A stretch of 43,579 nt of DNA from a virus (taxonomy: Duplodnaviria > Heunggongvirae > Uroviricota > Caudoviricetes), in IMG/VR virus record IMGVR_UViG_2671181030_000006. One strand, given 5' to 3'. The notes beneath the pieces are model-generated. The model had not been told where the DNA came from. It saw only the letters and a list, made by a program, of their open reading frames with translations, and did no database searches. Positions within the stretch are counted from its first letter, which is position 1. Each line of letters begins with the position of its first letter. The position numbers were made by a program, and so were the translations under genes. This document shows, piece by piece, positions 1 through 43,579 of the stretch.

Positions 1-1194
1 ATGATCACCGACACAAAGCTCAGGAAGGCGCTCGGCAAGAAAAGAGATGATATCGAGATTATTTCTGATTCGCACGGGCTCAACGCCAGAATCAGCCAGG
101 CCGGAAAAATATCATTTTTCTATCGGTATCGCTGGGCCGGTAAAGCGGTAAAACTCAATGTTGGTGATTATCCTGCAATGAGTATCACCCAGGCAAGAGA
201 GCGTCGCCAACAATTCAGAAACTGGTTAACTGAGGGACTGGATCCGCGAGAGCAGGTGAAGCTGGATAAGCAGACCCGACAGGAAGCGATGTCCGTTGCC
301 GAAGCGTTCAATTACTGGATTGAAAGGCACTGTATCGCTAACGGGCTAGTTAAAGTCGATTACTATCGCCAGGTGTTTGAGAAACATATCGCCGAACCGA
401 TGAAGAATGTCAAAGTCGATAACACAGCGAAAATGCACTGGATCAACGTCTTCGATTCTATAGAAAGCAGGGTGATGGCTCATTACATGCTTTCGCTGTG
501 CAAACGGGCGTTTAGGTTCTGCGTTAACAGAAGTGTGATCGCCTCAAACCCACTCGAGGGATTACTGCCATCTGATGTCGGGCAAAAGCCTAAAAAGAGA
601 ACTCGCAGGATGGACGATGACGATCTGCGCAAAATCTATCAGTGGTTGAAAAGCCATATGTCGATAGAGTCCGTTTTCCTGGTGAAATTTATTATGCTTA
701 CCGGATGCCGTACGGCTGAGATTCGACTTAGTGAGAGATCATGGTTTCGATTGGATGATAATGAGTGGGTCGTGCCTGCGGGCAGTTATAAAACTCGGGT
801 ACATATTAGAAGGGGGCTCTCAGACGCCGCCGTTAACTTGGTCAGAAATCACCTCAAGAAAATAAACACCAATCACCTGGTGACTTCACAACGTAAAATT
901 GATGGCGGGATCAAAGATTCGCCCGTTCATTCACCTGTGGCATCCAATTACGCCCGTTCTATTTGGAATGGAACAGGTATGGCAGAGTGGTCGCTTCATG
1001 ATATGAGGCGGACGATAGCCACAAATCTCTCTGAGTTAGGTTGCCCGCCGCACGTAATTGAAAAGCTGCTCGGGCATCAGATGGTGGGGGTTATGGCGCA
1101 TTACAACCTTCATGACTATATCGATGATCAGAAACACTGGCTCCGCGTTTGGCAGAGCCATCTTGAAGAGATCATCGGAGAGCCCTTCAGTTAA
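1..1194 (+). CDS. int: Tyrosine site-specific integrase, P4-type (N-terminal arm-binding region, C-terminal catalytic domain)
   Basis: Seen: 397-aa ORF; C-terminal HDMRRT...LLGH...HY catalytic-type residues; N-terminal [14 protein letters not shown] region typical of P4-like integrases. ATG is at window position 1, so upstream att and promoter are outside the window. Confidence 0.88.
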
Positions 1195-1433
1195 TTTATC
1201 TTCTTTTTATCCTCCCACTCTTTGATTGACTCAGAGCGCCAGCGGTTAGGGTTGCCGGGCCAGTCAGGGGGTGGGAACGGGCATACGAAGCCCCGAGGCA
1301 TTGTGTCTGCACTTTGCCATGACCAAAGGGTTTTGCGTGAAATTTTGTAGCGACTGGTCAGGTCTGACGTTACCAAAATATCATCCATAGCTCTCTCCAG
1401 TTGCCCGTTCGGGCCATTCAAAATCTTTTTCAA
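1191..1433 (-). CDS. xis: Excisionase / AlpA-like small DNA-binding protein
   Basis: Seen: 80-aa ORF convergent with int, with 4-bp end overlap. Inference from position and small basic HTH-like sequence ([11 protein letters not shown]). Confidence 0.55.
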
Positions 1434-1672
1434 CCAACCTGCCCGGGCAGGGAGCGGAGACGGCGCATGCCGGTCATCGCTGTGGCCACGTAGCTCGCCT
1501 TTCGGTTCACCACCTCCACCCAGACTTTCACGCCTTCAACCTTCACCGTATAAGTCTCTTTCATCTTGCTTCGCCCATAGTCGCCATATGTTTGCAAGTG
1601 AGCTGCCAGCGCGATGTCGCATGCTTGGCGAGCTAAAGGTGATTGCTTACTTCCTCGATTGATCAGTCGCAT
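1430..1672 (-). CDS. Hypothetical small protein, first gene distal to recT in the leftward operon
   Basis: Seen: 80-aa ORF whose stop overlaps the xis start (ATGA-type coupling). No recognised motif. Confidence 0.45.
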   Translation of the reverse strand: MRLINRGSKQSPLARQACDIALAAHLQTYGDYGRSKMKETYTVKVEGVKVWVEVVNRKASYVATAMTGMRRLRSLPGQVG

Positions 1673-1710
1673 ATAATCTCCTTGAGGGAGGGTTACCCCT
1701 CCCGGTCTCG

Positions 1711-2829
1711 TCAGGCCACGTATTCCGGTTTCATATCCGCCAGGGTGATGCTGAATTGATCGTGCAGTTCATCGCCTAAGTGACGCTTTGAAGATGCAAG
1801 CATGCGCTCGGCTTCAGCGAACCGTTCGGCTGCATGCGGCTCGTCGGGCTGGGGCAGGGATTTAATAGCCTCCTCAACCTTGTTGCGTGCATCCACTAGG
1901 TAATAACGCTTTACGGCTTTGTTTTTCAGCTCGGTGAATAGTGCGGATCCCAGCGTAGCTTTCGCCGTTTCAATGTCGGCACGCAGCGATTTGGCGCTAT
2001 CCACGTCCTGAGCAGATTCGATGCGTTCGCGGAAATCATCGGCAAGAGAGCCGACATTTACCGACGATTCCTGTGCGCTTTGCGTGGTTGTGACGGTGTC
2101 ACCTGAGATATCAGCCAGGCTAACGCGTTGCGGCGTTGGGTTGATCTCTTTTTCTGTGCGCTGTTCAATCTCATCAGGGGTGTACACACCAAGAACAACT
2201 GCAGGGCAATACAGGCGCGCCCAGTATTTGAGTGCCAGATAAGCGATCTGCTGTTTCGGGTTTGATACCCAAAGTGGAGAATTACGTGTGATTACGCTGG
2301 AGAGGAAAACAGGCTCTCCCCAGGTGATATCACTTTCACCGCGAATAACGGCACCTACCCGTACCGACAGTCCTTGTTCATCAGCACTTTCCCAACCGCG
2401 TACCATTTCTTTCTTGTCGTACGTCCCGCCACCTTTCGCAGGCTTTTTAACGGTTATCTCGCGGCTGCTGGCACATTTCGACCAGTCGCCCTCGTACTCA
2501 TAGTGAAAGCGGCCAACGATGGCGTTTGAGCTGGAGATCACCGCATTAACCAGTTGCGCTTCGTATCCCAGGACACCGTTAACCAGGTGCGTCTTTTGCG
2601 CCACGGCGTAAGGGTTCATACCCCACTGCATCGCCTGCATGATGATGGCCATGCAGTCTGCCGGATTGCCGCGGAGGTGCTCAGGCACCGTTACGGCTGC
2701 CTGTGCCATCAACCCGGCGACAGACTGAAGCTGGGTTAAAGCCTGCGCGTTGAAAATGGCATTGCTGGCTGAGATCGTGTTTGGAGTCTGCTGTTCAGCG
2801 GTTACGATATTCGTGTTTTCCATCATCAT
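1711..2829 (-). CDS. recT: RecT/Bet-family single-strand annealing recombinase (RecT-like)
   Basis: Seen: 372-aa ORF immediately downstream of, and same strand as, the RecE-like gene. Inference from the recE-recT gene pair arrangement as in Rac prophage; direct sequence recognition is weak. Confidence 0.6.
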   Translation of the reverse strand: MMMENTNIVTAEQQTPNTISASNAIFNAQALTQLQSVAGLMAQAAVTVPEHLRGNPADCMAIIMQAMQWGMNPYAVAQKTHLVNGVLGYEAQLVNAVISSSNAIVGRFHYEYEGDWSKCASSREITVKKPAKGGGTYDKKEMVRGWESADEQGLSVRVGAVIRGESDITWGEPVFLSSVITRNSPLWVSNPKQQIAYLALKYWARLYCPAVVLGVYTPDEIEQRTEKEINPTPQRVSLADISGDTVTTTQSAQESSVNVGSLADDFRERIESAQDVDSAKSLRADIETAKATLGSALFTELKNKAVKRYYLVDARNKVEEAIKSLPQPDEPHAAERFAEAERMLASSKRHLGDELHDQFSITLADMKPEYVA

Positions 2830-2834
2830 TCCCC

Positions 2835-5669
2835 TTATGCCTGAGTACGCAGCGCTTCAAGGCGGCGCAGGTCGAAGTCGTTCAGTTCGTCGGTGTAGTC
2901 AGCAGTGATTGGCGCTGGCCATTCACCTGTGTCGAATCCGGTTGCGATATTGCGCATCGCTTTGCGGTACTCGAGCATACCCAGCTCCAGTAGTTCAGCG
3001 GATGCCTCGATGATGGCGATCCAGTGGTAGTTCTCGTCTTTGTTGACGAAAATCCAGAAGAACTGATCCAGCGCTGCGGTTTCGCAGTACATAGCCGCGC
3101 TCAGGTGATAATCACGTTCAATAATTTCCCGGTGTAGCCTGGCGCGCAGGCTTTCCTGCTTAACATTCCACATGCTGATGGTTTTCAGGTCAGCACCGAT
3201 ACGCACGCCGTCTAGGTCGATCTCAAGGTCAGGGCGCACACGAACTTCCAGTCCCGTCTCCTCGTCAAAGCCAAAGTAGCTCACCTCAACGGCGCGGCTC
3301 GGGTGGGTTAGCAGCATGCCTGCGGTCGGGTGTGCCAGCAGGGCCGACTGGATGGCCTGGGCGGTCACCAGCTGCTGGCGCGTCACCAGAATCTTGTCGC
3401 CCGGATTTTCTCGCCAGGCGTCCAGCAGCTCGTCGGCGAATACGGCATCGGGTTTAACCGACTTAATCGCTTGGATCATTTCCGCTTTGCTGCCGGACAC
3501 CTTAAGCGGTGCCGGCTTCTGGGCTTCCTGCTCCACCAGGTCAGGGTTGATGATTGCCAGCTGTTCAAGCAGCGCATCGCGGCTGCCGCTGGTTTTAACC
3601 GGCGCGGGCAGGGTGGCGTTGTACTCTTTGATGCAGGCTTTCATAGCTGCTGCGGTCTGCTTCTGGTCTGGCTCGATGCGCTGGTACTCTGCCGGCAAAG
3701 CCATATAGCTCTGGGCCGTTTCCTCCAGGCTGGCGCCCAGCGGCAGCTGCGCGGGCAGGGTGGCGTTGTGCTCTTCAAGCAGCGCTTTGATATCGTCAGT
3801 GCTCAGCAGTGCCGGCAGGGTGGCGTTGTGCGAATCGATGAACTCGCGCAGGGTGGCGGTGGTAGTAAAAGCATCTTCCGGGATCTCCGGCTCCACGCTG
3901 AACTCTGCCTCAAGGTTTTCAGGCTGCAGCGCCAGGGCGTGAACCAGATTACCCATGTCCAGCACCTTGGAAGGGGCCCGCGGGATAGTTTTGGCGACGT
4001 GGCGCGCGTTGAAGTACATCAGGCTGACCCTGGCATCCTTCACCTGGGTGGAACTGATCCCGTTCGCCGCGTGATAAACGTCATTCGGCACGCCTTCATA
4101 GCGGCCCGGTTCGAAGTACGCCGGGTATTCCGGGACCGGTTGTGAAGGTTGCTCTTCCGGCGCGCTCGCTTTCTCCTCTGATGCTTCGGTGGTCAATTCC
4201 TGCGTAGTGGCGTTCGCCAGCTCCGGCGCCGCGGCGGAGAGCACCTCAGCCGGGTTCAGGGTATCTGTTTGCGGATCAGTTGCATCAGCGCTTTCGCCTG
4301 GTGGTACCGTATCAACAGTTTTGTCTTTCTCTGGCTGAGTCGCTTCCATCTGCACATCGCTGGTGGTCTCCACTACGGTTTCCGGTTTTTCTGCTTCATT
4401 TGAGGGAATATTGATGACCGGGTTAGTATTTCCACTCAACAGGCCATTGATGGAGAACATGCCACCGCCGAGGTTCGCGACCTGCGGCTGAGCTGTTGGT
4501 TCCTCAACCTCTACTTGCGTCTGAACCGCGGACGCGCGCAGGGGCATCAGTTCAGTTGCGGCGTTAAACTCAGCGGTCATGGTCTGGTTAACGAACTCCA
4601 GATGGGCCGCCGGCGTACGATGAATGTTTTCCGGTGCGATCCGTACCAGGTTGAAAATGGCCGCACGGTTTACCGACAGAACGCCAGGCTGGTTACGCAG
4701 AAGGGCGCTCCATGATTTCCAGGGCTCTTCTTTTTTCGCCACGATTTCTTTGGCGCGACGGTGAATGCTGCCCGGGATCTCAAGGTGGTTGAAATCCATC
4801 GGCAGCAGGGCACAGGCGATCTCCAGATCCAGTGTGTCCAGCGTGTGATGCGCACCTTCGCCGCGGTCGGTGACATATCCACCATCGGCATTGGTACCTG
4901 CGTCAGTGCGCTGAACACTACTGATGTGATTACCGGCAGCCCATTCACGCGCCAGGATGCCACGGTCAATGTAATCAGTCGCCGCCCACATTCTGGTGAA
5001 ACGGAGTACCAGCGCGAGTTCGTGACGCTTGTCCTGGCTGAACACTTTGCGAATGGCATCGGTGTAGCGCCACAGGTCTTTGGTGTCGTAACCCTTCACT
5101 TCCGGGCAGTTCTCAGCAGCTAACAGCAAGTTCTGGACGTAACTGTTATCAGTGTCCATCTCCAGCGCGCCGATAGCTTCGTACTCTTCGCGGGTTACGT
5201 GGTGGCGCAGTTCGTCGGCGGTGAACTGGGAAAGCAGTTGCTTACGAAACGGCATCTGCACTACCGGGTAGAGGGTTGAGTCGTCGTCGTGTTCGTCCAG
5301 CGTGATGCCAGCGGTTTCTGGCAGCGTTGACTCAGTAGTTATGTGACTATCAACGGTCTGAGCCGTTTTCTCGTCAGAGTTTTCAGCTGTGACTTTTGGC
5401 AGCCAGGTGCGGTCATCGTTCTGCAGTTCGTAGCGTTCGCACCAGGTGTAATCCACTGCGCCTTCTTCCGGCAGGTCGTCATATACCGGGAAATCGGTGC
5501 GGATTGGTTTGGCATAATCTTTACCGCGGCCAGTTTCTTCAATTCCGGCTTCTTCCAGTGCCACATCGAGTTGGAGATTGGCGCGCGCTACACTTTTCGC
5601 AGTGAACCAAATCACTGCATCTTTCTTGCCAGACTTCTGACTGGCTTTTATCAGATGGAAAAATTCCAT
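2835..5669 (-). CDS. recE: RecE-like exodeoxyribonuclease VIII (C-terminal PD-(D/E)xK-type nuclease), with internal tandem repeats
   Basis: Seen: N-terminal FPVYDDLPEEGAVDYTWCERYEL and TDRGEG motifs closely resemble recalled E. coli RecE. Start chosen at ATG 5669 (MEFFHLIKA...) with a GAGGA Shine-Dalgarno upstream; the track ORF extends to 5774. Confidence 0.8.
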   Translation of the reverse strand: MEFFHLIKASQKSGKKDAVIWFTAKSVARANLQLDVALEEAGIEETGRGKDYAKPIRTDFPVYDDLPEEGAVDYTWCERYELQNDDRTWLPKVTAENSDEKTAQTVDSHITTESTLPETAGITLDEHDDDSTLYPVVQMPFRKQLLSQFTADELRHHVTREEYEAIGALEMDTDNSYVQNLLLAAENCPEVKGYDTKDLWRYTDAIRKVFSQDKRHELALVLRFTRMWAATDYIDRGILAREWAAGNHISSVQRTDAGTNADGGYVTDRGEGAHHTLDTLDLEIACALLPMDFNHLEIPGSIHRRAKEIVAKKEEPWKSWSALLRNQPGVLSVNRAAIFNLVRIAPENIHRTPAAHLEFVNQTMTAEFNAATELMPLRASAVQTQVEVEEPTAQPQVANLGGGMFSINGLLSGNTNPVINIPSNEAEKPETVVETTSDVQMEATQPEKDKTVDTVPPGESADATDPQTDTLNPAEVLSAAAPELANATTQELTTEASEEKASAPEEQPSQPVPEYPAYFEPGRYEGVPNDVYHAANGISSTQVKDARVSLMYFNARHVAKTIPRAPSKVLDMGNLVHALALQPENLEAEFSVEPEIPEDAFTTTATLREFIDSHNATLPALLSTDDIKALLEEHNATLPAQLPLGASLEETAQSYMALPAEYQRIEPDQKQTAAAMKACIKEYNATLPAPVKTSGSRDALLEQLAIINPDLVEQEAQKPAPLKVSGSKAEMIQAIKSVKPDAVFADELLDAWRENPGDKILVTRQQLVTAQAIQSALLAHPTAGMLLTHPSRAVEVSYFGFDEETGLEVRVRPDLEIDLDGVRIGADLKTISMWNVKQESLRARLHREIIERDYHLSAAMYCETAALDQFFWIFVNKDENYHWIAIIEASAELLELGMLEYRKAMRNIATGFDTGEWPAPITADYTDELNDFDLRRLEALRTQA
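3600..3865. repeat. Intragenic tandem repeats (about 4 copies of CAGGGTGGCGTTGT on the + strand) inside recE
   Basis: Seen: copies starting near 3609, 3755, 3815 and a degenerate one near 3849; they encode repeated xHNATLPA peptide units in RecE. Confidence 0.75.
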
Positions 5670-5807
5670 GTGAGATCCTCTTTTTTGAGTGTTAGAATCC
5701 CCGGGCCAGAGATAGCGCCCATTGGATGTTTTTTGGTTTGGTATAAATTCCGGTGTAACTTTGGTCGGTGGCACCGGACGTGAATCCCGCCTTGCGCGGG
5801 GTTTTCG

Positions 5808-5969
5808 TTATGCTTCGTGGGCCATCTGGTCGAACGAAGCGCAACGTACTGAACAGTAATCACGTTGCTCGCGTTTCAACTGCGTGCCGTGGATAAAGAG
5901 CAGTTCGTTTTTAACTTCCTTCCCTTGCTTGATCGGCTTGCGGCAGTACGCGCATTTTTTCTCCTGCAT
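5808..5969 (-). CDS. Small zinc-ribbon protein (CxxC...C...C), YdaE-like position upstream of recE
   Basis: Seen: 53-aa ORF MQEKKCAYCRKPIKQ...DYCSVRCASFDQMAHEA, below the 60-aa ORF-track cut-off. Established knowledge: Rac prophage encodes a small zinc-binding protein YdaE near recE. Homology is inferred, not verified. Confidence 0.45.
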   Translation of the reverse strand: MQEKKCAYCRKPIKQGKEVKNELLFIHGTQLKREQRDYCSVRCASFDQMAHEA

Positions 5970-5980
5970 AACTCACTCCG

Positions 5981-6187
5981 TTAATGGCTAAGGCCATGTC
6001 CTAAACCGTTCAGATAAACTTCAACCAGCAAGTCGGTTGTGTAAGTCCGCTCAATCCCACGATGCAGATACAGGCGGCCGCGTTTATTTGCTGATGCTGT
6101 CCAGGTGCTTTCCCGATGCTTAACGAGCATCCCTGGGAGAACGGCGCCGCGGTTAACAGTCTGTGTCCCGTAATGATGACTAACCAT
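5981..6187 (-). CDS. Hypothetical small protein in the kil-like position of the leftward early operon
   Basis: Seen: ORF ending 12 nt before the zinc-ribbon gene start; internal ATG at 6187 chosen over the track start at 6247. Overlapping alternative frames exist, so the call is weak. Confidence 0.3.
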   Translation of the reverse strand: MVSHHYGTQTVNRGAVLPGMLVKHRESTWTASANKRGRLYLHRGIERTYTTDLLVEVYLNGLGHGLSH

Positions 6188-6368
6188 TGAACACCCCCGT
6201 GAAATGCATAATTTCGACAGCCAGGCCAGCCCAGAAAACCACACCAATGGCCAGCGCGATAACCAGTGAGCGAATGCCGTTTCTGCTCATACCGCACCCC
6301 AGCACTGAACGCTTACGAATGCGACCAAAGCCAACAACAGAGCCACCTTCACCTTGAATCTGTTCCAC
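6180..6368 (-). CDS. Possible small membrane peptide, first ORF downstream of OL/PL (36 aa from ATG 6290, or 62 aa from GTG 6368)
   Basis: Seen: hydrophobic single-helix sequence MSRNGIRSLVIALAIGVVFWAGLAVEIMHFTGVFNG. Inference only. Confidence 0.3.
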   Translation of the reverse strand: MEQIQGEGGSVVGFGRIRKRSVLGCGMSRNGIRSLVIALAIGVVFWAGLAVEIMHFTGVFNG

Positions 6369-6475
6369 GCAGGAACCTCATGTTCTCGGATCATCTCTTC
6401 ACCTTTGCCTTATCGCGGCTAACGGGACGTTTTGACTTCACCCCGGCGTTGCCGGTGTTGTTTGGATGAGATGAT

Positions 6476-6545
6476 AATACTCCTGGTATTATTTTATATC
6501 AATACCGCCAGTATTATTATGTTTAATAAAAATACTAAAGGTATG
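6476..6545. promoter_or_regulatory. OL-like operator cluster: three AATAC-N5-GTATT sites at 6476-6490, 6501-6515 and 6531-6545 (third has one mismatch); probable PL region
   Basis: Seen: the same 15-bp dyad motif recurs at OR next to cI. Established knowledge: lambdoid CI binds dyad operators at both OL and OR. Confidence 0.6.
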
Positions 6546-6615
6546 ATTTTAAAGTTAATTTATTTTTGTAAAAAGTGCTGTTATGCTCAAAAAAACATCA
6601 TAAAGGGGTGTTGGC

Positions 6616-6819
6616 ATGTCAAATGAGGATGAGTTTTTCGCAGAGATGCACCCGCAGATAGCGCAGGTCATCGGGATAGCGGTTATGCAACTGCTGGTTG
6701 AGAAGCGCGAGCCCTCAAGAGAGGCGCTGATAGAGATGATTCAGGTGTTGTGGCAGGAAGACCAGGTCGATCTGGCTGTGGAGTTGGCGCTGGACGTGCT
6801 GATGCTGAGGGAAGAGTAG
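6616..6819 (+). CDS. Hypothetical small acidic protein (67 aa)
   Basis: Seen: ORF with AAAGGGG Shine-Dalgarno about 8 nt upstream; lies between the OL cluster and the convergent hairpin terminator. Confidence 0.45.
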   Translation: MSNEDEFFAEMHPQIAQVIGIAVMQLLVEKREPSREALIEMIQVLWQEDQVDLAVELALDVLMLREE

Positions 6820-6825
6820 GGCAGT

Positions 6826-6848
6826 AAAAACCCGGCGCGGTGGCCGGG
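6826..6848 (-). terminator. Intrinsic terminator (tIMM-like) ending the cI-cassette transcript
   Basis: Seen: hairpin CCCGGC-GCGGTG-GCCGGG; on the minus strand it is followed by TTTTT. Confidence 0.5.
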
Positions 6849-6855
6849 TGAGATA

Positions 6856-7788
6856 TTAAAGAACCGATTTAACAAGATGGTTTTTACGGTACAGACCTAT
6901 GCGATCATTGTGAATCTCAGTAGTCTCCACTAAAAGAGAAACAATCTGTCCGACCTTGTGTTTTTTTTGTATTAAATCTAGCATTTCAATCGGATAGGAA
7001 GCCTTTAAATGTTCACCACCAACATCAAGCTCCAGCTTCCCATATTTGGATAGAACGACCAGTTCGCCTGTAACCGTTTCAGTAATGGGAGGGGATGAAA
7101 TGGTTGATGTAAGTCTACTCACCAAGTACTTAATTTTATTGGAGTCAATAGTTGCCACCTTGGTGCCATTACTAAATGGACCGGTCCAACTTGCATCAAA
7201 TGTTAAGTTGTGTTTATCGCATTCCTCTACGATTCTCTTAAGGCTTACAGTGGAATTGTATCCAATTTCAGCGACGTGATTCATGAAGTTGTTGTCGTCA
7301 TCGCTTAACAACAAATCGAATATGCCTTTTACAGCCTTGCTGGGTACTGTTTCTACTAATTCTGCTATTCCTGTAGAGAAGGTGACGCCCAATTTTGTAG
7401 ACCCAGGGGATAAATCAGCCAGCCTGAGGTTTAAGGAGCTTTTCACGTCGTAGGGAACTTTTTTTGAGTCCTTGCCTGAGGCAATTTTGTGTGTTGCTCT
7501 TTGTATTAGCGCTGCAAGATTTGTTGAAATAGCCCCAAGCAGCTCTAAAGGAATAGAGCCAAAGTCAACCTCAGAGCCTTTCAGCCGCAGCTCAAAAAAA
7601 TCGATAAGTGGGTGCCGACTATCTTGCTTTAATTTTTCGGCCTTCAAATCGCTCAGATGAGAATCCATGGAGCGATAAAGAAGCATGTCAGCAAAGGACC
7701 TGGTTTTGTTTTGCTTCATTGCATCGACTTCTTTTTGAATGAAATCAATGCGTTTATCGCAATTTTTAAACATTGATTTATCATTCAT
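6856..7788 (-). CDS. Hypothetical 310-aa protein, distal gene of the AT-rich two-gene cassette at the rex-equivalent locus (candidate defence effector or sensor)
   Basis: Seen: long AT-rich ORF with GAGGA Shine-Dalgarno; start overlaps the upstream gene stop (ATGA). No motif recognised. Confidence 0.7.
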   Translation of the reverse strand: MNDKSMFKNCDKRIDFIQKEVDAMKQNKTRSFADMLLYRSMDSHLSDLKAEKLKQDSRHPLIDFFELRLKGSEVDFGSIPLELLGAISTNLAALIQRATHKIASGKDSKKVPYDVKSSLNLRLADLSPGSTKLGVTFSTGIAELVETVPSKAVKGIFDLLLSDDDNNFMNHVAEIGYNSTVSLKRIVEECDKHNLTFDASWTGPFSNGTKVATIDSNKIKYLVSRLTSTISSPPITETVTGELVVLSKYGKLELDVGGEHLKASYPIEMLDLIQKKHKVGQIVSLLVETTEIHNDRIGLYRKNHLVKSVL

Positions 7789-8264
7789 AAAAAAATCCTC
7801 ACTAACCCTTTCGGGTTTTCACTGCGATCAAAACCAAACCAACCGCGCCAGTAGCTACGCCAGTACTCATAATCATAGTTAGGGTCATCTAAATTCTTCA
7901 TGAGTAGTAGGACATCAATTTTGTAGTTTTGTTTGATGTAGTTTCGGTCAAGCAAATTATCGACGCGGCCCCGAAGCATGACAGGTATTGAGTTTATATT
8001 GCTATAGTCACATACCAACAAAATATCAATATCATCAGGCTCTGGTTTAGACGTGGTGTATGAACCATCAACCCATATTTCTGTAAAACAGCCATATTGA
8101 GCAGATAATTCTCGAATAGATTCGAGTAGCTGTATAAAATTACAGTATAGCATGCCTCGCCTGGATGATGAAGGAAAGCAATCGACACAATACGATTTTA
8201 ATCCAGCTTCATCCATGTCATGGAACCCTGGCTCAAACAGGGGTGGGTAATTAATTTTATCCAT
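7785..8264 (-). CDS. Minimal nucleotidyltransferase-fold protein (GS-x9-DxD motif), proximal gene of the AT-rich cassette
   Basis: Seen: IWVDGSYTTSKPEPDDIDILLVCD matches the Pol-beta-type NTase signature hG[GS]-x9-13-DhDh. ATG 8264 chosen; the track start at 8312 is GTG. Confidence 0.7.
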   Translation of the reverse strand: MDKINYPPLFEPGFHDMDEAGLKSYCVDCFPSSSRRGMLYCNFIQLLESIRELSAQYGCFTEIWVDGSYTTSKPEPDDIDILLVCDYSNINSIPVMLRGRVDNLLDRNYIKQNYKIDVLLLMKNLDDPNYDYEYWRSYWRGWFGFDRSENPKGLVRIFL

Positions 8265-8413
8265 AAAAAACCTTGCTATACATTTGTTTTTTTTTATTAA
8301 AAATCTAACCACCGAAATGGTGACGGCAAGATGTTACATGGGGTTACAATCAGCCAATACACCGCATTAAATAATTTTTTCACCAGCTATGCGCCGACCA
8401 GAACACCTTGCCC

Positions 8414-8526
8414 ATCACCCAAACGTCTCTTCAGGCCACCATAAGCACGATCGCAACAACCGAGAGCAAAGTAACCACGCCTACTATCAGATATTCTCTC
8501 ATCACCCAAACGTCTCTTCAGGCCAC
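8414..8526. repeat. Two perfect 26-bp direct repeats (ATCACCCAAACGTCTCTTCAGGCCAC) at 8414-8439 and 8501-8526
   Basis: Seen directly; located between the cI stop and the NTase gene start. Confidence 0.85.
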
Positions 8527-8574
8527 TGTTAATCTGCTACCCATGCTTCCTGTACGTCCGCGGCATGCTGCTGA

Positions 8575-9285
8575 TCACACAAGTCTCAACTTAGTTTCTA
8601 CAGCCACACCAATGATCCGGCAATTCCCATTGATGGGAACCAATGGCCATTGAGGGTTTAAGCCCTTCAGGTACTTCTGGCCCCCATCAATAATCAGCTT
8701 TTTGAATGTCGCTTCGTTTGATTCGGATAGCTTTGCGATCACAAGGCTGCCATTTACTGGCTCTCGGCCGGTATCAAACAAAACGTAGGTACCCTCTGGT
8801 ATGCTGAGCCCGACCGGGGCAGTCATGGATTCCCCCTCGACCAACAACCAGAACGCATCCCCCTGGATGTGAGCGTCTGATTCTAGCCATAGATCGATAT
8901 CTTTAAGTGCATACGGCTCGCACGCTTCCGACCAATGCCCAGCCTGAATCTTGCTTAATACAGGGTATTTAATGCCTGGGGTGTACTGGCCTGCATACTT
9001 GGCATTCGATGTAGCGGAAGCACTCATTGCAGATATTTCTTTCGCAAGGCTGGGGCTAAAATCAGAGACATCCACCTGGAGGGCTCTGGCAAAAACAGCA
9101 GCCACGGCAGCATTAAGGGCATTCCTGCCATTCAAGTAATGCCCAACGCCCCCCTGAGATATGTCTAGCATGTCAGCTATTGATTGCTGTGTTATCCCAA
9201 GCTCTTTTTTCTTGGCTTCATAGAGGGCTTTCAGCCTTTCTGCGTCAGCGATCTGAGCCGATGTCAGTGTCTTTTTCTTTTCCAT
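8575..9285 (-). CDS. cI: CI-type prophage repressor: N-terminal HTH plus C-terminal LexA-like S24 autopeptidase domain
   Basis: Seen: HTH region (ITQQSIADMLDISQGGVGHYLNG), probable Ala-Gly cleavage site (IQAGHW), Ser (GESMT) and Lys (FKKL) catalytic-type residues. ATG 9285 chosen; the track begins at TTG 9291. Confidence 0.9.
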   Translation of the reverse strand: MEKKKTLTSAQIADAERLKALYEAKKKELGITQQSIADMLDISQGGVGHYLNGRNALNAAVAAVFARALQVDVSDFSPSLAKEISAMSASATSNAKYAGQYTPGIKYPVLSKIQAGHWSEACEPYALKDIDLWLESDAHIQGDAFWLLVEGESMTAPVGLSIPEGTYVLFDTGREPVNGSLVIAKLSESNEATFKKLIIDGGQKYLKGLNPQWPLVPINGNCRIIGVAVETKLRLV

Positions 9286-9296
9286 TTTCAAATAGT

Positions 9297-9358
9297 AATA
9301 CCAATGTTCTTATTTTAAAAATACTAGCGGTATTGCAATGTTTAATACTTGTGGTATT
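9297..9358. promoter_or_regulatory. OR-like operator cluster between cI and cro: AATAC-N5-GTATT at 9320-9334 and 9344-9358 plus a degenerate copy at 9297-9311; probable PRM/PR region
   Basis: Seen: perfect dyad sites 24 bp apart in the divergent cI/cro intergenic region, same motif as at OL. Confidence 0.65.
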
Positions 9359-9389
9359 GTTTACTCATGAGTTGATAGGAGCTAACCAC

Positions 9390-9581
9390 ATGAAAATTTC
9401 TTTAGCTGAATACGTTGACGAAGTTGGACAGGCAAGAGCTGCTGATGCCATCGGCGTTCACCAGACCGCAATTAGTAAAGCTATCCGGGTAGGGCGGAAG
9501 ATTTTCGTTAACACCCTGCCTGATGGAAAAATTAAGGCTGAGGAGATCAAGCCTTTCCCACATAACAGAAATCCTGATTAA
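9390..9581 (+). CDS. cro: Cro-like HTH repressor
   Basis: Seen: 63-aa ORF divergent from cI, Shine-Dalgarno GGAG upstream, HTH-like GVHQTAISKAIR. Inference from position. Confidence 0.7.
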   Translation: MKISLAEYVDEVGQARAADAIGVHQTAISKAIRVGRKIFVNTLPDGKIKAEEIKPFPHNRNPD

Positions 9582-9660
9582 ACAAAGCTGAATTGAGCAG
9601 TCAGCGGGTTCTGACTGAGTAATTCAGCCATTCCAAACACCACCAGAGGAAGTATCACAA

Positions 9661-9882
9661 ATGGAGCGTTCAACGACACGCAACAAAGTGGAGGCTCGCA
9701 GGATAGAAAGCTGGTTACACAGCCAGATAGCTGAACTGGGAACCACGAATATCGCCAAAGTGGCCGGAGTGAATAAGTCGACGGTGAGTCGCTGGCGGGA
9801 AAGTCTGCTGCCGAACATGTCGCTACTGCTGGCCATCCTGATTTCTAACAGGCCGGGAGAGAAAGGTGATTTTGAAGCATGA
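9661..9882 (+). CDS. cII: CII transcriptional activator
   Basis: Seen: RIESWLHSQIAELGTTNIAKVAGVNKSTVSRWRESLLPNMSLLLAIL closely resembles recalled lambda CII. Confidence 0.85.
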   Translation: MERSTTRNKVEARRIESWLHSQIAELGTTNIAKVAGVNKSTVSRWRESLLPNMSLLLAILISNRPGEKGDFEA

Positions 9883-9967
9883 GTGGAAACAGAAGGGCGA
9901 AAGCCGCAGTGCGGGAACACTAACGGCTTTCTACGCGAATTAACTGAACAAATTCACAGGAGTAATT

Positions 9968-10987
9968 ATGGCAAATACTGCCGAAGTAATCAATTTCCCT
10001 GTGCCGGAAAAGGTACAGCAGGAGAGTCGCATGGCTGATCTGGACAATGGCTATCTGCGCCTTGCTAACCAGATTCAGGACGCCTTGTGTGTAGTGGAGC
10101 TTTCGGGGCGCGAATTTCGCGTGCTGAATGCAATTGTTCGCCTGACGTATGGCTGGTCGAAAAAAGAAGACCGGATCGCTAACAGCCTCATCGCTGACAA
10201 AACCATGCTGGCGGTTAAGCACGTTTCTGAAGCGGTTCTCAGCCTTGCTTATCGCAACATCATCAAGGTTCGCAGGATTGGGCAAACACGATACATCGGG
10301 ATCAACACCTGTCTGGATGCATGGGCTTATACCAAACCGAAATGCCCTAAATGTCCGGTGAGTTTTCCGGTCGCTGAAGTTGAAACGCAGGTTATCACCA
10401 TCCCTGAAATTAGGGATAGCAGAATAGCCGCGCCAACCATCCCTGAAAACAGGGATAACCATCCCCAAAAACAGGGAAAGGTATCCCCGGAAACAGGGAA
10501 CACCAAAGACATTCTTTCAAAGACAAATATAAAAACAGATCTAACCCCTATAGTCCCCGCTGGGGACGAGTGTGGAAAACCAGATCCCGATCCGGTTATT
10601 CAGGAGCAGCCGAAGACCGACCCTGTAAGACTGGTTTTCACCCACTGGCAGAAAGAACATGACCACCCGTCAGCAAAACTCGACGACAAACGCCGCAAGC
10701 GCATCAAGGCGCGACTGGCGGAAGGCTTCACTGTGGACGAGCTGTGCCGGGCCATAACTGGCGCAAAAGGCGATCCGTGGCTTATGGGAAAGAACCCTTC
10801 CAGAAAGCGCTATGACGGCATTGAGACGCTCCTGCGAGACGCTGCTCAGGTCGAAAAACTTCGTGATATGGCCGGCGATGCTCACGCAATGGCAATTGCT
10901 CAGGGCCAGTACTCAGCCACAACGGCTCGCAACCTTGAAACCCTCCAGCGCTGGGCTGGCGGCACTGATTCAGGAGAACTTTTCTGA
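9968..10987 (+). CDS. Replication initiator protein (lambda O-like N-terminal domain), containing the origin iterons
   Basis: Seen: N-terminal LSGREFRVLNAIVRLTYGWSKKEDRIANS, typical of O-family initiators; iterons lie inside the gene; AGGAG Shine-Dalgarno. Confidence 0.85.
   Translation: MANTAEVINFPVPEKVQQESRMADLDNGYLRLANQIQDALCVVELSGREFRVLNAIVRLTYGWSKKEDRIANSLIADKTMLAVKHVSEAVLSLAYRNIIKVRRIGQTRYIGINTCLDAWAYTKPKCPKCPVSFPVAEVETQVITIPEIRDSRIAAPTIPENRDNHPQKQGKVSPETGNTKDILSKTNIKTDLTPIVPAGDECGKPDPDPVIQEQPKTDPVRLVFTHWQKEHDHPSAKLDDKRRKRIKARLAEGFTVDELCRAITGAKGDPWLMGKNPSRKRYDGIETLLRDAAQVEKLRDMAGDAHAMAIAQGQYSATTARNLETLQRWAGGTDSGELF
10400..10545. repeat. Candidate replication origin: four about 19-bp iterons (ATCCCTGAAAnnAGGGATA-type) followed by an AT-rich tract
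   Basis: Seen: four tandem iteron-like repeats between about 10400 and 10500, then an AT-rich stretch. Established knowledge: lambda ori lies within gene O and has this architecture. Confidence 0.7.
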
Positions 10988-11577
10988 TGAACGATTCTGA
11001 AAAACCAAAGTTCGCCCAGTCCATGGCAGCGATCGGCGAGATTTACGGAAAGGATATATCCGAGGTGATGGTGGGTATTTACTGGAATGCCCTCAAGCCT
11101 TACCCGGTTGAAGATGTGATGCGCTCCTTCCAGGGGCATACCCGCGATACCGACAACGGCCAGTTTTTCCCTAAGCCTGCGGATCTTCTTCGTCACATCG
11201 AAGGCAACAAAGATGGCAAAGCGCTGATGGCCTGGTCGAAAGCATACAGGGCAATCTGCAGTTATGGGCGCCGCAACAGCGTTGTGTTTGATGATCCGAT
11301 CATCCATGCGGTCATTGCCGATATGGGTGGGTGGATTGAATTTGCCGGGATGAGCGAAGAGGAATTGCCGTTCCGTTCCCGCGAGTTCGAAAAGCGTTAC
11401 CGCTCTTACCTGATAACCGGCGTCAGCAAGTGCGAAACGGTGATGATCGGCATGGATGATGCGCAGAACATGCGCGCGGGATTCCTGCGCGAACCAATGC
11501 CATTTCTGATTGGCGAGAAGGACAAGGCCAAGCTCATTCGCAACGGACAGGCGCTTCTTGAGAACAGGTGGCAATGA
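10987..11577 (+). CDS. Hypothetical replication-module protein (at the position of a helicase loader, but no ATPase or lambda-P motif seen)
   Basis: Seen: 196-aa ORF; start overlaps the O-like stop. Confidence 0.6.
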   Translation: MNDSEKPKFAQSMAAIGEIYGKDISEVMVGIYWNALKPYPVEDVMRSFQGHTRDTDNGQFFPKPADLLRHIEGNKDGKALMAWSKAYRAICSYGRRNSVVFDDPIIHAVIADMGGWIEFAGMSEEELPFRSREFEKRYRSYLITGVSKCETVMIGMDDAQNMRAGFLREPMPFLIGEKDKAKLIRNGQALLENRWQ

Positions 11578-11870
11578 TGACAGGCAAAGACGCAATTCTG
11601 AACTACCTGAAAACGCATAAAACCTGCAGCTCTCCAGATGTCGCCGCGGCTTCAGGAATGACGCATACCTGCATCAACCAGGCTGCAAATATCCTGGCAA
11701 AGCAGGGGGTGCTGGTAGCGGAAGCTCGGGTGTGGCGTACGGTTTACTACCGGTTGGCCACTGAAGAAGAAATTTCAGGCAGGAAGAGCACCAATCAGAT
11801 TTTTAACGAGTGTCGGCAAAGCCCGGCGATGAAGCGGGTACTGGCTGTTTACGGGAGAACATCAGCATGA
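11574..11870 (+). CDS. Hypothetical protein, possible winged-helix DNA-binding
   Basis: Seen: ORF with overlapping start (ATGATGA). Inference only. Confidence 0.5.
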   Translation: MMTGKDAILNYLKTHKTCSSPDVAAASGMTHTCINQAANILAKQGVLVAEARVWRTVYYRLATEEEISGRKSTNQIFNECRQSPAMKRVLAVYGRTSA

Positions 11871-12490
11871 CTATCACACTACAGGCAGTAAACGAGCTCA
11901 TCGCCTTCTTGGAGAGCGCAGGCGAGCTGTCGATCAGAGAGCAGAAGTATCTGGACGTTATGCGCTGGGCGATTCGTGTTGCTGGCGAGCGTGATGCGGC
12001 GCTGAATGCAGAGCTTGTATGGGAAAAGACCATGATGGAAGCTTGCGGCGAGGATGGCCCTGCGTCGGTAGCCAACGAAATTCGCTCGTTGCGGGCTCTA
12101 CGGGATACGGCAATTCAGGCGCTTAAGTCTCAGGTTGAGCAGCTGTCTGCGGAGAATGTGGCGCTGAAGGCAGCCGTTGCGGAAGAAATTGAAGTTATCA
12201 ATCGTGGTGGACAGCGGTATTGCGTGAAGGACGGCATGTCTATAAACCCGATATATGCGCGCGGATGGAATGACCACCGGGCTAATTTGACAGCAGTAGA
12301 AACCCCCGCCACAGATCGCTTCGTAGTCGGGATTAAGGCTGATGGGGTGGAAGAGTTTGCAGCGATGACAGAAAAAGTTGGTGATGAAGAGGAGTTTTAC
12401 GATCACGGGGAGTCTTCTGAGACGCTGAAATACACGGCTAAGCAAGCAAGATTATTCGCCCAGCAGCTGCGCGATGGGGCCGACAAATGA
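11867..12490 (+). CDS. Hypothetical protein
   Basis: Seen: ORF starting MTITLQAV at an ATGA overlap with the upstream stop; the track ORF starts earlier at 11810. Confidence 0.55.
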   Translation: MTITLQAVNELIAFLESAGELSIREQKYLDVMRWAIRVAGERDAALNAELVWEKTMMEACGEDGPASVANEIRSLRALRDTAIQALKSQVEQLSAENVALKAAVAEEIEVINRGGQRYCVKDGMSINPIYARGWNDHRANLTAVETPATDRFVVGIKADGVEEFAAMTEKVGDEEEFYDHGESSETLKYTAKQARLFAQQLRDGADK

Positions 12491-13062
12491 CCAAATCAAC
12501 CATAACCAGAGAGCGAATAGCTCAGATAGCAAATCCTGGCGCATGGGTGAAGTGTACGCACGAAGAGGTGCAGGAACTAGCCCGCATGGCTCTGGCCGCA
12601 ATGGACAGCGAGTCTGAGTGTTTGCCTATCGACTACCTACAGGGACACAAAGACGGTCTGGAGTGGGCCGCCAAACTGGCGGAAGCCAACCACCCTGAAA
12701 CCGGAGACTGGCTTTACGATGACCCTATCGAGCTGGCAAAAGCTATTCGCAAAGGTCCAGATATGCCGCCAGCGCAGCCGGTAGCGGACAGCGAGCCGGT
12801 GGCGGTAATTGACCTGGCTAACCTTGATTATCTCCTAAGTGGTGCTGATGCCGATGTGTGGCCTCCTGAGCGCGAAGAGATGGGAGATGTGCTTCTCTGT
12901 CGCCACGCGCAGCCAGCGACGGTAGTGCCGAAAGACCATCAAATCCGCGAACTGGTTAATCAGTTGCGCGATATTGCGATTGAATATCATGGGACACAGC
13001 AACTTCGTGAACGCATTGCGCGGGTTCTACGCGCCGCCATGCTCAACGGAGGTAAGTCATGA
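12487..13062 (+). CDS. Hypothetical protein
   Basis: Seen: 191-aa ORF translationally coupled to its neighbours. Confidence 0.55.
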   Translation: MTKSTITRERIAQIANPGAWVKCTHEEVQELARMALAAMDSESECLPIDYLQGHKDGLEWAAKLAEANHPETGDWLYDDPIELAKAIRKGPDMPPAQPVADSEPVAVIDLANLDYLLSGADADVWPPEREEMGDVLLCRHAQPATVVPKDHQIRELVNQLRDIAIEYHGTQQLRERIARVLRAAMLNGGKS

Positions 13063-13526
13063 AATTCGAAGAATGGTTATCGCAACAAAACGGCGTCATT
13101 GAGGTTGATTGCGGCTGTGTTACCTCTGAAGCTTTTTATCACTGGATGCGCGTAGCTTATGAGGCTGGCAACTCTCAGGTGATTCCGGATGGTTGGACAT
13201 GCAACGATAAAGCAAACGCAGCGCTGATGATGCTTGATCGGATTGAAACGGTAGACCCTGTTGATGATGACCGTATCGACAGCATTAAGCGCATTGTTCG
13301 TGAGCTCGCAGCCGCCCCGCAGTCTCCCGGCAGTGACCCTGCCACCGTGCCGGGTAAATGGATTCCGGTAAGCGAGCGGATGCCGGAGAATGATGTATCT
13401 GTTCTCACATTCGACGGAATGTATAAGCGAGTTCATCATGCCATGTATGGTCATTGGCAGTGCTGGGAGCCAGAGAAAATCACCCACTGGATGCCGCTGC
13501 CAGCAGCGCCGCAGGAGGTGAGGTGA
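13059..13526 (+). CDS. Phage protein with DUF551-like C-terminal region
   Basis: Seen: WIPVSERMPENDVSVLTF...HWMPLPAAP pattern. Family assignment is from memory of the Pfam signature. Confidence 0.55.
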   Translation: MKFEEWLSQQNGVIEVDCGCVTSEAFYHWMRVAYEAGNSQVIPDGWTCNDKANAALMMLDRIETVDPVDDDRIDSIKRIVRELAAAPQSPGSDPATVPGKWIPVSERMPENDVSVLTFDGMYKRVHHAMYGHWQCWEPEKITHWMPLPAAPQEVR

Positions 13527-13648
13527 TGACCAAGTGCAATGCTCTGCTTTATGCCATGGTGATTGGCTTCGGCCTGGTTGCTGGTATCCGGGTTTATATT
13601 GCCTGGGAGTCATTAATCAATCTGGCGTGGAGTGCGATTCGTGGCTAA
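13526..13648 (+). CDS. Small hydrophobic protein (40 aa)
   Basis: Seen: strong Shine-Dalgarno GGAGGTGAGG, ATGA overlap, one predicted transmembrane helix. Confidence 0.4.
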   Translation: MTKCNALLYAMVIGFGLVAGIRVYIAWESLINLAWSAIRG

Positions 13649-13724
13649 ATCCCCCGCAGAACGCAAAGCCGCGCAGCTAATCTGTTAGTGATATATAATC
13701 CCCTTCATAACCTGAGGGGGATTT

Positions 13725-13973
13725 ATGTTTAAAGAAAAAATGAACCTTGAAGCTGGCTACACTCTTTTGGACGATGGAACAGTCAGGAGGGGGCATTTAG
13801 CAAGCCGCATAGATAGAAGTTACATTGTCCTGGATGAGAATCAGAACAAAATTGGCACAGCTACAGTGACTGTTATCGAGCAAACCAAGCCGCCATTTAA
13901 GGAAGATGTTCATATTGTGAGAAAGGACCTTGATGGAAACGTGGTTCTGGATGTGCGATATGTAGATGATTAA
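13725..13973 (+). CDS. Hypothetical protein (AT-rich nin-region moron, gene 1)
   Basis: Seen: 82-aa ORF with GAGGGGGA Shine-Dalgarno. Confidence 0.5.
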
Positions 13974-13975
13974 TC

Positions 13976-14233
13976 ATGAGTAAATTCAACATTGCAGCCA
14001 AATCGAAAGACGATCAGGACAAGGTCAACGTCGACCTGGCAGCGTCCGGCGTCGCTTACAAAGAGCGCCTGAACATGCCGGTTGTCGCCGAAGTGGTGGC
14101 CAGAGAGCAGCCTGAGCATCTACGTGAGTATTTCATGGAGCGCGTCCGCTACTACCGCGAGCAGAGCATCCAACTCCCCAAGGCATCCGATCCGCGCTAT
14201 ATTGAAATGGCCGAGCAGAACTCTAAGAAATAG
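13976..14233 (+). CDS. Hypothetical protein (nin-region moron, gene 2)
   Basis: Seen: 85-aa ORF. Confidence 0.5.
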
Positions 14234-14252
14234 CCGATTAATCGAGGGTGAA

Positions 14253-14531
14253 ATGAATAAAATTCAATATTTGCTAGTAGGATACGGGCGTGATGGAGAA
14301 ATCCATGAAGATACAGAATTAAAAAGCAGGTTGACTATTTTTGAATCATCAGTAGGCAGTAGTCATCGGCCGCCAAACGCACAATTCAATCGTTCATATG
14401 ATGTTCATTTGATTCCAGTAGATGGCAAAGTCTACGCGGTTGGTGTTGGGCGAACTTTACATGGCAATGAGTTGCCTGATTTAATTTCTCTATCTGGTAT
14501 ATCTCCTGTTCCCAAGGAATTTACCCATTAG
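14253..14531 (+). CDS. Hypothetical protein (nin-region moron, gene 3; AT-rich)
   Basis: Seen: 92-aa ORF from ATG 14253 with GAGGGTGA Shine-Dalgarno; the track ORF begins earlier. Confidence 0.45.
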   Translation: MNKIQYLLVGYGRDGEIHEDTELKSRLTIFESSVGSSHRPPNAQFNRSYDVHLIPVDGKVYAVGVGRTLHGNELPDLISLSGISPVPKEFTH

Positions 14532-14621
14532 TTGTCCATTGATTTATAAGCATCAGCCATCCATAATTACTTGGTCAGTCTGGACAACTGACAACTTTAC
14601 CCCGGCGCCAAGTGGGGACAC

Positions 14622-15218
14622 ATGGCGCAAACACTGCAATTTGAGAAAAGTTATCAAAACGTACTGATTCCCGCAGAGCCGGGAACCAGCGAATACCTGC
14701 AACTTATCCCCGTAGGGCAACTGCTTTGCGGTGAGTTCCGCAAGCCCAGGAATTACGCATTCCACAAGAAGTTCTTCAAACTTCTGACTCTCGGGTATCA
14801 CTACTGGACGCCTTCCGGTGGTCTCATTGAGCCCGCGGAGCGTACCCTCATATCCGGTTTTATCGACTTTCTCTCATCCGACCTCGATCAGCGCGCTGCA
14901 CTCCAGAATGCCGCGGAGATGTATCTCTCCTCGGTCGGTATATCCCGTTCCCGCGATATGGCGCTGCTGAAACACTTCGAATCCTTCCGCGAGTGGGCAA
15001 CCATTCAGGCTGGCTTTTATGACGAATACCAGATGCCTGACGGCAGCCGTCGTCGTGTCGCAAAGTCGATCTCCTTCGCCAGCATGGACGACAGCCAGTT
15101 TAACGGCGTCTACAAATCAGTGCTGAATGTGCTTTGGAACTACATTCTGCGTCGCAAGTTCCACTCGCCGGCTGAGGCTGAAAACGCCGCCAGTCAGCTG
15201 CTGAGCTTTGCGGGGTGA
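14622..15218 (+). CDS. DUF1367-family protein (YbcN-like)
   Basis: Seen: 198-aa ORF upstream of a YbcO-like gene and rusA. Assignment rests on synteny with DLP12 ybcN-ninE-ybcO-rusA and on memory. Confidence 0.6.
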   Translation: MAQTLQFEKSYQNVLIPAEPGTSEYLQLIPVGQLLCGEFRKPRNYAFHKKFFKLLTLGYHYWTPSGGLIEPAERTLISGFIDFLSSDLDQRAALQNAAEMYLSSVGISRSRDMALLKHFESFREWATIQAGFYDEYQMPDGSRRRVAKSISFASMDDSQFNGVYKSVLNVLWNYILRRKFHSPAEAENAASQLLSFAG

Positions 15219-15424
15219 TGGCGATGAAATACTCATGGTTCCAGCATCCCGACTGCACAACCGAGCAGGCCGAACAGTTAGTGTCCAGATATCAGGCGCG
15301 AGGCATTGTCACAGAGAAAAGCCTTAACGCGGATTATCTGAGTTGGACGGTCAGCGCCCGGCTGCCGGTTTGTGTTCGCCCGGAGCATACTCCGCGATCA
15401 CTTCGTCAACGTATATGGGGGTGA
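15215..15424 (+). CDS. Hypothetical small protein (NinE position)
   Basis: Seen: 69-aa ORF with ATGA overlap. Confidence 0.45.
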   Translation: MMAMKYSWFQHPDCTTEQAEQLVSRYQARGIVTEKSLNADYLSWTVSARLPVCVRPEHTPRSLRQRIWG

Positions 15425-15426
15425 GC

Positions 15427-15717
15427 ATGGCCAATCTTCGTAAAGCAGCTCGCGGTCGTGAATGCCAGGTTCGCATCCCGGGCGTCTGCAACGGCAACCC
15501 TGAAACCACGGTATTGGCCCATATCCGCATTGCTGGATTGTGCGGGACGGGGATTAAGCCGCCTGATCTGCTCGCCGCTATCGCCTGTTCATCCTGTCAC
15601 GATGAAATAGACCGCCGCACGCGCCTGGTAGATGCGGAGTATGCGAAGGAGTGCGCGCTGGAGGGAATGGCCAGAACGCAGGTTATCTGGATGAAAGAGG
15701 GGTTGATAAAAGCATGA
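15427..15717 (+). CDS. DUF1364-family protein (YbcO-like, Cys/His-rich putative nuclease)
   Basis: Seen: [32 protein letters not shown] resembles recalled E. coli YbcO; GGGGTGAG Shine-Dalgarno. Confidence 0.7.
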
Positions 15718-16076
15718 ACCAATATCGCATTTCATTGCCCTGGCCGCCGAGCAATAACCGCTACTACCGCCATAATCGCGGGCGCACGCACATCAGCTCA
15801 GAAGGGCAGGCATACCGCGATAACGTCGCCCGAATCATTAAAAACGCAATGCTGGATATCGGTCTGGCTATGCCTGTGAAAATCCGCATTGAGTGCCACA
15901 TGCCAGATCGCCGCCGCCGTGACCTGGACAACCTACAAAAGGCCGCATTCGACGCGCTGACGAAATCGGGTTTCTGGCTCGATGACCAGCAGGTTGACTA
16001 CTACAGCGTGAAGAGAATGCCTGTCGTCAAAGGTGGGCGGCTTGAGCTAACCATTACTGAAATGGAGTCCGCATGA
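15714..16076 (+). CDS. rusA: RusA Holliday-junction resolvase
   Basis: Seen: [79 protein letters not shown] is near-identical to recalled E. coli RusA. Confidence 0.92.
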
Positions 16077-16213
16077 GCCGTGACGTTATCGAACGCATCC
16101 GCGACCGCTGGCAAAAGCTTCGCCTCCTGCGTAGCCGCGGCACCGTGCTGGTCGACTACAAAATATTACGCAATTTCGTCCGTATCTATAAGCGCCTGGG
16201 AGAAGCAGCATGA
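16073..16213 (+). CDS. Small basic protein (46 aa), YlcG-like position between rusA and Q
   Basis: Seen: [53 protein letters not shown]-coupled at both ends; not in the ORF track because it is under 60 aa. Confidence 0.5.
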
Positions 16214-16899
16214 CAGCTCAATACTTGGAATTTGTTCGCCAGCAGCTGATAGTGGCCACCGCCGATCTGAGTGGTGCGACGAAAGGGCAACTGGTAGCTT
16301 TTGCAGAGAACGCGCAATTTACCGCTACGGCGCGCAGCCGTGGCCGGAAGAAGGTGTATAGCGAGGTGAAGCAAAAAATGGTTAACCCGGATGGACCGCC
16401 GATGAGCGGCAGCCAGTCCCGCGCTAAGGGTTCCTCAATCGCTCTCGTTCTGCCCGTTGAATACTCGACAGCCAGCTGGCGCCGCGCCCTCCTGTCGCTG
16501 GAAGACCACCAGAAATCCTGGTTGCTGTGGAACTACAGCGACAATATCCGCTTTGAGTATCAGGTAGCGATAACACAGTGGGCATGGGAAGAATTCCGTG
16601 ATCAACTCGGCGCTAAGAAAGTGGCCGGCAAGACGATGGAGCGGCTGAAGAAACTGATATGGCTGGCGGCACAGGACGTGAAAGCAGAGCTGGCGGGTAA
16701 GTATGTATATCAGCACCAGGACCTTGCAGCCCTGTGTGGCGTTAAGCCTGATAACTGGTGCCATAACTACGCTGATTACTGGCGGGCTATGTGCGCCATT
16801 TTTAAGCGGCTTGATAGCGACTCTCTTCTCTGTGCTGTGAGAACACGATCACAACAAAAAGCGACTTTTTCGCAGCAGGGTCTTGCAAAAGTCAATTAA
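16210..16899 (+). CDS. Late-gene antitermination protein Q
   Basis: Seen: 229-aa ORF directly upstream of a short leader, a strong terminator and the lysis cassette. Inference from position and size; sequence recognition is moderate. Confidence 0.75.
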   Translation: MTAQYLEFVRQQLIVATADLSGATKGQLVAFAENAQFTATARSRGRKKVYSEVKQKMVNPDGPPMSGSQSRAKGSSIALVLPVEYSTASWRRALLSLEDHQKSWLLWNYSDNIRFEYQVAITQWAWEEFRDQLGAKKVAGKTMERLKKLIWLAAQDVKAELAGKYVYQHQDLAALCGVKPDNWCHNYADYWRAMCAIFKRLDSDSLLCAVRTRSQQKATFSQQGLAKVN

Positions 16900-16987
16900 A
16901 TACGTCATATTTGAGTCTACTTTGATATGCTGCCTTAACTTTAAGTGGCGGCATGAAGATGATAGTCATATACCAGTTTGTAAAATT

Positions 16988-17016
16988 AGCCTCGGCAATC
17001 CGCCGGGGCTTTTTTA
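16988..17016 (+). terminator. Strong intrinsic terminator (tR'-like) after the Q-proximal leader
   Basis: Seen: 9-bp stem AGCCUCGGC/GCCGGGGCU with a 5-nt loop, followed by UUUUUU. Confidence 0.65.
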
Positions 17017-17325
17017 TGCCTGCGATCCGGTCAGGGCTCTTGGGTAGAGACGTGCTGCACGACACGTCAAAGCCCTTCCGCGCAGAGCCCTGAACCAGAT
17101 TGAAGTTACTCAGCAATAAGAAAACTGCATGTCATCATTTGCTTATATCTTATTGACCAGAAAATTAACATGTTGTTAATCTATTCGTGTGGTGAATCCC
17201 CCTATGCGGAGGGGCGACCAGTCAAACTTTTTTGTCCAGGTTTGTTTGCGCGGAACTAGTCGGCTGGGGCTGTTCCACCGGGAGGCACCCGGCGCCACCT
17301 CCTTGACGGTATTGTTATTTTTCAT

Positions 17326-17352
17326 GCCTGTTCGTCCGAGCAGGCTTTTTTT
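17326..17352 (+). terminator. Second intrinsic terminator in the Q-to-lysis spacer
   Basis: Seen: GCCTGTTCGTCCGAGCAGGC hairpin followed by TTTTTTT. Confidence 0.5.
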
Positions 17353-17400
17353 GCCCGCATTATCTTCATTGAAAACTGGCAACTCAGAGAATCATCCAAA

Positions 17401-17554
17401 TTAAAAAAGCAGCAACGAGAGCGATTACTAATACATTCTTCGCTTTTTCTCTTCTGCTGGCCTTCACAAAAGGATTCACTATCCGGCAGTGGCTACACAC
17501 AAGTGATTCTGGGTTAATTAACTTTCCGCAGTAGGGGCAGGGCTTGATAATCAT
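17401..17554 (-). CDS. Possible small zinc-ribbon protein with C-terminal hydrophobic helix (50 aa), antisense to late transcription
   Basis: Seen: MIIKPCPYCGKLINPESLVCSHCRIVNPFVKASRREKAKNVLVIALVAAFL; no clear Shine-Dalgarno. Confidence 0.3.
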
Positions 17555-17759
17555 TGGTACTAATTAAGTTGTGAGAACGTAGTCTCATTTAACCACATTT
17601 ATCGAGTTGTTTTACTAATGGTCTAGTTATTTCAGACATATTCATCAATTTCAGGCTCACGGGAATCATCCGCTACGTGCTTTGTTGATAAATCCAGCCC
17701 GTGAAGCCTGACCCTTTTCAAACACACACAGCGCCATCCGAAAAATCGGAGGTGAGGCT

Positions 17760-18038
17760 ATGACCAGAATGAGCACCATTTACAGCAGACTTTCATATGG
17801 AACAGGAACCACGCTGACCGGCTGCGGTGTATCAGCGAAGGCATATGCCGAAACAGCTAAAACAGCAAAAGAGGTGTCCTGGATGTTGGCCGACAGAATT
17901 GCAGGGTTAAGCCTGAGCGACTGGGCAATTATTGTCGGTATCGCATGCACTGTTATTACCTGTGCAGTGAACTGGTATTTCCGCTGGAAAGAACGGGAGG
18001 ATCGGCGCAATGGCTATGCCACCAAAGCTGAAGAATAG
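17760..18038 (+). CDS. Holin, pinholin (S21-like) type, with dual-start motif
   Basis: Seen: Shine-Dalgarno GGAGGTGAGG; MTRM dual start; hydrophobic core then [13 protein letters not shown], resembling recalled phage 21 S. Confidence 0.75.
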
Positions 18039-18582
18039 CGTTATTGCAGCGATACCCGCTGGCGCTATTGCTATCGCTGCGGCGTTGATTACTGGCCCAA
18101 CGGGTAATGATGGCCTTGAAGGTGTACGCTATCAGCCTTATCGGGATGTTGTTGGAGTGTGGACTGTATGCTGGGGCCATACTGGTAAAGATATTATCCT
18201 CGGCAAGACCTACACCAAAGCAGAGTGCCAGGCGCTGCTGGATAAAGACCTGAATATTGTCGCCCGACAGATTAACCCATATATCAATGCTCCGATCCCC
18301 GAAACGATGAGAGGGGCGCTGTACTCATTTGCGTATAACGTAGGCGCGGGAAACTTCAAAACCTCCACACTGTTACGAAAAATCAACCAGGGTGATTCGA
18401 AAGGCGCATGCGAACAACTGCGGCGCTGGATCTATGCTGGTGACAAACAGTGGAAGGGTTTAATCACGAGGCGTGAGATTGAGCGTGAAGTTTGCCTGTG
18501 GGCAGAGAAACCTCAGGTTCTGGGGGATGGACTCGGGCCGCTTAACCCTGGCATTCCGGTATCAGTTCCGGGGGTATTCTGA
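18010..18582 (+). CDS. SAR endolysin (T4-lysozyme-like muramidase with N-terminal signal-anchor-release helix)
   Basis: Seen: N-terminal hydrophobic Gly/Ala-rich stretch ([18 protein letters not shown]) followed by a lysozyme-like region ([16 protein letters not shown]). Confidence 0.85.
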
Positions 18583-19118
18583 TGAAACCCAGAAAAATTA
18601 CGATTGTTGCGGTTCTGCTGGTGGCTGTCGTAATCATTATTGCAGTGCTTAGCGTATTACTGGTTCGTAGCCGCTCAGCTCTTGAAACAGAACAGAGTGA
18701 GAATCGGGTATTACGTAATGATAACGCGCTGCAGGCGACGGTGATAACTACACAGGCTTTCAACTTCAATCGGTTTAACCAGATAGCAGAGAACGCCAAC
18801 CGCCTTAACTCGCTGATCGATGCCGGTACTGAGAAAACTGTCATCGAATACCGGGAGATTCTCCGACGTGAAAAGACCTGTGATCTGCCTGTTCCTGCTG
18901 ATGTCGCTGGTGGGCTGCTCAAATACGCGTACCGTTTACGTGCCAGCGCAATGCACCCCGATACCGGGAACACTAACGCAACCGATGATAGTACCGCTGC
19001 CGCCAGCTCAATGACGTATTGCCAGGCCGTCCTCTGGATTGAACCTTTGCTGGCTGTTATTGAGAAGGGCAACAATAACCTGGCGGGTATACGAGAGATT
19101 GAGAAGTTACGAAAATGA
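18582..19118 (+). CDS. Rz-like inner-membrane spanin (i-spanin)
   Basis: Seen: N-terminal transmembrane helix then coiled-coil-like sequence; an embedded out-of-frame lipoprotein ORF is present. Confidence 0.75.
   Translation: MKPRKITIVAVLLVAVVIIIAVLSVLLVRSRSALETEQSENRVLRNDNALQATVITTQAFNFNRFNQIAENANRLNSLIDAGTEKTVIEYREILRREKTCDLPVPADVAGGLLKYAYRLRASAMHPDTGNTNATDDSTAAASSMTYCQAVLWIEPLLAVIEKGNNNLAGIREIEKLRK
18868..19014 (+). CDS. Rz1-like outer-membrane lipoprotein spanin (o-spanin), embedded in Rz in another frame
   Basis: Seen: GTG-start ORF (V)KRPVICLFLLMSLVGCS with lipobox LVGC and Pro-rich tail. Confidence 0.6.
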   Translation: MKRPVICLFLLMSLVGCSNTRTVYVPAQCTPIPGTLTQPMIVPLPPAQ

Positions 19119-19378
19119 ATAATGTCCGTTGACATTGTTAGGGTGATTCTCATTTAACAACCTCAACTGCTACATTACAGTGCTTCATCATGCAATTAGC
19201 TTTTTCACCAATGGCTTAGATCCAGTGAAAGTTACTGACGTTATCTAATGACAAGATGAACGTAGCTTTTGTGTAGTTTTTCAGCGAATAGGATTATCTG
19301 AATTTAGCATTTTTGGCTTGTATAAACTGTGGGTAAGTAGCTATAGTCACGTCATAGATAGTATTTTTGCATCTTTTT

Positions 19379-19402
19379 CAAGCCTCTTTTGAGGCTTTTT
19401 GC
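19379..19402 (+). terminator. Hairpin plus T-tract downstream of the lysis genes
   Basis: Seen: AAGCCTC-TTTT-GAGGCTT followed by TTTG. Confidence 0.4.
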
Positions 19403-19488
19403 ACATTTAAATATGACAACAATGGCACATATAGTATGTCCCCCTTGGCACAGGCACTATATGTAGCGCTATAAAAGGAGCTATCATT

Positions 19489-19689
19489 ATGACCCCAGCT
19501 GAGTTCTACGATGTTTACAATATCAAACCGGCAGAAATGTTGACTGGTGAAACTGTTAACAACTTCGCTTCTCGTGTAATGGCACAGCAAACTAGTACGA
19601 GTGGAAACACAGGTGTTTGGTACTCACAAGGTACCGCTACACAATCGAAGCAAAACCAAACTACAAGTCATCAACTTTACACGTACTGA
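19489..19689 (+). CDS. Hypothetical small Thr/Ser/Gln-rich protein, first gene of an AT-rich moron
   Basis: Seen: 66-aa ORF with strong Shine-Dalgarno AAGGAG. Confidence 0.55.
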   Translation: MTPAEFYDVYNIKPAEMLTGETVNNFASRVMAQQTSTSGNTGVWYSQGTATQSKQNQTTSHQLYTY

Positions 19690-19692
19690 TTT

Positions 19693-20595
19693 ATGCCTAA
19701 TTGGAGCGACGTACTGGGCGAGATAACGGCTCTCGCCCATAAAAGTCCTATGGATGAGGTTCGCCGTAAATACTTATCTCAACTTTCGAATCATACTGGA
19801 AGAAATGTAATCACATATTACTCAGGGTGGTTACAGCATGGTGGTGCAGAAGTACGCCATCTTACTCAGATGACTGATGATGATAAGAACGGGTTGATGA
19901 CAGCCATCAATGGTTTAGATGTATCAAAAGGGTTGGATTTGATACTTCATACTCCAGGTGGTGATATTGCCGCTTTGGAATCAATCGGGCATTACTTAAG
20001 GTCGAAGTTTGGAACTAACATCAGAGCAATTGTTCCTATGATTTCAATGTCCTGCGGAACTATGCTTGCATGTTGTGCCAATGAAATCATCATGGGTAAA
20101 CAGTCCAACATTGGCCCAATTGATCCTCAGTTCAACGGTTTCTCCACCCATGCCATCATTGAAGAATGGAATCGTGCGCAGACGGAAATTTTTCAAAATC
20201 CCGCAGCTGTTCAGATGTGGCAGTTCATTCTTCAAAAGCTAAACCCGACGATCATCGGCGAGTGTGAGAAAGCAATCAAATGGGCAAATGAGATTGTTAA
20301 GCATTGGCTTATGACAGGCATGTTTGATAATGATCCTGAGGCAGAATCAAAAGCAACACATGTTTGTTCAGAGTTAAACAACCATCACACAACCTATACC
20401 CACTCGCGTCATATTCATTTTGATAAGGCGCAGAAAATTGGGTTGAATGTTACCGAACTTGAAAGTGATCAAGTACTTCAAGATTTGGTTTTGACTATAC
20501 ATCACAGCTACATGCATTCTTTTGGTGGAGCACCACTGGCAAAAATCATTGAAAATCATAACGGTAACGCAATGATTTGGAATATCCAGTCTTAA
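19693..20595 (+). CDS. ClpP/S49-fold serine protease-like protein (SDH-proteinase-like), moron gene
   Basis: Seen: LHTPGGDIAALESI and IVPMISMSCGTMLACCANEI resemble the ClpP/SppA motifs (xSPGG and the catalytic-Ser GxSxG region). Family call is from memory of those motifs. Confidence 0.6.
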   Translation: MPNWSDVLGEITALAHKSPMDEVRRKYLSQLSNHTGRNVITYYSGWLQHGGAEVRHLTQMTDDDKNGLMTAINGLDVSKGLDLILHTPGGDIAALESIGHYLRSKFGTNIRAIVPMISMSCGTMLACCANEIIMGKQSNIGPIDPQFNGFSTHAIIEEWNRAQTEIFQNPAAVQMWQFILQKLNPTIIGECEKAIKWANEIVKHWLMTGMFDNDPEAESKATHVCSELNNHHTTYTHSRHIHFDKAQKIGLNVTELESDQVLQDLVLTIHHSYMHSFGGAPLAKIIENHNGNAMIWNIQS

Positions 20596-20614
20596 TCCCC
20601 CCTGTCTGATTCCA

Positions 20615-20638
20615 GCCTCGCCTATGCGGGGCTTTTTT
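20615..20638 (+). terminator. Intrinsic terminator after the protease moron
   Basis: Seen: 7-bp stem GCCUCGC/GCGGGGC (one G-U pair) with CUAU loop, followed by UUUUUU. Confidence 0.6.
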
Positions 20639-20746
20639 ACGCGTATTGCATACTCAAATCAAACTAGAGTCGTTTAGAAGAGAATTCAAAACGGCGGTCG
20701 GACCTGTGTTTTCTTATGGGTCCTCCCGGCGGGGTTGCCTACCACG

Positions 20747-20758
20747 GGGCGGCGCGCT
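20747..20758. other. Candidate cosN cohesive-end site (GGGCGGCGCGCT), with probable cosB sequences downstream
   Basis: Seen: GGGCGGCGCGCTCGCGGG lies about 100 bp upstream of the Nu1-like gene. Established knowledge (recalled): lambda cos overhang is GGGCGGCGACCT followed by CGCGGG. Confidence 0.55.
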
Positions 20759-20863
20759 CGCGGGAAACGGCTAGTTTTTCGGATCCAGGGTCATCATCAT
20801 CATGTGCGCAGGTCTTTGATTTAATTAGAGGCCATTTTCGCAACATGTCGAATCGTTCAAAAA

Positions 20864-21364
20864 GTGTTCACCATCATGGACCAGGAAATTGCCACTTTAA
20901 AACTCAATATCAACCAGCTGGCAGGGATAACCGGCGTACACCGTCAGACGGTTGCCGCGAGACTGAAAAATGTTGAACCTGCTCCAGGCAGCAATAGCAA
21001 GTTAAAGCTCTATCTGGTGACCGACATTCTGACCGAACTGATGATCCCTACCGTTTCGGCCAACATCGACGATATGCCCCCTTCTGACAGGCTGTCCCAC
21101 TGGAAAGCAGAGAACGAGAGGCTGAAGTTCGAACAGGATACGGGGCAGTTAATACCCGCAGATGAAGTGGCGCGAGAATTCTCATTGATGGCGAAAGCCG
21201 TCGTCATGGTACTTGAAACCCTCCCGGATGTGCTCGAGCGCGACTGTGCTTTAACGCCTGCTGCGGTAGTTCGTGTGCAAAGCGTTATCGATGATCTGCG
21301 CGACCAGATGGCGGAGAAGGTGCAGGACGCTGGAAAAGAGGAGGAGCAGCCTGAGGAGGACTGA
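20864..21364 (+). CDS. Terminase small subunit (Nu1-like)
   Basis: Seen: N-terminal HTH-like INQLAGITGVHRQTVAARLKN; acidic C-terminus; followed by the large subunit with overlapping start. ATG 20876 is an alternative start. Confidence 0.8.
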   Translation: MFTIMDQEIATLKLNINQLAGITGVHRQTVAARLKNVEPAPGSNSKLKLYLVTDILTELMIPTVSANIDDMPPSDRLSHWKAENERLKFEQDTGQLIPADEVAREFSLMAKAVVMVLETLPDVLERDCALTPAAVVRVQSVIDDLRDQMAEKVQDAGKEEEQPEED

Positions 21365-23466
21365 TGGCAAAGCGGGCATCCGCCAGGGACATCCGCCGCG
21401 ATGTTTCCGGTATTTTACGAGCCCCGCGTCGTATGCCGGTGGCCGATGCGGTCAGTACTTATATGCGCGTGCCAATGGGGGCGGGAAACTCAGTTCCGTG
21501 GGATCCGGATCTGGCACCCTATGTGATTGAGCCGATGAACTGTCTGGCATCGCGTGAATACGATGCGGTTGTGTTTGTGGGCCCAGCGCGAACGGGTAAA
21601 ACCATCGGGCTGATTGACGGCTGGATCGTTTATAACATTGTCTGCGATCCGGCAGATATGCTTGTAATTCAGGTATCTGAGGAAAAAGCGCGCGAGCATT
21701 CCAAAAAACGCCTGGACCGTACTTTTCGCTGTAGCCCTGAAGTTAAAACCCGGCTAAGCCCAAGACGTAACGATAACAACGTCTACGACCGTACATTCCG
21801 CGCCGGTAACTATCTGAAGCTGGGCTGGCCATCCGTCAATATCATGTCGTCCTCGGACTATAAAAGTGTGGCGCTGACGGATTATGACCGCTTTCCGGAA
21901 GATATCGACGGGGAGGGGGATGCTTTTTCACTGGCATCGAAACGAACCACGACATTCATGTCCTCCGGGATGACGCTGGTTGAGAGCTCGCCCGGGAGGG
22001 ATATCAGAGACACAAAATGGCGGCGCTCCACGCCCCATGAAGCCCCTCCGACCACCGGAATTTTATCGCTCTATAACCGTGGTGACCGCCGTCGTCTTTA
22101 CTGGCCATGCCCGCATTGCGGCGAATATTTCCAGCCGGAAATGGACAATATGACCGGATACCGCGACAGCAGCGATCCTGTGCTTGCCAGCGAAGCGGCG
22201 TTTCTTCAGTGCCCTGCCTGTAAAGGCAGGATCACACCGGACATGAAGCGTGCGCTTAACATGAAATGTGTCTGGCTCCGGGACGGGCAAACCATCGACA
22301 GGAAAGGCCTGGTTAGCGGTGATGGCCGTCGTTCCCGTATTGCCTCCTTCTGGATGGAAGGTCCGGCAGCTGCTTACCAGACCTGGGCGCAGCTTATTTA
22401 TAAGTTTCTGACCGCCGAGCAGGAATATGAATCCACGCGCAGCGAAGAAACCCTGAAGACGGTGATCAACACCGATTTCGGCAGGCCCTATTTGCCGCGA
22501 GCCAGCATGGAGCAGCGTAAAAGTGAATTGCTCGAGCAGCGTGCCGAAGACGTCCCAAAACGTTCGGTACCGAACGGCGTGCAGTTTCTCACTGCGACCG
22601 TGGACGTGCAGGCCGGGCGCAACCGGCGCTTTGTTGTGCAGATTACGGGTTATGGAAGTATGGGTGAGCGCTGGATAGTTGACCGTTACAACATCCGGCA
22701 TTCGCTGCGCTGCGACGGCAACGGTGAAAGCATTCAGGTGGATCCGGCGAGCTATCCGGAGGACTGGGATCTTTTACTCACTGACGTCTTTGATAAAACG
22801 TGGCCGCTCGCAGCTGACCCATCAAAGGGCATGCGGCTGATGTCGATGGCCGTGGACTCAGGGGGCGAAGATGGCGTGACGGATAATGCCTACAAGTTCT
22901 GGCGCAGATGTCGCCGTGAGGGGCTGGGTAAGCGTATCTATCTCTTCAAAGGGGACAGCGTCAGGCGCAGCAAACTTATCCAGCGAACGTTTCCCGACAA
23001 CACGGGCAGATCAACGCGCCGCGCACAGGCGACTGGTGATGTGCCTCTTTATCTTCTCCAGACCGATGCCCTTAAAGACCGGGTGAATAATGCGCTGTGG
23101 CGTGATTCACCCGGCCCTGGCTATGTGCATTTCCCCGCCTGGCTGGGCAGCTGGTTCTATGACGAACTGACGTATGAGGAACGCTCGAATGAAGGGAAAT
23201 GGAGTAAGCCCGGCCGGGGCGCAAACGAAGCATTTGACCTGCTCGTTTATGCCGACGCGCTCGCCATCCTTAGTGGTTACGAAAAAATCAAATGGCCGTC
23301 AGCTCCTGAGTGGGCACGGCGGGAAACGTGGATCGAGGACACGCAGACGGAAGCTGGCGAAATGCCATCCCCGCCGCCTGCGCCGAAATCTAAACCAAAA
23401 CCAAAACGTGAGAAGCCCGTAACCGAGCAGGCTAATCCGTGGTCTTCGTCAGGAGGTTGGGTGTGA
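21364..23466 (+). CDS. Terminase large subunit (lambda gpA family)
   Basis: Seen: 700-aa ORF with Walker-A-like VGPARTGKT and a Cys-rich CPHCGEY...CPACKG element. Inference from size and position. Confidence 0.88.
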   Translation: MAKRASARDIRRDVSGILRAPRRMPVADAVSTYMRVPMGAGNSVPWDPDLAPYVIEPMNCLASREYDAVVFVGPARTGKTIGLIDGWIVYNIVCDPADMLVIQVSEEKAREHSKKRLDRTFRCSPEVKTRLSPRRNDNNVYDRTFRAGNYLKLGWPSVNIMSSSDYKSVALTDYDRFPEDIDGEGDAFSLASKRTTTFMSSGMTLVESSPGRDIRDTKWRRSTPHEAPPTTGILSLYNRGDRRRLYWPCPHCGEYFQPEMDNMTGYRDSSDPVLASEAAFLQCPACKGRITPDMKRALNMKCVWLRDGQTIDRKGLVSGDGRRSRIASFWMEGPAAAYQTWAQLIYKFLTAEQEYESTRSEETLKTVINTDFGRPYLPRASMEQRKSELLEQRAEDVPKRSVPNGVQFLTATVDVQAGRNRRFVVQITGYGSMGERWIVDRYNIRHSLRCDGNGESIQVDPASYPEDWDLLLTDVFDKTWPLAADPSKGMRLMSMAVDSGGEDGVTDNAYKFWRRCRREGLGKRIYLFKGDSVRRSKLIQRTFPDNTGRSTRRAQATGDVPLYLLQTDALKDRVNNALWRDSPGPGYVHFPAWLGSWFYDELTYEERSNEGKWSKPGRGANEAFDLLVYADALAILSGYEKIKWPSAPEWARRETWIEDTQTEAGEMPSPPPAPKSKPKPKREKPVTEQANPWSSSGGWV

Positions 23467-23678
23467 ATCCAGCAGATATTCAAAACATGATCGACCGCTA
23501 TGCTGCAGCCGAGCTGTCTGTTCTGGAGGGGAAATCAATCACTTTCAACGGGCAGCAGATGACGCTCGAAAACCTGTCGGAAATCAGAAAAGGCCGTCAG
23601 GAATGGGAGCGACGACTGGCAACGCTCAATAACAAACGCCGTGGGCGACCCGGCTACAGGCTGGCGAGGTTTGGATGA
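23463..23678 (+). CDS. Head-tail joining protein (gpW-like)
   Basis: Seen: small ORF between terminase and portal; GTG 23463 preceded by AGGAGG; Arg-rich C-terminus resembling recalled lambda gpW. Confidence 0.65.
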   Translation: MNPADIQNMIDRYAAAELSVLEGKSITFNGQQMTLENLSEIRKGRQEWERRLATLNNKRRGRPGYRLARFG

Positions 23679-25174
23679 GTTTTTTAGATGATGCGATTGG
23701 CCTGTTTTCACCAGGCTGGAAAGCCTCACGCCTGCGTGCCCGCGCAGTTATTAAAGCGTATGAGGCGGTAAAGCAAACGCGTACCCACAAAGCCCAGAAG
23801 GAAAATCGTTCAGCCGATCAGCTCAGCCAGATGGGGGCGGTTTCGCTGAGGCAGCAGGCGCGCTGGCTGGATAACAACCACGATCTGGTGATCGGCGTTT
23901 TCGACAAGCTGGAAGAAAGGGTGGTGGGTGCGAAGGGCATCATAGTTGAACCGCATCCGATGCTGAGTAACGGGAAGATCGCTAAAAAGCTGGCCACTGA
24001 TATCCGCCGAAAGTGGGGCGAATGGTCCGTAAGGCCAGATGTCACAACCCAGTTTACCCGCCCAATGCTGGAGCGGCTGATGCTGCGAACGTGGCTCCGG
24101 GACGGTGAGGTATTTGCTCAGCTGGTTCGCGGTACCGGAAATGGTCTTCAGCCGGTTGCTGGCGTGCCGTTCTGGCTGGAAGCGCTGGAGCCGGACTTTG
24201 TGCCGATGAACAGCGATGCTGCCACCCAGCTCAATCAGGGCGTTTTTGTCGATAACTGGGGACGCCCGAAAAAATATCAGGTCTATAAAAGCCTGCCAGT
24301 ATCCGGGCGTCAGTTTGATACCAAAGAGATAGATGCAGAGAACATGCTGCATCTCAAATTCACCCGACGCCTGCACCAGACCCGCGGAACGTCTCTTTTG
24401 TCTGGTGTTCTGATGCGTCTGAGCGCGCTGAAAGAATACGAGGACTCGGAGCTTACTGCTGCCAGAATTGCTGCGGCACTCGGCATGTATATCAAAAAAG
24501 GCGACGGACAGAGCTTCGATTCTGATTCAAGCAGCGATGACCGCGAGCTGATGATTCAGCCCGGTATGCTCTATGACGAACTGCAGGCCGGGGAAGAAAT
24601 CGGGATGATTAAATCCGATCGCCCGAACCCTAACCTCGAATCTTTTCGTAACGGACAGCTGCGTGCCGTGTCCGCCGGCAGTCGCCTCAGCTTTTCCAGC
24701 ACATCCAGAAACTACAACGGAACGTACAGTGCCCAGCGGCAGGAGCTTGTCGAGTCAACCGACGGCTATCTGATTCTTCAGGACTGGTTCATCGGTTCAG
24801 TGACCCGGCCCATGTACCGGGCCTGGCTCAAGATGGCTATTGCTGCCGGAGAAATCAAGCTGCCGAGAGGCATTGATATGGACTCGCTTTATAACGCGGT
24901 TTATTCGGGGCCCGTTATGCCGTGGATTGATCCCGTTAAAGAAGCGAATGCCTGGAAAACGCAGATCCGCGGCGGTGCTGCTACTGAATCCGACTGGATA
25001 CGTGCCAGCGGTCGCAACCCGGATGATGTTAAGTCACGCCGTAAAGCTGAGGTTGACGAGAACCGTGAACAGGGCCTGGTGTTTGACACCGACCCCGCCA
25101 ATGATAAAGGAGGCACCAGTGCCGAAGCCAAAGAACCGGGCGCGCCACCGTCCGAAAGCCAGCGCAAAAAGTAA
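23675..25174 (+). CDS. Portal protein
   Basis: Seen: 499-aa ORF directly after W and before the protease-capsid gene. Inference from position and size. Confidence 0.85.
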   Translation: MSFLDDAIGLFSPGWKASRLRARAVIKAYEAVKQTRTHKAQKENRSADQLSQMGAVSLRQQARWLDNNHDLVIGVFDKLEERVVGAKGIIVEPHPMLSNGKIAKKLATDIRRKWGEWSVRPDVTTQFTRPMLERLMLRTWLRDGEVFAQLVRGTGNGLQPVAGVPFWLEALEPDFVPMNSDAATQLNQGVFVDNWGRPKKYQVYKSLPVSGRQFDTKEIDAENMLHLKFTRRLHQTRGTSLLSGVLMRLSALKEYEDSELTAARIAAALGMYIKKGDGQSFDSDSSSDDRELMIQPGMLYDELQAGEEIGMIKSDRPNPNLESFRNGQLRAVSAGSRLSFSSTSRNYNGTYSAQRQELVESTDGYLILQDWFIGSVTRPMYRAWLKMAIAAGEIKLPRGIDMDSLYNAVYSGPVMPWIDPVKEANAWKTQIRGGAATESDWIRASGRNPDDVKSRRKAEVDENREQGLVFDTDPANDKGGTSAEAKEPGAPPSESQRKK

Positions 25175-25187
25175 TTCGTGGTTCCGC

Positions 25188-27134
25188 ATGCAGGCCAGCA
25201 ATAACAGTGAGGCCGACATTTTTATTTATGACGAAATCGGGTACTGGGGCGTAACGGCGAAACAGTTCGTCAATGATCTCCGGGCACTTGGGGACGTCAC
25301 CCACATCAACCTTTATATCAACTCGCCCGGTGGTGATGTCTTCGACGGAATTGCTATTTATAACGCGCTGAAGCACCACGGCGCGGCGATTACCGTACAT
25401 ATCGACGGTCTGGCGGCCTCCATGGCCTCGGTGATTGCGATGGTAGGCAATCCGGTCATCATGCCTGAAAACACGATGATGATGATCCATAAGCCCTGGG
25501 GGTTTGCTGGTGGTGACGCGAGCGATATGCGCGACTATGCGGATCTTCTCGACAAGGTTGAATCCGTTCTTATCCCGGCTTATGCACAGAAAACCGGAAA
25601 ATCCACCGAAGAAATTGCGGCAATGCTGGAGGACGAAACCTGGATGAACGGCAGCGAGTGCCTTGAACTGGGTTTTGCCGACCAGGTGACACCATCCCTT
25701 CAGGCTATGGCCTGTATTCATTCAAAACGTATTGAGGAATTTGAAAAAATGCCAAAAAGCATTCGCAACATGATCACCCCGCCGCGCAACACTACCCAGC
25801 GTGACCCGGTTATTACCCAGCCTCAGGCACCGCAGGCAAAAACAGACCCGGCACCGGATGAAAATGCGATCCGCGCGCAGGTGTTGGCTGAGCAGAAAAC
25901 CCGTGTTAACGCTATCGGCGATCTCTTTGCCATGTTCGGTAATAAGCACATGGAACTGCAGAATCAGTGTGTGGCCGACCCTGATTGCTCCGTCGATAAG
26001 GCGAAAGATTTGCTGCTGGCAGAACTCGGTAAAACGGCCACGCCGTCCAATAAAACCACTCAGCCGCATATTCATGCGGGCAACGGTAACTTCGTCGCGG
26101 ATGGTATTCGCCAGGCACTGATGGCGCGTGCCGGGTTCGAAGGTCAGGAGCGGGATAACGTTTATAACGGTATGACGCTGCGCGAGTATGCGCGTATGGC
26201 CCTGACAGAAAAAGGTATCGGCGTGGCCAGCTACAACCCGATGCAGATGGTTGGCCTGGCGCTGACCCACAGCACCTCTGACTTTGGCAACATTCTGCTT
26301 GATGTTGCGAACAAAGCGCTGATTCAGGGCTGGGACGAGGCGCAGGAAACCTTCGAGCAGTGGACCAAAAAAGGCCAGCTGTCGGACTTCAAAACGGCGC
26401 ATCGTGTCGGTATGGGTGGGTTCCCTTCTCTGCGACAGGTTCGCGAAGGGGCTGAGTACAAGTACATCACTACCAGTGACAAAGGCGAAACCATCGCGCT
26501 TGCCACGTATGGTGAAATCTTCTCAGTAACTCGCCAGGCGATCATCAACGACGATCTGAACCAGCTTACCGACGTACCGATGAAGATGGGGCGCGCGGCG
26601 AAAGCAACGATTGGCGATCTGGTTTACGCCATTCTGACCAAAAACCCGAAACTCTCAGACGGAAAGGCGCTGTTCCATGCCGATCACAAGAACCTGAGCT
26701 CGGGTGCAATTTCTGTGGCCAGCCTGGACGAATCGCGCAAGCTGATGCGTCTGCAGAAGGAGGGGGAGCGAACCCTGAATATCCGTCCGGCCTACATGCT
26801 GGTGCCCGTCGCCCTGGAAACTCTGGCAAATCAGACCATCAAGTCGGCCAGTGTTAAAGGTGCAGACATCAATGCCGGGATCGTTAACCCTATCCAGAAC
26901 TTTGCAGAAGTCATTGCCGAACCACGTCTGGATGAAGCTGATGCGAAAGCCTGGTATCTGGCTGCCGCGAAGGGCACCGACACCATTGAGGTCGCTTATC
27001 TCAACGGCGTCGACACGCCATACATCGATCAGCAGGAAGGCTTCACCACTGATGGTATCGCCACGAAAGTGCGTATTGATGCTGGCGTGGCGCCGCTGGA
27101 CTATCGCGGCATGACCAAATCCTCTGGTCAGTAA
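25188..27134 (+). CDS. ClpP-like prohead protease fused to major capsid protein
   Basis: Seen: N-terminal ClpP-type region (YINSPGGDVFDGIAIYNAL...ASMASVIA...MIHKPWG) and a long C-terminal capsid-like domain. Alternative start GTG 25113, preceded by AAGGAGG, lies inside the portal 3' end. Confidence 0.8.
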   Translation: MQASNNSEADIFIYDEIGYWGVTAKQFVNDLRALGDVTHINLYINSPGGDVFDGIAIYNALKHHGAAITVHIDGLAASMASVIAMVGNPVIMPENTMMMIHKPWGFAGGDASDMRDYADLLDKVESVLIPAYAQKTGKSTEEIAAMLEDETWMNGSECLELGFADQVTPSLQAMACIHSKRIEEFEKMPKSIRNMITPPRNTTQRDPVITQPQAPQAKTDPAPDENAIRAQVLAEQKTRVNAIGDLFAMFGNKHMELQNQCVADPDCSVDKAKDLLLAELGKTATPSNKTTQPHIHAGNGNFVADGIRQALMARAGFEGQERDNVYNGMTLREYARMALTEKGIGVASYNPMQMVGLALTHSTSDFGNILLDVANKALIQGWDEAQETFEQWTKKGQLSDFKTAHRVGMGGFPSLRQVREGAEYKYITTSDKGETIALATYGEIFSVTRQAIINDDLNQLTDVPMKMGRAAKATIGDLVYAILTKNPKLSDGKALFHADHKNLSSGAISVASLDESRKLMRLQKEGERTLNIRPAYMLVPVALETLANQTIKSASVKGADINAGIVNPIQNFAEVIAEPRLDEADAKAWYLAAAKGTDTIEVAYLNGVDTPYIDQQEGFTTDGIATKVRIDAGVAPLDYRGMTKSSGQ

Positions 27135-27156
27135 AAAACAGTCCTGACAAACAGAC

Positions 27157-27176
27157 GCCCGTAAGGGCTTTTTTTA
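27157..27176 (+). terminator. Intrinsic terminator after the capsid gene
   Basis: Seen: GCCC-GTAA-GGGC followed by TTTTTTT. Confidence 0.5.
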
Positions 27177-27216
27177 TACCTGAAACCAGCCTCGAAAGGG
27201 GCTGAATGGAGAAGTT

Positions 27217-27543
27217 ATGGCTAAGAACTATGCGCAGGACGGGAAAACGATCCCTCTGGTAAACAGTGGTGCAACCGATGTTCACAGCGGCGACCCGGTT
27301 GTTGTTGGAAAACTTATCGCGGTGGCAATTACCGATATCCCGGCTGGCGATACCGGGGACGGTTTTACTGAGGGTGTTTTCCTCCTGCCAAAAGTATCCG
27401 CAGATGCGGTTACTGCCGGGGCGCAGGTGTATCTGAAGGACGGCAAAATCACGATCGAAGAAACGGACGCCGTTGCCGCGGGCATCGCCTGGGAAGATGC
27501 AGGGGCAAACACCACCGTTGTTGAAGTTAAGATCAATGCCTAA
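27217..27543 (+). CDS. Head decoration / capsid cement-like protein
   Basis: Seen: 108-aa Gly/Ala/Val-rich ORF right after the capsid gene. Inference from position. Confidence 0.55.
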   Translation: MAKNYAQDGKTIPLVNSGATDVHSGDPVVVGKLIAVAITDIPAGDTGDGFTEGVFLLPKVSADAVTAGAQVYLKDGKITIEETDAVAAGIAWEDAGANTTVVEVKINA

Positions 27544-27811
27544 CTCCTTTGACCGGATGGCGGCGCGCATGGACGCGGCCACTATAAAAAAGATGGGAAA
27601 GACAGCGATCATCAATGGCAGCAGCTATGACGTTGTTCCCGCCGAGCAACTCGAGGAAATGGGGCCATTGTCGGGAACAGGTACTTCGCTGGTGGTTTTC
27701 TCTGAGCTTTACCAGCCACGCCGAAACGACAGCGTCGACTACGACGGTAAGAACCTGATCGTTACCCGCTATGACATGTTCAACGGAAAACCCCGCATCC
27801 ATCTCGAATGA
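27536..27811 (+). CDS. Head-tail connector / head completion protein (FII-like position)
   Basis: Seen: 91-aa ORF from ATG 27536 overlapping the upstream stop. Confidence 0.5.
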   Translation: MPNSFDRMAARMDAATIKKMGKTAIINGSSYDVVPAEQLEEMGPLSGTGTSLVVFSELYQPRRNDSVDYDGKNLIVTRYDMFNGKPRIHLE

Positions 27812-27820
27812 GGAGGCGCT

Positions 27821-28399
27821 ATGTCTGTGAAAGGACTGGAAAGGGCTATTCAGAACCTGAACAGCCTCAGCCGGTTAATCGTTCCTGAGGCAACCGCAAA
27901 AGCACTTAACAGGGTGGCCAGAAGAACGATAAGCCAGGGGAGCAAAGCTGTAGCGAAAGAAGCAACAGTTGATGATAACCGGAAAAAGGGGCTTCCGGTT
28001 CGTCTGGTCCGCCAGCGTTCCCGTCTGCGCAAGGCCCGTCACGATCGCCAGGTCGCGTCGATAAAAATCAACCGCGGTAATCTTCCTGCGATAAAGCTCG
28101 GCACGGCGCGCGTCAGGCTCTCGCGTAAAAAAGGGGCCAGAAACGGAGCGGGCAGCGTCCTTAAAATCGGGCCCTATACCTTTCGTAACGCTTTTATCCA
28201 ACAGCTTGCGAACGGGCGCTGGCAGGTCATGCGGCGCGTAGGTCAGGCCCGTTATCCGATTGATGTGGTCAAAGTTCCTCTTGAGACACCGCTCACCGTG
28301 GCCTTCACCGCTATTTCAAAGCGCCTTATTGAAAGCGATATGCCCAAAGAACTTTCCGCAGCCCTGAAAAACCAACTGAGGATCCACCTGAAGCGATGA
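27821..28399 (+). CDS. Tail completion protein (gpZ-like)
   Basis: Seen: 192-aa basic ORF; position and size match lambda Z, which precedes U. Confidence 0.6.
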   Translation: MSVKGLERAIQNLNSLSRLIVPEATAKALNRVARRTISQGSKAVAKEATVDDNRKKGLPVRLVRQRSRLRKARHDRQVASIKINRGNLPAIKLGTARVRLSRKKGARNGAGSVLKIGPYTFRNAFIQQLANGRWQVMRRVGQARYPIDVVKVPLETPLTVAFTAISKRLIESDMPKELSAALKNQLRIHLKR

Positions 28400-28797
28400 A
28401 CAGACACAGCGCAATTCGTGCAGCCATTCTGGCCAAACTGAAAGCCGAGATCACCGACACGGTCACCTGGTTTGACGGGCGCCCTGTTTTTCTTGAAGAG
28501 CAGGATCTCCCTGCCGTGGCTGTATACCTTTCTGACGCGGAGTACACCGGCGATTCGCTTGACGAAGATTCGTGGCAGGCGGTTGTTCACATCGAGGTAT
28601 TTCTTAAAGCCTCCAGCCCCGACAGCGCGCTTGATTCCTGGATGGAAGAGAAAGTGTATCCGGCAATGGCCTTCATCCCAGGTCTGACCGAACTGGTCGA
28701 GACGTTCACCCCGCAGGGTTATGACTATCAGCGGGATGATGAAATGGCCACCTGGGGTTCAGTCGATTTCACGTACTTAATCACCTATTCAATTTAA
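28396..28797 (+). CDS. U: Tail terminator protein gpU
   Basis: Seen: FDGRPVFLEEQDLPAVAVYLSDAEYTGDSLDEDSWQAVVHIEVFL...GYDYQRDDEMATWGSVDFTYLITY closely resembles recalled lambda gpU. Confidence 0.88.
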   Translation: MNRHSAIRAAILAKLKAEITDTVTWFDGRPVFLEEQDLPAVAVYLSDAEYTGDSLDEDSWQAVVHIEVFLKASSPDSALDSWMEEKVYPAMAFIPGLTELVETFTPQGYDYQRDDEMATWGSVDFTYLITYSI

Positions 28798-28806
28798 GAG
28801 GTACTT

Positions 28807-29550
28807 ATGCCTACTCCAAACCCGCTGGCCCCTGTGAAAGGTGCCGGTACCACCCTCTGGCTTTACACCGGAACGGGCAACGCTTTCGCTAACCCACTCT
28901 CGGATATCGACTGGAACCGCCTGGCGAAAATTAAAGAGCTGACGCCGGGCGAAATGACCGCCGAATCGTATGACGACACTTACCTCGACGACGAGGATGC
29001 CGACTGGAACGCGACGGCCCAGGGGGCAAAATCTGCTGGCGATACCTCGTTCACCCTCGCCTGGAAGCCGGGCGAAGAAGGGCAAAAAGACCTTGTCGCA
29101 TGGTTTATTGATGGCTCAGTACGCTATTACAAAATCAAATACCCGAACGGTACCGTCGACGTTTTCCGCGGCTGGTGCAGCAGCCTGGGTAAAGCCATTC
29201 CGGCAAAAGAGGTCATAACCCGTACAGCGAAAATTACCAATACCGGCAAGCCGGAACTGGCAGAAGAAAGCGGGACCCCGAATATCCCCGTGACAGGCGT
29301 TACGCTCGATAAAGCCACGGCAAGCGTGGCCGTCGGCGCAACCACAACGCTCAATGTGACGGTTAACCCAGCCAGTGCCTCAGATACCGCGTTCCGTGTG
29401 GCAACCTCAGACGGGGCAAAAGCAACGGTCACCGTTAGCGGTAATGCGATCACCGTCACCGGCGTGGCGGCAGGCACCGCTGACGTTATTGTTATGACCA
29501 GCGACGGTAATTTCGTTGCGGTCTGCAAAGTTACCGTAACTGCAGCGTAA
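28807..29550 (+). CDS. V: Major tail protein gpV with C-terminal Ig-like (Big_2-type) domain
   Basis: Seen: [22 protein letters not shown]...[39 protein letters not shown] is near-identical to recalled lambda V. Confidence 0.92.
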
Positions 29551-29560
29551 GGAAGGACGC

Positions 29561-29992
29561 ATGTTTCTGAAAAAAGAGAAGTTCACCTGGCAAAAAGAAT
29601 CACTGACCATCTTCGAGCTGTCGGCGCTTCAGCGTATTGAGTACATCACGTTTATGGCCGCAGAGGAAAAGGCCGTCAGCGCTGACAGCGACGGCATCAG
29701 CGATCAGGAAATGACGGCCAGGCTGATTGGCTCAAATATTCGCTGCGGTGCGCGTTTGATTGCGATGTCTTTGTGGCATAACGATCCGGCTGGCACGGAT
29801 GTGGAGACGCTTTACCAGCAGGTGCTTAGCGGCTGGCCGCCGGAGGCGATCGGTAAAGCAGAAATGGAAATAAAGCTGCTCTCCGGCATGCTCGTTCCGG
29901 TTGAGGATGACAAAGCTGCCGATCCGGATGCCCCAGCGGAGGCCGAAAGCGCAGAACCCGTTGCGGCGGAAAAGCCCTTGCCAGCGAGCTGA
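29561..29992 (+). CDS. G: Tail assembly chaperone gpG
   Basis: Seen: 143-aa acidic ORF between V and the tape-measure gene, with an overlapping -1 frame open from 29911. Confidence 0.75.
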   Translation: MFLKKEKFTWQKESLTIFELSALQRIEYITFMAAEEKAVSADSDGISDQEMTARLIGSNIRCGARLIAMSLWHNDPAGTDVETLYQQVLSGWPPEAIGKAEMEIKLLSGMLVPVEDDKAADPDAPAEAESAEPVAAEKPLPAS

Positions 29993-30315
29993 AGTTTGTC
30001 CTGAATCTGGCGCGCGAGTTCGGGCGACCCGACTGGCGCGCCATGCTGGCTGGAATGACTTCCACTGAGCTGGGCGACTGGCACCAGTTCTACCGGGAGC
30101 ATTATTTTCAGGACGCTCAGCTCGATGCGCATTTCTCAGAGCTGCTTTATTCCATCTCCACTCTTTTCTTCCGCGACCCGGAACTTACCCCCGCACATTT
30201 CAGCCTGCTTTCTCCTTCCGGTATCGTCATCAGCGATGACGAGCCGGATGATGATGCGCTGATGGCCGCAGCTGAGGGGATAACAGGAGGTATCCGATAT
30301 GGCCCAGCAGATTAG
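29989..30315 (+). CDS. T: gpT region of the G-T programmed -1 frameshift product (T frame, -1 relative to G)
   Basis: Seen: the -1 frame is open from 29911 to 30315 and overlaps the G 3' end; candidate slip site GGAAAAG at 29968-29974. Established knowledge: G/GT frameshifting is conserved in tailed phages. Confidence 0.6.
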
Positions 30316-33300
30316 CGATCTGGTCATCAACCTTGACGTCGACAGCGCCACGTTTAGTGAGCAGGTTGCCCGCATAAAGGGCCAGCTAACCGGGATGGCT
30401 GAGGACTCTGAAAAAGTCCAGACGCGAATGCAGCGCGCTTCAGAGCGGCAGGCGGCTGCGTTTAAAACCGTGGGCGACGCTGGCGCGGCGGCTGCCGCAG
30501 ATATGAAATCCCGCCAGTCGGCCGCAACGGAAGGGCTTACCAAAGACTGGCAGAACGTTTCAAAGTCCGTTGATGAAACTCACCGCCGCGTGACCGAGCT
30601 TAATCAGCGCATGCGTGAGAATGACGGGCAGGCCGCTGCGCTTGCCCGTCGACAGGATGAACTTGCGGCATCATTTTTCCGCCAGATCGACGGCGTACGC
30701 CAGCTCAATGGTGAAACACAGTCGCTTGCGAACGTGCAGGCGCGCTTTCGCGCAGCGAGGGCACAGGGCAACATAACCCAGCAGGATTATCTCGCCCTTA
30801 TTTCCCGCACCACGGCCCGTCAAAAAGAACTGCAGATCGTGGAGGAAAAATCGGCCGCAGCGCGCACGCGATTCCTCAGCCAGCTGAAGCAACAGGTTGC
30901 AGAGCAAAAGCTCTCCGGTACCGAGCTACTGCGCATGAAGGCGGCGCAGGTCGGTGCCAGCGATGCGGCTGAAGTCTATATCCGCAAGCTCGAAGCTGCC
31001 AAAGTCGCCACGCACGGTCTGGGGCTGCAAAGTGCCGCCGCCCGGCAGGAACTGGGAATACTGATCGGCGAGGTCATGCGCGGTAACTTCGGCGCGCTGC
31101 GCGGCTCCGGGATCACGCTGGCTAACCGGGCAGGGTGGATAGACCAGCTTCTGTCACTGCGCGGTCTTGGGATCGCCAGCATGGTCGGAGGGATTGCCGC
31201 GGCGGTATTCGGGTTGGGTAAGGCCTGGTACGACGGCAGCAAAGAGTCTGAGGAATTTAACAGGCAGCTGATCCTGACCGGGAACTACGCGGGGAAAACG
31301 TCAGGGCAGCTGCAGGCGCTGGCGCGCTCGCTGGCAGGTAATGGCATCACTCAGCATGCCGCTGCAGGCGTGCTGGCGCAGGTCGTTGGCAGCGGCGCGT
31401 TCAGCGGTAATGACGTCAGCATGGTCAGCAATGTTGCCGCCAGGCTGCAGCAGGCTACCGGGCAGGCCGTTGACGAAACCATAAATCAGTTTAAACGCCT
31501 GAAGGATGATCCGGTTAACGCGGTCGCGACGCTCAACGATTCCCTTCATTTTCTGACAGCCACCCAGTATGAACAGATAGCTTCTGCTCAGGCGCTGGGG
31601 GATTCTCAGAAGGCTGCCGAGCTGGCCATGCGGGCATATTCCGACGCGGTCATTCAGCGCGCCGGTGCGGTCGAGGATAATCTCGGATCCCTCGAAAAAG
31701 CCTGGAACTGGGTGAAGAATGCCGCCTCCGGTGCGTGGGATGCGATGCTGGGCGTCGGGCGTAATCCTGACACCGCGATGAAGCGCCAGGACTCTTTTGC
31801 TGAGTGGCAGGCAGCAGAGAAAGAGTACCGCGCGCTGTCCAGCAATCTTAAGGTCGACCCGGATTATGCCGGTAACAACGTTCTGCAGAAAGCGGATGCG
31901 GAAAGGCTGAGAAACGCGCGCCAGCAGGTGGAGCTGAAAAAGCAGGCTTACGATCTTGCCGATCAGCAATACGCCCAGGAAGGGCTGGCAGCCGCGCGGG
32001 AAAAAATGCGAACGGACCAGCAGGCTCAGGCAATCCGCAGCCAGCAGCAGTTTAACCAGCTGGTGGAGTCCGGCGCGACGGCGGCAGAAAAGCGGGCTTC
32101 AGCAGAGAAAAAGCTCAGTCAGCTTATTGAGAAAAACCGCCAGGATGCGAAAGACGGTGTCGCCACGCTGTGGACTGAAAAGGACATTGCCGCGGCCCGC
32201 GCCGGGATTGAAAAGCAGTGGAAGGATCCAAAAACACCGAAAGGCAAAAGCTACTCAACGCCCGCCGGGGACAAAGCCGAGGAAAAGGCGCAGGCCGAAC
32301 TTCTCACCCTTCAGGCCCAGCTTAAAACGCTTGAGCAGCATACCAGCGTGAACGACGTCATAAGTAAACAGCGTCAGGATCTCTGGCAAACTGAAAATCA
32401 GTTCACCGTTCTGCAGGAGGCCGCTGGGCGTCGTCAGCTTACGGCGCAGGAAAAATCCCTGCTGGCGCACAAAGAAGAAACGCTCGAGTACAAGCGGCAG
32501 CTGGCCGACCTGGGCGATAAGGTTGCCAGCCAGCAAAAGCTCAACCAGCTGGCCGATCAGGCCGTGAAGTTTGAGCAGCAGCAAAAAGCCGCCAGGGCGG
32601 GCCTGCAGGCTCAGTCTGAGGGGTTATCCACCCGGGAAGCCGGGCGACAAACTACGCTGCAGCGTCTCAGCGAAAGCTATTCGTACAACCCTCAGGCGCA
32701 GCAAAAGGTTCTGGAAGAGCAAAGGGCGACGTTCGAAGCTGAAGATGCCCTGCGTGCAAACTGGCTGGCCGGTGCGAAACAGGGTTGGGCCGAATATCAG
32801 GATTCAGCGACAAACGTTTTCAGCTCCGTTCAGCAGATTTCTCAGGCTACGTTCAGCGGGTTGGCGGGCCAGCTTACCAGCCTGACGACAACCGGGAAGG
32901 CGAGCTTCAGGGAATTCACCAGCTCGATCCTTAAAATGATTGTGTCCGTTATCAACCAGCTGCTGGTGGCTTACACCATCCAGAGTGCAATGGGCTGGGT
33001 TAGCGGCGGGGCGAAAACCTCCTCTGCCGGTCAGTCATTCGCGGTCCCGTCATACCGGCCACAGGGTTTTGACGTGGGCGGTTTTACCGGGCACGGCGGC
33101 AAGTACGAGCCAGCCGGTATCGTTCACCGCGGGGAATTCGTCTTCACCAAAGAATCAACCAGCCGCATCGGCGTGGCTAATCTCTATCGCCTGATGCGCG
33201 GGTATGCCTCGGGTGGTCTGGTCGGCGGCGGGAACGCAGCCGGTGCTGGCATGGGCGGGATCAGTGTTTATGCCCCAGTCAGCATCAGCCAGCAGGGGAG

Positions 33301-33436
33301 TGACGGAAGCATAAATCAGGCGAACGCCACGGGGACGGCGAAACAGCTGCAGGCGATTGTTCAGCAGACAATCACCGAGCGACTGAAAAAAGAAATGTCC
33401 GCGGGCGGCGTGCTTTATTCGAGGAGGACACAGTGA
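30299..33436 (+). CDS. H: Tail tape measure protein (gpH-like)
   Basis: Seen: 1045-aa Ala/Gln-rich coiled-coil ORF following G/T. Confidence 0.9.
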
Positions 33437-33771
33437 CGGACACGTTTACCTGGCGCACGCGAAAAACAGCGCAGGGCACTGAAACAGCCCGAACGCTGCA
33501 GGCCCAGTTCGGGGATGGCTACAAACAGATAGCGGGGATGGGGATCAACGACAAACAGGAAACGTGGAACCTGGACTGGACGGGCACCAGACAGGAGGCG
33601 GCTGCGCTGCGCGCTTTCCTGATGTCTCACGTTACTAAATCGTTCTGGTGGACCACTCCATGGGGTGAAAAAAAGCTGTTCAGAATGAAGGCCGATTCGT
33701 TCAGCGTTTCTTTCCCTACCGGGAAAAAAGCCACTGTGGCCTTCACTTTTGAACAGGCGTTCGCGCCCTGA
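33433..33771 (+). CDS. M: Minor tail protein gpM
   Basis: Seen: FGDGYKQ...WNLDW...[16 protein letters not shown] resembles recalled lambda M; GTG start after GAGGAGG. Confidence 0.85.
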
Positions 33772-33791
33772 TTTTCTCGAAAAACACTGAA

Positions 33792-33818
33792 AGCTGCCTC
33801 CGGGCGGCTTTTTTTTAT
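33792..33818 (+). terminator. Intrinsic-terminator-like hairpin plus U-tract between M and L
   Basis: Seen: 7-bp stem AGCUGCC/GGCGGCU with UCCG loop, followed by nine U. Confidence 0.45.
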
Positions 33819-33827
33819 GGGGGGAGT

Positions 33828-34565
33828 ATGAGTTTTACGGCAGACATACAACAGCTTGAGCCCGGCAGCGTTATTCAGCTGATTGAGATCGACGGCACTG
33901 AATTCGGTATGGATCAGGTGCTGCGTTTTCATGCGCACAATATTCAGGAAGAGGGGTGGGCAGCCTTCGCCGCAGAAAATCTGCCCGCCATTATCTGGCA
34001 GGGAAACCAGTACGATCCCCATCCCTACGAACTTAAGGGGATGGAGTTATCGAGTACAGGTTCCCAGCCAACGCCCACGCTGTCCGTCGGGAACGTCGGA
34101 AACTATGTCACCGCGCTGTGTCTTGAATATGACGATATGGTCAGGGCTAAGGTCAAAATCCATACCACGCTTTCGAAGTATCTCGATGCCGCCAACTGGA
34201 AAAACGGTAATCCGGGTGCCAGCCCGGCCGATGAGCGCTTACAGCTCTTTTACGTCAATGCTAAAACCGCAGAGACGCGGGTACAGGTTGATTTCGAGCT
34301 GTGTTCTCCTTTCGATATTCAGAGCCTGCAGCTGCCGACACGGCAGATTACGCCTGTCTGCACCTGGTGTATGCGGGGCTGGTACCGAAGCGGGACCGGA
34401 TGCGATTACAACGGCACGAAATACTTTACCAAAGACGGTACACCGACCGATGACCCGTCGAAAGATGTTTGTGGCGGCCGCCGGCAGGATTGTCAGGATC
34501 GTCACGGCCCGGATGCGCCGCTGCCGTTCGGCGGTTTTCCGGCTGCAAACCTGCAGGGGAAATAA
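33828..34565 (+). CDS. L: Minor tail protein gpL
   Basis: Seen: PTLSVGNV...TWCMRGWYRSGTGCDY... resembles recalled lambda L, including the Cys-rich C-terminus. Confidence 0.85.
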   Translation: MSFTADIQQLEPGSVIQLIEIDGTEFGMDQVLRFHAHNIQEEGWAAFAAENLPAIIWQGNQYDPHPYELKGMELSSTGSQPTPTLSVGNVGNYVTALCLEYDDMVRAKVKIHTTLSKYLDAANWKNGNPGASPADERLQLFYVNAKTAETRVQVDFELCSPFDIQSLQLPTRQITPVCTWCMRGWYRSGTGCDYNGTKYFTKDGTPTDDPSKDVCGGRRQDCQDRHGPDAPLPFGGFPAANLQGK

Positions 34566-34567
34566 AA

Positions 34568-35287
34568 ATGCGTGAAAAATTGCTGGATGCTATCCGTCAG
34601 CACGTCGCTGCTGAATACCCCAAAGAAGCCTGCGGCCTGATTGTTCAGTCAGGCCAGCAACAAATCTTTATTCCCTGCCGCAACATTGCCGATAAACCCG
34701 AGGAGACATTCACGCTCTCCCCGGAAGACCAGCTCGCTGCCCGCGCGCGCGGTGAGATCATCATGCTCATTCATTCCCATCCGGATGTGGTTCGGCTGGT
34801 GCCCTCAGAGCTGGACCGGATCCAGTGCGACTGGTCGGGGATTGAGTGGGGGATCATGTCCTGGCCGGACGGGGATTTTTGTACGATTTCCCCGCGTGAA
34901 GACCGGGATTATGCCGGGCGGCAGTGGGTGCTGGGTTACGCCGACTGCTGGTCGCTTATCCGTGAATTTTATCTGCGCGAATACGGCATTGTTCTCGGCA
35001 ATTATTCAGTACCTTACGAATGGTGGGAGAGCGGCAAGGAGCGTCTCTACGACGACAACTGGGAGCGTGAGGGATTCGTTGAGATTGCCGCCGGTGCAAT
35101 GCAGCCCGGAGATATCATCATGATGAGTGTGCAGGCATCGGTGACTAATCACGCCGCGGTATATGTGGGTGATAACATCATTCTCCATCATCTTTTCGGG
35201 CACCTTTCTTCGCGAACGCCTTATGGAAAATATTATCGCGACAGAACGGTCCGGGTGGTCAGGCATAAGGACAGAATGCATGGTTAA
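34568..35287 (+). CDS. K: Tail assembly protein gpK (JAB/MPN metalloprotease-like N-terminus plus NlpC/P60-like C-terminus)
   Basis: Seen: HSHPD JAMM-type motif and a later Cys/His pair (GYADCW, NHAAVYVG...LHH). ATG 34568 chosen; the track ORF starts earlier. Confidence 0.85.
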   Translation: MREKLLDAIRQHVAAEYPKEACGLIVQSGQQQIFIPCRNIADKPEETFTLSPEDQLAARARGEIIMLIHSHPDVVRLVPSELDRIQCDWSGIEWGIMSWPDGDFCTISPREDRDYAGRQWVLGYADCWSLIREFYLREYGIVLGNYSVPYEWWESGKERLYDDNWEREGFVEIAAGAMQPGDIIMMSVQASVTNHAAVYVGDNIILHHLFGHLSSRTPYGKYYRDRTVRVVRHKDRMHG

Positions 35288-35897
35288 GACGCTTATTCTC
35301 GAAGGTAAAATGGCAAAAAAATTCGGTAAACGCGTTCAGTTTGATGTTGCCGACCTGCGCGAGATGCTCAGGGCCATGTGTTCACAGGTTCCCGGATTCA
35401 AAAAATATATGTCTGAAGCTCATATGAAGGGGATCCGTTTCGCCTTTTTTAACGGTGGCAACAATATCGGGCTGGAAGAGTTTGATATGACCCGCGGTGG
35501 AAGCGTGTACCGGATCGTGCCCGTTTATGAGGGGGCCAAAAGTTCGGGCGTCCTGCAGATAGTTGTCGGGGCTGTTGCGCTGGTCGCTGCATTCTTTACC
35601 GCTGGTGCGAGCATGGCAGCCTGGGGCGCGGCGATGAGTGCAACAGCTATCAGCGCCACGTCAATTCTGACAGGGGTCGGAGTGTCGATGATGCTGGGGG
35701 GCGTTGTCCAGATGCTCACGCCCCAGCCATCCTTCGGCGCGGGTAAATCCTCCAGCACGGACAACACGCCTAACTACGCCTTCGGGGCGCCGGTCAATAC
35801 CGTCGCTATGGGGCATCCTGTCCCCCTGGCCTACGGTCTGACTGAGGCAGGGGGAGCGATAGTCAGCGCCGGTATGTACTCGAGCGATCAGCAGTAG
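35280..35897 (+). CDS. I: Tail assembly protein gpI
   Basis: Seen: GAKSSGVLQIVVGAVALVAAFFTAGASMAAWGAA...MMLGGVVQMLTPQP resembles recalled lambda I. Confidence 0.85.
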   Translation: MVKTLILEGKMAKKFGKRVQFDVADLREMLRAMCSQVPGFKKYMSEAHMKGIRFAFFNGGNNIGLEEFDMTRGGSVYRIVPVYEGAKSSGVLQIVVGAVALVAAFFTAGASMAAWGAAMSATAISATSILTGVGVSMMLGGVVQMLTPQPSFGAGKSSSTDNTPNYAFGAPVNTVAMGHPVPLAYGLTEAGGAIVSAGMYSSDQQ

Positions 35898-35916
35898 GCC
35901 AGCGGCCACTAACTTA

Positions 35917-35939
35917 AAGGTGCTTCGGCACCTTTTTTT
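35917..35939 (+). terminator. Intrinsic-terminator-like hairpin plus T-tract immediately upstream of J
   Basis: Seen: AAGGTGC-TTCG-GCACCTT followed by TTTTTTT, abutting the first in-frame ATG of J at 35940. Confidence 0.45.
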
Positions 35940-35951
35940 ATGGGTGAAAAA

Positions 35952-38900
35952 ATGCAGCTTCTTAAACAAGAAACCATCCTGCAGGGTGCCAAAGGGGGAG
36001 GTGGCAGTTCACATACTCCGGTTGAGCAGCCTGACGATCTGCTGTCGGTCGCAAAATTAAAAATGCTCATTGCCGTTTCTGAGGGGGAAATACAGGGCGA
36101 CCTGACCGCTCAGAACATTTTTCTCAACGATACGCCGCTGGCAAACGACAGCGGGGAATACAACTTCAGCGGCGTGAAATGGGAGTTCCGCAAGGGCACA
36201 CAGGACCAGACCTATATTGCCGGGATGCCCCAGGTCGACAACGAGCTGGCCGTGGGCACAACTGTCACCACCACCGCGCCCTGGACGCGCCAGTTTACAA
36301 ACCTTTCCCTGGATGCCATCCGTATCAAGCTCAGCCTTCCGGTCCAGTATCTCTATAAAGATAATGGCGATATGGTGGGCACGGTCACCGAGTATGCGAT
36401 CGATTTATCAACGGACGGCGGCGCCTGGAAAACGGTTGTAAACGGCAAGTTTGACGGAAAGACCACGACGGAATATCAGCGTGACCACCGTATCGATCTG
36501 CCAAAATCCACGTCCGGCTGGTCTGTCAGGGTCAGGCGTATTACGGCTGATGCCAGCGGATCAAATTCGAAACTGGTTAACGCCTTCAAGGTGTTTTCGT
36601 ATGCGGAAGTCATCGACAGCAAGCTTCGTTATCCTTTAACAGCGCTCCTGTATGTCGAAGTGGACAGCAGCCAATTCAACGGCAGCGCGCCGAAAGTGAC
36701 CTGTAAGATAAAAGGCAAGCTGATTAAGGTTCCGGATAATTACGATCCGAAAACCCGAACCTATTCTGGTTCATGGTCCGGCGGGTTCAAAATGGCATGG
36801 TCCAATAACCCTGCCTGGATCTTTTACGATCTGGTTCTGGATGAAATTTACGGCATGGGCACGCGCGTGGATGCGTCCATGGTGGATAAGTGGGCGCTGT
36901 ATTCAATCGCCCAGTACTGTGACGAAATGGTTTCCGACGGGGCCGGTGGCACCGAACCGCGTTTCACCTGCAACGTTTTCATTCAGAGCCAGGAGGACGC
37001 CTGGCAGGTACTTAACGATCTCGCCGCGGTATTTCGTGGAATAACGTTCTGGGGCAACGATCAGATTTATGTCCAGGCAGACGTCCCGCAGGACGATGTT
37101 GACTGGGTTTATAACGTCTCAAACGTTATCGATGGGCTGTTTACTTATGCGGGCGGCTCATACAAGAATCGCTACAGCTCCTGCCTGGTGTCCTGGTCCG
37201 ATCCGCAGAACCATTACAGCGATACCGTTGAGGGGGTTTACGATTCGGCGCTTGTAGAACGTTACGACGTCCGGCAGACGTCCCTGACCGCAATCGGCTG
37301 CACCTCGCAAAGTGAAGCGCACCGACGCGGTCGCTGGGTATTGCTCTCCAATGCCAAAGACGGGACCGTATCGTTTGGCGTGGGGCTGGACGGTTATATC
37401 CCTTTGCCCGCTGAAATTATCGGTGTCGCCGATCCTTTCCGCTCTGGTAAGGAGAACGGGGGCCGTATAAGCGCGGCCAACGGCCGCCAAATTACCCTCG
37501 ATCGAGAAATAGACTACGCGGCGAAAGACCGGCTGGTGGTTAACCTTCCCGACGGAAAAGCCCAGACGCGGACAATCAGCGCGGTGAGCGCCGATAAAAA
37601 AACGGTGACGGTGGCTACGGCATTCAGTCAGGTTCCTGTGGCGGGCGCTGTTTGGGCGATAGACAGTGATAACCTCGCAATACAGTACTTCAGGGTCACC
37701 TCAATCGCGGCTAACGACGACAGTACAGGCGGTTTCACTATTACGGCCGTTCAGCACGATCCAAACAAATATCGTTACATCGATGACGGCGTTCGGGTCG
37801 AGTCTCCCCCGATCACCGTCACGCCGATAAGCGTCCTGTCTGCTCCGAAGAATATCGTGGTGACTGAGAGCGATCATGTGTCTCAGGGGCTGACTGTAGC
37901 AAGCCTGGACGTGTCATGGGATAAGGTAGAGGGCGCAATCCGGTATGTTGCCCAGTGGCGTAAGGACAACGGGGACTGGATAAACGTTCCGGTTACCAGC
38001 GCGCAGGGTTTCTCGGTTCAGGGCATTTATTCGGGCAGCTATGACGTGCGCGTACGGGCGCTGAATGCGCAGGATACGTCGTCACCATGGGGATACGGTG
38101 AAACAACTTATCTCTCCGGTAAAACGGGAAAACCGGGTACTCCGCTCAACTTCCTGGCGACCGAAGATGTGGTCTGGCATATCGACCTGACCTGGAAATT
38201 TCCGGATGGCTCAGGCGACACGGCCTATACAGAGATTCAGCGCGCCACAACTGCCGACTACGCCAATCCTGAACTGCTGGTCCTGGTGCCGTACCCGGCT
38301 GCAGATTATCAGCATGGCCCCATGCCTGCCGGCGTTCGCCAGTGGTACCGCGCGCGCCTGATTGACCGTATCGGTAACGCCGGGGACTGGACCGACTGGA
38401 TCATGGGCACGTCCTCGATAGATGTCAGCGAAATAACTAATGACATTCTGGAGGATATGAAAGAGTCGGAAACGTTCAAAGACCTGATCGAGAACGCGGT
38501 GGACAGCAACGAAAAAATTGCTGGCATGGCTAACGATATCAAACAGGCCAACGACGAACTGGAGCAGCAAGCGAAAGATATCGCCAAAAATGCCCAGGAC
38601 GTCGGGAAGGTTCAGACCAGCGTTAATGAGCTTTCCAGCACGGTCGGGAATGTTTCGTCTTCACTCAGTCAGCTTGAGCAGACCGTTGCGACGGCTGATA
38701 CCGCCCTGGGCCAGCGAATCGACAACATCAGCGTTTCTATGGACGGCATGACGGGCGGGGTGAAGAACTCTGCAATTGCGATAATCCAGGCCAACCTCGC
38801 TCAGGTGGCCACGCGTAAAACCCTTTCTGCATCGGTCGCCGGCAACAGCGCGAATCTGGACCGCATTGATGAAGTGATTGTCAACGACAGGGAGGCAACG

Positions 38901-39866
38901 GCGCGCTCGCTGTTGAGCCTGCAGACGGACGTTAACGGCAACAAGGCATCCATCAACAGCCTGAACCAGACGTTCTCCGATTACCAGCAGGCTATGGCCA
39001 CGCAGGTAAACAGCATCACGGCGACGGTGAACGGGCATACCTCAGCCATCACCACCAACGCTCAGGCCATAGCGAACGTAAACGGCGACCTCAGCGCGAT
39101 GTACAACATCAAGGTTGGTGTCTCCAGCAACGGGCAGTATTACGCCACGGGGATGGGTATCGGCGTGGAGAATACGCCATCCGGCATGCAGTCGCAGGTT
39201 ATCTTCCTGGCTGACCGCTTCGCCGTCACCACGGCAGCCGGAAATAGCGTAGCTTTGCCGTTCGTGATCCAGAACGGGCAGACATTCATCCGGGCCAGCT
39301 TCATCCAGGACGGCACCATTGAGAACGCCAAAATCGGCAACTATATCCAGTCCAACAACTATGCAGCTGGTTCTGCTGGTTGGAAGTTGAATAAAGCTGG
39401 AGATGCTGAATTCAACAATGTGACCGTCAGAGGTGTAGTATATGCTAGTGGCGGTAGCTTTACTGGTGAGATCCAAGCAACAAGCGGTAAATTCAAAGGG
39501 ACTGTGGAAGCCCAAAGTTTTATCGGGGACATTGCAAATATGCACACCGGAACTAACGTTAGTCGGTCTAGTGACGGTCTTTTAGAAAAGGTAATAACTT
39601 ATACGGATTCATCCAGTTCTGGGCACGCAAGACACGTCTGTGTTATAGCAAACGTTAAAGGTAATGGTGCAGGACTAATCAATATTAACGGCAATGAGAG
39701 TGGTTCATCTGTGCAAGACGTGGAGAGACTTATTATGCATTCTGCTGTTGTAACAGGTCCAAGCGTAACAGTACGTATTAAAGTGTCCGCTCAAAATAAC
39801 AGAGGCGCGTCCATTTATTCGCCTACTGTCATAGTATCACACGGATCTGGTTCATTCACAGGTTAA
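35952..39866 (+). CDS. J: Central tail fibre / host specificity protein gpJ
   Basis: Seen: 1.3-kaa ORF with J-like N-terminus (KGGGGSSHTP) and conserved core (WSNNPAWIFYDLV..., GGTEPRFTCNVF). Start could be ATG 35940 or 35952; 35952 chosen because the upstream hairpin T-tract abuts 35940. The last about 170 codons are AT-rich. Confidence 0.88.
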   Translation: MQLLKQETILQGAKGGGGSSHTPVEQPDDLLSVAKLKMLIAVSEGEIQGDLTAQNIFLNDTPLANDSGEYNFSGVKWEFRKGTQDQTYIAGMPQVDNELAVGTTVTTTAPWTRQFTNLSLDAIRIKLSLPVQYLYKDNGDMVGTVTEYAIDLSTDGGAWKTVVNGKFDGKTTTEYQRDHRIDLPKSTSGWSVRVRRITADASGSNSKLVNAFKVFSYAEVIDSKLRYPLTALLYVEVDSSQFNGSAPKVTCKIKGKLIKVPDNYDPKTRTYSGSWSGGFKMAWSNNPAWIFYDLVLDEIYGMGTRVDASMVDKWALYSIAQYCDEMVSDGAGGTEPRFTCNVFIQSQEDAWQVLNDLAAVFRGITFWGNDQIYVQADVPQDDVDWVYNVSNVIDGLFTYAGGSYKNRYSSCLVSWSDPQNHYSDTVEGVYDSALVERYDVRQTSLTAIGCTSQSEAHRRGRWVLLSNAKDGTVSFGVGLDGYIPLPAEIIGVADPFRSGKENGGRISAANGRQITLDREIDYAAKDRLVVNLPDGKAQTRTISAVSADKKTVTVATAFSQVPVAGAVWAIDSDNLAIQYFRVTSIAANDDSTGGFTITAVQHDPNKYRYIDDGVRVESPPITVTPISVLSAPKNIVVTESDHVSQGLTVASLDVSWDKVEGAIRYVAQWRKDNGDWINVPVTSAQGFSVQGIYSGSYDVRVRALNAQDTSSPWGYGETTYLSGKTGKPGTPLNFLATEDVVWHIDLTWKFPDGSGDTAYTEIQRATTADYANPELLVLVPYPAADYQHGPMPAGVRQWYRARLIDRIGNAGDWTDWIMGTSSIDVSEITNDILEDMKESETFKDLIENAVDSNEKIAGMANDIKQANDELEQQAKDIAKNAQDVGKVQTSVNELSSTVGNVSSSLSQLEQTVATADTALGQRIDNISVSMDGMTGGVKNSAIAIIQANLAQVATRKTLSASVAGNSANLDRIDEVIVNDREATARSLLSLQTDVNGNKASINSLNQTFSDYQQAMATQVNSITATVNGHTSAITTNAQAIANVNGDLSAMYNIKVGVSSNGQYYATGMGIGVENTPSGMQSQVIFLADRFAVTTAAGNSVALPFVIQNGQTFIRASFIQDGTIENAKIGNYIQSNNYAAGSAGWKLNKAGDAEFNNVTVRGVVYASGGSFTGEIQATSGKFKGTVEAQSFIGDIANMHTGTNVSRSSDGLLEKVITYTDSSSSGHARHVCVIANVKGNGAGLININGNESGSSVQDVERLIMHSAVVTGPSVTVRIKVSAQNNRGASIYSPTVIVSHGSGSFTG

Positions 39867-39898
39867 AATATTAACCCCTCTTTTTAGGGGTTAATATT
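39867..39898. terminator. Bidirectional terminator / perfect palindrome between convergent J and lipoprotein genes
   Basis: Seen: 14-bp perfect inverted arms (AATATTAACCCCT...AGGGGTTAATATT) around a T-rich loop. Confidence 0.55.
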
Positions 39899-40131
39899 TA
39901 GTAGTCTATAACACAGTTAGAAGGGCTACCGATTCGTCGGTATTCGTGATCAATCTCGTGACACCACTGCCCCGTCATTGGAAGGTTTTCGGTATCATAA
40001 ATTAAAGAACCGTTACCATCTCGATCCAAAGGTTTTGGAATGACACCGGAATTTGGTTTACCGGTATTTAAACCATTACCACATGCAGTGAGGGACAGAC
40101 ATAATGGCAGCATAATTAGAGCGAGTTTCAT
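39898..40131 (-). CDS. Small lipoprotein (signal peptide plus lipobox LTAC), moron in the Cor/Bor-like position
   Basis: Seen: 77-aa ORF MKLALIMLPLCLSLTACG with strong AAGGAG Shine-Dalgarno; convergent with J; AT-rich. Confidence 0.65.
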   Translation of the reverse strand: MKLALIMLPLCLSLTACGNGLNTGKPNSGVIPKPLDRDGNGSLIYDTENLPMTGQWCHEIDHEYRRIGSPSNCVIDY

Positions 40132-40213
40132 TTGGACTCCTTTGTGTTGTTGACAAGGTTCAATTTTAATATACTTGTTGTGTTGAGTAAGTCAAATAAA
40201 GTGGGAAATGTTA

Positions 40214-40558
40214 TGGCAATTCGTTTACATGGTATTTTAGTTGATGGATTGAATAAACCAATCGTCAACGCAAACGTCTTCTTACTTGCACGAAGCCATT
40301 CATTTTTGATGGGACAATAAATATCACCAATGCGAACCTGAATATTGGTGATAAATTTTGCCAGATTGTTTATACCGGGGCTAACTGTCGACACGTTGGT
40401 GGTTACGGAAATATTAGGTATAAAGGAATTGTAATGACAGGTGGGAATGTCATAGCGGAAAGGAATAAAGTAGTCGGCAATTATTATTTGGGTGGGTGGT
40501 CAATGGCATTTGATACAACTATAGCTATGCCAACACTGGCGTTGCCCAACATGTATTA
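40214..40558 (+). pseudogene. Decayed remnant of a side-tail-fibre (stf-like) gene start, interrupted by stop and frameshift
   Basis: Seen: MAIRLHGILVDGLNKPIVNANVFL resembles the recalled lambda Stf N-terminus (MAVKISGVLKDGTGKPVQNCTI); the ORF stops after 35 codons and continues in another frame. Confidence 0.35.
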
Positions 40559-40636
40559 AAAACCAATTCAGAAATTATTTCTGGTGAGGGTTATATACCT
40601 CTCCGGGCTTCATGTTGTCTAAATTTAGGAGTTGTT

Positions 40637-41548
40637 ATGATTTATAGCACCGGAACTATCTCTATTAACGGAAATACCGCAACCGGCTCCGGCACAAACT
40701 GGACAGCTCCCGCCAGCCAGGTCCGCGCTGGCCAGACGATTATCGTGATGTCTAACCCGGTGCAGCTGTTTCAGATTTCATCCGTGAACAGCGCCACGTC
40801 AATGACGGTTACGCCAGCAGTTTCCCCGGCGCTGAGCGGCCAGAAGTATGGAATCCTTGTGTCGGACAATATCTCAGTCGACGGCCTGGCGCAGGCCATG
40901 TCACAGCTCATCAAAGAGTACGACGAGAATATTGGCGCGTGGGAGACGTTCGCCACCACCTCAGCAAACCAAAGCATCACAGTTACCATCAACGGCACCG
41001 CCGTAACCATCCCAGGCATCGGTAAACTTGCGCAGAAAGGGAGCAACGGTGCGGTTACTGTCGCAGACGGCGGAACCGGCGCAACGAATGCCGCAGACGC
41101 TCGCACAAACCTTGGTTTGGGAGAAGGCTCAGCATTACCTGTTGGGGTGCCTGTTCCGTGGCCTTCAGCCACTCCGCCAACAGGCTGGCTGAAATGCAAT
41201 GGTGCGGCTTTTTCTGCTGAAGAATACCCGGAACTGGCAAAGGCTTACCCGACAAATAAATTGCCTGATTTACGCGGTGAATTTATTCGTGGATGGGATG
41301 ATGGGCGCGGGGTGGATTCCTCTCGTGGTTTGTTGACATCTCAAGACCATTTATTTGCTTCTCATGGGCACTGGTTTGACCAGTACTATGCGCTAAAAAG
41401 TTTTGATCCAACGGGAGGTCGGTTCGTAGTTACGGCTGATGCTTTCGGGGAACTTATTACGGCAAATTCAATTTCTACGGTATCGGTTGGTGGTTCTGAA
41501 ACCCGGCCGCGCAACGTCGCATTTAACTATATCGTGAGGGCAGCCTGA
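40637..41548 (+). CDS. Side tail fibre protein (constant N-terminal part plus currently expressed variable C-terminal part inside the invertible segment)
   Basis: Seen: AGGAG Shine-Dalgarno; C-terminus RNVAFNYIVRAA matches the recalled Stf-type ending NIAFNYIVRLA; the recombination crossover site lies inside the gene near 41101-41126. Confidence 0.8.
   Translation: MIYSTGTISINGNTATGSGTNWTAPASQVRAGQTIIVMSNPVQLFQISSVNSATSMTVTPAVSPALSGQKYGILVSDNISVDGLAQAMSQLIKEYDENIGAWETFATTSANQSITVTINGTAVTIPGIGKLAQKGSNGAVTVADGGTGATNAADARTNLGLGEGSALPVGVPVPWPSATPPTGWLKCNGAAFSAEEYPELAKAYPTNKLPDLRGEFIRGWDDGRGVDSSRGLLTSQDHLFASHGHWFDQYYALKSFDPTGGRFVVTADAFGELITANSISTVSVGGSETRPRNVAFNYIVRAA
41101..41126. repeat. Invertase crossover site, left (inside the tail-fibre gene)
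   Basis: Seen: AAACCTTGGTTTGGGAGAAG; its 15-bp core TTGGTTTGGGAGAAG is repeated in inverted orientation at 42945-42959. Confidence 0.6.
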
Positions 41549-42150
41549 TGAATAAAGCCGTATTAAATAACGAACTCATTGCCATAAAAGCGGGAGACAT
41601 TATCATTTATAATTATGATGGTGAAACGCGTGAATATATTTCTACATCAACTGAATATCTCGCTGTCGGCGTCGGTATCCCGGCATGTTCTTGTTTGGAT
41701 GCACCAGGTACACATAAAGCTGGTTATGCAATCTGTCGCTCTGTAGATTTAAATTCATGGGAATATGTGCCAGATCATCGTGGTGAAATCGTCTATAGCA
41801 CCGAAACAGGAGAATCGAAAAAAATCACAGCTCCGGGTGATTATCCTGAAAATACAACCACTATCGCCCCGTTAACGCCATACGATAAATGGAATGGTGA
41901 GAAATGGGTGACAGATACCGAGGCACAGCACGGCGCAGCAGTAGATGCAGCAGAAGCACTGCGCCAGTCGCTGATTCATACTGCAATGGCCTCCATCAGT
42001 CTGATTCAACTGAAATTACAGGCCGGACGGAATCTGACGCAGGCAGAAACAACCCGCCTTAACGCTGTGCTGGATTACATTTACGCGGTGACGGCAACAG
42101 ATACCAGCACCGCGCCGGATGTCATCTGGCCTGAACTGCCGGAGGCGTAG
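41548..42150 (+). CDS. Tail fibre assembly protein (Tfa), current orientation
   Basis: Seen: 200-aa ORF coupled (ATGA) to the fibre gene; its C-terminus mirrors that of the convergent ORF (conserved WPxxP ending). Confidence 0.8.
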   Translation: MNKAVLNNELIAIKAGDIIIYNYDGETREYISTSTEYLAVGVGIPACSCLDAPGTHKAGYAICRSVDLNSWEYVPDHRGEIVYSTETGESKKITAPGDYPENTTTIAPLTPYDKWNGEKWVTDTEAQHGAAVDAAEALRQSLIHTAMASISLIQLKLQAGRNLTQAETTRLNAVLDYIYAVTATDTSTAPDVIWPELPEA

Positions 42151-42574
42151 GCCATTCAATATCTGGCGCACCGGAAGTATCGATCAGCTCCAGTGCGTCC
42201 AGATAATCCAGCCACAAATTATATTGCGCCAGTTCATCATCTTTCAGACGACCAATAGCGGCTTTACCGGGCCATTGCTTACTGTTCATGTATTCGTTGG
42301 CCTGGTTAATTAGTAGCTGTCTTTCTGATTCAGTAATTTCAATAAGCTCTTCATGCGTGGGTGGAGGAATATCTGCCCACGCAGGCATCCCATCATCTCC
42401 GGCAATACGGATTTTTCCTTGTGGCGGTTCAGCCATAAACTCACTGATAATATTTTGATTCACCTCCTTTGCATCTGATAAATCCCATCCCTCTGATTTA
42501 TATTTATCAATCATATCCACAGGGAAAAAAGCATTATTCCTTGCGCTATAAACATATTCGTTCATATAAATCAC
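42122..42574 (-). CDS. Alternative tail fibre assembly protein (Tfa'), used after inversion
   Basis: Seen: 150-aa convergent ORF overlapping the Tfa 3' end by 29 bp, with similar C-terminal sequence. Confidence 0.75.
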   Translation of the reverse strand: MIYMNEYVYSARNNAFFPVDMIDKYKSEGWDLSDAKEVNQNIISEFMAEPPQGKIRIAGDDGMPAWADIPPPTHEELIEITESERQLLINQANEYMNSKQWPGKAAIGRLKDDELAQYNLWLDYLDALELIDTSGAPDIEWPTPPAVQAR

Positions 42575-42585
42575 CCTGAATAAAA

Positions 42586-42978
42586 TTACTCACCAACAGC
42601 CCACCAACTGTAATTCATCGATACTGTGGAACTGGTTGATGCAGTTCTGTAAGCGGAATTAAAACCGGTTAATGTTGGGCCTTCTGCGGTCATCACGAAT
42701 CCCCGCCCAGCACCTAAAGGCGCACCACCATCACCAGAATGAGTAAGCATGGCGCAGTCCACTTTTTTAGGAAAAGGGATGCTGAATGTAATTCTCATTG
42801 TTTGCGTCGATAATGTCGGCGTAACCGCACCACGACCATATTGCAGGATTTTCCCGTTGGGTAATTTCATCCATCCATCACCACTGGCAAAAGAGGCCAT
42901 GTCCGGTATCTGATTTTCCCCTGTCCCCACATCCCGTTTTGCCGCTTCTCCCAAACCAACCTTTTTTATAACCATCAA
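42586..42978 (-). CDS. Alternative variable C-terminal tail-fibre segment (Sv'-like), silent in this orientation
   Basis: Seen: the ORF begins at the right crossover site and encodes KVGLGEA, matching NLGLGEG at the left site in the expressed fibre; it lacks its own constant N-terminal part. Confidence 0.6.
   Translation of the reverse strand: MMVIKKVGLGEAAKRDVGTGENQIPDMASFASGDGWMKLPNGKILQYGRGAVTPTLSTQTMRITFSIPFPKKVDCAMLTHSGDGGAPLGAGRGFVMTAEGPTLTGFNSAYRTASTSSTVSMNYSWWAVGE
42945..42972. repeat. Invertase crossover site, right
   Basis: Seen: CTTCTCCCAAACCAACCTTTTTTATAACC, the reverse complement of the left-site core. Confidence 0.6.
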
Positions 42979-43030
42979 AAATCTGGTGATGCTTCGCCGT
43001 TTCTCCTGTTTTCATAACAGGAGAAATCCC

Positions 43031-43579
43031 ATGATTTACGGTTATGCCCGAGTATCAACAAACCACCAGGACACTGAATTGCAACTAACGGCGCTCAAGT
43101 CAGCGGGTTGTGAGAAAATTTTTGAAGAGCATGCCAGCGGGAGGAAATCGAATCGGCCGGTTCTAAAACGGCTCATCGCCACTATGCAGCCGGGGGATGA
43201 ACTGGTGGTCTGGAAGCTGGACAGGATAGGCCGCAACGTTCTGCATGCGCTGTTGATGTTCCAGCAGTTACAGGAAAAGGGTATCAACTTCCGCAGTATT
43301 ACCGATGGCGTGGATCTCAAAACAGCCAGCGGCCGCTATAACTTTCGTAACATCCTTTCCGCAGCACAATATGAATCTGATCTTAATAGCGAACGTACCT
43401 TAGCAGGGCTGGCCGTAGCCAGGGCAAAAGGGCGAGTTGGTGGTCGCAGGCCTAAGTTCACGGATGAGCAATGGCGGGAAATGGGGGAGCGGATGGCAAC
43501 CGGTGAATCACGACAAAGCGTATCAAAAACGTATGGAGTAGGGCTCTCAACTCTGTATAAAAAGTTTCCAGCTAGCTGA
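43031..43579 (+). CDS. Serine DNA invertase (Pin/Gin/Hin family)
   Basis: Seen: MIYGYARVSTNHQD...(catalytic Ser region)...C-terminal HTH; AGGAG Shine-Dalgarno; gene ends exactly at the window end with a stop codon. Confidence 0.9.
   Translation: MIYGYARVSTNHQDTELQLTALKSAGCEKIFEEHASGRKSNRPVLKRLIATMQPGDELVVWKLDRIGRNVLHALLMFQQLQEKGINFRSITDGVDLKTASGRYNFRNILSAAQYESDLNSERTLAGLAVARAKGRVGGRRPKFTDEQWREMGERMATGESRQSVSKTYGVGLSTLYKKFPAS

Follow-up and report, generated by a model that had tools for sequence, protein, structure and literature searches.

The window, a 43,579-nucleotide stretch of DNA from a virus of the Caudoviricetes, contains four closely packed minus-strand genes after a PL-like promoter: orfA, orfB, kil and a ydaE-like gene, which are followed by recE. 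An earlier note on this DNA had described several overlapping small ORFs between OL/PL and recE. They are located as it described and lie on the minus strand, and each of the four is kept as an intact ORF in many related prophages. The genes orfA and orfB are joined by an ATGA overlap, orfB and kil by an overlap of 8 nt, and kil and ydaE are separated by an 11-nt gap. Each of the four ATG codons is preceded by a Shine-Dalgarno (SD)-like motif at a distance of 4–6 nt. The next gene of the operon, recE (exonuclease VIII family; 2835..5669, minus strand), starts at 5669 and forms the left boundary of the small-ORF cluster. Its product matches the Pfam models Exonuc_VIII (3e-22) and DUF3799 (7.5e-11) and is named 'RecE family exodeoxyribonuclease' in relatives (RefSeq). 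Annotation of the four small genes is found across E. coli ECCRA-119 and JNQH497, the Klebsiella phages GZ7, Mulock and ST101-KPC2phi6.1, and coliphage mEp237. Genes of this kind were said to be frequently misannotated or left unannotated, which does not apply here: YdaE, Kil and both membrane peptides are annotated in RefSeq or GenBank relatives. Many of the loci compared below are near-identical Klebsiella prophages, so that locus counts do not correspond to independent events.

The early-left control region contains three operators of the form AATAC-N5-GTATT (OL; 6476-6490, 6501-6515 and 6531-6545, unstranded; repeat family D1, inverted repeats I1-I3). The same sequence is also found three times at OR (9297-9358), beside the gene for a LexA-like CI (8575..9291). 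A PL-like sigma-70 promoter (6474..6502, minus strand) is embedded among the OL operators, with TTGATA at 6502..6497, a 17-nt spacer and TATTAT at 6479..6474. It matches 10 of 12 consensus positions in a consensus scan, and the operators together with the embedded promoter uphold the OL/PL assignment made earlier. Judged by this consensus match it is a candidate promoter, from which transcription would start near 6467. The 5' leader of the early-left transcript (6395..6467, minus strand), located between PL and the first ORF, carries the motif GCGATAAGGCAAAGG. Of 102 related loci, which span different immunity regions, 84 have this motif, GYGAYAAGG(G)CAR, ahead of kil. The leader folds no better than shuffled sequences (z = 0.2), and Rfam has no match there. 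Regarding a KilS-like sRNA as in Rac, the Rac upstream region shows no obvious similarity, and a literature search gave nothing.

The 68-aa ORF (kil; 5981..6187, minus strand), with the SD-like motif GGGGGTG 4 nt ahead of its ATG, encodes a homologue of the KilR family of cell-division inhibitors. The protein matches phrog_294, 'Kil protein for bacterial septation inhibition' (9.7e-34), the same PHROG as Rac KilR (7.5e-35), and BLASTP aligns it to Rac KilR with 39% identity (E 8e-16). Against NF008465, 'FtsZ inhibitor protein', it reaches 68.4 bits (E 4e-19, profile positions 1-68 of 73). Because this score lies below the cutoff of 92, Kil is a relative and not a member of the narrow K-12-type KilR subfamily. 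The same protein is named 'phage encoded cell division inhibitor protein' in RefSeq, and its homologues carry a precomputed PF27398 assignment in 114/114 cases, many under the name 'cell division inhibitor protein'. The pN/pS ratio of kil is 0.03-0.09 in frame versus 3.4-15 out of frame. The 68-aa ORF should thus be a genuine Kil-type host-interference gene, with a predicted division-blocking activity. Kil-like host-interference genes had been proposed for this cluster in the earlier note, and the general idea was right, since a Kil-type gene does lie inside the interval. It is borne out by the 68-aa ORF, which had not been singled out, and not by the 53-aa or the 36-aa ORF, the two that had been highlighted. 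No small ORF of the window matches the lambda-type Kil families (phrog_3924, phrog_2461 and phrog_2055), and tblastn with lambda Kil gave no match in the window.

Two longer ORFs that overlap kil and orfB, of 88 aa (TTG at 6247) and 95 aa (GTG at 6297), were rejected. Stops interrupt the kil frame within orfB in every unique sequence (45/45), and the alignment of the Kil N-terminus with the start of Rac KilR also argues against extending it. Both out-of-frame readings over kil, the 95-aa frame among them, look non-coding (pN/pS 3.4-15), and over orfB the 95-aa frame is neither hydrophobic nor marked by any conserved property.

Rac kilR (E. coli K-12 b1352) encodes a protein that inhibits FtsZ as well as the localisation of MreB. 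It shares with the window gene the N-terminal M-x-x-H-H-[YF]-G-T sequence, an identity that spans residues 1-59, and the same location within the PL operon, ahead of ydaE and recE. The window Kil is 68 aa long and Rac KilR 73 aa, and the C-terminal tails, NGLGHGLSH (9 aa) in the window and GRDGLPVKAESW (12 aa) in Rac, are unrelated in sequence. In Rac, kilR is preceded by a long untranslated region that includes the KilS sRNA, whereas in the window two overlapping membrane-peptide genes precede kil. The AF2 model of Kil (pLDDT 84) shows a six-strand beta barrel formed by residues 7-59, with irregular ends and a loose tail (residues 60-68). Two residues of the tail, G63 and L66, are conserved within the window-type subfamily. 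KilR was described as having a core of beta-sheet and short N- and C-terminal ends that lack structure (PMC12482147), in agreement with the predicted all-beta core and irregular tail of Kil. KilR affects FtsZ and MreB, its C-terminal tail is essential for toxicity, and tail length tunes both toxicity and the MreB effect (PMC12482147). As the tails of the two proteins differ, the activity spectrum of Kil could differ from that of KilR.

The 53-aa ORF (ydaE-like; 5808..5969, minus strand; MQEKKCAYCRKPIKQGKEVKNELLFIHGTQLKREQRDYCSVRCASFDQMAHEA), which is preceded by the SD-like motif GGAGTGAG, contains cysteines at positions 6, 9, 39 and 43 (C-x2-C ... C-x3-C). The protein scores 99.4 bits against NCBIfam NF041288, above the cutoff of 35 (E 8.7e-29, profile positions 1-50 of 50), and its homologues from the database carry a precomputed PF27493 assignment in 39/39 cases. 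In an alignment of 21 sequences that includes Rac YdaE, residues C9, C39, C43, Q48, M49 and E52 are invariant, and conservation is at least 90% at C6, A50 and H51. The structural model adopts a TRASH/eL24-like treble-clef fold that brings the two Cys pairs together. The ORF had been described as a CxxC zinc ribbon; the Cys4 protein is present, but the modelled fold is not a classical zinc ribbon. By its NF041288 score the protein belongs to the YdaE family, and the paired cysteines of the model make it a putative zinc binder. A search of PDB sequences with the YdaE profile returned only insignificant eL24/MYM matches. A YacG-type DNA gyrase inhibitor was rejected, as the YacG model gives an E value of 0.94 and the YacG fold match is weaker than that to generic eL24/TRASH.

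Alignment with Rac ydaE and kilR had been suggested as a check, and both comparisons are positive: in addition to the relationship of Kil to KilR, the 53-aa protein is 50% identical to the product of Rac ydaE (b4526, annotated 'zinc-binding protein'). The two YdaE proteins share the Cys4 pattern, the C-terminal DQMAHE and the place between kil and recE. The first Cys pair is C-x2-C in the window protein and C-x4-C in the Rac and Salmonella types. The gene order of Rac, recE-(racC)-ydaE-kilR, is that of the window, except that racC, located between ydaE and recE in Rac, is absent from the window. Among kil loci, ydaE is present in 16/16 with recE downstream and in 0/77 without recE, indicating that it follows recE and not kil. 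No feature marks the protein as Kil-like. YdaE, which E. coli K-12 also has, shows strict linkage to recE within this sample, so that recombination or DNA-end biology would be a better place than killing to look for its role. These assignments are mainly of corrective value: the candidate for host killing is an ordinary gene of the KilR family, the zinc-finger ORF encodes the YdaE of the RecET block, and both are already named publicly.

The first ORF of the operon, orfA (6287..6394, minus strand; MIREHEVPAWNRFKVKVALLLALVAFVSVQCWGAV), encodes a 35-aa single-pass membrane peptide and has the SD-like motif AAGGTGA 4 nt ahead of its ATG. The right edge of the interval originally noted (6368) cuts through the gene. 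The peptide contains one transmembrane helix. Allele groups of 35, 36 and 38 aa are found in related loci, and all retain the MIRE N-terminus, the transmembrane helix and the ATGA overlap. The pN/pS ratio is 0.18-0.29 in frame versus 0.8-2.3 out of frame, and the counterpart in the Klebsiella phages GZ7 and Mulock is annotated 'membrane protein'. A lipoprotein was considered and rejected: there is no canonical lipobox (Q/P/F at -1), and processing would leave a mature peptide of no more than 4-8 residues.

The second ORF, orfB (6180..6290, minus strand; MSRNGIRSLVIALAIGVVFWAGLAVEIMHFTGVFNG; SD-like GGGGTG 4 nt ahead of its ATG), corresponds to the 36-aa single-helix hydrophobic peptide of the earlier note, which is confirmed. 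It contains one hydrophobic helix, and its best 19-residue Kyte-Doolittle window averages 2.45. The length is 36 codons in 90/90 loci with an M[VI]SHH-type kil and in 117/117 usable loci found from the orfB side; the orfB searches used a 62-aa form in the protein database and a degenerate DNA pattern. Across 30 protein variants the 19-residue hydropathy window remains at 2.25-2.81 (30/30). Residues M1, S2, R7, S8, L9 and G32 are invariant, Trp20 is present in 28/30, and the basic N-terminus is kept despite heavy divergence of the helix. The alternative open frame is not hydrophobic. An identical protein (P0031) is encoded on 831 contigs as 'hypothetical protein [Klebsiella]', and public records say only "hypothetical". 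The pN/pS ratio of orfB is about 0.8, no better than in other frames, and does not indicate purifying selection at the amino-acid level. Its translation may consequently matter more than its product. The orfB alleles are saturated, which makes codon-position variability uninformative. Overall, the 36-aa ORF appears to encode a real, conserved membrane peptide, for which toxicity is possible.

A 62-aa reading of the orfB frame from a GTG start (6180..6368) is an over-extension and lacks conservation. Most alleles contain a stop 6-7 codons upstream of the ATG, and across the orfA region the extension has a pN/pS of 0.8-1.0 versus 0.2-0.3 for the orfA frame. The 62-aa form is the one annotated by PGAP in E. 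coli ECCRA-119.

The genes that follow orfB vary. Through an identical 8-nt overlap, orfB is joined downstream to any of three mutually unrelated genes, of which two are Kil-type: the KilR-type gene, an 80-aa lambda-Kil-type gene and an uncharacterised 64-aa gene (phrog_3722), which takes the place of KilR between identical flanks. BLASTP does not align the 80-aa protein with lambda Kil; the two are linked by PHROG profiles and weak tblastn matches. A profile comparison of phrog_3722 with the Kil alignment gave no relationship (probability 0.6%). It is conceivable, although we consider it unlikely, that orfA-orfB is a conserved two-peptide inner-membrane cassette and the constant partner of interchangeable division-inhibitor genes. 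If the linkage of orfB is functional, the peptides could represent a new class of Kil co-factors or a CIII-like modulator acting on a membrane target, for example FtsH or the divisome, and phrog_3722 could represent a third, unrecognised family of phage cell-division inhibitors. The peptide pair, conserved across Klebsiella-type lambdoid prophages and coupled to these three genes, offers a cheap and testable entry to early phage membrane micro-proteins and makes phrog_3722 a candidate division inhibitor.

The 53-aa zinc protein, the 36-aa membrane peptide or both could themselves be Kil-like toxins, apart from or besides the 68-aa gene. Both ORFs lie in the PL operon and adjoin kil. Small hydrophobic peptides are often membrane-toxic when expressed, which favours the 36-aa peptide in this role, and orfB immediately precedes three different small genes, of which two are Kil-type, as would fit a shared function in host interference. 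The kil function is, however, already explained by a bona fide KilR homologue. The linkage of YdaE to recE and the poor YacG match speak against the zinc protein. Neither orfA nor orfB matches a toxin family in Pfam, NCBIfam, PHROGs or PADLOC, and both are wholly absent from E. coli-type kil loci and Rac. We regard additional toxins of this kind as improbable.

A role of orfA and orfB as mere translated leaders, or of orfB as an ORF without a functional protein, that deliver ribosomes to kil and keep its expression low is doubtful to a similar degree. The ATGA and 8-nt overlaps and the location of the kil SD inside orfB would suit such a function. So would the pN/pS of orfB and the fact that the conserved C-termini, CWGG in orfA and GVFNG in orfB, coincide with the SD of the next gene. 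It does not account for the properties kept by the orfB variants, namely the hydrophobic window, the basic N-terminus (30/30) and Trp20, none of which is seen in the other open frame, nor for the fixed length of 36 codons. In orfA, purifying selection is clear in its own frame, and a pure coupling leader would not need a membrane helix.

Another candidate role is that of a lambda CIII stand-in, in which orfB, possibly joined by orfA, would interfere with FtsH as a transmembrane peptide and thereby protect CII. In lambda, cIII directly precedes kil, with an overlap of 32 nt; orfB has the equivalent position with its 8-nt overlap, so that in both systems a small early gene of the PL operon runs into the division-inhibitor gene that follows it. 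A CII-type protein is encoded in the window (9661..9882; annotated 'CII family' in relatives). A homologue of lambda CIII was not found in the whole window, nor in 224 compared loci except for lambda's own. FtsH is membrane-embedded and could be reached by a transmembrane peptide. On the other hand, the sequences of the window Kil and orfB show no relationship to those of lambda Kil (phrog_3924) and CIII (phrog_550). Neither orfB nor orfA shows similarity to CIII, with no phrog_550 match and no tblastn match in the window at E <= 1. Lambda CIII is not a transmembrane peptide and acts via an amphipathic helix. Many CII-encoding phages have no recognised CIII, and position alone is weak evidence in mosaic phages. 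We consider a CIII-like function very unlikely.

A type I toxin-antitoxin-like module, with a small hydrophobic toxin under antisense RNA control, is barely credible: the peptides are small and hydrophobic and a plus-strand terminator-like hairpin (6443-6455) lies opposite the leader, but no plus-strand promoter is predicted within 6180-6440, Rfam has no match on either strand of 6180-6470, orfA and orfB match no family such as Hok, Ldr, Ibs or TisB in Pfam, nor any in NCBIfam, and the genes belong to a repressor-controlled lytic operon and are not under a constitutive promoter.

Most probably, the interval makes up the promoter-proximal section of a lambdoid PL operon of the Rac type, in which Kil interferes with the host, YdaE belongs with recE-recT and orfA and orfB encode membrane effectors. 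This reading is based on gene structure, conservation, family membership, fold models and linkage, from which we infer promoter use, translational coupling and biochemical activities. In the lysogen, the LexA-like CI would bind the three OL operators and keep the early-left operon silent. Upon loss of CI, PL would fire, and a single transcript would be translated into orfA, orfB, kil and ydaE, with recE and recT to follow. The first products would be orfA and orfB, single-pass inner-membrane peptides with a probable N-in orientation. The stop/start overlaps make it likely that ribosomes translating orfA and orfB are passed on to kil. By homology with Rac KilR, host interference would come from the 68-aa Kil, which would block FtsZ-ring assembly, and possibly affect MreB too, so that induced cells would cease to divide and would filament. 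The Cys4 YdaE-family protein would be a part of the recE-recT recombination block and not of the killing function. The peptides orfA and orfB most likely act as small effectors in the membrane, alongside a division-inhibitor gene that is interchangeable. The content of the interval is thus one of known, already-annotated gene families and an uncharacterised peptide pair.

The related phages display the two halves of this arrangement separately. GZ7 and Mulock resemble the window in having genes, with identical overlaps, for a membrane protein (35-38 aa), a hypothetical protein (36 aa) and a cell division inhibitor; unlike the window, they contain GamL-Bet-Exo and lack ydaE. Coliphage mEp237 has the kil-ydaE-recE order of the window and matches window positions 1-6187 (int to kil) at 93% identity, with 48% of a 12-kb query aligned in two pieces, but orfA and orfB are absent. 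The window combines a Klebsiella-type orfA-orfB-kil head with an mEp237-type ydaE-recE-recT arm.

Four small genes, all on the minus strand, occupy the region between the early-left promoter PL and recE: orfA (6287..6394, 35 aa), orfB (6180..6290, 36 aa), kil (5981..6187, 68 aa) and a ydaE-like gene (5808..5969, 53 aa). They are followed by recE (minus strand, start at 5669), which matches Pfam Exonuc_VIII at 3e-22. The stop of orfA and the start of orfB share an ATGA, the overlap between orfB and kil is 8 nt long, and an 11-nt gap separates kil from ydaE. A purine-rich SD-like motif lies 4–6 nt upstream of every ATG (AAGGTGA for orfA, GGGGTG for orfB, GGGGGTG for kil and GGAGTGAG for the ydaE-like gene). 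The interval 5808-6368, proposed in an earlier note as a cluster of Kil-like host-interference genes, covers ydaE, kil and orfB and clips orfA, because its right end is the GTG from which the orfB frame can alternatively be read as 62 aa. This longer reading, which PGAP annotates in a single E. coli genome, is not conserved; most alleles contain a stop 6–7 codons upstream of the orfB ATG.

The cluster does contain a Kil-like gene, but its sequence identifies this as the 68-aa ORF and not the 53-aa Cys4 ORF or the 36-aa peptide named in the earlier note. The 68-aa protein matches phrog_294 ('Kil protein for bacterial septation inhibition') at 1e-33, the same PHROG to which KilR of the E. coli K-12 prophage Rac belongs. 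The suggested comparison with Rac kilR yields 39% identity over residues 1-59 (BLASTP, E 8e-16), and relatives are named 'phage encoded cell division inhibitor protein' or 'Kil protein' in RefSeq and GenBank. The gene is under strong purifying selection, with a pN/pS of 0.03-0.09 in-frame versus 3.4-15 out of frame.

KilR was described as a protein with a beta core and unstructured ends that acts on both FtsZ and MreB, and its C-terminal tail is essential for toxicity in a length-dependent manner (PMC12482147). The 68-aa Kil is consistent with this description. However, it scores 68 bits against the narrow KilR model of NCBI, under the cutoff of 92, and its tail consists of 9 residues (NGLGHGLSH) compared to 12 in Rac KilR (GRDGLPVKAESW). 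These differences place the gene in the KilR family at large but outside the K-12 subfamily, and its balance between FtsZ and MreB effects may differ from that of KilR.

The 53-aa Cys4 ORF encodes YdaE. Its score against the NCBIfam model NF041288 ('YdaE family protein', cutoff 35) is 99.4 bits; it also matches phrog_1520 at 3e-29 and shares 50% identity with K-12 Rac YdaE. In related E. coli prophages, RefSeq gives the equivalent gene the name 'YdaE family protein'. Across 21 aligned homologues, C9, C39 and C43 never vary, C6 is present in at least 90%, and the C-terminal D-Q-M-A-H-E stretch is largely kept, with Q48, M49 and E52 invariant. An AlphaFold2 model (pLDDT 88) predicts a knuckle, a beta hairpin (19-38) and a helix (41-52). 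In some JGI records, homologues appear as 'YacG/DUF329 gyrase inhibitor', a name unsupported by the YacG model (E 0.94) or by a PDB profile search.

The distribution of ydaE argues against a Kil-like role. Among 102 loci fetched by Kil similarity, counting those with enough downstream sequence, ydaE is present in 16/16 kil loci with recE downstream and in 0/77 with another downstream module (mostly GamL-Bet-Exo), counts that overstate independence since the sample was seeded on Kil and many loci are close relatives. The linkage spans three Kil sequence types, Rac among them. As ydaE tracks recE and not kil, we would assign YdaE to the RecET block. The strict linkage hints that the uncharacterised K-12 YdaE may belong functionally with the RecET recombination module.

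The 36-aa hydrophobic peptide, also listed in the earlier note, holds up as a real ORF. orfB is exactly 36 codons long in each of the 90 loci with an M[VI]SHH-type Kil, and again in 117/117 usable loci from an independent search with a degenerate DNA pattern for the orfB 5' end. All 30 distinct protein variants have a basic N-terminus, MS[RK][NQ]GIRSL, and reach a hydropathy of 2.25-2.81 in a 19-residue window, and Trp20 is present in 28 of them; neither the hydropathy nor the N-terminal property was found in the sole other open frame over the region. The pN/pS of about 0.8 does not tell the frames apart. Selection appears to act on the length, ends and hydrophobicity of orfB over its exact sequence. 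For orfA, pN/pS is 0.18-0.29 in-frame versus 0.8-2.3 out of frame. Its allele groups differ in length (35, 36 and 38 aa), and each retains the N-terminal MIRE, a single transmembrane helix and the ATGA overlap. The conserved C-termini (CWGG in orfA, GVFNG in orfB) overlie the SD of the next gene, so that some of what is conserved here is nucleotide sequence. Both peptides are absent from Rac and from E. coli-type Kil loci (coliphage mEp237 and relatives), so Kil function does not generally depend on them.

The gene overlapping the orfB stop varies among the 117 loci. It is of KilR type in 39, an unrelated 64-aa phrog_3722 protein in 75 (beginning MANSIPNNGRAVMMRN, e.g. in viral contigs L107 and L109 of the orfB-search set L104-L223), and an 80-aa protein in 3. 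The N-terminal part of the latter matches the lambda-Kil PHROGs phrog_2055 (1.7e-7) and phrog_3924 (1.6e-3), which contains lambda Kil itself. A comparison of phrog_3722 with the Kil profile gave a probability of 0.6% (hhalign). The 64-aa and 68-aa genes share identical flanks, orfB 5' and GamL-Bet-Exo 3', and the same 8-nt orfB overlap: one is an allelic replacement of the other, which makes phrog_3722 a candidate non-homologous substitute for Kil. It is conceivable, but rather unlikely, that orfB serves as a fixed partner to a set of exchangeable division inhibitors, or as a CIII-like factor. In lambda, cIII lies immediately 5' of kil with a 32-nt overlap. The window encodes a CII-type regulator (9661..9882, plus strand); no lambda-CIII homologue was found in its 43.6 kb (tblastn E <= 1), and among the fetched loci only lambda's own was. 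Alternatively, the conserved orfB/kil junction may simply be a recombination seam in mosaic phages.

The cI-type repressor gene (8575..9291, minus strand; phrog_4 at 7e-49, LexA/UmuD-like C-terminal part) is followed on the minus strand by two accessory genes and an AT-rich control region. This region contains three AATAC-N5-GTATT operators (OL; 6476-6490, 6501-6515 and 6531-6545), and the motif recurs three times at OR (9297-9358). A leftward sigma-70-like promoter is predicted inside the OL operators (minus strand; TTGATA 6502..6497, 17-nt spacer, TATTAT 6479..6474), so the previous OL/PL assignment is sound at the level of sequence. PL is separated from the first gene by a leader of about 73 nt. 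It carries the motif GYGAYAAGG(G)CAR at about 6400..6432 (minus strand), also seen in the leaders of loci L006 and L010-L018; the motif is found 5' of kil in 84/102 related loci and spans phages with different operators, with or without orfA and orfB. In E. coli-type loci it is preceded by AACGTTCCGCCAGCCTGGCG. Neither an N gene nor a recognisable nutL was found in the window.

The analysis shows how the genes are built and conserved, which families they belong to, how they are modelled to fold and what they are linked with; the course of events that follows is inferred. Loss of CI would free PL, and the early-left transcript would be translated from orfA onward, with the overlaps handing ribosomes to kil. 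Kil would then stop Z-ring assembly, and perhaps affect MreB too, so that induced cells filament. YdaE may work with or beside RecE and RecT, and the orfA and orfB peptides could enter the inner membrane in N-in orientation, with some membrane component as their target.

The window is a mosaic. Positions 1-6187 (int to kil) match mEp237 at 93% identity in two pieces, covering 48% of a 12-kb query, and the orfA-orfB head and control region are of Klebsiella type. The segment 5600-6900 is found at >=80% coverage in 2 of 5426 complete E. coli genomes (92% identity). A protein identical to orfB is listed in RefSeq as 'MULTISPECIES: hypothetical protein [Klebsiella]' and occurs on 831 contigs; no family in Pfam, NCBIfam, PHROG or PADLOC describes it. 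orfA is already annotated as a membrane protein in GZ7 and Mulock. Since Kil and YdaE are named families and orfA and orfB annotated hypotheticals, the genes are of known kinds.

Several neighboring elements were observed. Between the ydaE-like gene, whose stop is at 5808, and the start of recE lies a candidate IsrB-like small RNA (5711..5806, plus strand), antisense to the operon. It covers the full Rfam RF01386 model at 30.4 bits (gathering score 35; E 7e-4 on a 300-nt region), lies beside a promoter-like site (5670-5698, plus strand) and ends in a GC hairpin and T run (about 5786-5806). In Salmonella, isrB-1 and isrB-2 are flanked by sbcA (recE) and STM1010/STM2631, with the orientation <- -> <- (PMC2330248, Table 1). 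The orientation is the same here, and the RNA looks like a syntenic homologue. At the rexA/rexB position, between cI and OL, two minus-strand genes (7785..8312 and 6856..7788) match the PADLOC candidate anti-phage system PDC-M63 (PDC-M63A 2.4e-41, PDC-M63B 7.5e-45) as well as phrog_9194 and phrog_6603; coliphage mEpX1 carries the same pair (99.5% identity over aligned pieces). Between OL and this pair, there is a 67-aa acidic ORF (6616..6819, plus strand; phrog_3946 at 1e-39), which several relatives list as hypothetical. The GC-rich hairpin after it (6830-6849) has a terminator score for the converging genes of the minus strand.

Follow-up and report, generated by a model that had tools for sequence, protein, structure and literature searches.

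Two clusters of an inverted repeat, AATAC-N5-GTATT, lie on either side of a repressor gene in this viral DNA, and the question that the locus raises is whether these dyads are the operators of a lysis/lysogeny switch and, if so, what they control. The whole stretch that was analysed, 43,579 bp in length, is referred to here as the window. An earlier note had placed perfect dyads at 6476, 6501, 9320 and 9344 and a near-perfect one at 6531, spaced by 24–30 bp. The four coordinates proved to be exact, the near-perfect site is present at 6531–6545 with one mismatch, and the start-to-start spacings are 25 bp (OL1–OL2), 30 bp (OL2–OL3) and 24 bp (OR2–OR1). The proposed set of two plus one sites on the left and two on the right was incomplete: OR3 at 9297, 23 bp from OR2 at 9320, had been overlooked, and the tally is six, with three dyads in each cluster. 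The sites are real, but their natural unit is the 17-bp frame (T/A)AATACY-N3-RGTATT, which has the same length as that of lambda, rather than the 15-bp dyad.

6476..6490, no strand: OL1, AATACTCCTGGTATT, perfect dyad overlapping the PL -10 hexamer and spacer
6501..6515, no strand: OL2, AATACCGCCAGTATT, perfect dyad abutting and overlapping the PL -35 hexamer
6531..6545, no strand: OL3, AATACTAAAGGTATG, one mismatch
9297..9311, no strand: OR3, AATACCAATGTTCTT, two mismatches, centre +19 from the cI start
9320..9334, no strand: OR2, AATACTAGCGGTATT, perfect, centre +42 from the cI start
9344..9358, no strand: OR1, AATACTTGTGGTATT, perfect, centre +66 from the cI start

The motif count that the note had proposed as a check gives a clear result. 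The four perfect sites at OL and OR are the only ones in the window, where roughly 0.02–0.04 would be expected by chance; the mean over 100 dinucleotide shuffles of the window was 0.02, no shuffle reached four, and the Poisson probability of at least four such sites given the base composition is about 9e-8. Sites with up to two mismatches outside OL and OR are at chance level (15 found, 12.2 expected). In 250 kb of host chromosome, from an E. coli carrying a prophage of the same immunity, a single isolated perfect site was found, within pyk (expected from base composition: 0.22 per 250 kb, or about 4.4 per genome), by which measure the motif is not common in a host genome. A one-mismatch site at 4115, inside recE, was considered as an operator and taken as chance, host DNA containing eight such sites per 250 kb.

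Repressor, promoters and the cI–OL slot

The dyads flank a lambda-family cI gene, and cI and cro diverge from the right cluster, in agreement with the proposal that OL and OR bracket the immunity region.

8575..9285, minus strand: cI repressor, 236 aa, HTH_3 and Peptidase_S24 (Pfam), recognition helix QGGVGHYLNGRN
9390..9581, plus strand: cro, 63 aa, Pfam Cro PF09048 (E = 1.3e-23), recognition helix QTAISKAIR
9661..9882, plus strand: cII homologue (Phage_CII), context only
6474..6502, minus strand: candidate PL, -35 TTGATA (6502..6497), 17-bp spacer, -10 TATTAT (6479..6474)
9333..9360, plus strand: putative PR, -35 TTGCAA (9333–9338), 16-bp spacer, -10 TATTGT (9355–9360, inside OR1)
9292..9297, minus strand: putative PRM -10, TACTAT, by analogy with lambda and on the assumption that the cI mRNA is leaderless, its 5' end being the A of ATG 9285

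The best solved relative of CI is the lambda repressor (3BDN; E = 3e-53) and that of Cro is lambda Cro. The C-terminal domain of CI is homologous to that of lambda CI across its full length and keeps the self-cleavage determinants, namely the Ala-Gly site and the Ser/Lys dyad (the QAG, SMT and FKK columns are invariant relative to lambda CI). With 10 of 12 consensus positions, the PL candidate is the best promoter match within 5700–10000; it overlaps OL1 and OL2 and reads toward a small orf, kil, a ydaE-like gene and recE. PR (8 of 12 matches, under the scan threshold) coincides in position with the pR annotated in HK620; PR and PRM both match the consensus weakly, and we infer them from position only. 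No Shine–Dalgarno sequence precedes the cI start codon at 9285. A rightward promoter-like sequence, TTTATA-16-TATTAT (6493–6520), overlaps OL2 and is directed at the small gene orf67. An N/nut antitermination system was considered on the PL side, where PHROGs and Pfam give no N-like gene; Rfam gives no match near OL or OR, and a conserved hairpin at 6443–6455 has a 3-nt loop unlike boxB.

The two-gene cassette lies between cI and OL, and its placement within the immunity region by the earlier note is thus upheld. The plus-strand gene at 6616–6819, absent from that description, also falls inside the OL–OR bracket.

6616..6819, plus strand: orf67, 67-aa protein, phrog_3946, convergent with the cassette, also in a heteroimmune Klebsiella phage
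6830..6849, minus strand: terminator-like hairpin and T run just 3' of the cassette, candidate end of a cI–cassette transcript (tIMM analogue)
6856..7788, minus strand: cassette gene 2, 310 aa, PADLOC PDC-M63B (E = 7.5e-45), phrog_6603
7785..8264, minus strand: cassette gene 1, DUF6932, PADLOC PDC-M63A (E = 2.4e-41)
8413–8439 and 8500–8526, minus strand: two fossil lambda-type cI 3' ends (..QWPEETFG*), a 27-bp direct repeat

The pair is co-oriented with cI in the rexAB position, and no Rex homology was found in it, the assignments being PDC-M63A/B (PADLOC) and DUF6932 (Pfam). The probable start codon of cassette gene 1 is ATG 8264, which gives 159 aa and agrees with the annotation of phage mEpX1; the mechanical ORF runs to GTG 8312. 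The gap between the cI stop at 8575 and the cassette, which any read-through from cI would have to cross, is accordingly about 310 bp or 262 bp and contains the fossil cI ends, which we read as scars of past module exchange. The 127 bp 5' of the mechanical ORF (8313–8439) accompany the cassette in mEpX1, and no minus-strand consensus match for a promoter of its own was found in 8313–8574. The cI/OR/cro part is carried by 31 E. coli complete genomes; none of the complete genomes has the same immunity region together with the cassette (coverage of at least 80% of 5700–9700).

Conservation of the sites and the recognition helix

Among prophages with identical CI, every half-site base is kept and the central bases vary, the OL1 centre being CTCCTG or CTCCGG and that of OR2 TAGCG, TTGCG or TCGCG; the OL3 mismatch is unchanged in prophages whose CI is identical or 81% identical. 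Across 64 non-redundant OR regions the site offsets from the cI start are fixed, the half-sites have an information content of 1.6–2.0 bits and the centre 0.1–0.5 bits, and perfect sites occur at OR1 in 54, at OR2 in 43 and at OR3 in none.

Relatives with the recognition helix QG(A/G)VGHYLNGRN have the motif in common. In a CI-homologue set with one genome per species, for which one peptide seed was the recognition helix itself, at least two sites with at most one mismatch lie upstream of cI in 21 of 25 loci with the helix QG[AG]VGHY[LM]NGR and in 4 of 42 others (Fisher p = 8.6e-10), and no perfect site was found outside GA[VI]GH[YW][LI]NG-type helices. Some family members have one site only or degenerate sites (L140–L143). 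Tandem copies of the motif are present on at least 120 viral contigs, a part of the comparison that was selected by the motif; only the CI-seeded sets are unbiased. Cronobacter phage ENT39118, whose CI is 65% identical, has the helix QSAVAQFLAGKN and lambda-like operators, not those of the AATAC type. Residue 45 (Ser in lambda and ENT39118, Gly here) was considered as the switch behind the change at positions 3 and 4 of the operator. Perfect AATAC sites are lacking for two natural CI proteins that carry QSAVGHYLNGRN (L159 and L194); the OR of L159, however, matches those of L142 and L140 at almost every base, and both of these have Gly45, and the idea was therefore rejected as unsupported.

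The ATAC-N5-GTAT core is common to CI repressors at 40–50% identity and to Cro at 50% or less, in prophages whose hosts span many Enterobacterales genera plus Pseudomonas. A single Yersinia genome holds two resident prophages with the core, their CI proteins sharing the recognition helix and differing in the C-terminal domain. We raise, as a speculation that we consider unlikely, that the core defines an operator 'supergroup' and that the cI–OL slot is a repressor-controlled landing pad for very diverse candidate defence cassettes. If such repressors truly cross-bind, immunity would have to be set beyond the half-site, whether by the spacing of the sites, by their spacer bases or by cooperativity specific to the C-terminal domain; otherwise there would be wide cross-immunity and cross-regulation among otherwise unrelated prophages.

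The heteroimmune Klebsiella phage ST101-KPC2phi6.1 (MK448231; L212) shows the operators exchanged together with cI. Its PL leader is 100% identical to window 6386–6470, its orf67 is homologous to that of the window and its cI-to-OL slot has the same architecture, holding genes annotated RexA and RexB, whereas its cI and cro differ. Both OL and OR of this phage have AAAACC...GGTTTT-type operators, which on the OL side fill exactly the segment occupied by the AATAC dyads in the window.

6471..6558, no strand: immunity-specific OL/PL segment of about 88 bp, with different operators in ST101-KPC2phi6.1 and both flanks homologous

Since orf67 is retained next to other operators, it need not depend on the AATAC sites.

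The proposed switch and competing readings

From the sequence comparisons, the six dyads are very probably the tripartite OL and OR of a lambda-type lysis/lysogeny switch belonging to an HK620-like immunity group. By homology with lambda, CI dimers in the lysogen would occupy OL1/OL2 and OR1/OR2, silencing PL (the small orf, kil, the ydaE-like gene, recE and beyond) and PR (cro, cII and the replication genes). CI at OR2, centred 42 bp upstream of the cI start, would activate a weak and probably leaderless PRM, from which transcription of cI would probably continue into the PDC-M63 genes, which have the same orientation, just as transcription from lambda PRM continues into rexAB; the location of this candidate defence pair in the rexAB-equivalent slot makes its expression from the repressor promoter of the lysogen plausible. 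The weak OR3 and OL3 would provide negative autoregulation at high CI, OR3 by analogy mattering for PRM, and OL–OR looping over about 2.87 kb may take part. RecA-stimulated self-cleavage of CI at the conserved Ala-Gly would then allow Cro to act on the same sites and turn PRM off. The earlier claim that the motif maps the CI regulon is supported for the sites as operators, but the 'regulon' amounts to just two early promoters plus PRM.

Chance palindromes in AT-rich intergenic DNA, with no specific binding role, would be compatible with the AT-richness of both operator regions and with the chance frequency of two-mismatch sites elsewhere in the window, but not with the excess of perfect sites, their fixed offsets from cI in the 64 relatives, the conservation of half-sites while the centres drift or the exchange of the sites as a unit with immunity type; the conservation pattern effectively refutes this explanation, to which we attach next to no probability. 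Binding by a regulator other than CI and Cro, for example one supplied by the host or a different protein of the phage, finds some encouragement on a 255-kb viral contig (L043), where a 29-bp tandem array of about 9.6 copies of AATACC-N3-GGTATT lies upstream of a sigma-factor-like gene and a CI homologue was not found in the approximately 8.9 kb examined, and in the 33 of 120 motif-selected viral loci without a CI homologue in the DNA compared, although many of these are short or end at the motif. The window sites, however, are exactly at the positions of the lambda CI/Cro operators, the presence of sites tracks the CI recognition helix, and in the heteroimmune phage the sites are replaced along with cI; binding by such a regulator appears very improbable.

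A more serious alternative, though still an unlikely one, is that CI and Cro do bind but that the wiring differs from that of lambda, for example with no cooperativity or looping, with OL3 acting mainly on a rightward promoter for orf67 or with a promoter belonging to the cassette in place of PRM read-through. The 30-bp OL2–OL3 spacing (20 bp in lambda), the promoter-like sequence over OL2 that faces orf67 and the 127 bp that move with the cassette in mEpX1 are in its favour, as is the precedent of the 933W repressor, which is described as apparently not binding adjacent sites cooperatively (PMC3317979). Against it are the OR geometry, which is that of lambda down to the position of OR2, -42 relative to the start of cI, the full-length homology of the CI C-terminal domain and the retention of orf67 beside different operators. 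Under the preferred reading, a lambda-type switch, cooperative binding of CI is assumed by analogy; because the OL spacings of 25 and 30 bp are unlike the 24 and 20 bp of lambda, cooperativity and looping are only assumptions.

Comparison with lambda and HK620

The region shares with lambda-type switches divergent cI and cro genes, three OR dyads, OL over a leftward promoter, co-variation of operators with repressor specificity and the self-cleavage determinants. The CI proteins are homologous (44% identical). Measured from the cI start, the OR sites of the window and the annotated ones of lambda are centred at the same distances, +19, +42 and +66, and the 17-bp frames superimpose. Both have three 17-bp dyads per side, a cI start codon without a Shine–Dalgarno sequence and, between cI and OL, two accessory genes in the orientation of cI, which are rexA/rexB in lambda and a non-Rex pair here. 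The half-sites, (T/A)AATACY and TATCACC, have positions 2, 5 and 6 in common and differ at 3 and 4, and the window lacks the TATCACC half-site of imm-lambda. The OL1–OR1 distance is 2868 bp in the window and 2407 bp in lambda.

HK620 (GenBank AF335538) is closer, with OR1–3, OL1–3, pR and pL annotated on the same dyad; full-text literature searches found no binding, transcript or immunity data for these operators. OR1 (AATACCTGTAGTATT), OR2 (AATACCCTGAGTATT), OL1 (AATACTGTAGGTATT) and OL2 (AATACCCAAGGTATT) of HK620 are perfect AATAC-N5-GTATT sites, OL3 has one mismatch and OR3 two, and in both phages the layout is tripartite with a degenerate O3 on either side. The OR1–OR2 spacing is 24 bp in the window and 25 bp in HK620, Cro is of the lambda family in both, and the CI recognition helices (QGAVGHYLNGRN in HK620, QGGVGHYLNGRN here) differ by one residue (G/A). 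The cI–OL slot of HK620 holds one small gene (hkaS), that of the window orf67 and the PDC-M63 pair; to the left of OL, HK620 has an N/nut system and the window a kil–recE operon with no recognisable N. The same HK620 cI is also carried by HK140, mEpX2, HK630 and several Stx2c phages. HK620 immunity proper would entail near-identical CI and Cro, whereas identity here is 75% for CI and about 50% for Cro; with the one-residue difference in the helix, these values identify the window immunity, as judged from sequence, as a sister allele of that of HK620.

AATAC-N5-GTATT operators are therefore not new, being already annotated in HK620, and the switch is an ordinary genetic one. The understanding of lambdoid switches is unchanged and the value of the assignment is practical only: the limits of the immunity region are fixed for this prophage, from OL1 at 6476 to OR1 at 9358, the early operons silenced in the lysogen become predictable, and possible cross-immunity with HK620-type phages is predicted.

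Probable operator sites and candidate early promoters

The two clusters of AATAC-N5-GTATT dyads in the window are very probably OL and OR of a lambda-type switch, a reading made from the sequence in an earlier note and upheld by gene context, site geometry and comparative tests. The perfect dyad occurs at exactly the four positions reported there (6476, 6501, 9320 and 9344) and nowhere else in the window, and both the near-perfect dyad at 6531–6545 (one mismatch) and the spacings of 25, 30 and 24 bp are borne out. The two sites named in the right-hand cluster stand, but a third, at 9297–9311, with two mismatches to the dyad, had been overlooked; the remaining sites with up to two mismatches are about as common as chance predicts (15 versus 12.2 expected). 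A count of the motif, one of the checks proposed with the original claim, agrees with it: shuffled sequences contain a mean of 0.02 perfect sites per window and none reached four, and a 250-kb stretch of E. coli chromosome, from a strain carrying a same-immunity prophage, has one isolated perfect site, inside pyk. Because base composition predicts 0.039 perfect sites per window (~4.4 per genome), the probability of four or more in the window is ~9e-8. The clusters and the genes around them are as follows.

6476–6490, 6501–6515 and 6531–6545, OL1, OL2 and OL3
8575–9285, minus strand, cI (236 amino acids; HTH_3 and Peptidase_S24 domains)
9297–9311, 9320–9334 and 9344–9358, OR3, OR2 and OR1
9390–9581, plus strand, cro (Pfam Cro protein)
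9661–9882, plus strand, CII homologue (domain match)

The nearest solved structures are full-length lambda repressor for CI (3BDN; E 2.8e-53) and lambda Cro for Cro (E 1e-14), and the Ala-Gly cleavage site and Ser/Lys dyad are conserved in the CI alignment. Leftward of the left cluster, the minus strand encodes a small orf, a Kil homologue, a YdaE-like gene and RecE, and no N-like antiterminator gene was recognized in this PL operon.

The top promoter match in 5700–10000 lies on the minus strand (TTGATA at 6502..6497, a 17-bp spacer and TATTAT at 6479..6474); OL1 spans the −10 element and spacer of this candidate PL and OL2 extends to its −35 element. Measured from the first base of cI, the centres of OR3, OR2 and OR1 are at +19, +42 and +66 bp, the same offsets as those of the annotated lambda sites from the lambda cI start, and the two OR regions are superimposable in the 17-bp frame. 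The OL spacings differ, being 25 + 30 bp in the window and 24 + 20 bp in lambda, which makes cooperative binding at OL uncertain.

OR sites of lambda and the window in the 17-bp frame
OR3: lambda TATCACCGCAAGGGATA; window TAATACCAATGTTCTTA
OR2: lambda TAACACCGTGCGTGTTG; window AAATACTAGCGGTATTG
OR1: lambda TACCTCTGGCGGTGATA; window TAATACTTGTGGTATTG

Judged by position, PR would be TTGCAA-16-TATTGT (9333–9360), which has 8/12 consensus matches and falls under the scan threshold. The putative PRM, with a −10 element TACTAT at 9297..9292, would feed a leaderless cI mRNA, proposed because no Shine-Dalgarno sequence precedes the ATG at 9285. The predicted PL leader (6386–6470) contains a hairpin, CCGGC-AAC-GCCGG (6443–6455), shared with Klebsiella phage ST101-KPC2phi6.1. 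The sole match in an Rfam search of the window is the STnc100 sRNA (17157–17356, plus strand; 85 bits versus a gathering score of 47).

The interval between cI and OL

A two-gene cassette lies inside the immunity region, as the earlier note had stated; it is placed between cI and OL, in the same orientation as cI.

6856–7788, minus strand, PADLOC PDC-M63B match
7785–8264, minus strand, PADLOC PDC-M63A, DUF6932 match
6830–6849, terminator-like hairpin after the cassette (sequence scan)

Lambda rexAB occupies the same position, although the cassette is not Rex by homology. Phage mEpX1 has a gene pair 99.6% identical to the cassette in the corresponding slot, but next to another cI. In one study, PDC-M63AB was deleted from the E. 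coli strain that naturally carries it, and no defence phenotype was seen against the phage panel used (bioRxiv 10.1101/2024.12.20.629700). None of the complete E. coli genomes in RefSeq carries the combination of immunity region and PDC-M63 (5700–9700) at ≥80% coverage; the two are found separately in many.

Past the live cI stop (8575) and before the cassette comes a 27-bp direct repeat (8413–8439 and 8500–8526). The minus strand of either copy encodes the final residues and stop of a lambda-type CI (..QWPEETFG*), and the first copy forms the right end of the 99.6% mEpX1 match; the copies look like fossil cI 3′ ends from successive module exchanges. Between OL3 and the cassette, and convergent with the latter, is orf67 (6616–6819, plus strand; phrog_3946, of unknown function), which is kept beside rexB in the heteroimmune Klebsiella phage; a promoter-like rightward site (6493–6520) overlaps OL2 and is directed at it. 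Among same-operator relatives (loci L001–L205), the interval corresponding to 6546–8574 ranges from empty (75–139 bp) to 2.6 kb, with unrelated cargo: PADLOC candidates PDC-M63, PDC-M66, PDC-M53 and PDC-S25 (SIR2/ThsA-like), hkaS in HK620 and several unknown genes. ST101-KPC2phi6.1 has annotated RexA and RexB there. The slot is a defence or moron hotspot at the rex position.

Relatives, operator type and recognition helix

Two E. coli prophages (L001 and L002), with CI 100% and 99.6% identical to that of the window, have the same six sites, with differences confined to central bases (CTCCTG or CTCCGG in OL1 and TAGCG, TTGCG or TCGCG in OR2). The closest sequenced phages, HK140, mEpX2 and HK620, have CI 75% identical; Serratia phage OS31 (CI 66% identical) also has the dyad. 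The CI/Cro pair of the window is present in 31 of 5,426 complete E. coli genomes, and one viral contig (L031) encodes identical CI and Cro proteins. At least 120 loci in viral contigs have two tandem dyads; among the matches listed, a CI homologue lies beside the motif in 87 of the 120 and a Cro homologue in 68. Site offsets from cI are constant in 66 loci with full-length CI (53–100% identical), and 64 non-redundant OR regions carry 1.6–2.0 bits at half-site positions and 0.1–0.5 at the centre, the dyad being perfect in 54 at OR1, 43 at OR2 and none at OR3. Since the viral loci in all three sets were chosen by motif, only the offsets and the systematic weakness of OR3 are independent observations.

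In Cronobacter phage ENT39118 (CI 65% identical), helix QSAVAQFLAGKN replaces QG(A/G)VGHYLNGRN, and sites of the lambda-like TATCACC type take the place of AATAC dyads. Across a CI-seeded set (80 loci, one genome per species), at least two sites (≤1 mismatch) precede cI in 21 of 25 loci bearing the window-type helix versus 4 of 42 with other helices (p 8.6e-10). The latter loci that have a perfect site all bear helix variants (HYI, AIG or the Pseudomonas PGAVGHWLNGK group); perfect sites were found in none of the CI-seeded loci with unrelated helices. ST101-KPC2phi6.1 is 100% identical to window 6386–6470 and homology resumes at ~6559, continuing through orf67; the intervening ~88 bp contain its own operators, repeated at its OR beside a different cI. 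Such a pattern is characteristic of an operator module specific to immunity type.

In Pseudomonas spp. (L169–L186; CI ~42% identical, helix PGAVGHWLNGK), 15 of the 17 loci have a single perfect AATAC-N5-GTATT immediately upstream of cI, and the core therefore reaches beyond Enterobacterales. Two prophages on the same contig of Yersinia massiliensis CCUG 53443 (L141 and L167) have AATAC-type operators and CI proteins with a common recognition helix, SQGAVGHYLNGRN, and different C-terminal domains, one lambda-like and the other window-like; cross-regulation between them is possible. The ATAC core is thus common to strongly diverged repressors, those of Yersinia and Pseudomonas among them; recognition may cross broadly between such repressors, or specificity may reside outside the half-site. 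A 255-kb viral contig (L043; IMGVR_UViG_3300045988_169358) contains, at 1352–1625, a 29-bp tandem array of ~9.6 copies, each with AATACC-N3-GGTATT, upstream of a sigma-factor-like gene. No CI homologue lies near the array, and the dyad is here put to an unrelated use.

Proposed switch and known systems

By homology, CI would fill OL1/OL2 and OR1/OR2, repressing PL and PR, and from OR2 would activate PRM, while the weak OR3 and OL3 would serve autoregulation, possibly with looping across 2868 bp. Induction would proceed via RecA-dependent CI cleavage, and Cro would act on the same sites. The operator motif is not new, as the HK620 GenBank record annotates OR1-3, OL1-3, pR and pL, with operators that are the dyad of the window. 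The architecture is textbook lambda, and within the HK620 group the CI and Cro of the window form a diverged allele.

Follow-up and report, generated by a model that had tools for sequence, protein, structure and literature searches.

In phage lambda, cI, rexA and rexB are transcribed by read-through from the repressor promoter to a terminator, and RexB is a polytopic membrane protein. In HepT/MntA, the nucleotidyltransferase AMPylates its partner, in line with the titles of PDB entries 7ae9 and 7bxo. The interval between cI and N is a mosaic hotspot that houses the abortive-infection systems RexAB and BstA (PMC8585504).

The closest described system to the locus in this study is PDC-M63, a phage-defence candidate in PADLOC that was nominated through "guilt-by-embedding" (Payne et al., 2024; bioRxiv 10.1101/2024.01.29.577857). 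Such candidates come from cassettes nested within loci of BREX, DISARM or type I RM, and were declared as candidates without a test. The one published defence test of this candidate is the deletion of PDC-M63AB from its native prophage in E. coli NILS69, which left EOP and liquid infection unchanged for 10 virulent dsDNA phages, and no defence was seen. Literature searches returned nothing on the associated domain family DUF6932 (PF22014) and a single paper that mentions PDC-M63, and the literature on mEpX1 and the mEp phages held nothing on the two genes considered here.

Organization of the Cassette and Its Flanks

The window analyzed, a stretch of 43,579 nucleotides from a Caudoviricetes virus record, carries a cassette of two minus-strand genes, A (7785–8264, 159 aa) and B (6856–7788, 310 aa). 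The full ORF of A extends from 7785 to 8312 on the minus strand, with the ATG at 8264 giving the 159-aa product, a start that agrees with homologues (155–159 aa, consensus MxKxxFPPL) and with RefSeq calls. The stop of A and the start of B share the letters ATGA, a 4-nt overlap, and a Shine-Dalgarno sequence (GTGAGGA) lies ahead of B. As homologues were matched with E-values down to 1e-106 for A and 2e-194 for B, and dN/dS is ∼0.06, the two genes are not chance reading frames. The AT-richness remarked on in an initial annotation of this DNA was confirmed, with a GC content of 40.2% for the cassette against 52.3% for the whole window, which ranks it within the bottom 0.4% among all windows of 1409 bp, and GC3 values of 0.39–0.41 for the cassette genes against 0.52 for cI.

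To the right of the cassette lies a 238-aa cI-type repressor gene (8575–9291, minus strand; Pfam Peptidase_S24, 2.7e-22, and HTH_3, 1.2e-8), followed by cro (1.3e-23) and cII, with the OR operators and cro immediately right of cI. A remnant of a lambda-type cI 3′ end is present twice in the 310-nt spacer between cI and A. Copy 1 (8502–8525, minus strand; TGGCCTGAAGAGACGTTTGGGTGA, encoding WPEETFG*) lies outside the present cI gene and looks like a recombination scar, and positions 8415–8527 of the window are 98% identical to phi80. Copy 2, together with 31 nt, forms the right-hand linker (8384–8439, minus strand), which is 96% identical to lambda 37196–37251; lambda homology stops at this linker, as seen in a BLAST search of the window against lambda and in a four-way alignment, and the block common to other phages ends at 8439. 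On the other side, the terminator scan identified a Rho-independent terminator (6824–6849, minus strand), with the hairpin ACCCGGCCACCGCGCCGGGT and T-run at 6849–6830, that serves as the left-hand linker. An alignment showed ACCCGGCCnCnGCGCCGGGTTTT to be common to this terminator and the sequence after lambda rexB, so that the earlier description of it as tIMM-like is borne out by its homology to the lambda hairpin, which we take to be tIMM. Here the blocks common to several phages end at 6819–6827.

Beyond the terminator is a convergent 67-aa ORF (6616–6819, plus strand; phrog_3946), part of the flank and not of the cassette, which is kept in Klebsiella lambdoid phages, where it adjoins rexB or other cargo. 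The OL/pL region (6474–6545, minus strand) follows, with three operator-like palindromes (AATACYnnnnGGTATT) at 6476–6490, 6501–6515 and 6531–6545, which match a pair of OR sites (9320 and 9344), and a pL-like promoter found by promoter scan at 6502–6474 (minus strand; TTGATA, 17 nt, TATTAT). The ORFs, the ATGA overlap, the hairpin and the three palindromes together locate a coupled minus-strand pair between cI and a terminator ahead of OL, as first proposed. The order of cI, pair, terminator and OL stands, with the corrections that a 310-nt spacer separates cI from A and that the 67-aa ORF separates the terminator from OL.

The AT-rich leader of the cassette (8265–8383, minus strand) has an AAGG ribosome-binding site and a single weak hairpin at 8327–8308; its RNA fold is unremarkable (z = -1.16) and supports no structured RNA or attenuator. 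Between cI and A, the promoter scan returned no sigma-70 promoter of the cassette's own at threshold and the terminator scan no strong terminator. The cI promoter (pRM/pRE) is the presumed source of a lysogenic transcript reading into the cassette, and, judged from the position of the genes, transcription in lysogens would run on from the repressor promoter through the pair to the terminator.

Position also bears on the idea that the pair is counter-defence cargo, a nucleotidyltransferase complex that disables host immunity by, for example, using up or altering a nucleotide signal or a protein of the defence. Anti-defence by phage enzymes that modify nucleotides is a known theme, and the cassette would, from its location, also be transcribed from pRE during the establishment of lysogeny. 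It lies, however, upstream of pL and therefore outside the early lytic transcript, the slot is otherwise used by exclusion systems, and stand-alone chromosomal pairs are common outside phages. A counter-defence role is therefore considered very improbable.

The Cassette Occupies the rexAB Slot

In two loci with lambda immunity (L019 and L022), homology to lambda runs from 38300 to 37196, ending 31 nt past cI, and resumes at 35825, at the rexB stop codon, with the cassette in the gap. The segment replaced exactly is lambda 35826–37195, i.e., rexA and rexB, and alignments showed the cassette junctions to be common to lambda. A sibling Klebsiella phage (MK448231) carries rexB-rexA in the same slot, adjoining the same 67-aa ORF. 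The exact replacement and the arrangement in MK448231 uphold the earlier claim of a rexAB-equivalent locus, and on sequence comparison PDC-M63 and rexAB are natural alleles of one slot in lambda-immunity phages.

Phages of many immunity types exchange the cassette in one piece of ∼1.6 kb, with the conserved linker from the cI 3′ end on one side and the terminator homologous to the lambda post-rexB hairpin on the other. This prophage-borne form of PDC-M63, a cargo module of two genes that is complete in itself, sits in the lambdoid rexAB slot and illustrates how cargo in the cI-N hotspot is exchanged through recombination in two short conserved linkers.

The pair resembles lambda RexAB in its slot, strand, flanking linkers, number of genes and presumed co-transcription with cI. 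The likeness does not extend to the proteins, which show no sequence or fold similarity to Rex and no Rex match in Pfam or PADLOC; the enzyme class of A is absent from Rex, and neither A nor B has a transmembrane segment (maximum 19-residue Kyte-Doolittle hydropathy of 1.25 and 1.38, respectively). A Rex-like membrane protein was ruled out, hydrophobic segments being absent from both.

Identity as PDC-M63

Protein A matches the PADLOC model PDC-M63A with an E-value of 1.8e-41 (residues 1–158 on positions 1–148 of 152), and B matches PDC-M63B at 7.5e-45, the best among six B models, all of which were matched by all 42 B homologues. With A and B adjacent, on the same strand, overlapping and matching both models, no feature distinguishes the pair from PDC-M63. 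Members of the enterobacterial prophage clade score 1e-45 against these models and other members down to 1e-121, the lower scores marking this clade as a divergent branch. Each protein also has a PHROG family; NCBIfam has no model for either. The cassette is 99.6% identical to phage mEpX1, and the same genes are present in mEpX1 records.

Judged by these profile matches, the cassette is a member of the catalogued candidate PDC-M63, not an undescribed system. The initial annotation had called it undescribed, a claim that does not hold in view of the PDC-M63A and PDC-M63B matches, the assignment of A to DUF6932, the PHROG families and the genes in mEpX1. What the window contributes is context for an existing candidate and a residue-level hypothesis (Ser130 of B), and no new entity; the cassette is a well-placed lead, with defence as its candidate function.

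Protein A Is a Predicted Nucleotidyltransferase

The 159-aa product of A matches Pfam DUF6932 (PF22014) with 87.3 bits (E = 1.7e-24; gathering threshold 27 bits), as do all 87 of its homologues. The signature WVDGS-x9-DDIDI, noted previously, is present, and its key residues G67, S68, D78 and D80 are invariant across the 87 homologues, with D117 kept in at least 90%. A family-specific motif, S137-Y-W-R-G-x-F143…E149, lies toward the C-terminus. Among the same homologues, 59 match Polbeta, 48 match NTP_transf_2 (weakly) and 46 match DNA_pol_B_palm in Pfam. The AF2 model of A has a pLDDT of 95.9, and strands E60–66, E79–86 and E116–123 bear the three motifs. Taken together, the motif conservation and the model indicate that A is a minimal Pol-beta-type nucleotidyltransferase with a complete GS/DxD/D active site, its activity being predicted. 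Relatives of solved structure were not detected by single-sequence or profile search beyond sub-threshold profile matches to the Pol beta palm. The top Foldseek matches in the PDB were MNT antitoxins, CdnC, ANT and poly(A) polymerase, all weak (E-values of 6e-3 to 0.3; TM of ∼0.3–0.4 overall), with the MNT antitoxins at 6e-3 to 0.15 and a TM of 0.24–0.39.

The pair had been placed outside CBASS, HepT/MntA, AbiE and Rex, and this assessment agrees with the lack of matching Pfam or PADLOC hits, of a HEPN motif and of transmembrane segments. AbiE and CBASS share with it the use of Pol-beta-superfamily nucleotidyltransferases in phage defence, and CdnC is among the weak fold matches of A. However, the AbiE and CBASS enzymes are about twice the size of the 159-aa A, which has no AbiEii/DUF1814 match and no CD-NTase/SMODS match in Pfam or PADLOC, and B is neither a wHTH antitoxin (AbiEi) nor a known CBASS effector. 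The fold similarity of CdnC and CdnE to A is weak and partial. As in HepT/MntA, a minimal Pol-beta nucleotidyltransferase is encoded first and overlaps a larger partner, and A finds its top structural matches, albeit weak ones (E ≥ 6e-3), among MNT antitoxins. Unlike in HepT/MntA, A has an extra N-terminal region and the unique C-terminal motif SYWRGxF.

Protein B Is an Orphan Partner

In the model of the 310-aa B, a soluble protein, a helical hairpin at the N-terminus is followed by a central module and, at approximately residues 235–309, an OB-like beta-barrel. The C-terminus has an OB-like topology, with weak matches to S1, SSB and eIF5A-C in the fold search. Within a loop of the central module, [DN]LR[LF]xG[LIV]xxG-S130-[TS][RK], S130 is found in 119 of 119 sequences and is the sole universally invariant residue, G129 being found in 118; S130 sits in a flexible Gly-Ser-Thr stretch with a pLDDT of ∼48. 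No Pfam domain was found in B, and single-sequence and profile searches gave no relatives of solved structure, the lone match to an LPXTG repeat being spurious.

Several identities were tried for B and rejected. A HEPN identity was ruled out, as there is no conserved Rx4-6H and no HEPN match by Pfam or fold search, which separates the pair from HepT/MntA. A KilA-N/BstA-like fold, suggested in the initial annotation, was tested and not found, and B thereby differs from BstA, the prophage abortive-infection protein encoded downstream of cI. Membership of the DUF6575 family was also rejected, as no match to the Pfam HMM with E ≤ 1 was obtained among 42 homologues of B. The fold match to a viral DUF6575 protein has a Foldseek E-value of 2.3e-12 over 252 columns, with a TM of only 0.45 and 0.38. 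One E. coli PD system with experimental validation contains DUF6575 (Vassallo et al., 2022; PMC9519451). The N-terminus of PADLOC PDC-M32A is matched by 21 of the 42 B homologues, at best 5e-9.

Distribution and Selection

Gene A was found directly upstream of B in all 59 loci compared, with the 4-nt overlap in 58. In 56 of the 59, a repressor-like ORF (≥120 aa, judged a repressor by eye and not HMM-tested) closely precedes A on the same strand; two of the other three have no upstream sequence, and in L032 none was found. The gap from repressor to A is mostly 45–270 nt, with values of up to ∼680 nt in three loci from Providencia. No fewer than 15 repressor alleles, lambda cI among them, precede the pair in enterobacterial prophages. 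Among 5426 complete E. coli genomes, 18 have an identical cassette, and in both of the two genomes examined for position it has the rexAB slot.

Distant pairs (A ∼40%, B ∼24% identity) stand alone outside prophages, and some have genes for PIN_12, caspase-like, PDDEXK_9 or large helicase proteins as neighbours. The non-enterobacterial pairs lie away from any repressor in gene neighbourhoods that are Bacteroidota-like, and no third conserved gene was seen beside the pair in the non-phage contexts examined.

This distribution is relevant to whether the pair may instead be lysogenic-conversion or regulatory cargo unrelated to exclusion, such as a nucleotidyltransferase complex that alters host RNA, protein or a small molecule, or tunes induction. 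Such a role would suit the negative defence test in NILS69, the strict linkage to repressors in Enterobacterales and the frequency with which lysogen-expressed morons aid host fitness. The pairs away from repressors, on the other hand, show no dependence on cI, and the exact replacement of rexAB, the cataloguing of the family from defence-embedded cassettes and the PIN_12, caspase-like and PDDEXK neighbours all argue in the other direction, leaving conversion or regulation an unlikely explanation.

Both genes are under strong purifying selection (dN/dS of 0.067 for A and 0.059 for B), the identities of A and B co-vary (r = 0.92), and length and architecture are kept over 275 clusters at 50% identity. 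By these sequence measures A and B diverge together as an obligate pair on which purifying selection acts. Occasional disrupted copies might be expected if the cassette were decaying or selfish filler DNA without current function, yet that reading is hardly credible and is effectively refuted by the dN/dS of ∼0.06 in both genes, the conservation across clusters and the invariant catalytic residues.

The disrupted copies are themselves informative. Gene A is disrupted and B intact in KL53, through an IS insertion, and in L070, whilst in L064 B is frameshifted and A intact. Such natural single-gene disruptions imply that neither A nor B is obviously lethal by itself, and this makes a simple picture of toxin and neutraliser less likely. 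The corresponding proposal is that of a type VII-like toxin-antitoxin or addiction module that stabilises the prophage or element, in which a toxic B is silenced through nucleotidylylation by A and defence is at most a by-product. It draws on the MNT antitoxins of HEPN/MNT systems being the best fold matches of A, on the small enzyme being encoded first with overlapping genes, on the invariant Ser in the flexible loop of B as a possible acceptor, and on the portability of the pair across unrelated genomic contexts. It is nevertheless improbable, since B is not HEPN by motif, Pfam or fold search, loci with A disrupted and B intact persist in nature, the NILS69 double deletion was obtained without comment, and a chromosomally integrated prophage gains little by addiction.

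Proposed Function

On balance, the pair is probably a lysogen-expressed exclusion or abortive-infection module, the mechanism of which we infer. A and B would assemble into a complex directed against other phages, probably temperate ones, whose infection it excludes or aborts, with A performing nucleotidyl transfer. Given such a role, nucleotidyltransferase catalysis would very likely be required; nucleic acid is a possible acceptor, and B a slightly less likely one. The most specific guess is that A may nucleotidylylate B in its Ser130/Thr131 loop as a switch between on and off states, by analogy with the action of MntA on HepT; in the alternative, the acceptor would be the 3′ end of a nucleic acid that the OB-like domain of B presents.

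In its fullest form the proposal is made only tentatively: that PDC-M63 may be a real exclusion or abortive-infection system of unprecedented mechanism (covalent nucleotidylylation of the Ser130 loop of an orphan OB-fold partner, or tagging of a presented nucleic acid, as the switch that halts an incoming phage), directed mainly against temperate or lambdoid phages, and a functional allele of rexAB exchanged via the linkers. Such a target range would account for the negative result obtained with virulent phages. Should the pair prove to defend, it would be a mechanistically new two-protein system among those that prophages express from the repressor operon, and one that joins a minimal nucleotidyltransferase to a non-HEPN partner. 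The exchange of rexAB for PDC-M63 offers an unusually clean experimental frame, in which promoter, leader linker and terminator are constant and the cargo differs, with mEpX1 being compatible with K-12.

Immunity region of the window

The immunity region in this window is lambdoid. The cI repressor gene (8575..9291, minus strand; Peptidase_S24, 2.7e-22, and HTH_3, 1.2e-8) faces cro (9390..9581; Pfam Cro, 1.3e-23) and cII, and downstream of it on the same strand lie gene A, for a minimal nucleotidyltransferase (NTase), and gene B (6856..7788), for its 310-aa partner. The ORF of gene A spans 7785..8312, and the ATG at 8264, which gives 159 aa, agrees with all homologues and with the RefSeq annotation. 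Genes A and B share an ATGA in which the stop codon of the first overlaps the start codon of the second, with GTGAGGA 8 nt before the latter, and a GC-rich hairpin followed by a T-run (6849..6830) lies 6 nt past the B stop codon. Left of the cassette are a pL-like promoter (6502..6474) and three operator-like palindromes, AATACYnnnnGGTATT (starts 6476, 6501, and 6531), matching two sites between cI and cro. Between terminator and OL, a plus-strand ORF convergent with the cassette (6616..6819; phrog_3946) encodes an acidic 67-aa product with no Pfam or PADLOC match, and is kept at 92–95% in Klebsiella lambdoid phages regardless of the cargo in the rex slot. The cassette has a GC content of 40.2% against 52.3% for the window, placing it in the lowest 0.4% of equally sized windows, and GC3 is about 0.40 in its genes versus 0.52 in cI. 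The two coupled ORFs, cI, terminator, OL-like operators, and low GC content described in the initial annotation are thus confirmed in all parts.

The pL operon also contains a 979-aa ORF (2835-5774, minus strand) with no PADLOC match and a long, acidic, low-complexity middle; judged by eye, its C-terminal part is like a PD-(D/E)XK/YqaJ-type exonuclease. A second AT-rich island (19693-20595, plus strand, GC about 0.405) codes for a 300-aa ClpP-like SDH-type serine protease (Pfam PF01972, 8.4e-23), likewise with no PADLOC match. It is flanked on one side by lysis genes, labelled by eye as endolysin-like (18010-18582) and spanin-like (18582-19118), and on the other by a small-terminase-like ORF (20864..); the site between lysis genes and small terminase is a classic moron position.

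Replacement of rexAB

Scanning IMG/VR with the B-family alignment gave 55 viral loci, two of which (L019 and L022) encode lambda cI itself. When these were compared with lambda by BLAST, the match covered lambda positions 38300 to 37196, breaking off 31 nt after the end of cI. It set in again at 35825, precisely on the final base of the rexB stop codon, with the A-B cassette filling the interval. Judged from these alignments, the cassette occupies precisely the slot that rexAB fills in lambda. Junction alignments revealed two linkers common to lambda, Escherichia phage mEpX1, L019, and the window. The upstream linker reads ...CAGTGGCCTGAAGAGACGTTTGGxTGATxGGCAAGGTGTTCTGGTCGGCGCATAGCTG, and the downstream linker is the hairpin ACCCGGCCnCnGCGCCGGGTTTT, which in lambda sits after rexB and which we take to be tIMM. 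Because this hairpin is shared, the window terminator is a homologue of the lambda structure, more than a look-alike. Both the rexAB-equivalent locus and the tIMM-like terminator of the initial annotation are borne out by the exact replacement and the common linkers; the cassette does exist, and the evidence for where it sits is stronger than could be known at that stage.

Within the window's own lineage, Klebsiella phage ST101-KPC2phi6.1 also has the 67-aa ORF, with rexB and then rexA after it, and phage vB_Kpn_RAH1 has other small ORFs in the slot. The block common to other phages is about 1.6 kb (6819/6827..8439). The cI-N interval has been described as a mosaic hotspot holding the abortive-infection systems RexAB and BstA (PMC8585504).

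The 310-nt spacer between cI and A contains two minus-strand copies of the 27-nt lambda-type cI 3' end (WPEETFG*; 8415-8438 and 8502-8525), 87 nt apart, unlike the present cI of the window, which ends ...ETKLRLV. Positions 8415-8527 share 98% identity with phi80, and the two-copy arrangement also occurs in L013, L021, and E. coli KL53, with one copy in most loci. From their sequence, the duplicates resemble recombination scars piled up at the linker. Some Providencia prophages (L006, 4969-5466; L063) have extra small genes between repressor and A, including one for a DUF3024 protein, and the slot can therefore take stacked cargo.

The window flanks (6387-6819 and 9600-12000) share 92–97% identity with Klebsiella phages, whereas E. 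coli phages and genomes carry copies of the cassette (6827-8439) at 99.6–100% identity. In mEpX1 the same genes lie between cI and N, with 99.6% DNA identity and a B protein that is 100% identical. The cassette is present at ≥99% identity in 18 of 5426 complete E. coli genomes, lying between differing repressor alleles and an N remnant in the two carriers inspected. The Klebsiella-type cassette (L027; K. michiganensis P0004) shares 81% DNA and 87–88% protein identity with that of the window. Set against the flanks, these identities suggest that the cassette has recently been exchanged laterally between lineages.

The A-B pair as a unit

Gene A is directly upstream of B in 59/59 loci, overlapping it by 4 nt in all except one, where an alternative start was called. 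A repressor-like ORF (≥120 aa), judged by eye from sequence and not by HMM scan, lies just upstream on the same strand in 56 loci; two others end without upstream sequence, and in L032 no such ORF was found. The gap between repressor and A is usually 45–270 nt, reaching about 410–680 nt, with space for extra genes, in three Providencia loci (L006, L062, and L063). At least 15 repressor alleles precede the pair, short non-S24 repressors included, and the arrangement is unchanged in divergent E. coli and Providencia copies (46–55% identity). In chromosomal loci outside prophages, too, distant A homologues (37–43% identity) precede and overlap a 310–321-aa B homologue (21–25% identity; pairwise E 5e-21 and 8e-32). 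Some of these loci adjoin PIN_12, caspase-like, PDDEXK_9, or large DUF4011/AAA_11/AAA_12/DUF3320 helicase genes, and others have housekeeping neighbours. Identities of A and B to the window co-vary (r = 0.92), and against the 81%-identical L027 cassette dN/dS is 0.067 (A) and 0.059 (B). That the pair behaves as one unit is shown by where it lies, by its coupling and co-inheritance, and by purifying selection.

Predicted properties of the two proteins

Across 87 homologues of A, there is no variation at G67, S68, D78, and D80 and very little at D117, showing that, in sequence, the NTase site is intact. Invariant too are R36, W64, T71, K73, and the C-terminal S137-Y-W-R-G-x-F...E149 motif. Further Pfam matches in this set were to Polbeta (59/87), NTP_transf_2 (48/87), and DNA_pol_B_palm (46/87). 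Profile and sequence searches of A against PDB sequences gave nothing significant, with the Pol-beta palm below threshold. The AlphaFold model is confident (pLDDT 95.9), and its Foldseek matches in the PDB, though weak (best E 6e-3, TM 0.24–0.39), are consistently NTases: a Sulfolobus minimal NTase, MNT antitoxins of HEPN/MNT systems, HI0073, CdnC, ANT/AadA, and poly(A) polymerase. Given the invariant site, the Pfam matches, and these consistent folds, A is a divergent minimal Pol-beta-type nucleotidyltransferase that is probably active.

Protein B belongs to an orphan family with, in the sequences aligned, a single invariant serine. When 1.84 billion representatives were searched exhaustively with HMMER, 275 clusters of the family emerged (E ≤ 1e-3), nearly all of 300–330 aa, and none of the matches listed (150 of 275) had clear extra length for a second domain. 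No Pfam family was common to 42 diverse members, no related PDB sequence was found, and B has no hydrophobic segment or conserved HEPN motif; one in two of its homologues shows a weak match to the N-terminus of another candidate in PADLOC, PDC-M32A (best 5e-9). Among 119 representatives with 18–46% identity to the window protein, Ser130 is the sole invariant residue, followed by G129 and W201 (118 each), G77 (117), and G176 and E/D63 (116 each), and the surrounding motif is [DN]LR[LF]xG[LIV]xxGS[TS][RK]. Model confidence is lowest just ahead of this serine (pLDDT < 50 for 123–129), which suggests a mobile loop in the predicted structure.

The model of B (pLDDT 81.9) has an N-terminal helical hairpin, a mixed central part, and a predicted C-terminal b1-b2-b3-helix-b4-b5 unit (residues 235–309), presumably of OB-fold topology. 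Weak BFVD matches to the eIF5A C-terminal domain, an S1 domain, and SSBs would fit such an OB-like end. The best BFVD fold match was a DUF6575 protein (E 2.3e-12, TM 0.45), and the next a Leptospira phage LE1 protein (6e-8). DUF6575 is among the domains of experimentally validated PD systems (Vassallo et al.); the resemblance of B is one of fold only, the DUF6575 HMM having no match to B.

Catalogued status and possible role

The cassette had initially been considered undescribed, a claim that does not stand. Protein A matches Pfam DUF6932 (87.3 bits, cut-off 27), PADLOC assigns A to PDC-M63A (1.8e-41) and B to PDC-M63B (7.5e-45), each protein falls in a PHROG family of unknown function, and mEpX1 carries both genes; NCBIfam has no model for either. 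These profile matches place the cassette in PDC-M63, a family of candidates in PADLOC, and in DUF6932. The PDC set comprises 145 cassettes that Payne et al. detected within BREX, DISARM, or type I RM loci and added to PADLOC as explicitly untested, and DefensePredictor left them out on that account. The only mention of PDC-M63 found in the literature is a study in which a prophage-borne PDC-M63AB was deleted in E. coli NILS69, leaving EOP and liquid infection unchanged for 10 virulent dsDNA phages, a panel that its authors themselves call narrow; nothing was found on DUF6932 or PF22014. The cassette is thus a catalogued candidate with one negative test. New from the present analysis are its precise substitution for rexAB, the pair of linkers for recombination, the wide range of repressors that it accompanies, and, from sequence, the finding that B is an orphan family with one invariant serine.

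In position the cassette is an allele of RexAB, but the two are not homologous. Its likeness to HepT/MntA is limited to gene order, with a minimal NTase ahead of a partner that overlaps it, and by their defining features it cannot be assigned to HepT/MntA, AbiE, CBASS, or BstA.

We lean slightly towards a role in defence or exclusion. In lysogens, the cassette would be transcribed by read-through from pRM/pRE, ending at the hairpin, like cI-rexA-rexB; read-through is proposed because gaps down to 45 nt leave no space for separate signals, and no strong terminator or promoter was found between cI and A. The two proteins may form a complex that excludes or aborts infection by other phages, with nucleotidyl transfer by A as the key step. 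The acceptor could be the Ser130/Thr131 loop of B, which would then act as a switch much as HepT does when AMPylated by MntA, or the end of a nucleic acid bound by the OB-like domain of B.

Three natural disrupted copies bear on the toxicity of each protein alone and argue against a simple toxin and neutraliser. In E. coli KL53 (L067, NZ_CP030919, 4968-6508), an ISVsa5/IS4-family element has inserted towards the 5' end of A and B is undamaged; in a metagenomic locus (L070, 7571-7840), A is cut to 89 aa, again with B intact; and in a viral contig (L064, 4001-4932), B is frameshifted and A intact.

What the first reader, a model, noticed from the sequence alone, without database searches (positions are those of the whole stretch)
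8414..8526. Perfect 26-bp direct repeat pair between cI and the cassette
ATCACCCAAACGTCTCTTCAGGCCAC occurs twice, 87 bp apart, in the 260-bp gap between the cI stop and the NTase gene. A perfect repeat of this length in a non-coding gap is unlikely by chance. It could be a regulator binding site pair, an RNA element controlling read-through from cI into the cassette, or a scar of the recombination that inserted the cassette.
Basis: seen in the sequence. Interest (0 to 1): 0.45.

Follow-up and report, generated by a model that had tools for sequence, protein, structure and literature searches.

The report
Duplicated cI gene-end flanking hidden small gene
The repeat is two leftover copies of the last 27 bases of a lambda-type phage repressor gene, and they bracket an unannotated but conserved 24-codon membrane-peptide gene (also present in phage phi80 and common lab E. 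coli strains) at a known gene-shuffling hotspot.

Summary
The repeat is real: 27 nt (not 26), exact, at 8413-8439 and 8500-8526, never seen in shuffles. All genes here are on the minus strand. On that strand the 27-mer reads (Q)WPEETFG-stop, the conserved 3' end of lambda/434/mEpX1-type cI genes. The window's own cI ends differently (...VETKLRLV*), so both copies are orphan cI tails.

Between them lies a 24-codon ORF (8431-8505, minus; MMREYLIVGVVTLLSVVAIVLMVA). Its GTG start lies in the upstream copy, overlapping the old cI stop as GTGA. Its last two codons and stop lie in the downstream copy.

The same block occurs, unannotated, in phi80 and in about 100 other contigs, behind at least 12 upstream and before at least 24 downstream contexts. 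The ORF has no indels. Six of 7 polymorphic sites are third codon positions. A 65%-identical paralog keeps the peptide (P about 0.0003). The repeats are conserved only where they overlap the ORF's start and stop.

Verdict: these are recombination joints in the known cI-N mosaic hotspot, bracketing a probable new small membrane-protein gene. RNA-element and binding-site readings found no support. Expression and function are untested.

The parts
8500..8526 (-). cI-proximal copy of the 27-mer. It is an orphan lambda-type cI 3' end, reading (Q)WPEETFG-TGA. Its last bases supply the GTG start (8505-8503) of the small ORF, overlapping the fossil TGA as GTGA.
   Evidence: exact repeat. (identity to the lambda, 434, HK544 and mEpX1 cI ends). 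(an in-frame stop lies just upstream, so it is not the end of a long ORF here; it is the real cI end in L136, L144, L146, L149, L153 and L166). (positions 16-26 invariant and GTG present in 57/57 contexts).
8413..8439 (-). Cassette-proximal copy of the 27-mer. Its first 9 nt are the last two codons and the TGA stop of the small ORF. It is contiguous with the lambda/mEpX1-type post-cI spacer.
   Evidence: (window 8384-8439 matches lambda 37196-37251 at 96.4%; window 8300-8439 matches mEpX1 at 98.6%). (E. coli loci with the same cassette lose homology at 8439, where the 27-mer is the end of an annotated LexA-family cI). (positions 1-9 essentially invariant; positions 22-27 decay to 0.51-0.70).
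8431..8505 (-). Unannotated small ORF of 24 codons plus stop. GTG start; peptide (f)M-MREYLIVGVVTLLSVVAIVLMVA. One charged N-terminal patch is followed by 19 uncharged, mostly aliphatic residues, so it is predicted to be a single-pass membrane peptide.
   Evidence: ORF. (about 100 copies, no indels or stops, 6 of 7 variable sites at codon position 3). (paralog 65% identical in DNA; peptide conserved with P=0.0003 in this frame against 0.46 in the other open frame). (never called or named).
8537..8575 (-). Fossil of a third cI tail. It reads ...SSMPRTYRKHG-TAG in a frame other than the window's cI, and is homologous to the real 3' end of the ...GKVIGSMPQTYRKHG* cI alleles. The cI-side module ends at its stop codon.
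   Evidence: long ORFs ending SMPQTYRKHG* in L129, L130, L147 and others. (upstream classes U2 and U4 against U11, which is the window). (E. coli 126096 and DY612 share the window's cI and this flank, and diverge at about 8538).
8384..8412 (-). Lambda-type spacer that follows the cI stop in lambda, 434, SfI, mEpX1 and other phages.
8575..9291 (-). The window's own cI repressor gene (S24/LexA-type), ending ...CRIIGVAVETKLRLV*. This is not a lambda-type tail.
   Evidence: (about 67% DNA identity to the HK630 and HK620 cI genes). (98.6-99.2% identical allele annotated as a LexA family protein in some E. coli).
6856..8264 (-). Two-gene accessory cassette in the rex position. It comprises a DUF6932 protein (7785-8264) and a 310-aa partner (6856-7788), matching the PADLOC candidate system PDC-M63 A and B. 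A terminator-like hairpin follows at 6830-6849.
   Evidence: DUF6932, 1.7e-24. (PDC-M63A 1.8e-41, PDC-M63B 7.5e-45). (terminator-like site). (same cassette in mEpX1, CB7286, G3/10 and NCTC 13148).

Best explanation
The two 27-mers are two copies of the 3' end of a lambda-type cI repressor gene (codons W-P-E-E-T-F-G, the stop, and the next few bases). Neither is the end of the window's own cI, which has a different C-terminus, so both are orphan tails. Together they bracket and partly form a 24-codon gene for a small hydrophobic, probably inner-membrane, peptide. The upstream copy provides the start region: a GTG that overlaps the old cI stop as GTGA. In phages where that copy is still the real cI end, this is the classic arrangement for translational coupling. 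The downstream copy provides the last two codons and the stop. Because the flanks are the sequence that ends many cI genes, homologous recombination with other lambdoid phages can cross over in either copy. A crossover in one copy swaps the repressor allele. A crossover in the other swaps the accessory cassette. The small gene is carried along in between. In a lysogen the small gene would be transcribed with cI and the cassette from the repressor promoter. Shown: the identity of the 27-mer with cI ends; the orphan status here; the coincidence of homology breakpoints with copy edges; heavy reassortment of flanks; and coding-type constraint on the small ORF. Inferred: recombination as the mechanism; co-transcription from the cI promoter; translation; membrane location; and any function of the peptide. 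The most likely function is a lysogen-expressed accessory membrane peptide of the kind found at this slot.
For: Identity of the repeat:
- The minus-strand 27-mer translates to (Q)WPEETFG*. It matches the annotated cI 3' ends of lambda, 434, HK544, SfI, VT1-Sakai and mEpX1 at 95-99%.

Orphan status:
- The window's cI ends VETKLRLV* at 8575, and an in-frame stop precedes the upstream copy.

Joints:
- E. coli loci with the same cassette lose homology at 8439 or at 8527/8528, the outer edges of the copies.
- Loci with the same cI allele diverge at about 8538.
- The downstream copy in G3/10 is chimeric between the phi80 and window types, indicating a crossover inside the 27-mer.
- In 58 two-copy loci, 12 upstream and 24 downstream classes give 37 combinations.
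- In 84 single-copy loci the 27-mer precedes 37 downstream classes.
- A scan anchored only on the flanks found no other kind of insert between two copies.

Small ORF:
- The interior is always 63 nt in 57 flank-anchored copies, with 5 of 5 variable sites at codon position 3.
- 38 metagenome copies add only one conservative Leu-to-Ile change.
- The paralog MMRDYLIVGTVTVLTATVIFLIVA differs at 22 of 63 nt but scores BLOSUM62 60, against 28.7 +/- 9.6 in simulations. P=0.0003 in this frame and 0.46 in the other open frame.
- The repeats are conserved only where they overlap the ORF. Upstream-copy positions 16-26 and the GTG are present in 57/57. The downstream-copy TGA stop is present in 57/57, but its GTG in only 32/57.
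- A strong Shine-Dalgarno-like GAGGTG occurs in 28/57 upstream copies against 8/57 downstream copies.
- In related prophages the ORF sits in arrays of small membrane-protein genes behind cI, including a YoaK-family gene, ending in a hairpin plus T-run.

Context:
- The cI-N interval is described as a mosaic hotspot and accessory-gene site transcribed from the cI promoter (PMC8585504 and PMC7067206, both citing Degnan et al. 2007).
Against: - No expression data exist. The peptide is absent from a 15-billion-protein collection and from Pfam, NCBIfam and PHROGs.
- Diversity of the canonical ORF is very low (at most 2 nt per copy), so the third-position signal rests on only 7 sites. It could partly reflect recent spread rather than long purifying selection.
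- The paralog evidence comes from essentially one lineage (L148, L223-L231).
- In this window the upstream copy is an orphan, so coupling to cI translation is lost. Its Shine-Dalgarno-like sequence (AAGAGA) is weak.
- Codon 2 is ATG in some copies and ATA in about 40%, so only the GTG can be the universal start.
- No pair of loci with identical flanks differing only by the 87-bp unit was found, so gain or loss through the repeats is not directly shown.
- How the second tail copy first arose is not resolved. The idea that the 60-nt core is a degenerate duplicate of a cI 3' end was not supported.
Confidence: 0.7

Rival explanations
1. Pure scar. The two tails and the 60 nt between them are neutral debris of past recombination at the cI 3' end. 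The open reading frame is fortuitous and not translated, and its uniformity reflects recent spread by recombination.
For: The region is a graveyard of cI tails: three fossil tails lie behind the window's cI. The canonical block differs by at most 2 nt among about 100 copies, as expected for a young hitch-hiker. It has never been annotated. The ribosome-binding site in this window is weak.
Against: The paralog pair keeps the peptide despite 35% DNA divergence (P=0.0003, frame-specific). 6 of 7 polymorphisms are third positions and there are no indels in about 100 copies. Conservation of the repeats is confined to the parts that overlap the ORF start and stop.
Confidence: 0.17
2. Cis-acting RNA element in the cI 3' UTR (a terminator, attenuator, processing site or small RNA) that controls read-through into the cassette.
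For: The block lies in the transcribed gap between cI and the cassette. A weak hairpin followed by a T-rich run exists further downstream at 8308-8327.
Against: No Rfam match at E<=1 in 7000-10000. Folding energies are no better than shuffles: z=-0.54 for the whole gap and +0.40 for the block on either strand. Direct repeats cannot pair with each other. The substitution pattern follows codons, not helices. No terminator-like site lies in the block.
Confidence: 0.03
3. Pair of binding sites for a regulator (for example the repressor or a cassette-encoded protein), spaced about 8 helical turns apart.
For: Two identical 27-mers lie 87 bp apart in a non-coding-looking gap.
Against: The same 27 nt are ordinary coding sequence at the end of many cI genes. 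They have no dyad symmetry. Identity of the two copies is the exception, 3 of 57 contexts. The distal half of the downstream copy decays freely. Most loci have only one copy.
Confidence: 0.02
4. Target-site duplication or recombination site of a mobile element. On this view the 87-bp unit is inserted by a transposase or site-specific recombinase that recognises the cI tail, like an integron cassette site.
For: An insert flanked by direct repeats, found in many contexts.
Against: 27 bp is far longer than known target duplications (own knowledge). The unit has no inverted repeats. No recombinase gene is consistently linked, and the downstream genes are of many unrelated families. Breakpoints are not at one fixed position: the G3/10 copy is chimeric and the downstream copies decay at different points. 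That pattern fits homologous or microhomology-mediated exchange.
Confidence: 0.03
5. The small ORF is the toxin of a type I toxin-antitoxin pair, repressed by an antisense RNA.
For: Size and composition resemble Ibs-, ShoB- and TisB-type hydrophobic toxins (own knowledge). The location is in a prophage.
Against: No promoter-like site on the opposite strand of the block. No Rfam antitoxin RNA family match. No stable structure on the antisense strand. The ORF often sits in a row of other small membrane-protein genes, including YoaK, which is not known as a toxin.
Confidence: 0.05

Closest known systems
3' end of the phage lambda cI gene and the cI-rexA junction (lambda 37196-37251)
   Same: The 27-mer differs from lambda's ...CAG TGG CCT GAA GAG ACG TTT GGC TGA T at one or two bases. 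The downstream copy continues into the same 30-nt spacer that follows cI in lambda, 434 and SfI.
   Different: In lambda it is the functional end of cI and occurs once. Here there are two copies, neither ends a long ORF, and a small ORF lies between them.
Mosaic joints of lambdoid phages; the cI-N interval as a hotspot of mosaic diversity and accessory (moron) loci (Degnan et al. 2007, as cited in PMC8585504 and PMC7067206; modular-evolution and moron concepts of Susskind-Botstein and Hendrix, own knowledge)
   Same: It sits at a module boundary. Unrelated repressor alleles lie on one side and unrelated accessory genes on the other, and homology breaks at the conserved patch.
   Different: The short conserved patch is identified precisely as a gene tail, is present in tandem, and doubles as the start and stop region of a nested small gene.
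Small membrane proteins of enterobacteria, for example the YoaK family (NF033821)
   Same: A single hydrophobic helix of 24-32 residues. YoaK-family genes sit directly next to this ORF in related prophages, within the same operon-like array.
   Different: There is no sequence relationship to YoaK or to any curated family. The ORF lies below the length cut-off of gene callers and has never been annotated.
Phage phi80 immunity region (cI to gene 40A interval)
   Same: The same 113-bp block at 98% identity, 5 nt after the phi80 cI stop. The peptide is identical.
   Different: phi80 has a different cI, a different downstream gene (40A, DUF7946/DUF7947) and 2 mismatches in the downstream copy. The block is unannotated in all three phi80 records.

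Membership tests
Lambda-type cI (S24/LexA-family repressor) gene 3' terminus | Nucleotide and amino-acid identity with the last 8 codons plus stop of lambda-type cI genes | tested here: met
   95-99% identity to annotated cI ends; translation is QWPEETFG*.
Lambda-type cI (S24/LexA-family repressor) gene 3' terminus | Being the in-frame end of a long repressor ORF | tested here: not met
   In the window both copies are orphans: an in-frame TAA lies two codons before W in the upstream copy, and stops lie in that frame between the copies. The feature is met in related loci L136, L144, L146, L149, L153 and L166 for the upstream copy.
Mosaic joint (module boundary) of lambdoid phages | Homology between genomes breaks at the element | tested here: met
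   Breaks at 8439, 8527/8528 and about 8538. A chimeric copy occurs in G3/10.
Mosaic joint (module boundary) of lambdoid phages | Different modules are combined on either side in different genomes | tested here: met
   12 x 24 classes give 37 combinations. Single-copy loci show 37 downstream classes. Downstream genes belong to unrelated families: KilA-N, Bro-N, HipA_2, a ParA-like ATPase, P63C, DUF6932 and DUF7946.
Protein-coding small gene | ORF intact in all copies, with substitutions concentrated at synonymous or third positions | tested here: met
   About 100 copies with no indel or stop; 6 of 7 variable sites at position 3.
Protein-coding small gene | Diverged homologs conserve the protein more than the DNA, in one frame only | tested here: met
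   P=0.0003 in the ORF frame against 0.46 in the other open frame. This rests on one paralog lineage.
Protein-coding small gene | Evidence of translation | not testable with these tools
   No ribosome profiling or proteomics is available here.
YoaK family small membrane protein | Match to the family profile NF033821 | tested here: not met
   No hit for either 24-aa paralog at E<=10. The neighbouring 32-aa ORF hits at 9.3e-18.
Type I toxin-antitoxin | Antisense or overlapping small RNA with its own promoter | tested here: not met
   No promoter-like site on the opposite strand in the block, no Rfam family and no stable antisense fold. A consensus scan cannot exclude a weak promoter.
Structured cis-regulatory RNA or intrinsic terminator | Stable or conserved secondary structure, or a match to a described family | tested here: not met
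Transposon target duplication or site-specific recombination site | Terminal inverted repeats, a linked recombinase and a fixed crossover point | tested here: not met

The most novel reading that the evidence does not exclude
The 87-bp unit is a minimal portable gene. It encodes a 24-residue membrane peptide, and its own start and stop regions are copies of the neighbouring repressor gene's tail. Any lambda-type phage therefore offers it homology on both sides, and it spreads through heteroimmune lambdoid phages by ordinary homologous recombination. It also builds tandem arrays with other small membrane-protein genes. In lysogens the peptide is made together with the repressor, by stop-start coupling where the tail is real. 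It acts on the host membrane, for example in superinfection exclusion or as a partner of the adjacent defence cassettes. It would then be an overlooked lysogenic gene of phi80 and of DH5alpha/DH10B-type cloning strains.
Probability: 0.3. Interest if true: 0.6.

Novelty: new member of a known kind. Interest (0 to 1): 0.45.

Why it matters
This turns an unexplained repeat into three concrete things.

1. It gives a base-pair-level example of how lambdoid immunity regions are reassorted. A conserved 27-nt gene tail acts as the shared joint between repressor alleles and the accessory or defence slot, with fossil tails piling up behind cI.
2. It identifies a candidate new small membrane-protein gene that annotation pipelines cannot see because it has only 24 codons. 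The gene is present in the classical phage phi80 and hence in DH5alpha, DH10B, TOP10, JM83 and similar strains.
3. It shows that arrays of small membrane-protein genes (a 39-aa ORF, this ORF and its paralog, and YoaK homologs) sit in the repressor operon of many enterobacterial prophages. They lie next to defence cassettes such as PDC-M63.

If the peptide is functional, it is an easily testable lysogenic-conversion or exclusion factor.

Tried and rejected
- **Core as a degenerate cI duplicate.** I tested whether the 60-nt core is a degenerate duplicate of a cI 3' end, which would make the block a partial tandem duplication. The best match to real cI 3' regions is a 10-nt word, scoring 20 against a shuffle mean of 18.6 (maximum 28). 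Not supported.
- **Other inserts between two tails.** A scan anchored only on the flanks returned only this core.
- **More diverged relatives.** Codon-aware patterns were run on viral, genome and metagenome collections. They returned only canonical copies, one paralog lineage and five chance hits (L178-L182).
- **Protein searches.** The 24-aa query is below the 40-aa minimum of the large homology search. Exact look-up found nothing. tblastn against phage records found only phi80, so there is no evidence that the ORF is the truncated N-terminus of a longer protein.
- **Curated families.** Pfam, NCBIfam and PHROGs gave no match for the peptide.
- **RNA readings.** Rfam and folding on both strands gave nothing.
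- **Promoters and terminators.** The scan found nothing inside the block.
- **Precise gain or loss.** I looked for single-copy and two-copy loci with identical flanks and found none in the sample.
- **A corrected error.** I first read as showing the cassette in 307 of 5426 E. coli genomes. One search showed that most of those matches are short cI-tail or phi80-block hits. Only about 20 records carry the near-identical cassette.
- **Literature.** No description of the peptide or of this duplicated tail was found. Degnan et al. 2007 is not held as full text and was read only through citing papers.

Full report
**The observation**

The 26-mer is present exactly twice, at the stated coordinates. 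No further match appears at up to 3 mismatches, and none appeared in 100 shuffles. The exact repeat is 27 nt: 8413-8439 and 8500-8526, spaced 87 nt apart. All genes in this part of the window are on the minus strand. They are:
- cI at 8575-9291;
- a DUF6932 gene at 7785-8264, using the ATG that RefSeq annotates for the identical gene;
- a 310-aa partner at 6856-7788.

The repeat therefore has to be read on the minus strand: GTGGCCTGAAGAGACGTTTGGGTGATG.

**What the 27-mer is**

With the preceding CA, that strand reads CAG TGG CCT GAA GAG ACG TTT GGG TGA, which translates to Q-W-P-E-E-T-F-G-stop. BLAST places window 8384-8439 on lambda 37196-37251 at 96.4% identity. That stretch is the last 25 nt of lambda cI plus the 31 nt after its stop. 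BLAST also places it on the cI ends of 434, SfI, HK544 and VT1-Sakai. Window 8300-8439 matches mEpX1 at 98.6%. Translation of the lambda locus confirms ...VIASQWPEETFG*, and the alignment confirms the register. The window's own cI ends ...CRIIGVAVETKLRLV* at 8575. In the W-P-E-E frame there is a TAA two codons before the upstream copy, and several stops lie between the copies. Both copies are therefore orphan tails of a lambda-type cI gene.

**What lies between the copies**

On the minus strand a 24-codon ORF runs from GTG at 8505 to TGA at 8433-8431. It reads (M)MREYLIVGVVTLLSVVAIVLMVA. Its GTG is the GTG of GGGTGATG at the end of the upstream copy, and it overlaps the fossil cI stop as GTGA. 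Its last two codons and stop (GTG GCC TGA) are the first 9 nt of the downstream copy. The repeat is thus both the flank and part of the body of this ORF.

**Distribution**

- The 113-bp block is 98% identical in phage phi80 (NC_021190 34474-34586). There it starts 5 nt after the phi80 cI stop and precedes gene 40A. It is unannotated in all three phi80 records.
- Because many cloning strains carry a phi80 fragment, the block is present in DH5alpha, DH10B, TOP10, JM83, XL10-Gold, EPI300 and others. It also occurs in a few natural E. coli isolates (CB7286, G3/10, NCTC 13148), always unannotated.
- An exact 20-mer from the core found 54 IMG/VR contigs.
- A scan anchored only on the two tails, with 50-75 free bases between them, found 50 loci, all from the 20-mer set and none new. 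This core is therefore the only insert that occurs between two tails.
- A codon-aware pattern found 38 metagenome contigs and two species-representative genomes, both Enterobacter.
- In total there are 102 occurrences in 57 distinct 194-nt contexts.

**The copies are recombination joints**

- *Upstream contexts.* In 58 two-copy loci the sequence upstream of the block falls into 12 classes. These represent at least six different repressor C-termini: phi80 ...SVLRYRR*, ...AYNKL*, ...VETKLRLV*, ...SMPQTYRKHG*, ...FWYSVLL* and ...EWLKSS*. They also include real lambda-type ends, ...VVGKVVASQWPEETFG*, in L136, L144, L146, L149, L153 and L166.
- *Reassortment.* The sequence downstream falls into 24 classes, and 37 combinations are seen.
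- *Downstream genes.* The downstream genes belong to unrelated families: DUF6932/PDC-M63, 40A (DUF7946/DUF7947), KilA-N, Bro-N, HipA-like kinase, a ParA-like ATPase and P63C.
- *Single-copy loci.* In 84 single-copy loci the 27-mer precedes 37 downstream classes.
- *Breakpoints on the cassette side.* In complete E. coli genomes, loci with the near-identical cassette lose homology to the window at 8439. There the 27-mer is the end of an annotated LexA-family gene. In the few two-copy genomes homology ends at 8527/8528. I first misread as 307 cassette carriers. Even sampling shows that about 20 records carry the cassette and the rest are short tail or phi80-block matches.
- *Breakpoints on the cI side.* Genomes with the window's cI allele (126096, DY612) share the flank up to about 8538 and diverge there.
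- *A crossover inside the 27-mer.* The downstream copy of G3/10 is phi80-like in its first half and window-like in its second half.
- *Origin of the downstream copies.* Where downstream copies differ from the consensus, the changes are often silent in the cI frame. For example...ACT TTT GGA TAG still reads WPDETFG*. This suggests they were captured from real cI ends.
- *Prior knowledge.* The cI-N interval is already described as a mosaic hotspot and a site of accessory loci expressed from the repressor promoter (PMC8585504 and PMC7067206, citing Degnan et al. 2007).

**The small ORF behaves like a gene**

1. In the 57 flank-anchored copies, where the interior was left free, the interior is always 63 nt. 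All 5 variable sites are third codon positions of this frame. The metagenome copies add one first-position change, CTT to ATT (Leu to Ile). That makes 6 of 7 sites third positions: four synonymous changes plus two ATG-to-ATA changes (Met to Ile).
2. A diverged paralog, MMRDYLIVGTVTVLTATVIFLIVA, occurs in L148 and L223-L231. It has the same length and the same ends. Over 63 nt it differs at 22 positions (65% identity), yet the peptides score BLOSUM62 60. Random placement of 22 changes gives 28.7 +/- 9.6, so P=0.0003. In the other open frame the score is 11, P=0.46.
3. The repeats are conserved exactly where the ORF needs them:
   - In the upstream copy, positions 16-26 are invariant and the GTG is present in 57/57.
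   - In the downstream copy, positions 1-9 are essentially invariant and the TGA stop is present in 57/57.
   - Downstream positions 22-27 fall to 0.51-0.70, and a GTG remains there in only 32/57.
   - A strong Shine-Dalgarno-like GAGGTG, 5 nt before the GTG, is found in 28/57 upstream copies against 8/57 downstream copies.
4. In L223-L227 and L231 the ORF is one unit of an array with this order:
   - cI and an orphan tail;
   - a 39-aa membrane ORF;
   - the paralog, followed by a tail;
   - the canonical ORF, followed by a partial tail;
   - a YoaK-family ORF (NF033821, 9.3e-18), followed by a tail;
   - a hairpin plus T-run.

   In L228 the paralog stands alone and is still followed by 23 nt of the tail.

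The peptide is not in a 15-billion-protein collection in any variant. It matches no Pfam, NCBIfam or PHROG family. Among 50,697 phage records it is found only in phi80.

**Weaknesses**

- There are no expression data.
- The canonical ORF is almost invariant, so the polymorphism test rests on 7 sites, and recent spread could contribute.
- The paralog evidence is essentially one lineage.
- In this window the upstream tail is an orphan, so stop-start coupling to cI is lost, and the Shine-Dalgarno-like sequence is the weak AAGAGA variant.
- No pair of loci differing only by the 87-bp unit was found.
- The origin of the duplicated tail is unresolved. The idea that the 60-nt core is a degenerate cI 3' end is not supported. 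A plausible route is two successive joins at the short matches TGATG and GTGGCCTGA, but this is inference only.

**Rivals tested**

- *RNA element.* Rfam found nothing at E<=1. Folding z-scores were -0.54, +0.40 and +0.40. There is no terminator- or promoter-like site in the block.
- *Binding-site pair.* The 27-mer is ordinary coding sequence elsewhere, has no dyad symmetry, usually occurs once, and the two copies usually differ.
- *Transposon or site-specific site.* There are no inverted repeats, no linked recombinase and no fixed crossover point.
- *Type I toxin.* There is no antisense promoter or RNA family. This cannot be excluded without experiments.

**Verdict**

The repeat is a duplicated lambda-type cI gene tail that serves as the joint of a known mosaic hotspot. 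It also frames a previously unannotated, evolutionarily constrained 24-codon membrane-peptide ORF shared with phi80. This is a new member of known kinds (mosaic joints; prophage small membrane-protein genes), of moderate interest and readily testable.

Noticed in passing
window 8537-8575 (minus strand): Directly after the window's cI stop lies a third fossil repressor tail. It reads ...SSMPRTYRKHG-TAG in another frame and is homologous to the real C-terminus of the ...GKVIGSMPQTYRKHG* cI alleles. E. coli genomes with the same cI allele diverge from the window right at its stop codon.
   Followed up: partly
window 8297-8418 (minus strand): After the downstream 27-mer there is a chain of stop-start overlaps. 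A 12-codon ORF (8380-8418, GTG ATG GGC ... TGG TGA) has a stop that overlaps, as GTGA, the GTG start of a 28-aa ORF (8297-8383, MKKLFNAVYWLIVTPCNILPSPFRWLDF). That ORF ends about 30 nt before the DUF6932 start. It could be a coupling relay from cI to the cassette, or chance. The stretch is 99% identical wherever it occurs, so conservation is uninformative.
   Followed up: no
window 6856-8264 (minus strand): The two-gene cassette in the rex position matches the PADLOC candidate defence system PDC-M63 (A is DUF6932, 1.8e-41; B is 7.5e-45). It is near-identical in phage mEpX1 and in about 20 complete E. coli genomes, attached to different repressors.
   Followed up: partly
L223 1440-1990 (also L224-L227, L231); L148: Related prophages carry, behind cI, an array of four small membrane-protein ORFs: a 39-aa ORF, the 24-aa paralog, the 24-aa canonical ORF and a 32-aa YoaK-family ORF. 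They are separated by copies or fragments of the cI tail and closed by a hairpin plus T-run. The 39-aa ORF has a homolog behind the window's cI allele in E. coli DY612 (L233).
   Followed up: partly
NC_021190.1 34490-34564 (L001 about 2517-2591); E. coli DH5alpha, DH10B, TOP10, JM83, XL10-Gold and EPI300 genomes: The small ORF is present and unannotated in phi80, and therefore in the phi80 fragment carried by most standard cloning strains.
   Followed up: partly
window 8308-8327 and 6830-6849 (minus strand): A weak hairpin followed by a T-rich run lies just upstream of the DUF6932 gene. A strong GC-rich terminator-like hairpin lies 7 nt after the stop of the 310-aa gene. The latter is probably the end of the cI-cassette transcription unit.
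   Followed up: no
L134, L135, L145, L169 (classes U6 and U7) and downstream classes D7-D9, D13, D20: The lambda-type post-cI spacer and a DNA-diverged copy of the other tail (IETKLRLV*) turn up on either side of the small-ORF block in different loci. The protein-level tail ETKLRLV* is kept despite synonymous differences at nearly every codon. This suggests several independent captures of real cI ends.
   Followed up: no

Follow-up and report, generated by a model that had tools for sequence, protein, structure and literature searches.

A mobile two-gene cassette encoding an SDH-type ClpP-fold serine protease and a small partner in a lambdoid prophage of Escherichia coli: a candidate defence moron

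The cassette, its borders and its distribution

The DNA analysed here (the window) is a stretch of 43,579 nucleotides from a virus of the Caudoviricetes (IMG/VR record IMGVR_UViG_2671181030_000006). Between the lysis genes (Rz) and the packaging genes (terminase) of this prophage lies an island (19119-20640), which consists of a 66-aa ORF, a 300-aa ORF and an intrinsic terminator. An earlier note, made from the letters alone, had described this island as AT-rich, and the base composition bears this out: the GC content is 0.36-0.44 over positions 19000-20650 versus 0.49-0.59 on both flanks. The features of the region are as follows.

16210-16899, antiterminator Q (Pfam)
18582-19118, 178-aa ORF, read as an Rz-type spanin
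18820-19014, 64-aa lipobox ORF, Rz1-like, inside the 178-aa ORF
19270-20640, + strand, the whole mobile cassette, about 1.37 kb; borders approximate (left 19269-19306, right 20639-20683)
19318-19347, + strand, putative sigma-70-like promoter box: -35 TTGTAT (19318-19323), 18-nt spacer, -10 TATAGT (19342-19347)
19380-19401, + strand, terminator-like leader hairpin T1: AAGCCTC-TTTT-GAGGCTT, then a T-run
19427-19464, + strand, inverted repeat SL2: arms ACATATAGT (19427-19435) and ACTATATGT (19456-19464), just upstream of the ribosome-binding site
19489-19689, + strand, small partner gene ('HP'), 66 aa; PHROG 25714, E 4e-44
19693-20595, + strand, SDH-type ClpP-fold serine protease, 300 aa; Pfam PF01972
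20614-20639, + strand, intrinsic terminator T2, which closes the cassette: 8-bp stem (20614-20633) with 6 G-C pairs, then TTTTTT
25188-27134, ClpP-major capsid fusion, the separate head protease (Pfam)

The genes recognised by Pfam around the cassette are, in order, Q, holin and lysozyme, and then a DUF1441 protein, a gpA-type large terminase and a lambda-type portal; the DUF1441 protein occupies the position of the small terminase. The 178-aa ORF has no Pfam match, and it was read as an Rz-type spanin because of its position and the embedded Rz1-like lipobox ORF. The head maturation protease is encoded separately, as the earlier note had stated, and it matches PF00574 at 7e-40. Two other elements were observed in the Q-holin interval. 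One (17157-17356, + strand) matches the Rfam sRNA family STnc100 over its full length (85 bits versus a gathering score of 47, E 7e-18) and is placed where the leader of the late promoter would be. A 56-aa ORF (17384-17554, - strand) gave zinc-ribbon and DUF2116-like matches just under the Pfam cut-offs, and it may be another small accessory gene.

To locate the borders of the cassette, the window was compared by blastn with prophage loci of IMG/VR. Where a phage has different flanking sequences, the similarity begins at 19269, 19294 or 19306, and stops at 20639, 20677 or 20683. The terminator T2, which the earlier note had already called strong, coincides with the right border in three prophage backgrounds. 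No direct repeats, as a sign of transposition, were found flanking the cassette, and the Rfam search of positions 16500-21500 gave no match inside it. By these sequence comparisons, the cassette is a self-contained, horizontally mobile two-gene unit with sharp borders in an E. coli lambdoid prophage. It is discrete, occurs at varied positions in different prophages, has an atypical composition, and carries its own terminator together with a putative promoter box. Judged by these properties it is a phage moron, as had been proposed.

The identical cassette is present in 42 of the 5,426 complete E. coli genomes, and some variant of it in 80 of them (about 1.5%), including Nissle 1917. Among the IMG/VR loci the cassette was also found after Rz in other lambdoid backgrounds. 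The same or a related cassette directly follows Q in prophages of Enterobacter and E. coli, including that of E. coli Nissle 1917; it lies between Mor and the lysis genes in a Mu-like prophage of Aeromonas, near a TIR-domain gene; it is located at prophage ends in Pseudomonas and Proteus, where it faces integrase or tail-fibre genes; and it is found beside a resolvase in Methylomonas. The megablast search of 50,697 phage records revealed no match. In the protein search, only 7 of the 50,697 sequenced phages encode a homologue (37-46% identity), namely a Shewanella Mu-like phage (MZ568827), five Porphyromonas gingivalis phages (BK068108-BK068112), and the Gordonia phage BeeGee (MW601219). All seven look temperate, judged from their names or hosts.

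Two of the prophage loci showed additional features. In the Mu-like prophage of Aeromonas hydrophila (L093), the TIR_2-domain gene (3784-4578, - strand) is about 1.2 kb upstream of the HP-SDH cassette. Both belong to one accessory region, bordered by the early genes and Mor, and may form a small defence cluster. In the IMG/VR prophage L098 (6932-8335), the cassette lies behind holin, lysozyme and Rz. Beyond it come another lysozyme-like ORF and one that resembles a spanin; around the cassette, the lysis genes seem to be duplicated.

The protease and its small partner

Residues 22-255 of the 300-aa protein match the Pfam family PF01972 (SDH_protease) with 81.2 bits against a gathering cut-off of 31.3 (E 8e-23), and the gene is named 'SDH family Clp fold serine proteinase' in RefSeq. 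The earlier note had predicted a ClpP/S49-like protease and suggested a profile search for the protease fold. The HTPGGD and SMSCGTMLA motifs and the ClpP fold agree with the prediction; whereas the family, as assigned by profile scores, is SDH (PF01972) and not S49 or S14. The NCBIfam equivalog NF047768 was matched only below its cut-off (95.9 versus 250), so the protein belongs to a divergent subfamily. It also matches PHROG 11747, whose function is unannotated, at 2e-138. Weak hits, all under their cut-offs, were obtained for ClpP-type head proteases, NfeD and SppA.

Within the ClpP/crotonase fold, Ser120 is aligned to the ClpP nucleophile. The residues invariant in 19 protease homologues include Ser120, Asp144, Lys136, Lys182, and several His (86, 237, 240, 270, 271 and 275); the loop 236-238 has low confidence in the structural model. 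The candidate catalytic residues are Ser120 and Asp144 with one of the His, or a Ser120-Lys182 dyad. In total, six His and two Cys are invariant (residues 86, 127, 191, 237, 240, 270, 271 and 275), and a serine protease of this kind is expected to need at most one catalytic His. One possibility is that the excess His and Cys belong to a metal site in the C-terminal half of the protease.

The protease gene is under strong constraint, with a dN/dS of 0.01-0.02 against copies whose synonymous sites are saturated (dS 1.2-1.4). Full-length relatives form 649 clusters at E <= 1e-30. The gene lacks its own ribosome-binding site and begins 3 nt past the stop codon of the 66-aa gene. In addition, no long hydrophobic stretch was seen in either protein when the sequences were read by eye. 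The protease is best explained as a cytoplasmic protein translationally coupled behind the 66-aa gene.

The 66-aa ORF is present as the earlier note had described it, with strong initiation: its ATG is 8 nt downstream of AAGGAG (19475-19480). Its dN/dS is 0.05-0.09, at saturated dS (1.2-1.4), and the substitution pattern indicates a real gene under purifying selection. This gene is missing from the RefSeq annotation of NZ_CP025916.1 (L001 12019-12594), although the protease downstream of it is annotated there; other variants (L111, L112 and L113) do list the small gene, as a hypothetical protein. No Pfam domain was matched in the 66-aa protein, and it has no recognisable DNA-binding domain. 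Modelled alone (pLDDT 62), the protein is predicted to form helices over residues 3-9 and 23-37, and its second half to be disordered.

A profile of the 66-aa protein was searched against 5.8 billion proteins, and the matches are all 62-80 aa in length, without Pfam domains or fusions. The family pattern opens with a helix motif at the N-terminus (aromatic-x-x-F/L-x-I/L), which is followed by a second helix and by the motif V/I-x-Y-S/T-x-x-S/T; this last motif falls in the disordered half of the protein. The C-terminus L-Y-S/T-Y is invariant in the aligned gammaproteobacterial partners (Enterobacterales, Aeromonas), but this tail is not conserved outside Gammaproteobacteria.

The pairing of the two genes was analysed in 80 genomes, which represent nearly all bacterial phyla and one archaeon. 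The protease of the window shares 49-56% sequence identity with those of 79 loci, and 84% with the remaining one (Mangrovibacter). In almost all of the 80 loci a small ORF on the same strand abuts or overlaps the protease start, and its end ranges from 29 nt inside to 18 nt before that start (-29 to +18). In six loci, from Firmicutes, Spirochaetes and Planctomycetes, the homologous small ORF is just downstream of the protease instead; counting both gene orders, a small ORF adjoins the protease in 80 of 80 genomes. Iterative profile searches were seeded with the 66-aa protein of the window and extended via Proteus, Klebsiella, Aeromonas and Methylomonas intermediates. From the 7,261 ORFs in the 80 loci, these searches recruited partner ORFs only. 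The partner was recognised by profile in 67 loci, and in the other 13 a small ORF of comparable character adjoins the protease. A second large partner class shares only the N-terminal motif (a 19-column match, hhalign probability 55%).

The two genes differ in evolutionary rate: the protease retains about 50% identity across phyla, whereas the partners have diverged beyond recognition. On these alignments, the small partner that the earlier note had assigned to the protease is a fast-evolving family conserved beside it across phyla. In the window, only TGA and a single TTT codon stand between the small ORF and the protease, which share one reading frame (19687-19695). Read-through of the stop codon, which would fuse both ORFs, was considered and rejected, since homologues differ in frame and in spacing (-29 to +18 nt).

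No third conserved gene was found among the neighbours of the 80 sampled loci. Outside prophages, the immediate neighbours of the cassette are mostly unrelated genes, many of them housekeeping genes; integrases account for 4 of 141 neighbours, and a few others are restriction-modification genes, reverse transcriptases or HEPN proteins. The enrichment of defence islands around the 80 loci is weak. Guilt by association is therefore weak, because the neighbours outside prophages are mostly ordinary genes.

The conserved leader

Thirteen gammaproteobacterial cassette leaders, from Escherichia, Enterobacter, Mangrovibacter, Proteus, Klebsiella and Aeromonas, were aligned. The sequence GCTATAGT and the box TTGT(A/C)(T/A) are kept in most of the 13 leaders, with TTGTCA in three copies; the -35 element of the window (TTGTAT) matches 3 of the 6 consensus positions. 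The conservation suggests that the box at 19318-19347 is active as a promoter. The presence of promoter-like sequences within the cassette, as claimed in the earlier note, is thus supported by this box, but not by the elements which the note had named. The TTGACA near 19130 (19129-19134) was rejected as the promoter of the cassette: it has no acceptable -10, the promoter scan did not pick it up, and it falls outside the conserved unit. What the note had called TATA-rich (19420-19470) turned out to be the two arms of the conserved inverted repeat SL2 rather than a conserved promoter. Another promoter-like site from the scan (19406-19435) was rejected because its -10 is not conserved in the other copies.

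The hairpin T1 was recovered by RNAalifold, with compensatory changes in 4 of 7 pairs and 93% of the cells paired. T1 fits an RNA of the + strand, because G.U wobbles outnumber A.C mismatches (6 versus 1). The arms of SL2 also covary: one pair is AU in 6 leaders, GC in 3 and CG in 3, and another is CG in 9, UA in 2 and UG in 1. The mismatch counts of SL2 are nearly equal (6 G.U and 7 A.C). SL2 might be either an RNA stem or a DNA operator (a protein-binding palindrome), and these counts favour neither. Taken together, T1 and SL2 contain seven pairs with compensatory changes, and 88% of the cells are paired in both helices versus 25-57% when the partners were slid by 1-3 columns. Folded as a single sequence, the leader has a z-score of -1.57, which by itself is not significant. 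No Rfam family matched the leader.

Possible role and comparison with known systems

On balance, the cassette is probably a prophage defence moron, in which the small protein would restrain the protease or sense for it. The defence role rests on the prophage positions, on a DefenseFinder system of exactly this composition, and on the work of Fillol-Salom et al. (2022, Cell 185:3248), in which FS_HP_SDH_sah on phage-inducible chromosomal islands is reported to protect against phages. The pair is likely this DefenseFinder system, because the composition matches: FS_HP_SDH_sah consists of a 'hypothetical protein' and a PF01972 (SDH_sah) protease, and the window contains an SDH_sah domain protein with an adjacent candidate HP gene in the same operon. 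No model in PADLOC-DB v2 matched either protein. To our knowledge, no mechanism has been described for the HP + SDH pair.

The gene order, the translational coupling and the evolutionary rates are the grounds for proposing that the small partner acts as an inhibitor or bait. In the lysogen, the cassette's own promoter (19318-19347) would drive expression at a low level, which hairpin T1 in the leader would dampen; during lytic growth, late transcription from the Q-controlled promoter would read through the cassette. The small protein would always be made first and in excess, and it would hold the protease in check, or serve as a sensor or bait. Its V/I-x-Y-S/T-x-x-S/T motif, in the disordered half, may occupy the substrate groove of the protease. 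Infection by another phage would remove or displace the small protein, and the freed protease would then cut a highly conserved cellular or phage target, so that phage production would be blocked.

A more far-reaching proposal, which we regard as possible but doubtful, is that HP-SDH is a prokaryote-wide, protease-based and toxin-antitoxin-like abortive-infection module, with a bait in the disordered half, a universal target, and expression set by the leader. The Y-S/T-x-x-S/T strand would be a pseudosubstrate or bait that silences the ClpP-fold protease. A cellular target that is universally conserved would explain why the proteases of E. coli, Firmicutes, Planctomycetes and a methanogen keep about 50% identity. 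The conserved leader, with its attenuator-like terminator and covarying stem or operator, would control expression.

The same pair could also be a selfish addiction module resembling toxin-antitoxin systems, in which a toxic protease is neutralised by a labile small protein, and which persists by post-segregational killing and spreads horizontally without a specific anti-phage role. The solitary two-gene unit is scattered among unrelated neighbours in many phyla, the small gene is first and translationally coupled, the upstream palindrome could be an autoregulatory operator, and an identity that stays flat at about 50% from phylum to phylum suggests that horizontal transfer is frequent. However, the small protein lacks a recognisable DNA-binding domain or Pfam match, and a system of this composition is catalogued as a defence system; we consider the selfish module rather unlikely. 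Many toxin-antitoxin modules also act in defence, and the two readings can coexist. It is unlikely that the cassette instead serves the lytic growth of its own phage as part of the late operon, for example by degrading a host defence or regulatory protein or by timing lysis. Every lambdoid or Mu-like copy examined is oriented with late transcription and lies either behind Q or Mor and ahead of the lysis genes, or in the interval that separates lysis from packaging genes; moreover, Q-modified polymerase would read through both terminators. Against such a role, a conserved promoter box and terminators belong to the cassette itself, the copies at prophage ends face integrase or tail-fibre genes, and many genomes carry the cassette with no phage genes nearby. 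The homologues in sequenced phages are also restricted to the 7 temperate-looking ones among 50,697.

The small protein might be a precursor which the protease cuts to release a peptide signal or toxin. Its C-terminal half is predicted to be disordered, the Y-S/T-x-x-S/T motif is conserved, the L-Y-S/T-Y terminus is invariant in the aligned gammaproteobacterial copies, and the adjacency of the two genes is strict even with swapped gene order. Reading of the two sequences showed no long hydrophobic stretch in either, the neighbourhood contains no conserved transporter or receptor, and the C-terminal tail is not conserved outside Gammaproteobacteria; this alternative is given a very low probability. 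That the cassette is an inactive remnant, composed of decaying ORFs or chance frames in AT-rich filler DNA, is favoured by nothing except its AT-rich composition. The selection and conservation data (dN/dS of 0.01-0.09 across both genes, 649 clusters of full-length relatives at E <= 1e-30, and invariant catalytic-type residues) already refute it, and its probability is close to nil.

Proteases are emerging more and more often as effectors of bacterial immunity. A defence moron at this position would be no surprise to a specialist, and the result for the window itself is modest. The protease gene was already annotated in RefSeq, and the system type was catalogued in DefenseFinder. Apparently undescribed are the universal presence of the small partner in the sample, the swapped gene order, the contrast in evolutionary rate, and the conserved leader. 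Testable handles of the system include Ser120, the Y-S-x-x-T motif, the L-Y-T-Y tail, the hairpin T1 and the inverted repeat.

The protease of the window differs from the known families of the same fold. It shares about 15% sequence identity with ClpP (MEROPS S14), and PF00574 (Clp protease) is absent from its matches at E <= 1. ClpP has the catalytic order Ser, His, Asp, with Ser97 and His122, as against Ser, Asp, His in the SDH family; in the window protease the invariant Asp144 is 24 residues after the Ser, which in the presumed alignment is the spacing of the ClpP His. Its C-terminal half, helical and about 125 residues long, is an addition, and its neighbourhood lacks a partner ATPase. 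The score against SppA (S49, TIGR00706) is 16 bits with a family cut-off of 155, and that against the 1510-N / NfeD protease is 25 with a cut-off of 40. Unlike these two, the window protease revealed no hydrophobic segment when its sequence was read, and its neighbours did not include a stomatin gene.

By analogy, the cassette resembles Lit of the prophage e14, as a prophage-borne protease that could kill the infected cell via a conserved target. Lit is a metalloprotease which cuts EF-Tu when triggered by the T4 Gol peptide. The two differ in that Lit has an unrelated fold and catalytic type, is a single gene, and has a known trigger and target. The 'tail assembly inhibition' (Tai) systems were rejected as the identity of the cassette, as the paper (PMC11364771) mentions no protease or SDH. 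Full-text literature searches on the family name and PF01972 gave nothing useful.

The closest likeness is to FS_HP_SDH_sah, in which a mobile element of Enterobacteria likewise carries a small hypothetical protein next to a protease of PF01972 (formerly 'SDH_sah'). FS_HP_SDH_sah has also been detected in viral contigs from dental wastewater, and the homologues in Porphyromonas phages fit this detection. The copy in the window differs in its carrier: it resides on a lambdoid prophage, between Rz and the terminase, and not on a chromosomal island.

Follow-up and report, generated by a model that had tools for sequence, protein, structure and literature searches.

The window analysed in this work, by which we mean the whole stretch of 43,579 nucleotides, is a phi80/mEp043-like prophage in which the genes of the tail-tip cluster are present in the order H-M-L-K-I-J. 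The gene for the distal tail protein M (33433..33771) is followed by L (33828-34565), K (34568-35287), which begins 2 nt after L, and I (35280-35897), which overlaps K by 8 nt, and then by J (35952..39866), which encodes the central tail fibre/host specificity protein; these genes and all of the features described below are on the + strand. The cluster contains only two gaps, M-L (56 nt) and I-J (54 nt), with one hairpin in each of them. M is the last gene before the first of these elements (terminator 1) and L the first gene after it, I is the last gene before terminator 2, and J follows directly, the genes L-K-I (33828..35897) thus forming a tight block bounded by the two terminators. Neither an ORF nor a promoter-like site was found in the M-L and I-J gaps of the window.

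Farther upstream, the window carries a gene for the Q antiterminator (16210..16899; Pfam PF06323, E = 1e-79), a strong tR'-like terminator (16988..17015) about 90 nt past the Q stop codon, and a second tR'-like terminator (17326-17352) upstream of the lysis genes. Another strong terminator (20614..20638) is located after an ORF for a 300-aa ClpP/SDH-type protease (19693-20595) and upstream of the packaging genes, and between it and the M-L terminator no promoter or cargo gene was found. With Q, the terminators at 16988 and 17326, and the lysis, head and tail genes downstream of them on the same strand, the region has the organization of a Q-antiterminated lambdoid late operon, in which the two tail-tip terminators are located 17–19 kb downstream of the tR'-like terminators. 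In phi80, late-operon expression requires Q (PMC11364771).

Terminator 1 (33789..33816) consists of a stem-loop (33789-33812) with the sequence GAAAGCTGCC-TCCG-GGCGGCTTTC, which forms 10 pairs (one of them G.U) and a UCCG loop, and of a T8 run (33809-33816) whose first T residues belong to the 3' arm of the hairpin. Terminator 2 (35916..35939) is made up of a stem-loop (35916-35935) with the sequence AAAGGTGC-TTCG-GCACCTTT, which forms 8 pairs and a cUUCGg tetraloop, and a T7 run (35933-35939). In both of them the T tract begins within the 3' arm of the stem and the loop is of the UNCG class, and the stems contain five and four GC pairs, respectively. Their fold energies of -16.1 kcal/mol (z = -4.5) and -11.2 kcal/mol (z = -5.4) were not equalled or bettered by any of 200 shuffles in either case, whereas the minus strand of the same two regions folded like shuffled sequences (z = -1.1 and -0.9) and contained no proper T tract. 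A strict scan of the 43.6 kb window (perfect stem of ≥7 pairs, ≥4 of them GC, loop of 3–8 and T run of ≥6) identified five sites, all on the + strand (16988, 17326, 20614, 33789, and 35916), the one at 20614 being the third, as compared to an expectation of 0.11 ± 0.34 sites from 100 dinucleotide shuffles. In a lenient scan, terminators 1 and 2 ranked as the top two among the + strand sites in 26000-43579. The strong T-tailed stem-loops that a first-pass annotation of this DNA had reported in the M-L gap and before J are thus real, and the positions that it gave (33792-33818 and 35917-35939) were accurate to within 1–3 nt, but the T runs, which it described as 7–9 residues long, are of 8 and 7 residues. 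As both elements combine a GC-rich, short-loop stem with an adjoining U tract, are oriented in the direction of the late operon and are located outside of coding sequence, they are by their anatomy canonical Rho-independent terminators.

Other identities for these hairpins were also considered. That they are REP-like repeats was rejected, as each stem sequence is present in a single copy in the window, where matches to it with up to three mismatches were at chance level, and as the stems differ between lineages. A search of Rfam with the hairpins gave no significant match (best E = 0.54, 21.5 bits vs. a gathering score of 50). A leader-type attenuator or riboswitch would include an antiterminator structure that competes with the terminator hairpin and none was found; the sole additional predicted helix, formed by the 5' flank with the Shine–Dalgarno (SD) sequence of L, encloses the terminator rather than competing with it.

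The start regions of L and J directly adjoin the T runs. At the M-L site (33817..33830; ATG-GGGGGGAG-T-ATG), the T8 run is followed by an ATG at 33817, the SD GGGGGGAG and the L start at 33828; the ATG at 33817 opens a frame of only four codons, which ends in an ATGA overlap with the L start. At the I-J site (35940..35954; ATGGGTGAAAAA-ATG), the T7 run is followed by an ATG at 35940, by GGGTGA, which is SD-like, and by the conserved start codon of J at 35952, and the frame of the ATG at 35940 is not retained in relatives. A 12-mer, TTTTTTTATGGG, is common to both sites and occurs nowhere else in the window (with up to one mismatch there are four matches vs. 0.29 expected), in agreement with the earlier remark that the two hairpins share their downstream context. 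The possibility that the conserved ATG within TTTATGGG is a true start or a mini-ORF was rejected, since its frame relative to J varies by lineage; it is in frame in the window, meets a stop after two codons in phi80 and is out of frame elsewhere. Due to this variability, we read TTTATGGG as an A/U-rich stretch plus SD and take 35952 as the start of J. The start codon is always located 11–12 nt past the T run, and this spacing places the terminator directly against the SD. In the minimum-free-energy fold of the M-L gap, UUUUCUCG, located just past the M stop codon, pairs with the SD of L. However, an outer helix that sequesters this SD, which would have suggested translational coupling, was rejected as no better than chance, since, over 40 distinct gaps, the pairing probability of the L SD was 0.59, as compared to 0.58 when the 5' flank was shuffled. 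For J, the SD shows a tendency towards lower pairing than in controls with a shuffled flank (mean 0.40 vs. 0.46).

Both terminators are already known as sites, in that they are marked as putative terminators in records of phi80. In the M-L gap, a putative terminator is marked in the records FN582354 (14016-14046) and JX871397 (13996-14019), and the M-L element of the window shows 100% identity to that of phi80 in sequence as well as in position. A further terminator annotated in FN582354 is located directly before J (16718-16746) and is equivalent in position to terminator 2. However, the pre-J terminator of phi80, with the stem CCCAGC/GCTGGG, closes off the lipoprotein moron MorF, whereas that of the window has the stem GGTGC/GCACC and belongs to an empty slot. 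No terminators are annotated in the records of mEp043 and mEp213, which are the closest matches to the window. In the literature, we found no experimental tests of the terminators of phi80, mEp043 or mEp213, no transcript data for phi80-like phages or the lambda I-J hairpin, and no paper on 3'-end mapping within any lambdoid tail operon.

The distribution of these elements was examined in about 290 related loci, where hairpins were detected in each sequence with shuffle controls, all counts refer to distinct sequences and a terminator was scored within 75 nt upstream of L; at most 0.4% of shuffled sequences scored as a terminator. When the gaps were aligned with MAFFT, RNAalifold returned no structure, as the stems are non-homologous and become mis-registered in the alignment. 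In most groups, which comprise phi80-, HK022-, and lambda-type clusters and the virulent T1-like phages, about 90% or more of the sequences have a terminator directly before L or J. It was found upstream of L in 44/45 phi80-type sequences and, in the T1-like sets, in 25/30 and 12/12; upstream of J it was present in 41/44 phi80-type and 49/53 HK022-type sequences and in 28/30 and 9/15 of the T1-like sets. In the same survey, the L-K junction had a terminator in none of the sequences and the K-I junction in none outside the HK022 type. In the lambda- and HK022-type phages M and L overlap and there is no M-L gap. As regards I-J, the first-pass annotation is incorrect in stating that the operon lacks internal terminators in lambda; in this gap a hairpin, AAACCGCC-TGCG-GGCGGTTTTGTCATTT (-16.5 kcal/mol), is present at lambda 15463-15492 and a terminator was detected in all ten of the distinct lambda-type gaps. 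Single loci lacking the M-L hairpin (L092) or the I-J hairpin (L097) were also observed, and each terminator is dispensable in some lineages. The presence of both elements in virulent T1-like phages suggests that the layout of two gaps and two terminators is an old feature of the tail module.

The stems themselves turn over. At least 28 different stem sequences were found, every one of which is complementary. Within the E. coli clade, nucleotide diversity (pi) is 0.03 in the stem, as compared to 0.07–0.17 for the fastest codon position in the genes on either side, and the few stem changes seen preserve pairing (G-C to G.U, or U.G to U-A); the least conserved part of the M-L gap is the sequence 5' of the hairpin (pi = 0.14). 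This pattern of substitution indicates that the stems are under purifying selection, and the comparison with related prophages that had been proposed earlier as a check therefore finds the elements to be conserved and selected.

In relatives, the two gaps serve as slots for accessory (cargo) genes of low GC content, which are located downstream of the M or I stop codon and ahead of a terminator that adjoins the SD of L or J; this characteristic of both gaps was missed by the earlier annotation. A MorF cassette of 630 nt is present before J in about 20 of 80 phi80-type loci, and inserts of 480–755 nt, some of which are lipoprotein genes with an LTGC/LVGC lipobox, were found before L in six loci. 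The GC content of the inserts is 35–44%, as compared to 52–58% for their flanks, and each of them ends in its own terminator. The record of HK022 itself applies the term moron to the genes that occupy its K-I and I-J gaps, and the HK022 moron terminators, viz. GCCACC-TTCG-GGTGGC-T7-ATGGG in the I-J gap and AAACCACC-TACG-GGTGG-T7-ATGGGG in the K-I gap, are located at the 3' ends of accessory cassettes. The moron terminators of HK97 and HK022, which were reportedly described by Juhala, Hendrix and colleagues, are likewise intrinsic and found inside Q-dependent late operons, between tail genes. A moron is defined as carrying its own promoter and terminator (PMC3594210). The combination of own promoter, ORF and terminator, usually with deviant GC content and with absence from close relatives, was not found in the gaps of the window, which, as they contain neither promoter nor ORF, are not morons but represent what an empty slot consists of at its right-hand end, viz. 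terminator plus SD. The stems of empty slots, GGTGC/GCACC and GCTGCC/GGCGGC, are unlike the cargo-cassette stems of the same clade, and one locus (L094) carries an identical terminator in both slots. We considered and rejected the idea that cargo is exchanged through a recombination junction located precisely at the T run; between phi80, where MorF is present, and the window, the divergence runs about 40 nt into J, and the exchange thus resembles ordinary homologous recombination in the flanking genes.

In lambda, a constitutive late promoter is followed closely downstream by the terminator tR', and Q leads to read-through of tR' and of all later terminators. The window resembles this system in that it encodes Q (PF06323) and has two strong terminators a short distance downstream; however, tR' is a regulatory switch, whereas no regulatory role is known for the tail-tip terminators. 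The late region of T1 is described as made up of units ("transcriptons") bounded by rho-independent terminators (PMC11447400). The tail-tip clusters of T1-like phages (Drexlerviridae) have the same M-L and I-J gaps with a terminator in each, but these gaps are longer (65–88 nt) and contain a -10-like hexamer after the terminator, and the phages are virulent and not known to use Q; in the window, unlike in these gaps, the T run lies against the SD with no room for a promoter. The T7 terminator T-phi, located after the capsid gene, and the REP hairpins of malEFG are intercistronic attenuators or stabilisers, and a stable intercistronic hairpin in the window could similarly set different dosages for the upstream and downstream genes. 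However, T-phi and the malEFG REP elements act without a dedicated antiterminator, whereas the hairpins of the window are single-copy and Q is present.

Based upon their anatomy, non-random occurrence, orientation, conservation in spite of stem turnover and apparent selection on pairing, together with the cargo slots and the presence of Q, we hold with moderate confidence that the two elements are genuine terminators that are mostly read through with Q in lytic growth, stop unmodified polymerase and bound the cargo slots. They would punctuate the tail-tip cluster as H-M | L-K-I | J. In the nascent RNA, a GC-rich, UNCG-looped hairpin followed by 7–8 U residues would release unmodified RNA polymerase, whereas a polymerase that had loaded Q at the late promoter just downstream of the Q gene would be resistant to terminators and read through. 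As Q is encoded in the window, read-through is most likely in lytic growth, in which L, K, I, and J would still be made from one long late transcript, although read-through with Q may be incomplete and some attenuation is possible. The main target of the terminators would then be transcription that is not antiterminated, viz. spurious starts, leakage and, in the lysogen, transcription from cargo genes, and they would form the fixed right-hand end of the two slots, both of which are empty in the window, where spacer, terminator and SD remain. Because no promoter or cargo is present from 20614 to the M-L terminator, an insulator at this location would stop only spurious transcription. In the T1-like phages, the same layout probably delimits ordinary transcription units, and since these virulent phages have no lysogenic state but keep both terminators, at least part of the selected function should operate lytically.

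This last point is also what one would expect if the hairpins were lytic attenuators, at which even Q-modified polymerase terminates at some frequency, with the dosage stepping down before L-K-I and again from J onward. Selection on the stems is consistent with such a role, and J, which is 3.9 kb long, is needed in only 3 copies. The stoichiometry of the lambda virion (gpM 6, gpL 3, gpI 3, gpJ 3, gpK 0; PMC10721106) would fit a step-down between M and L, but gpI and gpJ are equimolar and a stoichiometric reason for a step at I-J is therefore absent. Further, Q antitermination is present in the window, the same tip is assembled by the lambda- and HK022-type phages, in which M and L overlap and have no terminator between them, one of the two hairpins has been lost in individual lineages, and the -10-like hexamer that follows each terminator in the T1-like phages suggests separate transcription units, not attenuation; we thus regard this explanation as unlikely. 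A role after transcription, in which the hairpin shields the upstream segment from 3' exonucleases following cleavage in the U tract, or the hairpin and U tract insulate or enhance the ribosome-binding sites (RBS) of L and J, takes these two genes as translationally uncoupled from the gene upstream. Precedents for it are the stabiliser hairpins between cistrons of the malEFG and puf operons and the U-rich enhancers that bind S1, and the great stability of the UNCG-looped hairpins, their invariable position against the SD and the lower pairing of the J SD point in this direction. However, neither role requires so specific an arrangement as a GC stem with at least 6 U directly behind it, and the pairing of the helix that would hide the L SD is at chance level; we consider such a role doubtful and quite unlikely.

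The frequent gain and loss of cargo in both gaps, the arrival of a different terminator with each cargo, and the one terminator sequence shared by both slots of L094 would be accounted for if the elements were neutral scars, i.e., terminators that arrived with a moron and were left behind, adjacent and functionless, by cargo deletions that must spare the downstream SD. This is improbable, as the empty-slot stems are unlike the cargo-cassette stems of their own clade, stem diversity is 2–4 times below that of near-neutral sites with changes that keep pairing, which is partial evidence of selection on pairing, and some 90% or more of the distinct gaps without cargo have kept a perfect hairpin. 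Lastly, a hairpin with a U tail is an Hfq-binding module, and termination or processing at these sites could free M-3' and I-3' Hfq-binding sRNAs, just as the Hfq-bound sRNA PreS has its 3' end formed by tL2a, an internal terminator of the lambda early operon, and 6S RNA and StxS have theirs formed by tR' (bioRxiv 10.1101/2024.10.31.621285; PMC7547250). However, the sequence 5' of the hairpin is the least conserved part of the M-L gap, stems are replaced wholesale between lineages, a match in Rfam is absent, and RIL-seq of lambda found late-operon sRNAs only near pR' (bioRxiv 10.1101/2024.10.31.621285), all of which makes sRNA production here highly improbable.

For the window itself the finding of the two terminators is of little import, these being ordinary intrinsic terminators that were already marked by the curators of phi80 and are probably neutralised by Q in lytic growth. 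The lambda late operon is usually drawn without internal terminators, but nearly all of the lambda-like tail-tip clusters that we examined, including those of lambda and of the virulent T1-like phages, retain a terminator adjoining the RBS of J. We put forward only tentatively, and as a rather unlikely reading, that this pre-J terminator (in the phi80 and T1 types also the pre-L terminator) is a near-universal maintained mark of lambda-like clusters, with a role in the lytic cycle in addition to that of a cargo boundary; such a reading spans from Q-dependent temperate phages, including lambda, to virulent T1-like phages. If it is true, partial termination or 3'-end formation would lower the expression of J and downstream genes or stabilise the upstream message, and a standard right-hand boundary would let cargo be swapped without disturbing the translation of the next tail gene. 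Prophage cargo, for example lipoproteins and genes for exclusion or defence, can predictably be sought at the M-L, I-J and, in the HK022 type, K-I junctions, and the same junctions would provide safe sites for the insertion of payloads in engineered lambdoid phages.

The sequence of the window is that of a phi80/mEp043-like lambdoid prophage. Its 33000-36500 region is 98.4% identical to mEp043 and mEp213 and 98% to phi80, and its gene order from the integrase to the side tail fibre is the same as in the mEp043 record PV340537. The tail-tip genes all lie on the plus strand: H (30299-33436), M (33433-33771), L (33828-34565), K (34568-35287), I (35280-35897), and J (35952-39866). Only two junctions in this cluster, M-L (56 nt) and I-J (54 nt), are neither overlapping nor abutting, and each of them contains one hairpin followed by a T-run. 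The start of J is most likely at 35952 and not at 35940 as in PV340537, because in relatives the first ATG (window 35940) is either out of frame or followed by a stop after two codons, whereas the second (MQLLKQE...) is conserved together with a preceding GGGTGA Shine-Dalgarno (SD) sequence.

The M-L element (33789-33816, plus strand) consists of GAAAGCTGCC-UCCG-GGCGGCUUUU and further U residues, eight in total, and the I-J element (35916-35939, plus strand) of AAAGGUGC-UUCG-GCACCUUU and further U residues, seven in total. Their folding energies (-16.1 and -11.2 kcal/mol, respectively) were matched by none of 200 shuffles, and folding of the complementary strand was unremarkable at both. A strict terminator scan of the whole window detected five sites, all on the plus strand, versus 0.11 ± 0.34 in shuffled sequences. 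Based upon these energies and the shuffle-controlled scan, the observation in the first-pass annotation that terminator-like hairpins precede L and J is correct and far from chance. The downstream context that it described as common to both hairpins is likewise present, and represents the T-rich distal portion of the terminator, continued by the SD of the next gene (GGGTGA or GGGGGAG); the ATG within it is not a conserved start. This explanation draws upon the gaps of HK022 that carry morons (accessory cargo gene cassettes), in each of which a terminator and TTTTTTTATGGG come after the moron. An outer helix sequestering the SD was rejected, as it was no better than chance. Both hairpins are single-copy, and an Rfam search returned no family for them.

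Of the other three strict sites, two lie just 3' of the Q antiterminator gene (16210-16899), and the third, upstream of the packaging genes, follows a protease-like ORF. This 300-aa ORF (19693-20595), which carries a ClpP-like SDH-type serine protease domain (PF01972, E = 8e-23), lies between the lysis and packaging genes and is closed by a strong terminator (20614-20638), and together they look like a cargo unit; phi80 and other relatives have defence genes (Tai/Ati) at this position (PMC11364771). The stems and tails at 16988-17015 and 20614-20638 are nearly alike (AGCCTCGG...CCGGGGCTTTTTTA vs AGCCTCGCC...GCGGGGCTTTTTTA), which suggests that terminator modules have been duplicated or exchanged within this genome. 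A minimal terminator-like element (27157-27176; GCCC-GTAA-GGGC, T7, AT), whose 4-bp stem is below the reach of the scans used, is found in the 83-nt gap after a large head-protein ORF (24840-27134), the classic site for a partial terminator after a major capsid gene, and is followed by a second hairpin (CAGCCTC-GAAA-GGGGCTG). Additionally, in the 39866-40140 region a perfect palindrome (TTAACCCCT-CTTTTT-AGGGGTTAA) directly follows the J stop codon, and on its far side lies a minus-strand ORF (39898-40131) that is convergent with J and has a product with a lipoprotein-like start (LTAC lipobox); this palindrome likely terminates transcription from both directions, that of J and that of a cargo gene on the other strand.

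The elements are of a known kind and have already been annotated in phi80. Record FN582354 annotates a "putative rho-independent transcription terminator" at the M-L site, with a sequence identical to that of the window, and another terminator directly before J, and in JX871397 the M-L site is a "putative rightward transcription terminator". The latter record places a terminator of the same designation inside the 3' end of L (record 14721-14741), the counterpart of which in the window (~34518-34538, GCCGCTGCCGTTCGGCGGTTTTCC) is only a weak hairpin with T4, missed by both scans. The I-J gap of phi80 differs in being 631 nt long and containing the annotated moron MorF, which consists of a -35/-10 promoter, a lipoprotein gene and a terminator. 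Although the stem of this terminator (AACCCAGC-TCAG-GCTGGGTT) is unlike that of the window, the T-run/SD context following it is almost the same (TTTTTTAATGGGGTAAAAATG).

The comparison with related prophages, proposed in the first-pass annotation, covered 80 IMG/VR loci (L identity 83-100%), 41 genome loci found with an L alignment, 160 loci related to T1-like and HK022 L proteins, and reference records of lambda, HK022, two Drexlerviridae and one Pseudomonas phage. Genes were placed by tblastn, each hairpin-plus-T-run site was scored by its position with respect to the gene start, and the counts that follow are of distinct upstream sequences in which a terminator lies no more than 75 nt ahead of that start. 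A terminator preceded L in 44/45 and J in 41/44 of the phi80-type sequences; for the two T1-like groups the counts were 25/30 and 12/12 before L and 28/30 and 9/15 before J. In the HK022-type and lambda-type loci, M and L overlap and no terminator precedes L, and one precedes J in 49/53 and 10/10 sequences, respectively. The HK022-type loci have a third, usually occupied, slot before I (terminator in 49/56 distinct sequences); none was found before I outside this type, or before K in any surveyed group. Shuffled controls of the same upstream sequences scored as terminators in ≤0.4%. The lambda I-J gap contains AAACCGCC-TGCG-GGCGGTTTTGTCATTT (-16.5 kcal/mol), and hence the earlier premise that lambda lacks terminators in this operon does not hold for that junction. 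The survey also retrieved lambda tail DNA (L100-L110, L117, L119, L120, L124, L125; 98-100% protein identity) on short or low-coverage contigs of assemblies that include the unrelated Neobacillus, Oceanobacillus, Shewanella, Bradyrhizobium, Kitasatospora, and Leeuwenhoekiella, which is almost certainly lambda control-DNA contamination.

The sequence of the stems is not conserved, with at least 28 different complementary arm pairs among the 4-nt-loop hairpins alone, the loops of which are mostly UNCG; RNAalifold failed on alignments of these non-homologous stems. Within the E. coli phi80-like clade, stem diversity (pi = 0.03) is 2-4 times below that of the fastest codon position of the flanking genes (0.07-0.17), diversity of the M-L stem is also below that of its loop and of the 5' part of the gap, and the stem changes seen keep pairing. 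This low diversity and the pairing-keeping changes show selection on the structure itself. Even so, some lineages can do without one or the other terminator, one locus (L092) being without that before L and another (L097) without that before J.

Both gaps also serve as slots for cargo. The MorF cassette is present before J in about one-fourth of the phi80-type loci, and six loci have inserts of 480-755 nt before L. The GC content of the inserts is 35-44% (flanks 52-58%), and each begins right 3' of the M or I stop codon and closes with its own terminator adjoining the SD. Three M-L inserts (L069 860-1201, L070 3092-3445, and L089; 35% GC) encode predicted lipoproteins of 113-117 aa with a signal peptide that ends in an LTGC/LVGC lipobox, for which no Pfam match was found; the insert of L082 has an unrelated 124-aa ORF, and in that of L097 a 190-aa ORF lies on the other strand. 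In a Leclercia adecarboxylata locus (L094), the same GCCACC-TCCG-GGTGGC-T7-ATGGG is present in both slots (~3440-3500 and 5594-5648), before L following a 560-nt insert and before J, which suggests that a terminator or cassette has moved between them. Genes in the K-I and I-J gaps of the HK022 record are similarly labelled as morons, each then followed by a terminator and TTTTTTTATGGG.

The window encodes a Q antiterminator (PF06323, E = 1e-79), and two strong terminators lie 90 and 430 nt past its gene. Polymerase loaded with lambdoid Q proteins ignores intrinsic terminators, and due to this established mechanism we judge read-through to be the most likely mode of action. Both elements would be real terminators for unmodified polymerase, largely read through during lytic growth; in non-antiterminated transcription they would divide the cluster into H-M, L-K-I, and J, and they would mark, on the 3' side, the fixed limit of cargo slots, which are empty in the window. 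Taken as a whole, our analysis makes this picture moderately probable. Expression of the phi80 late operon has been shown to need Q (PMC11364771), and a literature search found no 3'-end data for a lambdoid tail operon.

The proposal of the first-pass annotation, that the hairpins are attenuators setting the stoichiometry of tail-tip proteins, is given Q not the leading explanation, and we regard it as rather improbable. It is kept alive by the T1-like phages, which are virulent and yet retain terminators at the same junctions. A step-down at M-L would also fit the composition of the lambda virion (gpM 6, gpL 3, gpI 3, gpJ 3, gpK 0; PMC10721106), but one at I-J would not. Roles of the hairpins in RNA stability or translation appear unlikely, and their being neutral scars of cargo, which is contradicted by the selection on their stems, is very unlikely. 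That they are 3' ends of sRNAs has a precedent in the lambda sRNA PreS at tL2a, but no supporting feature is present at these hairpins and this is scarcely to be expected.

In the T1-like phages, -10-like hexamers (TACAAT, TATAAT, TATGAT) occur within 10-20 nt after the terminators before L and J (L128 686-747 and 2818-2895; L129 3408-3476 and 5546-5632), which suggests a terminator-promoter pair at each junction, and rho-independent terminators have been described as flanking the units that make up the late region of these phages (PMC11447400). As these virulent phages keep terminators at the same junctions and their late units are terminator-flanked, the two-junction layout is probably ancestral to the tail module, with a meaning for the lytic cycle at least in the T1-like phages. 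Beyond what was annotated in phi80, the added value of these results is modest: J most likely starts at 35952, the M-L and I-J gaps are slots for cargo, and nearly all of the lambda-like tail-tip clusters examined, that of lambda included, have a terminator before J.
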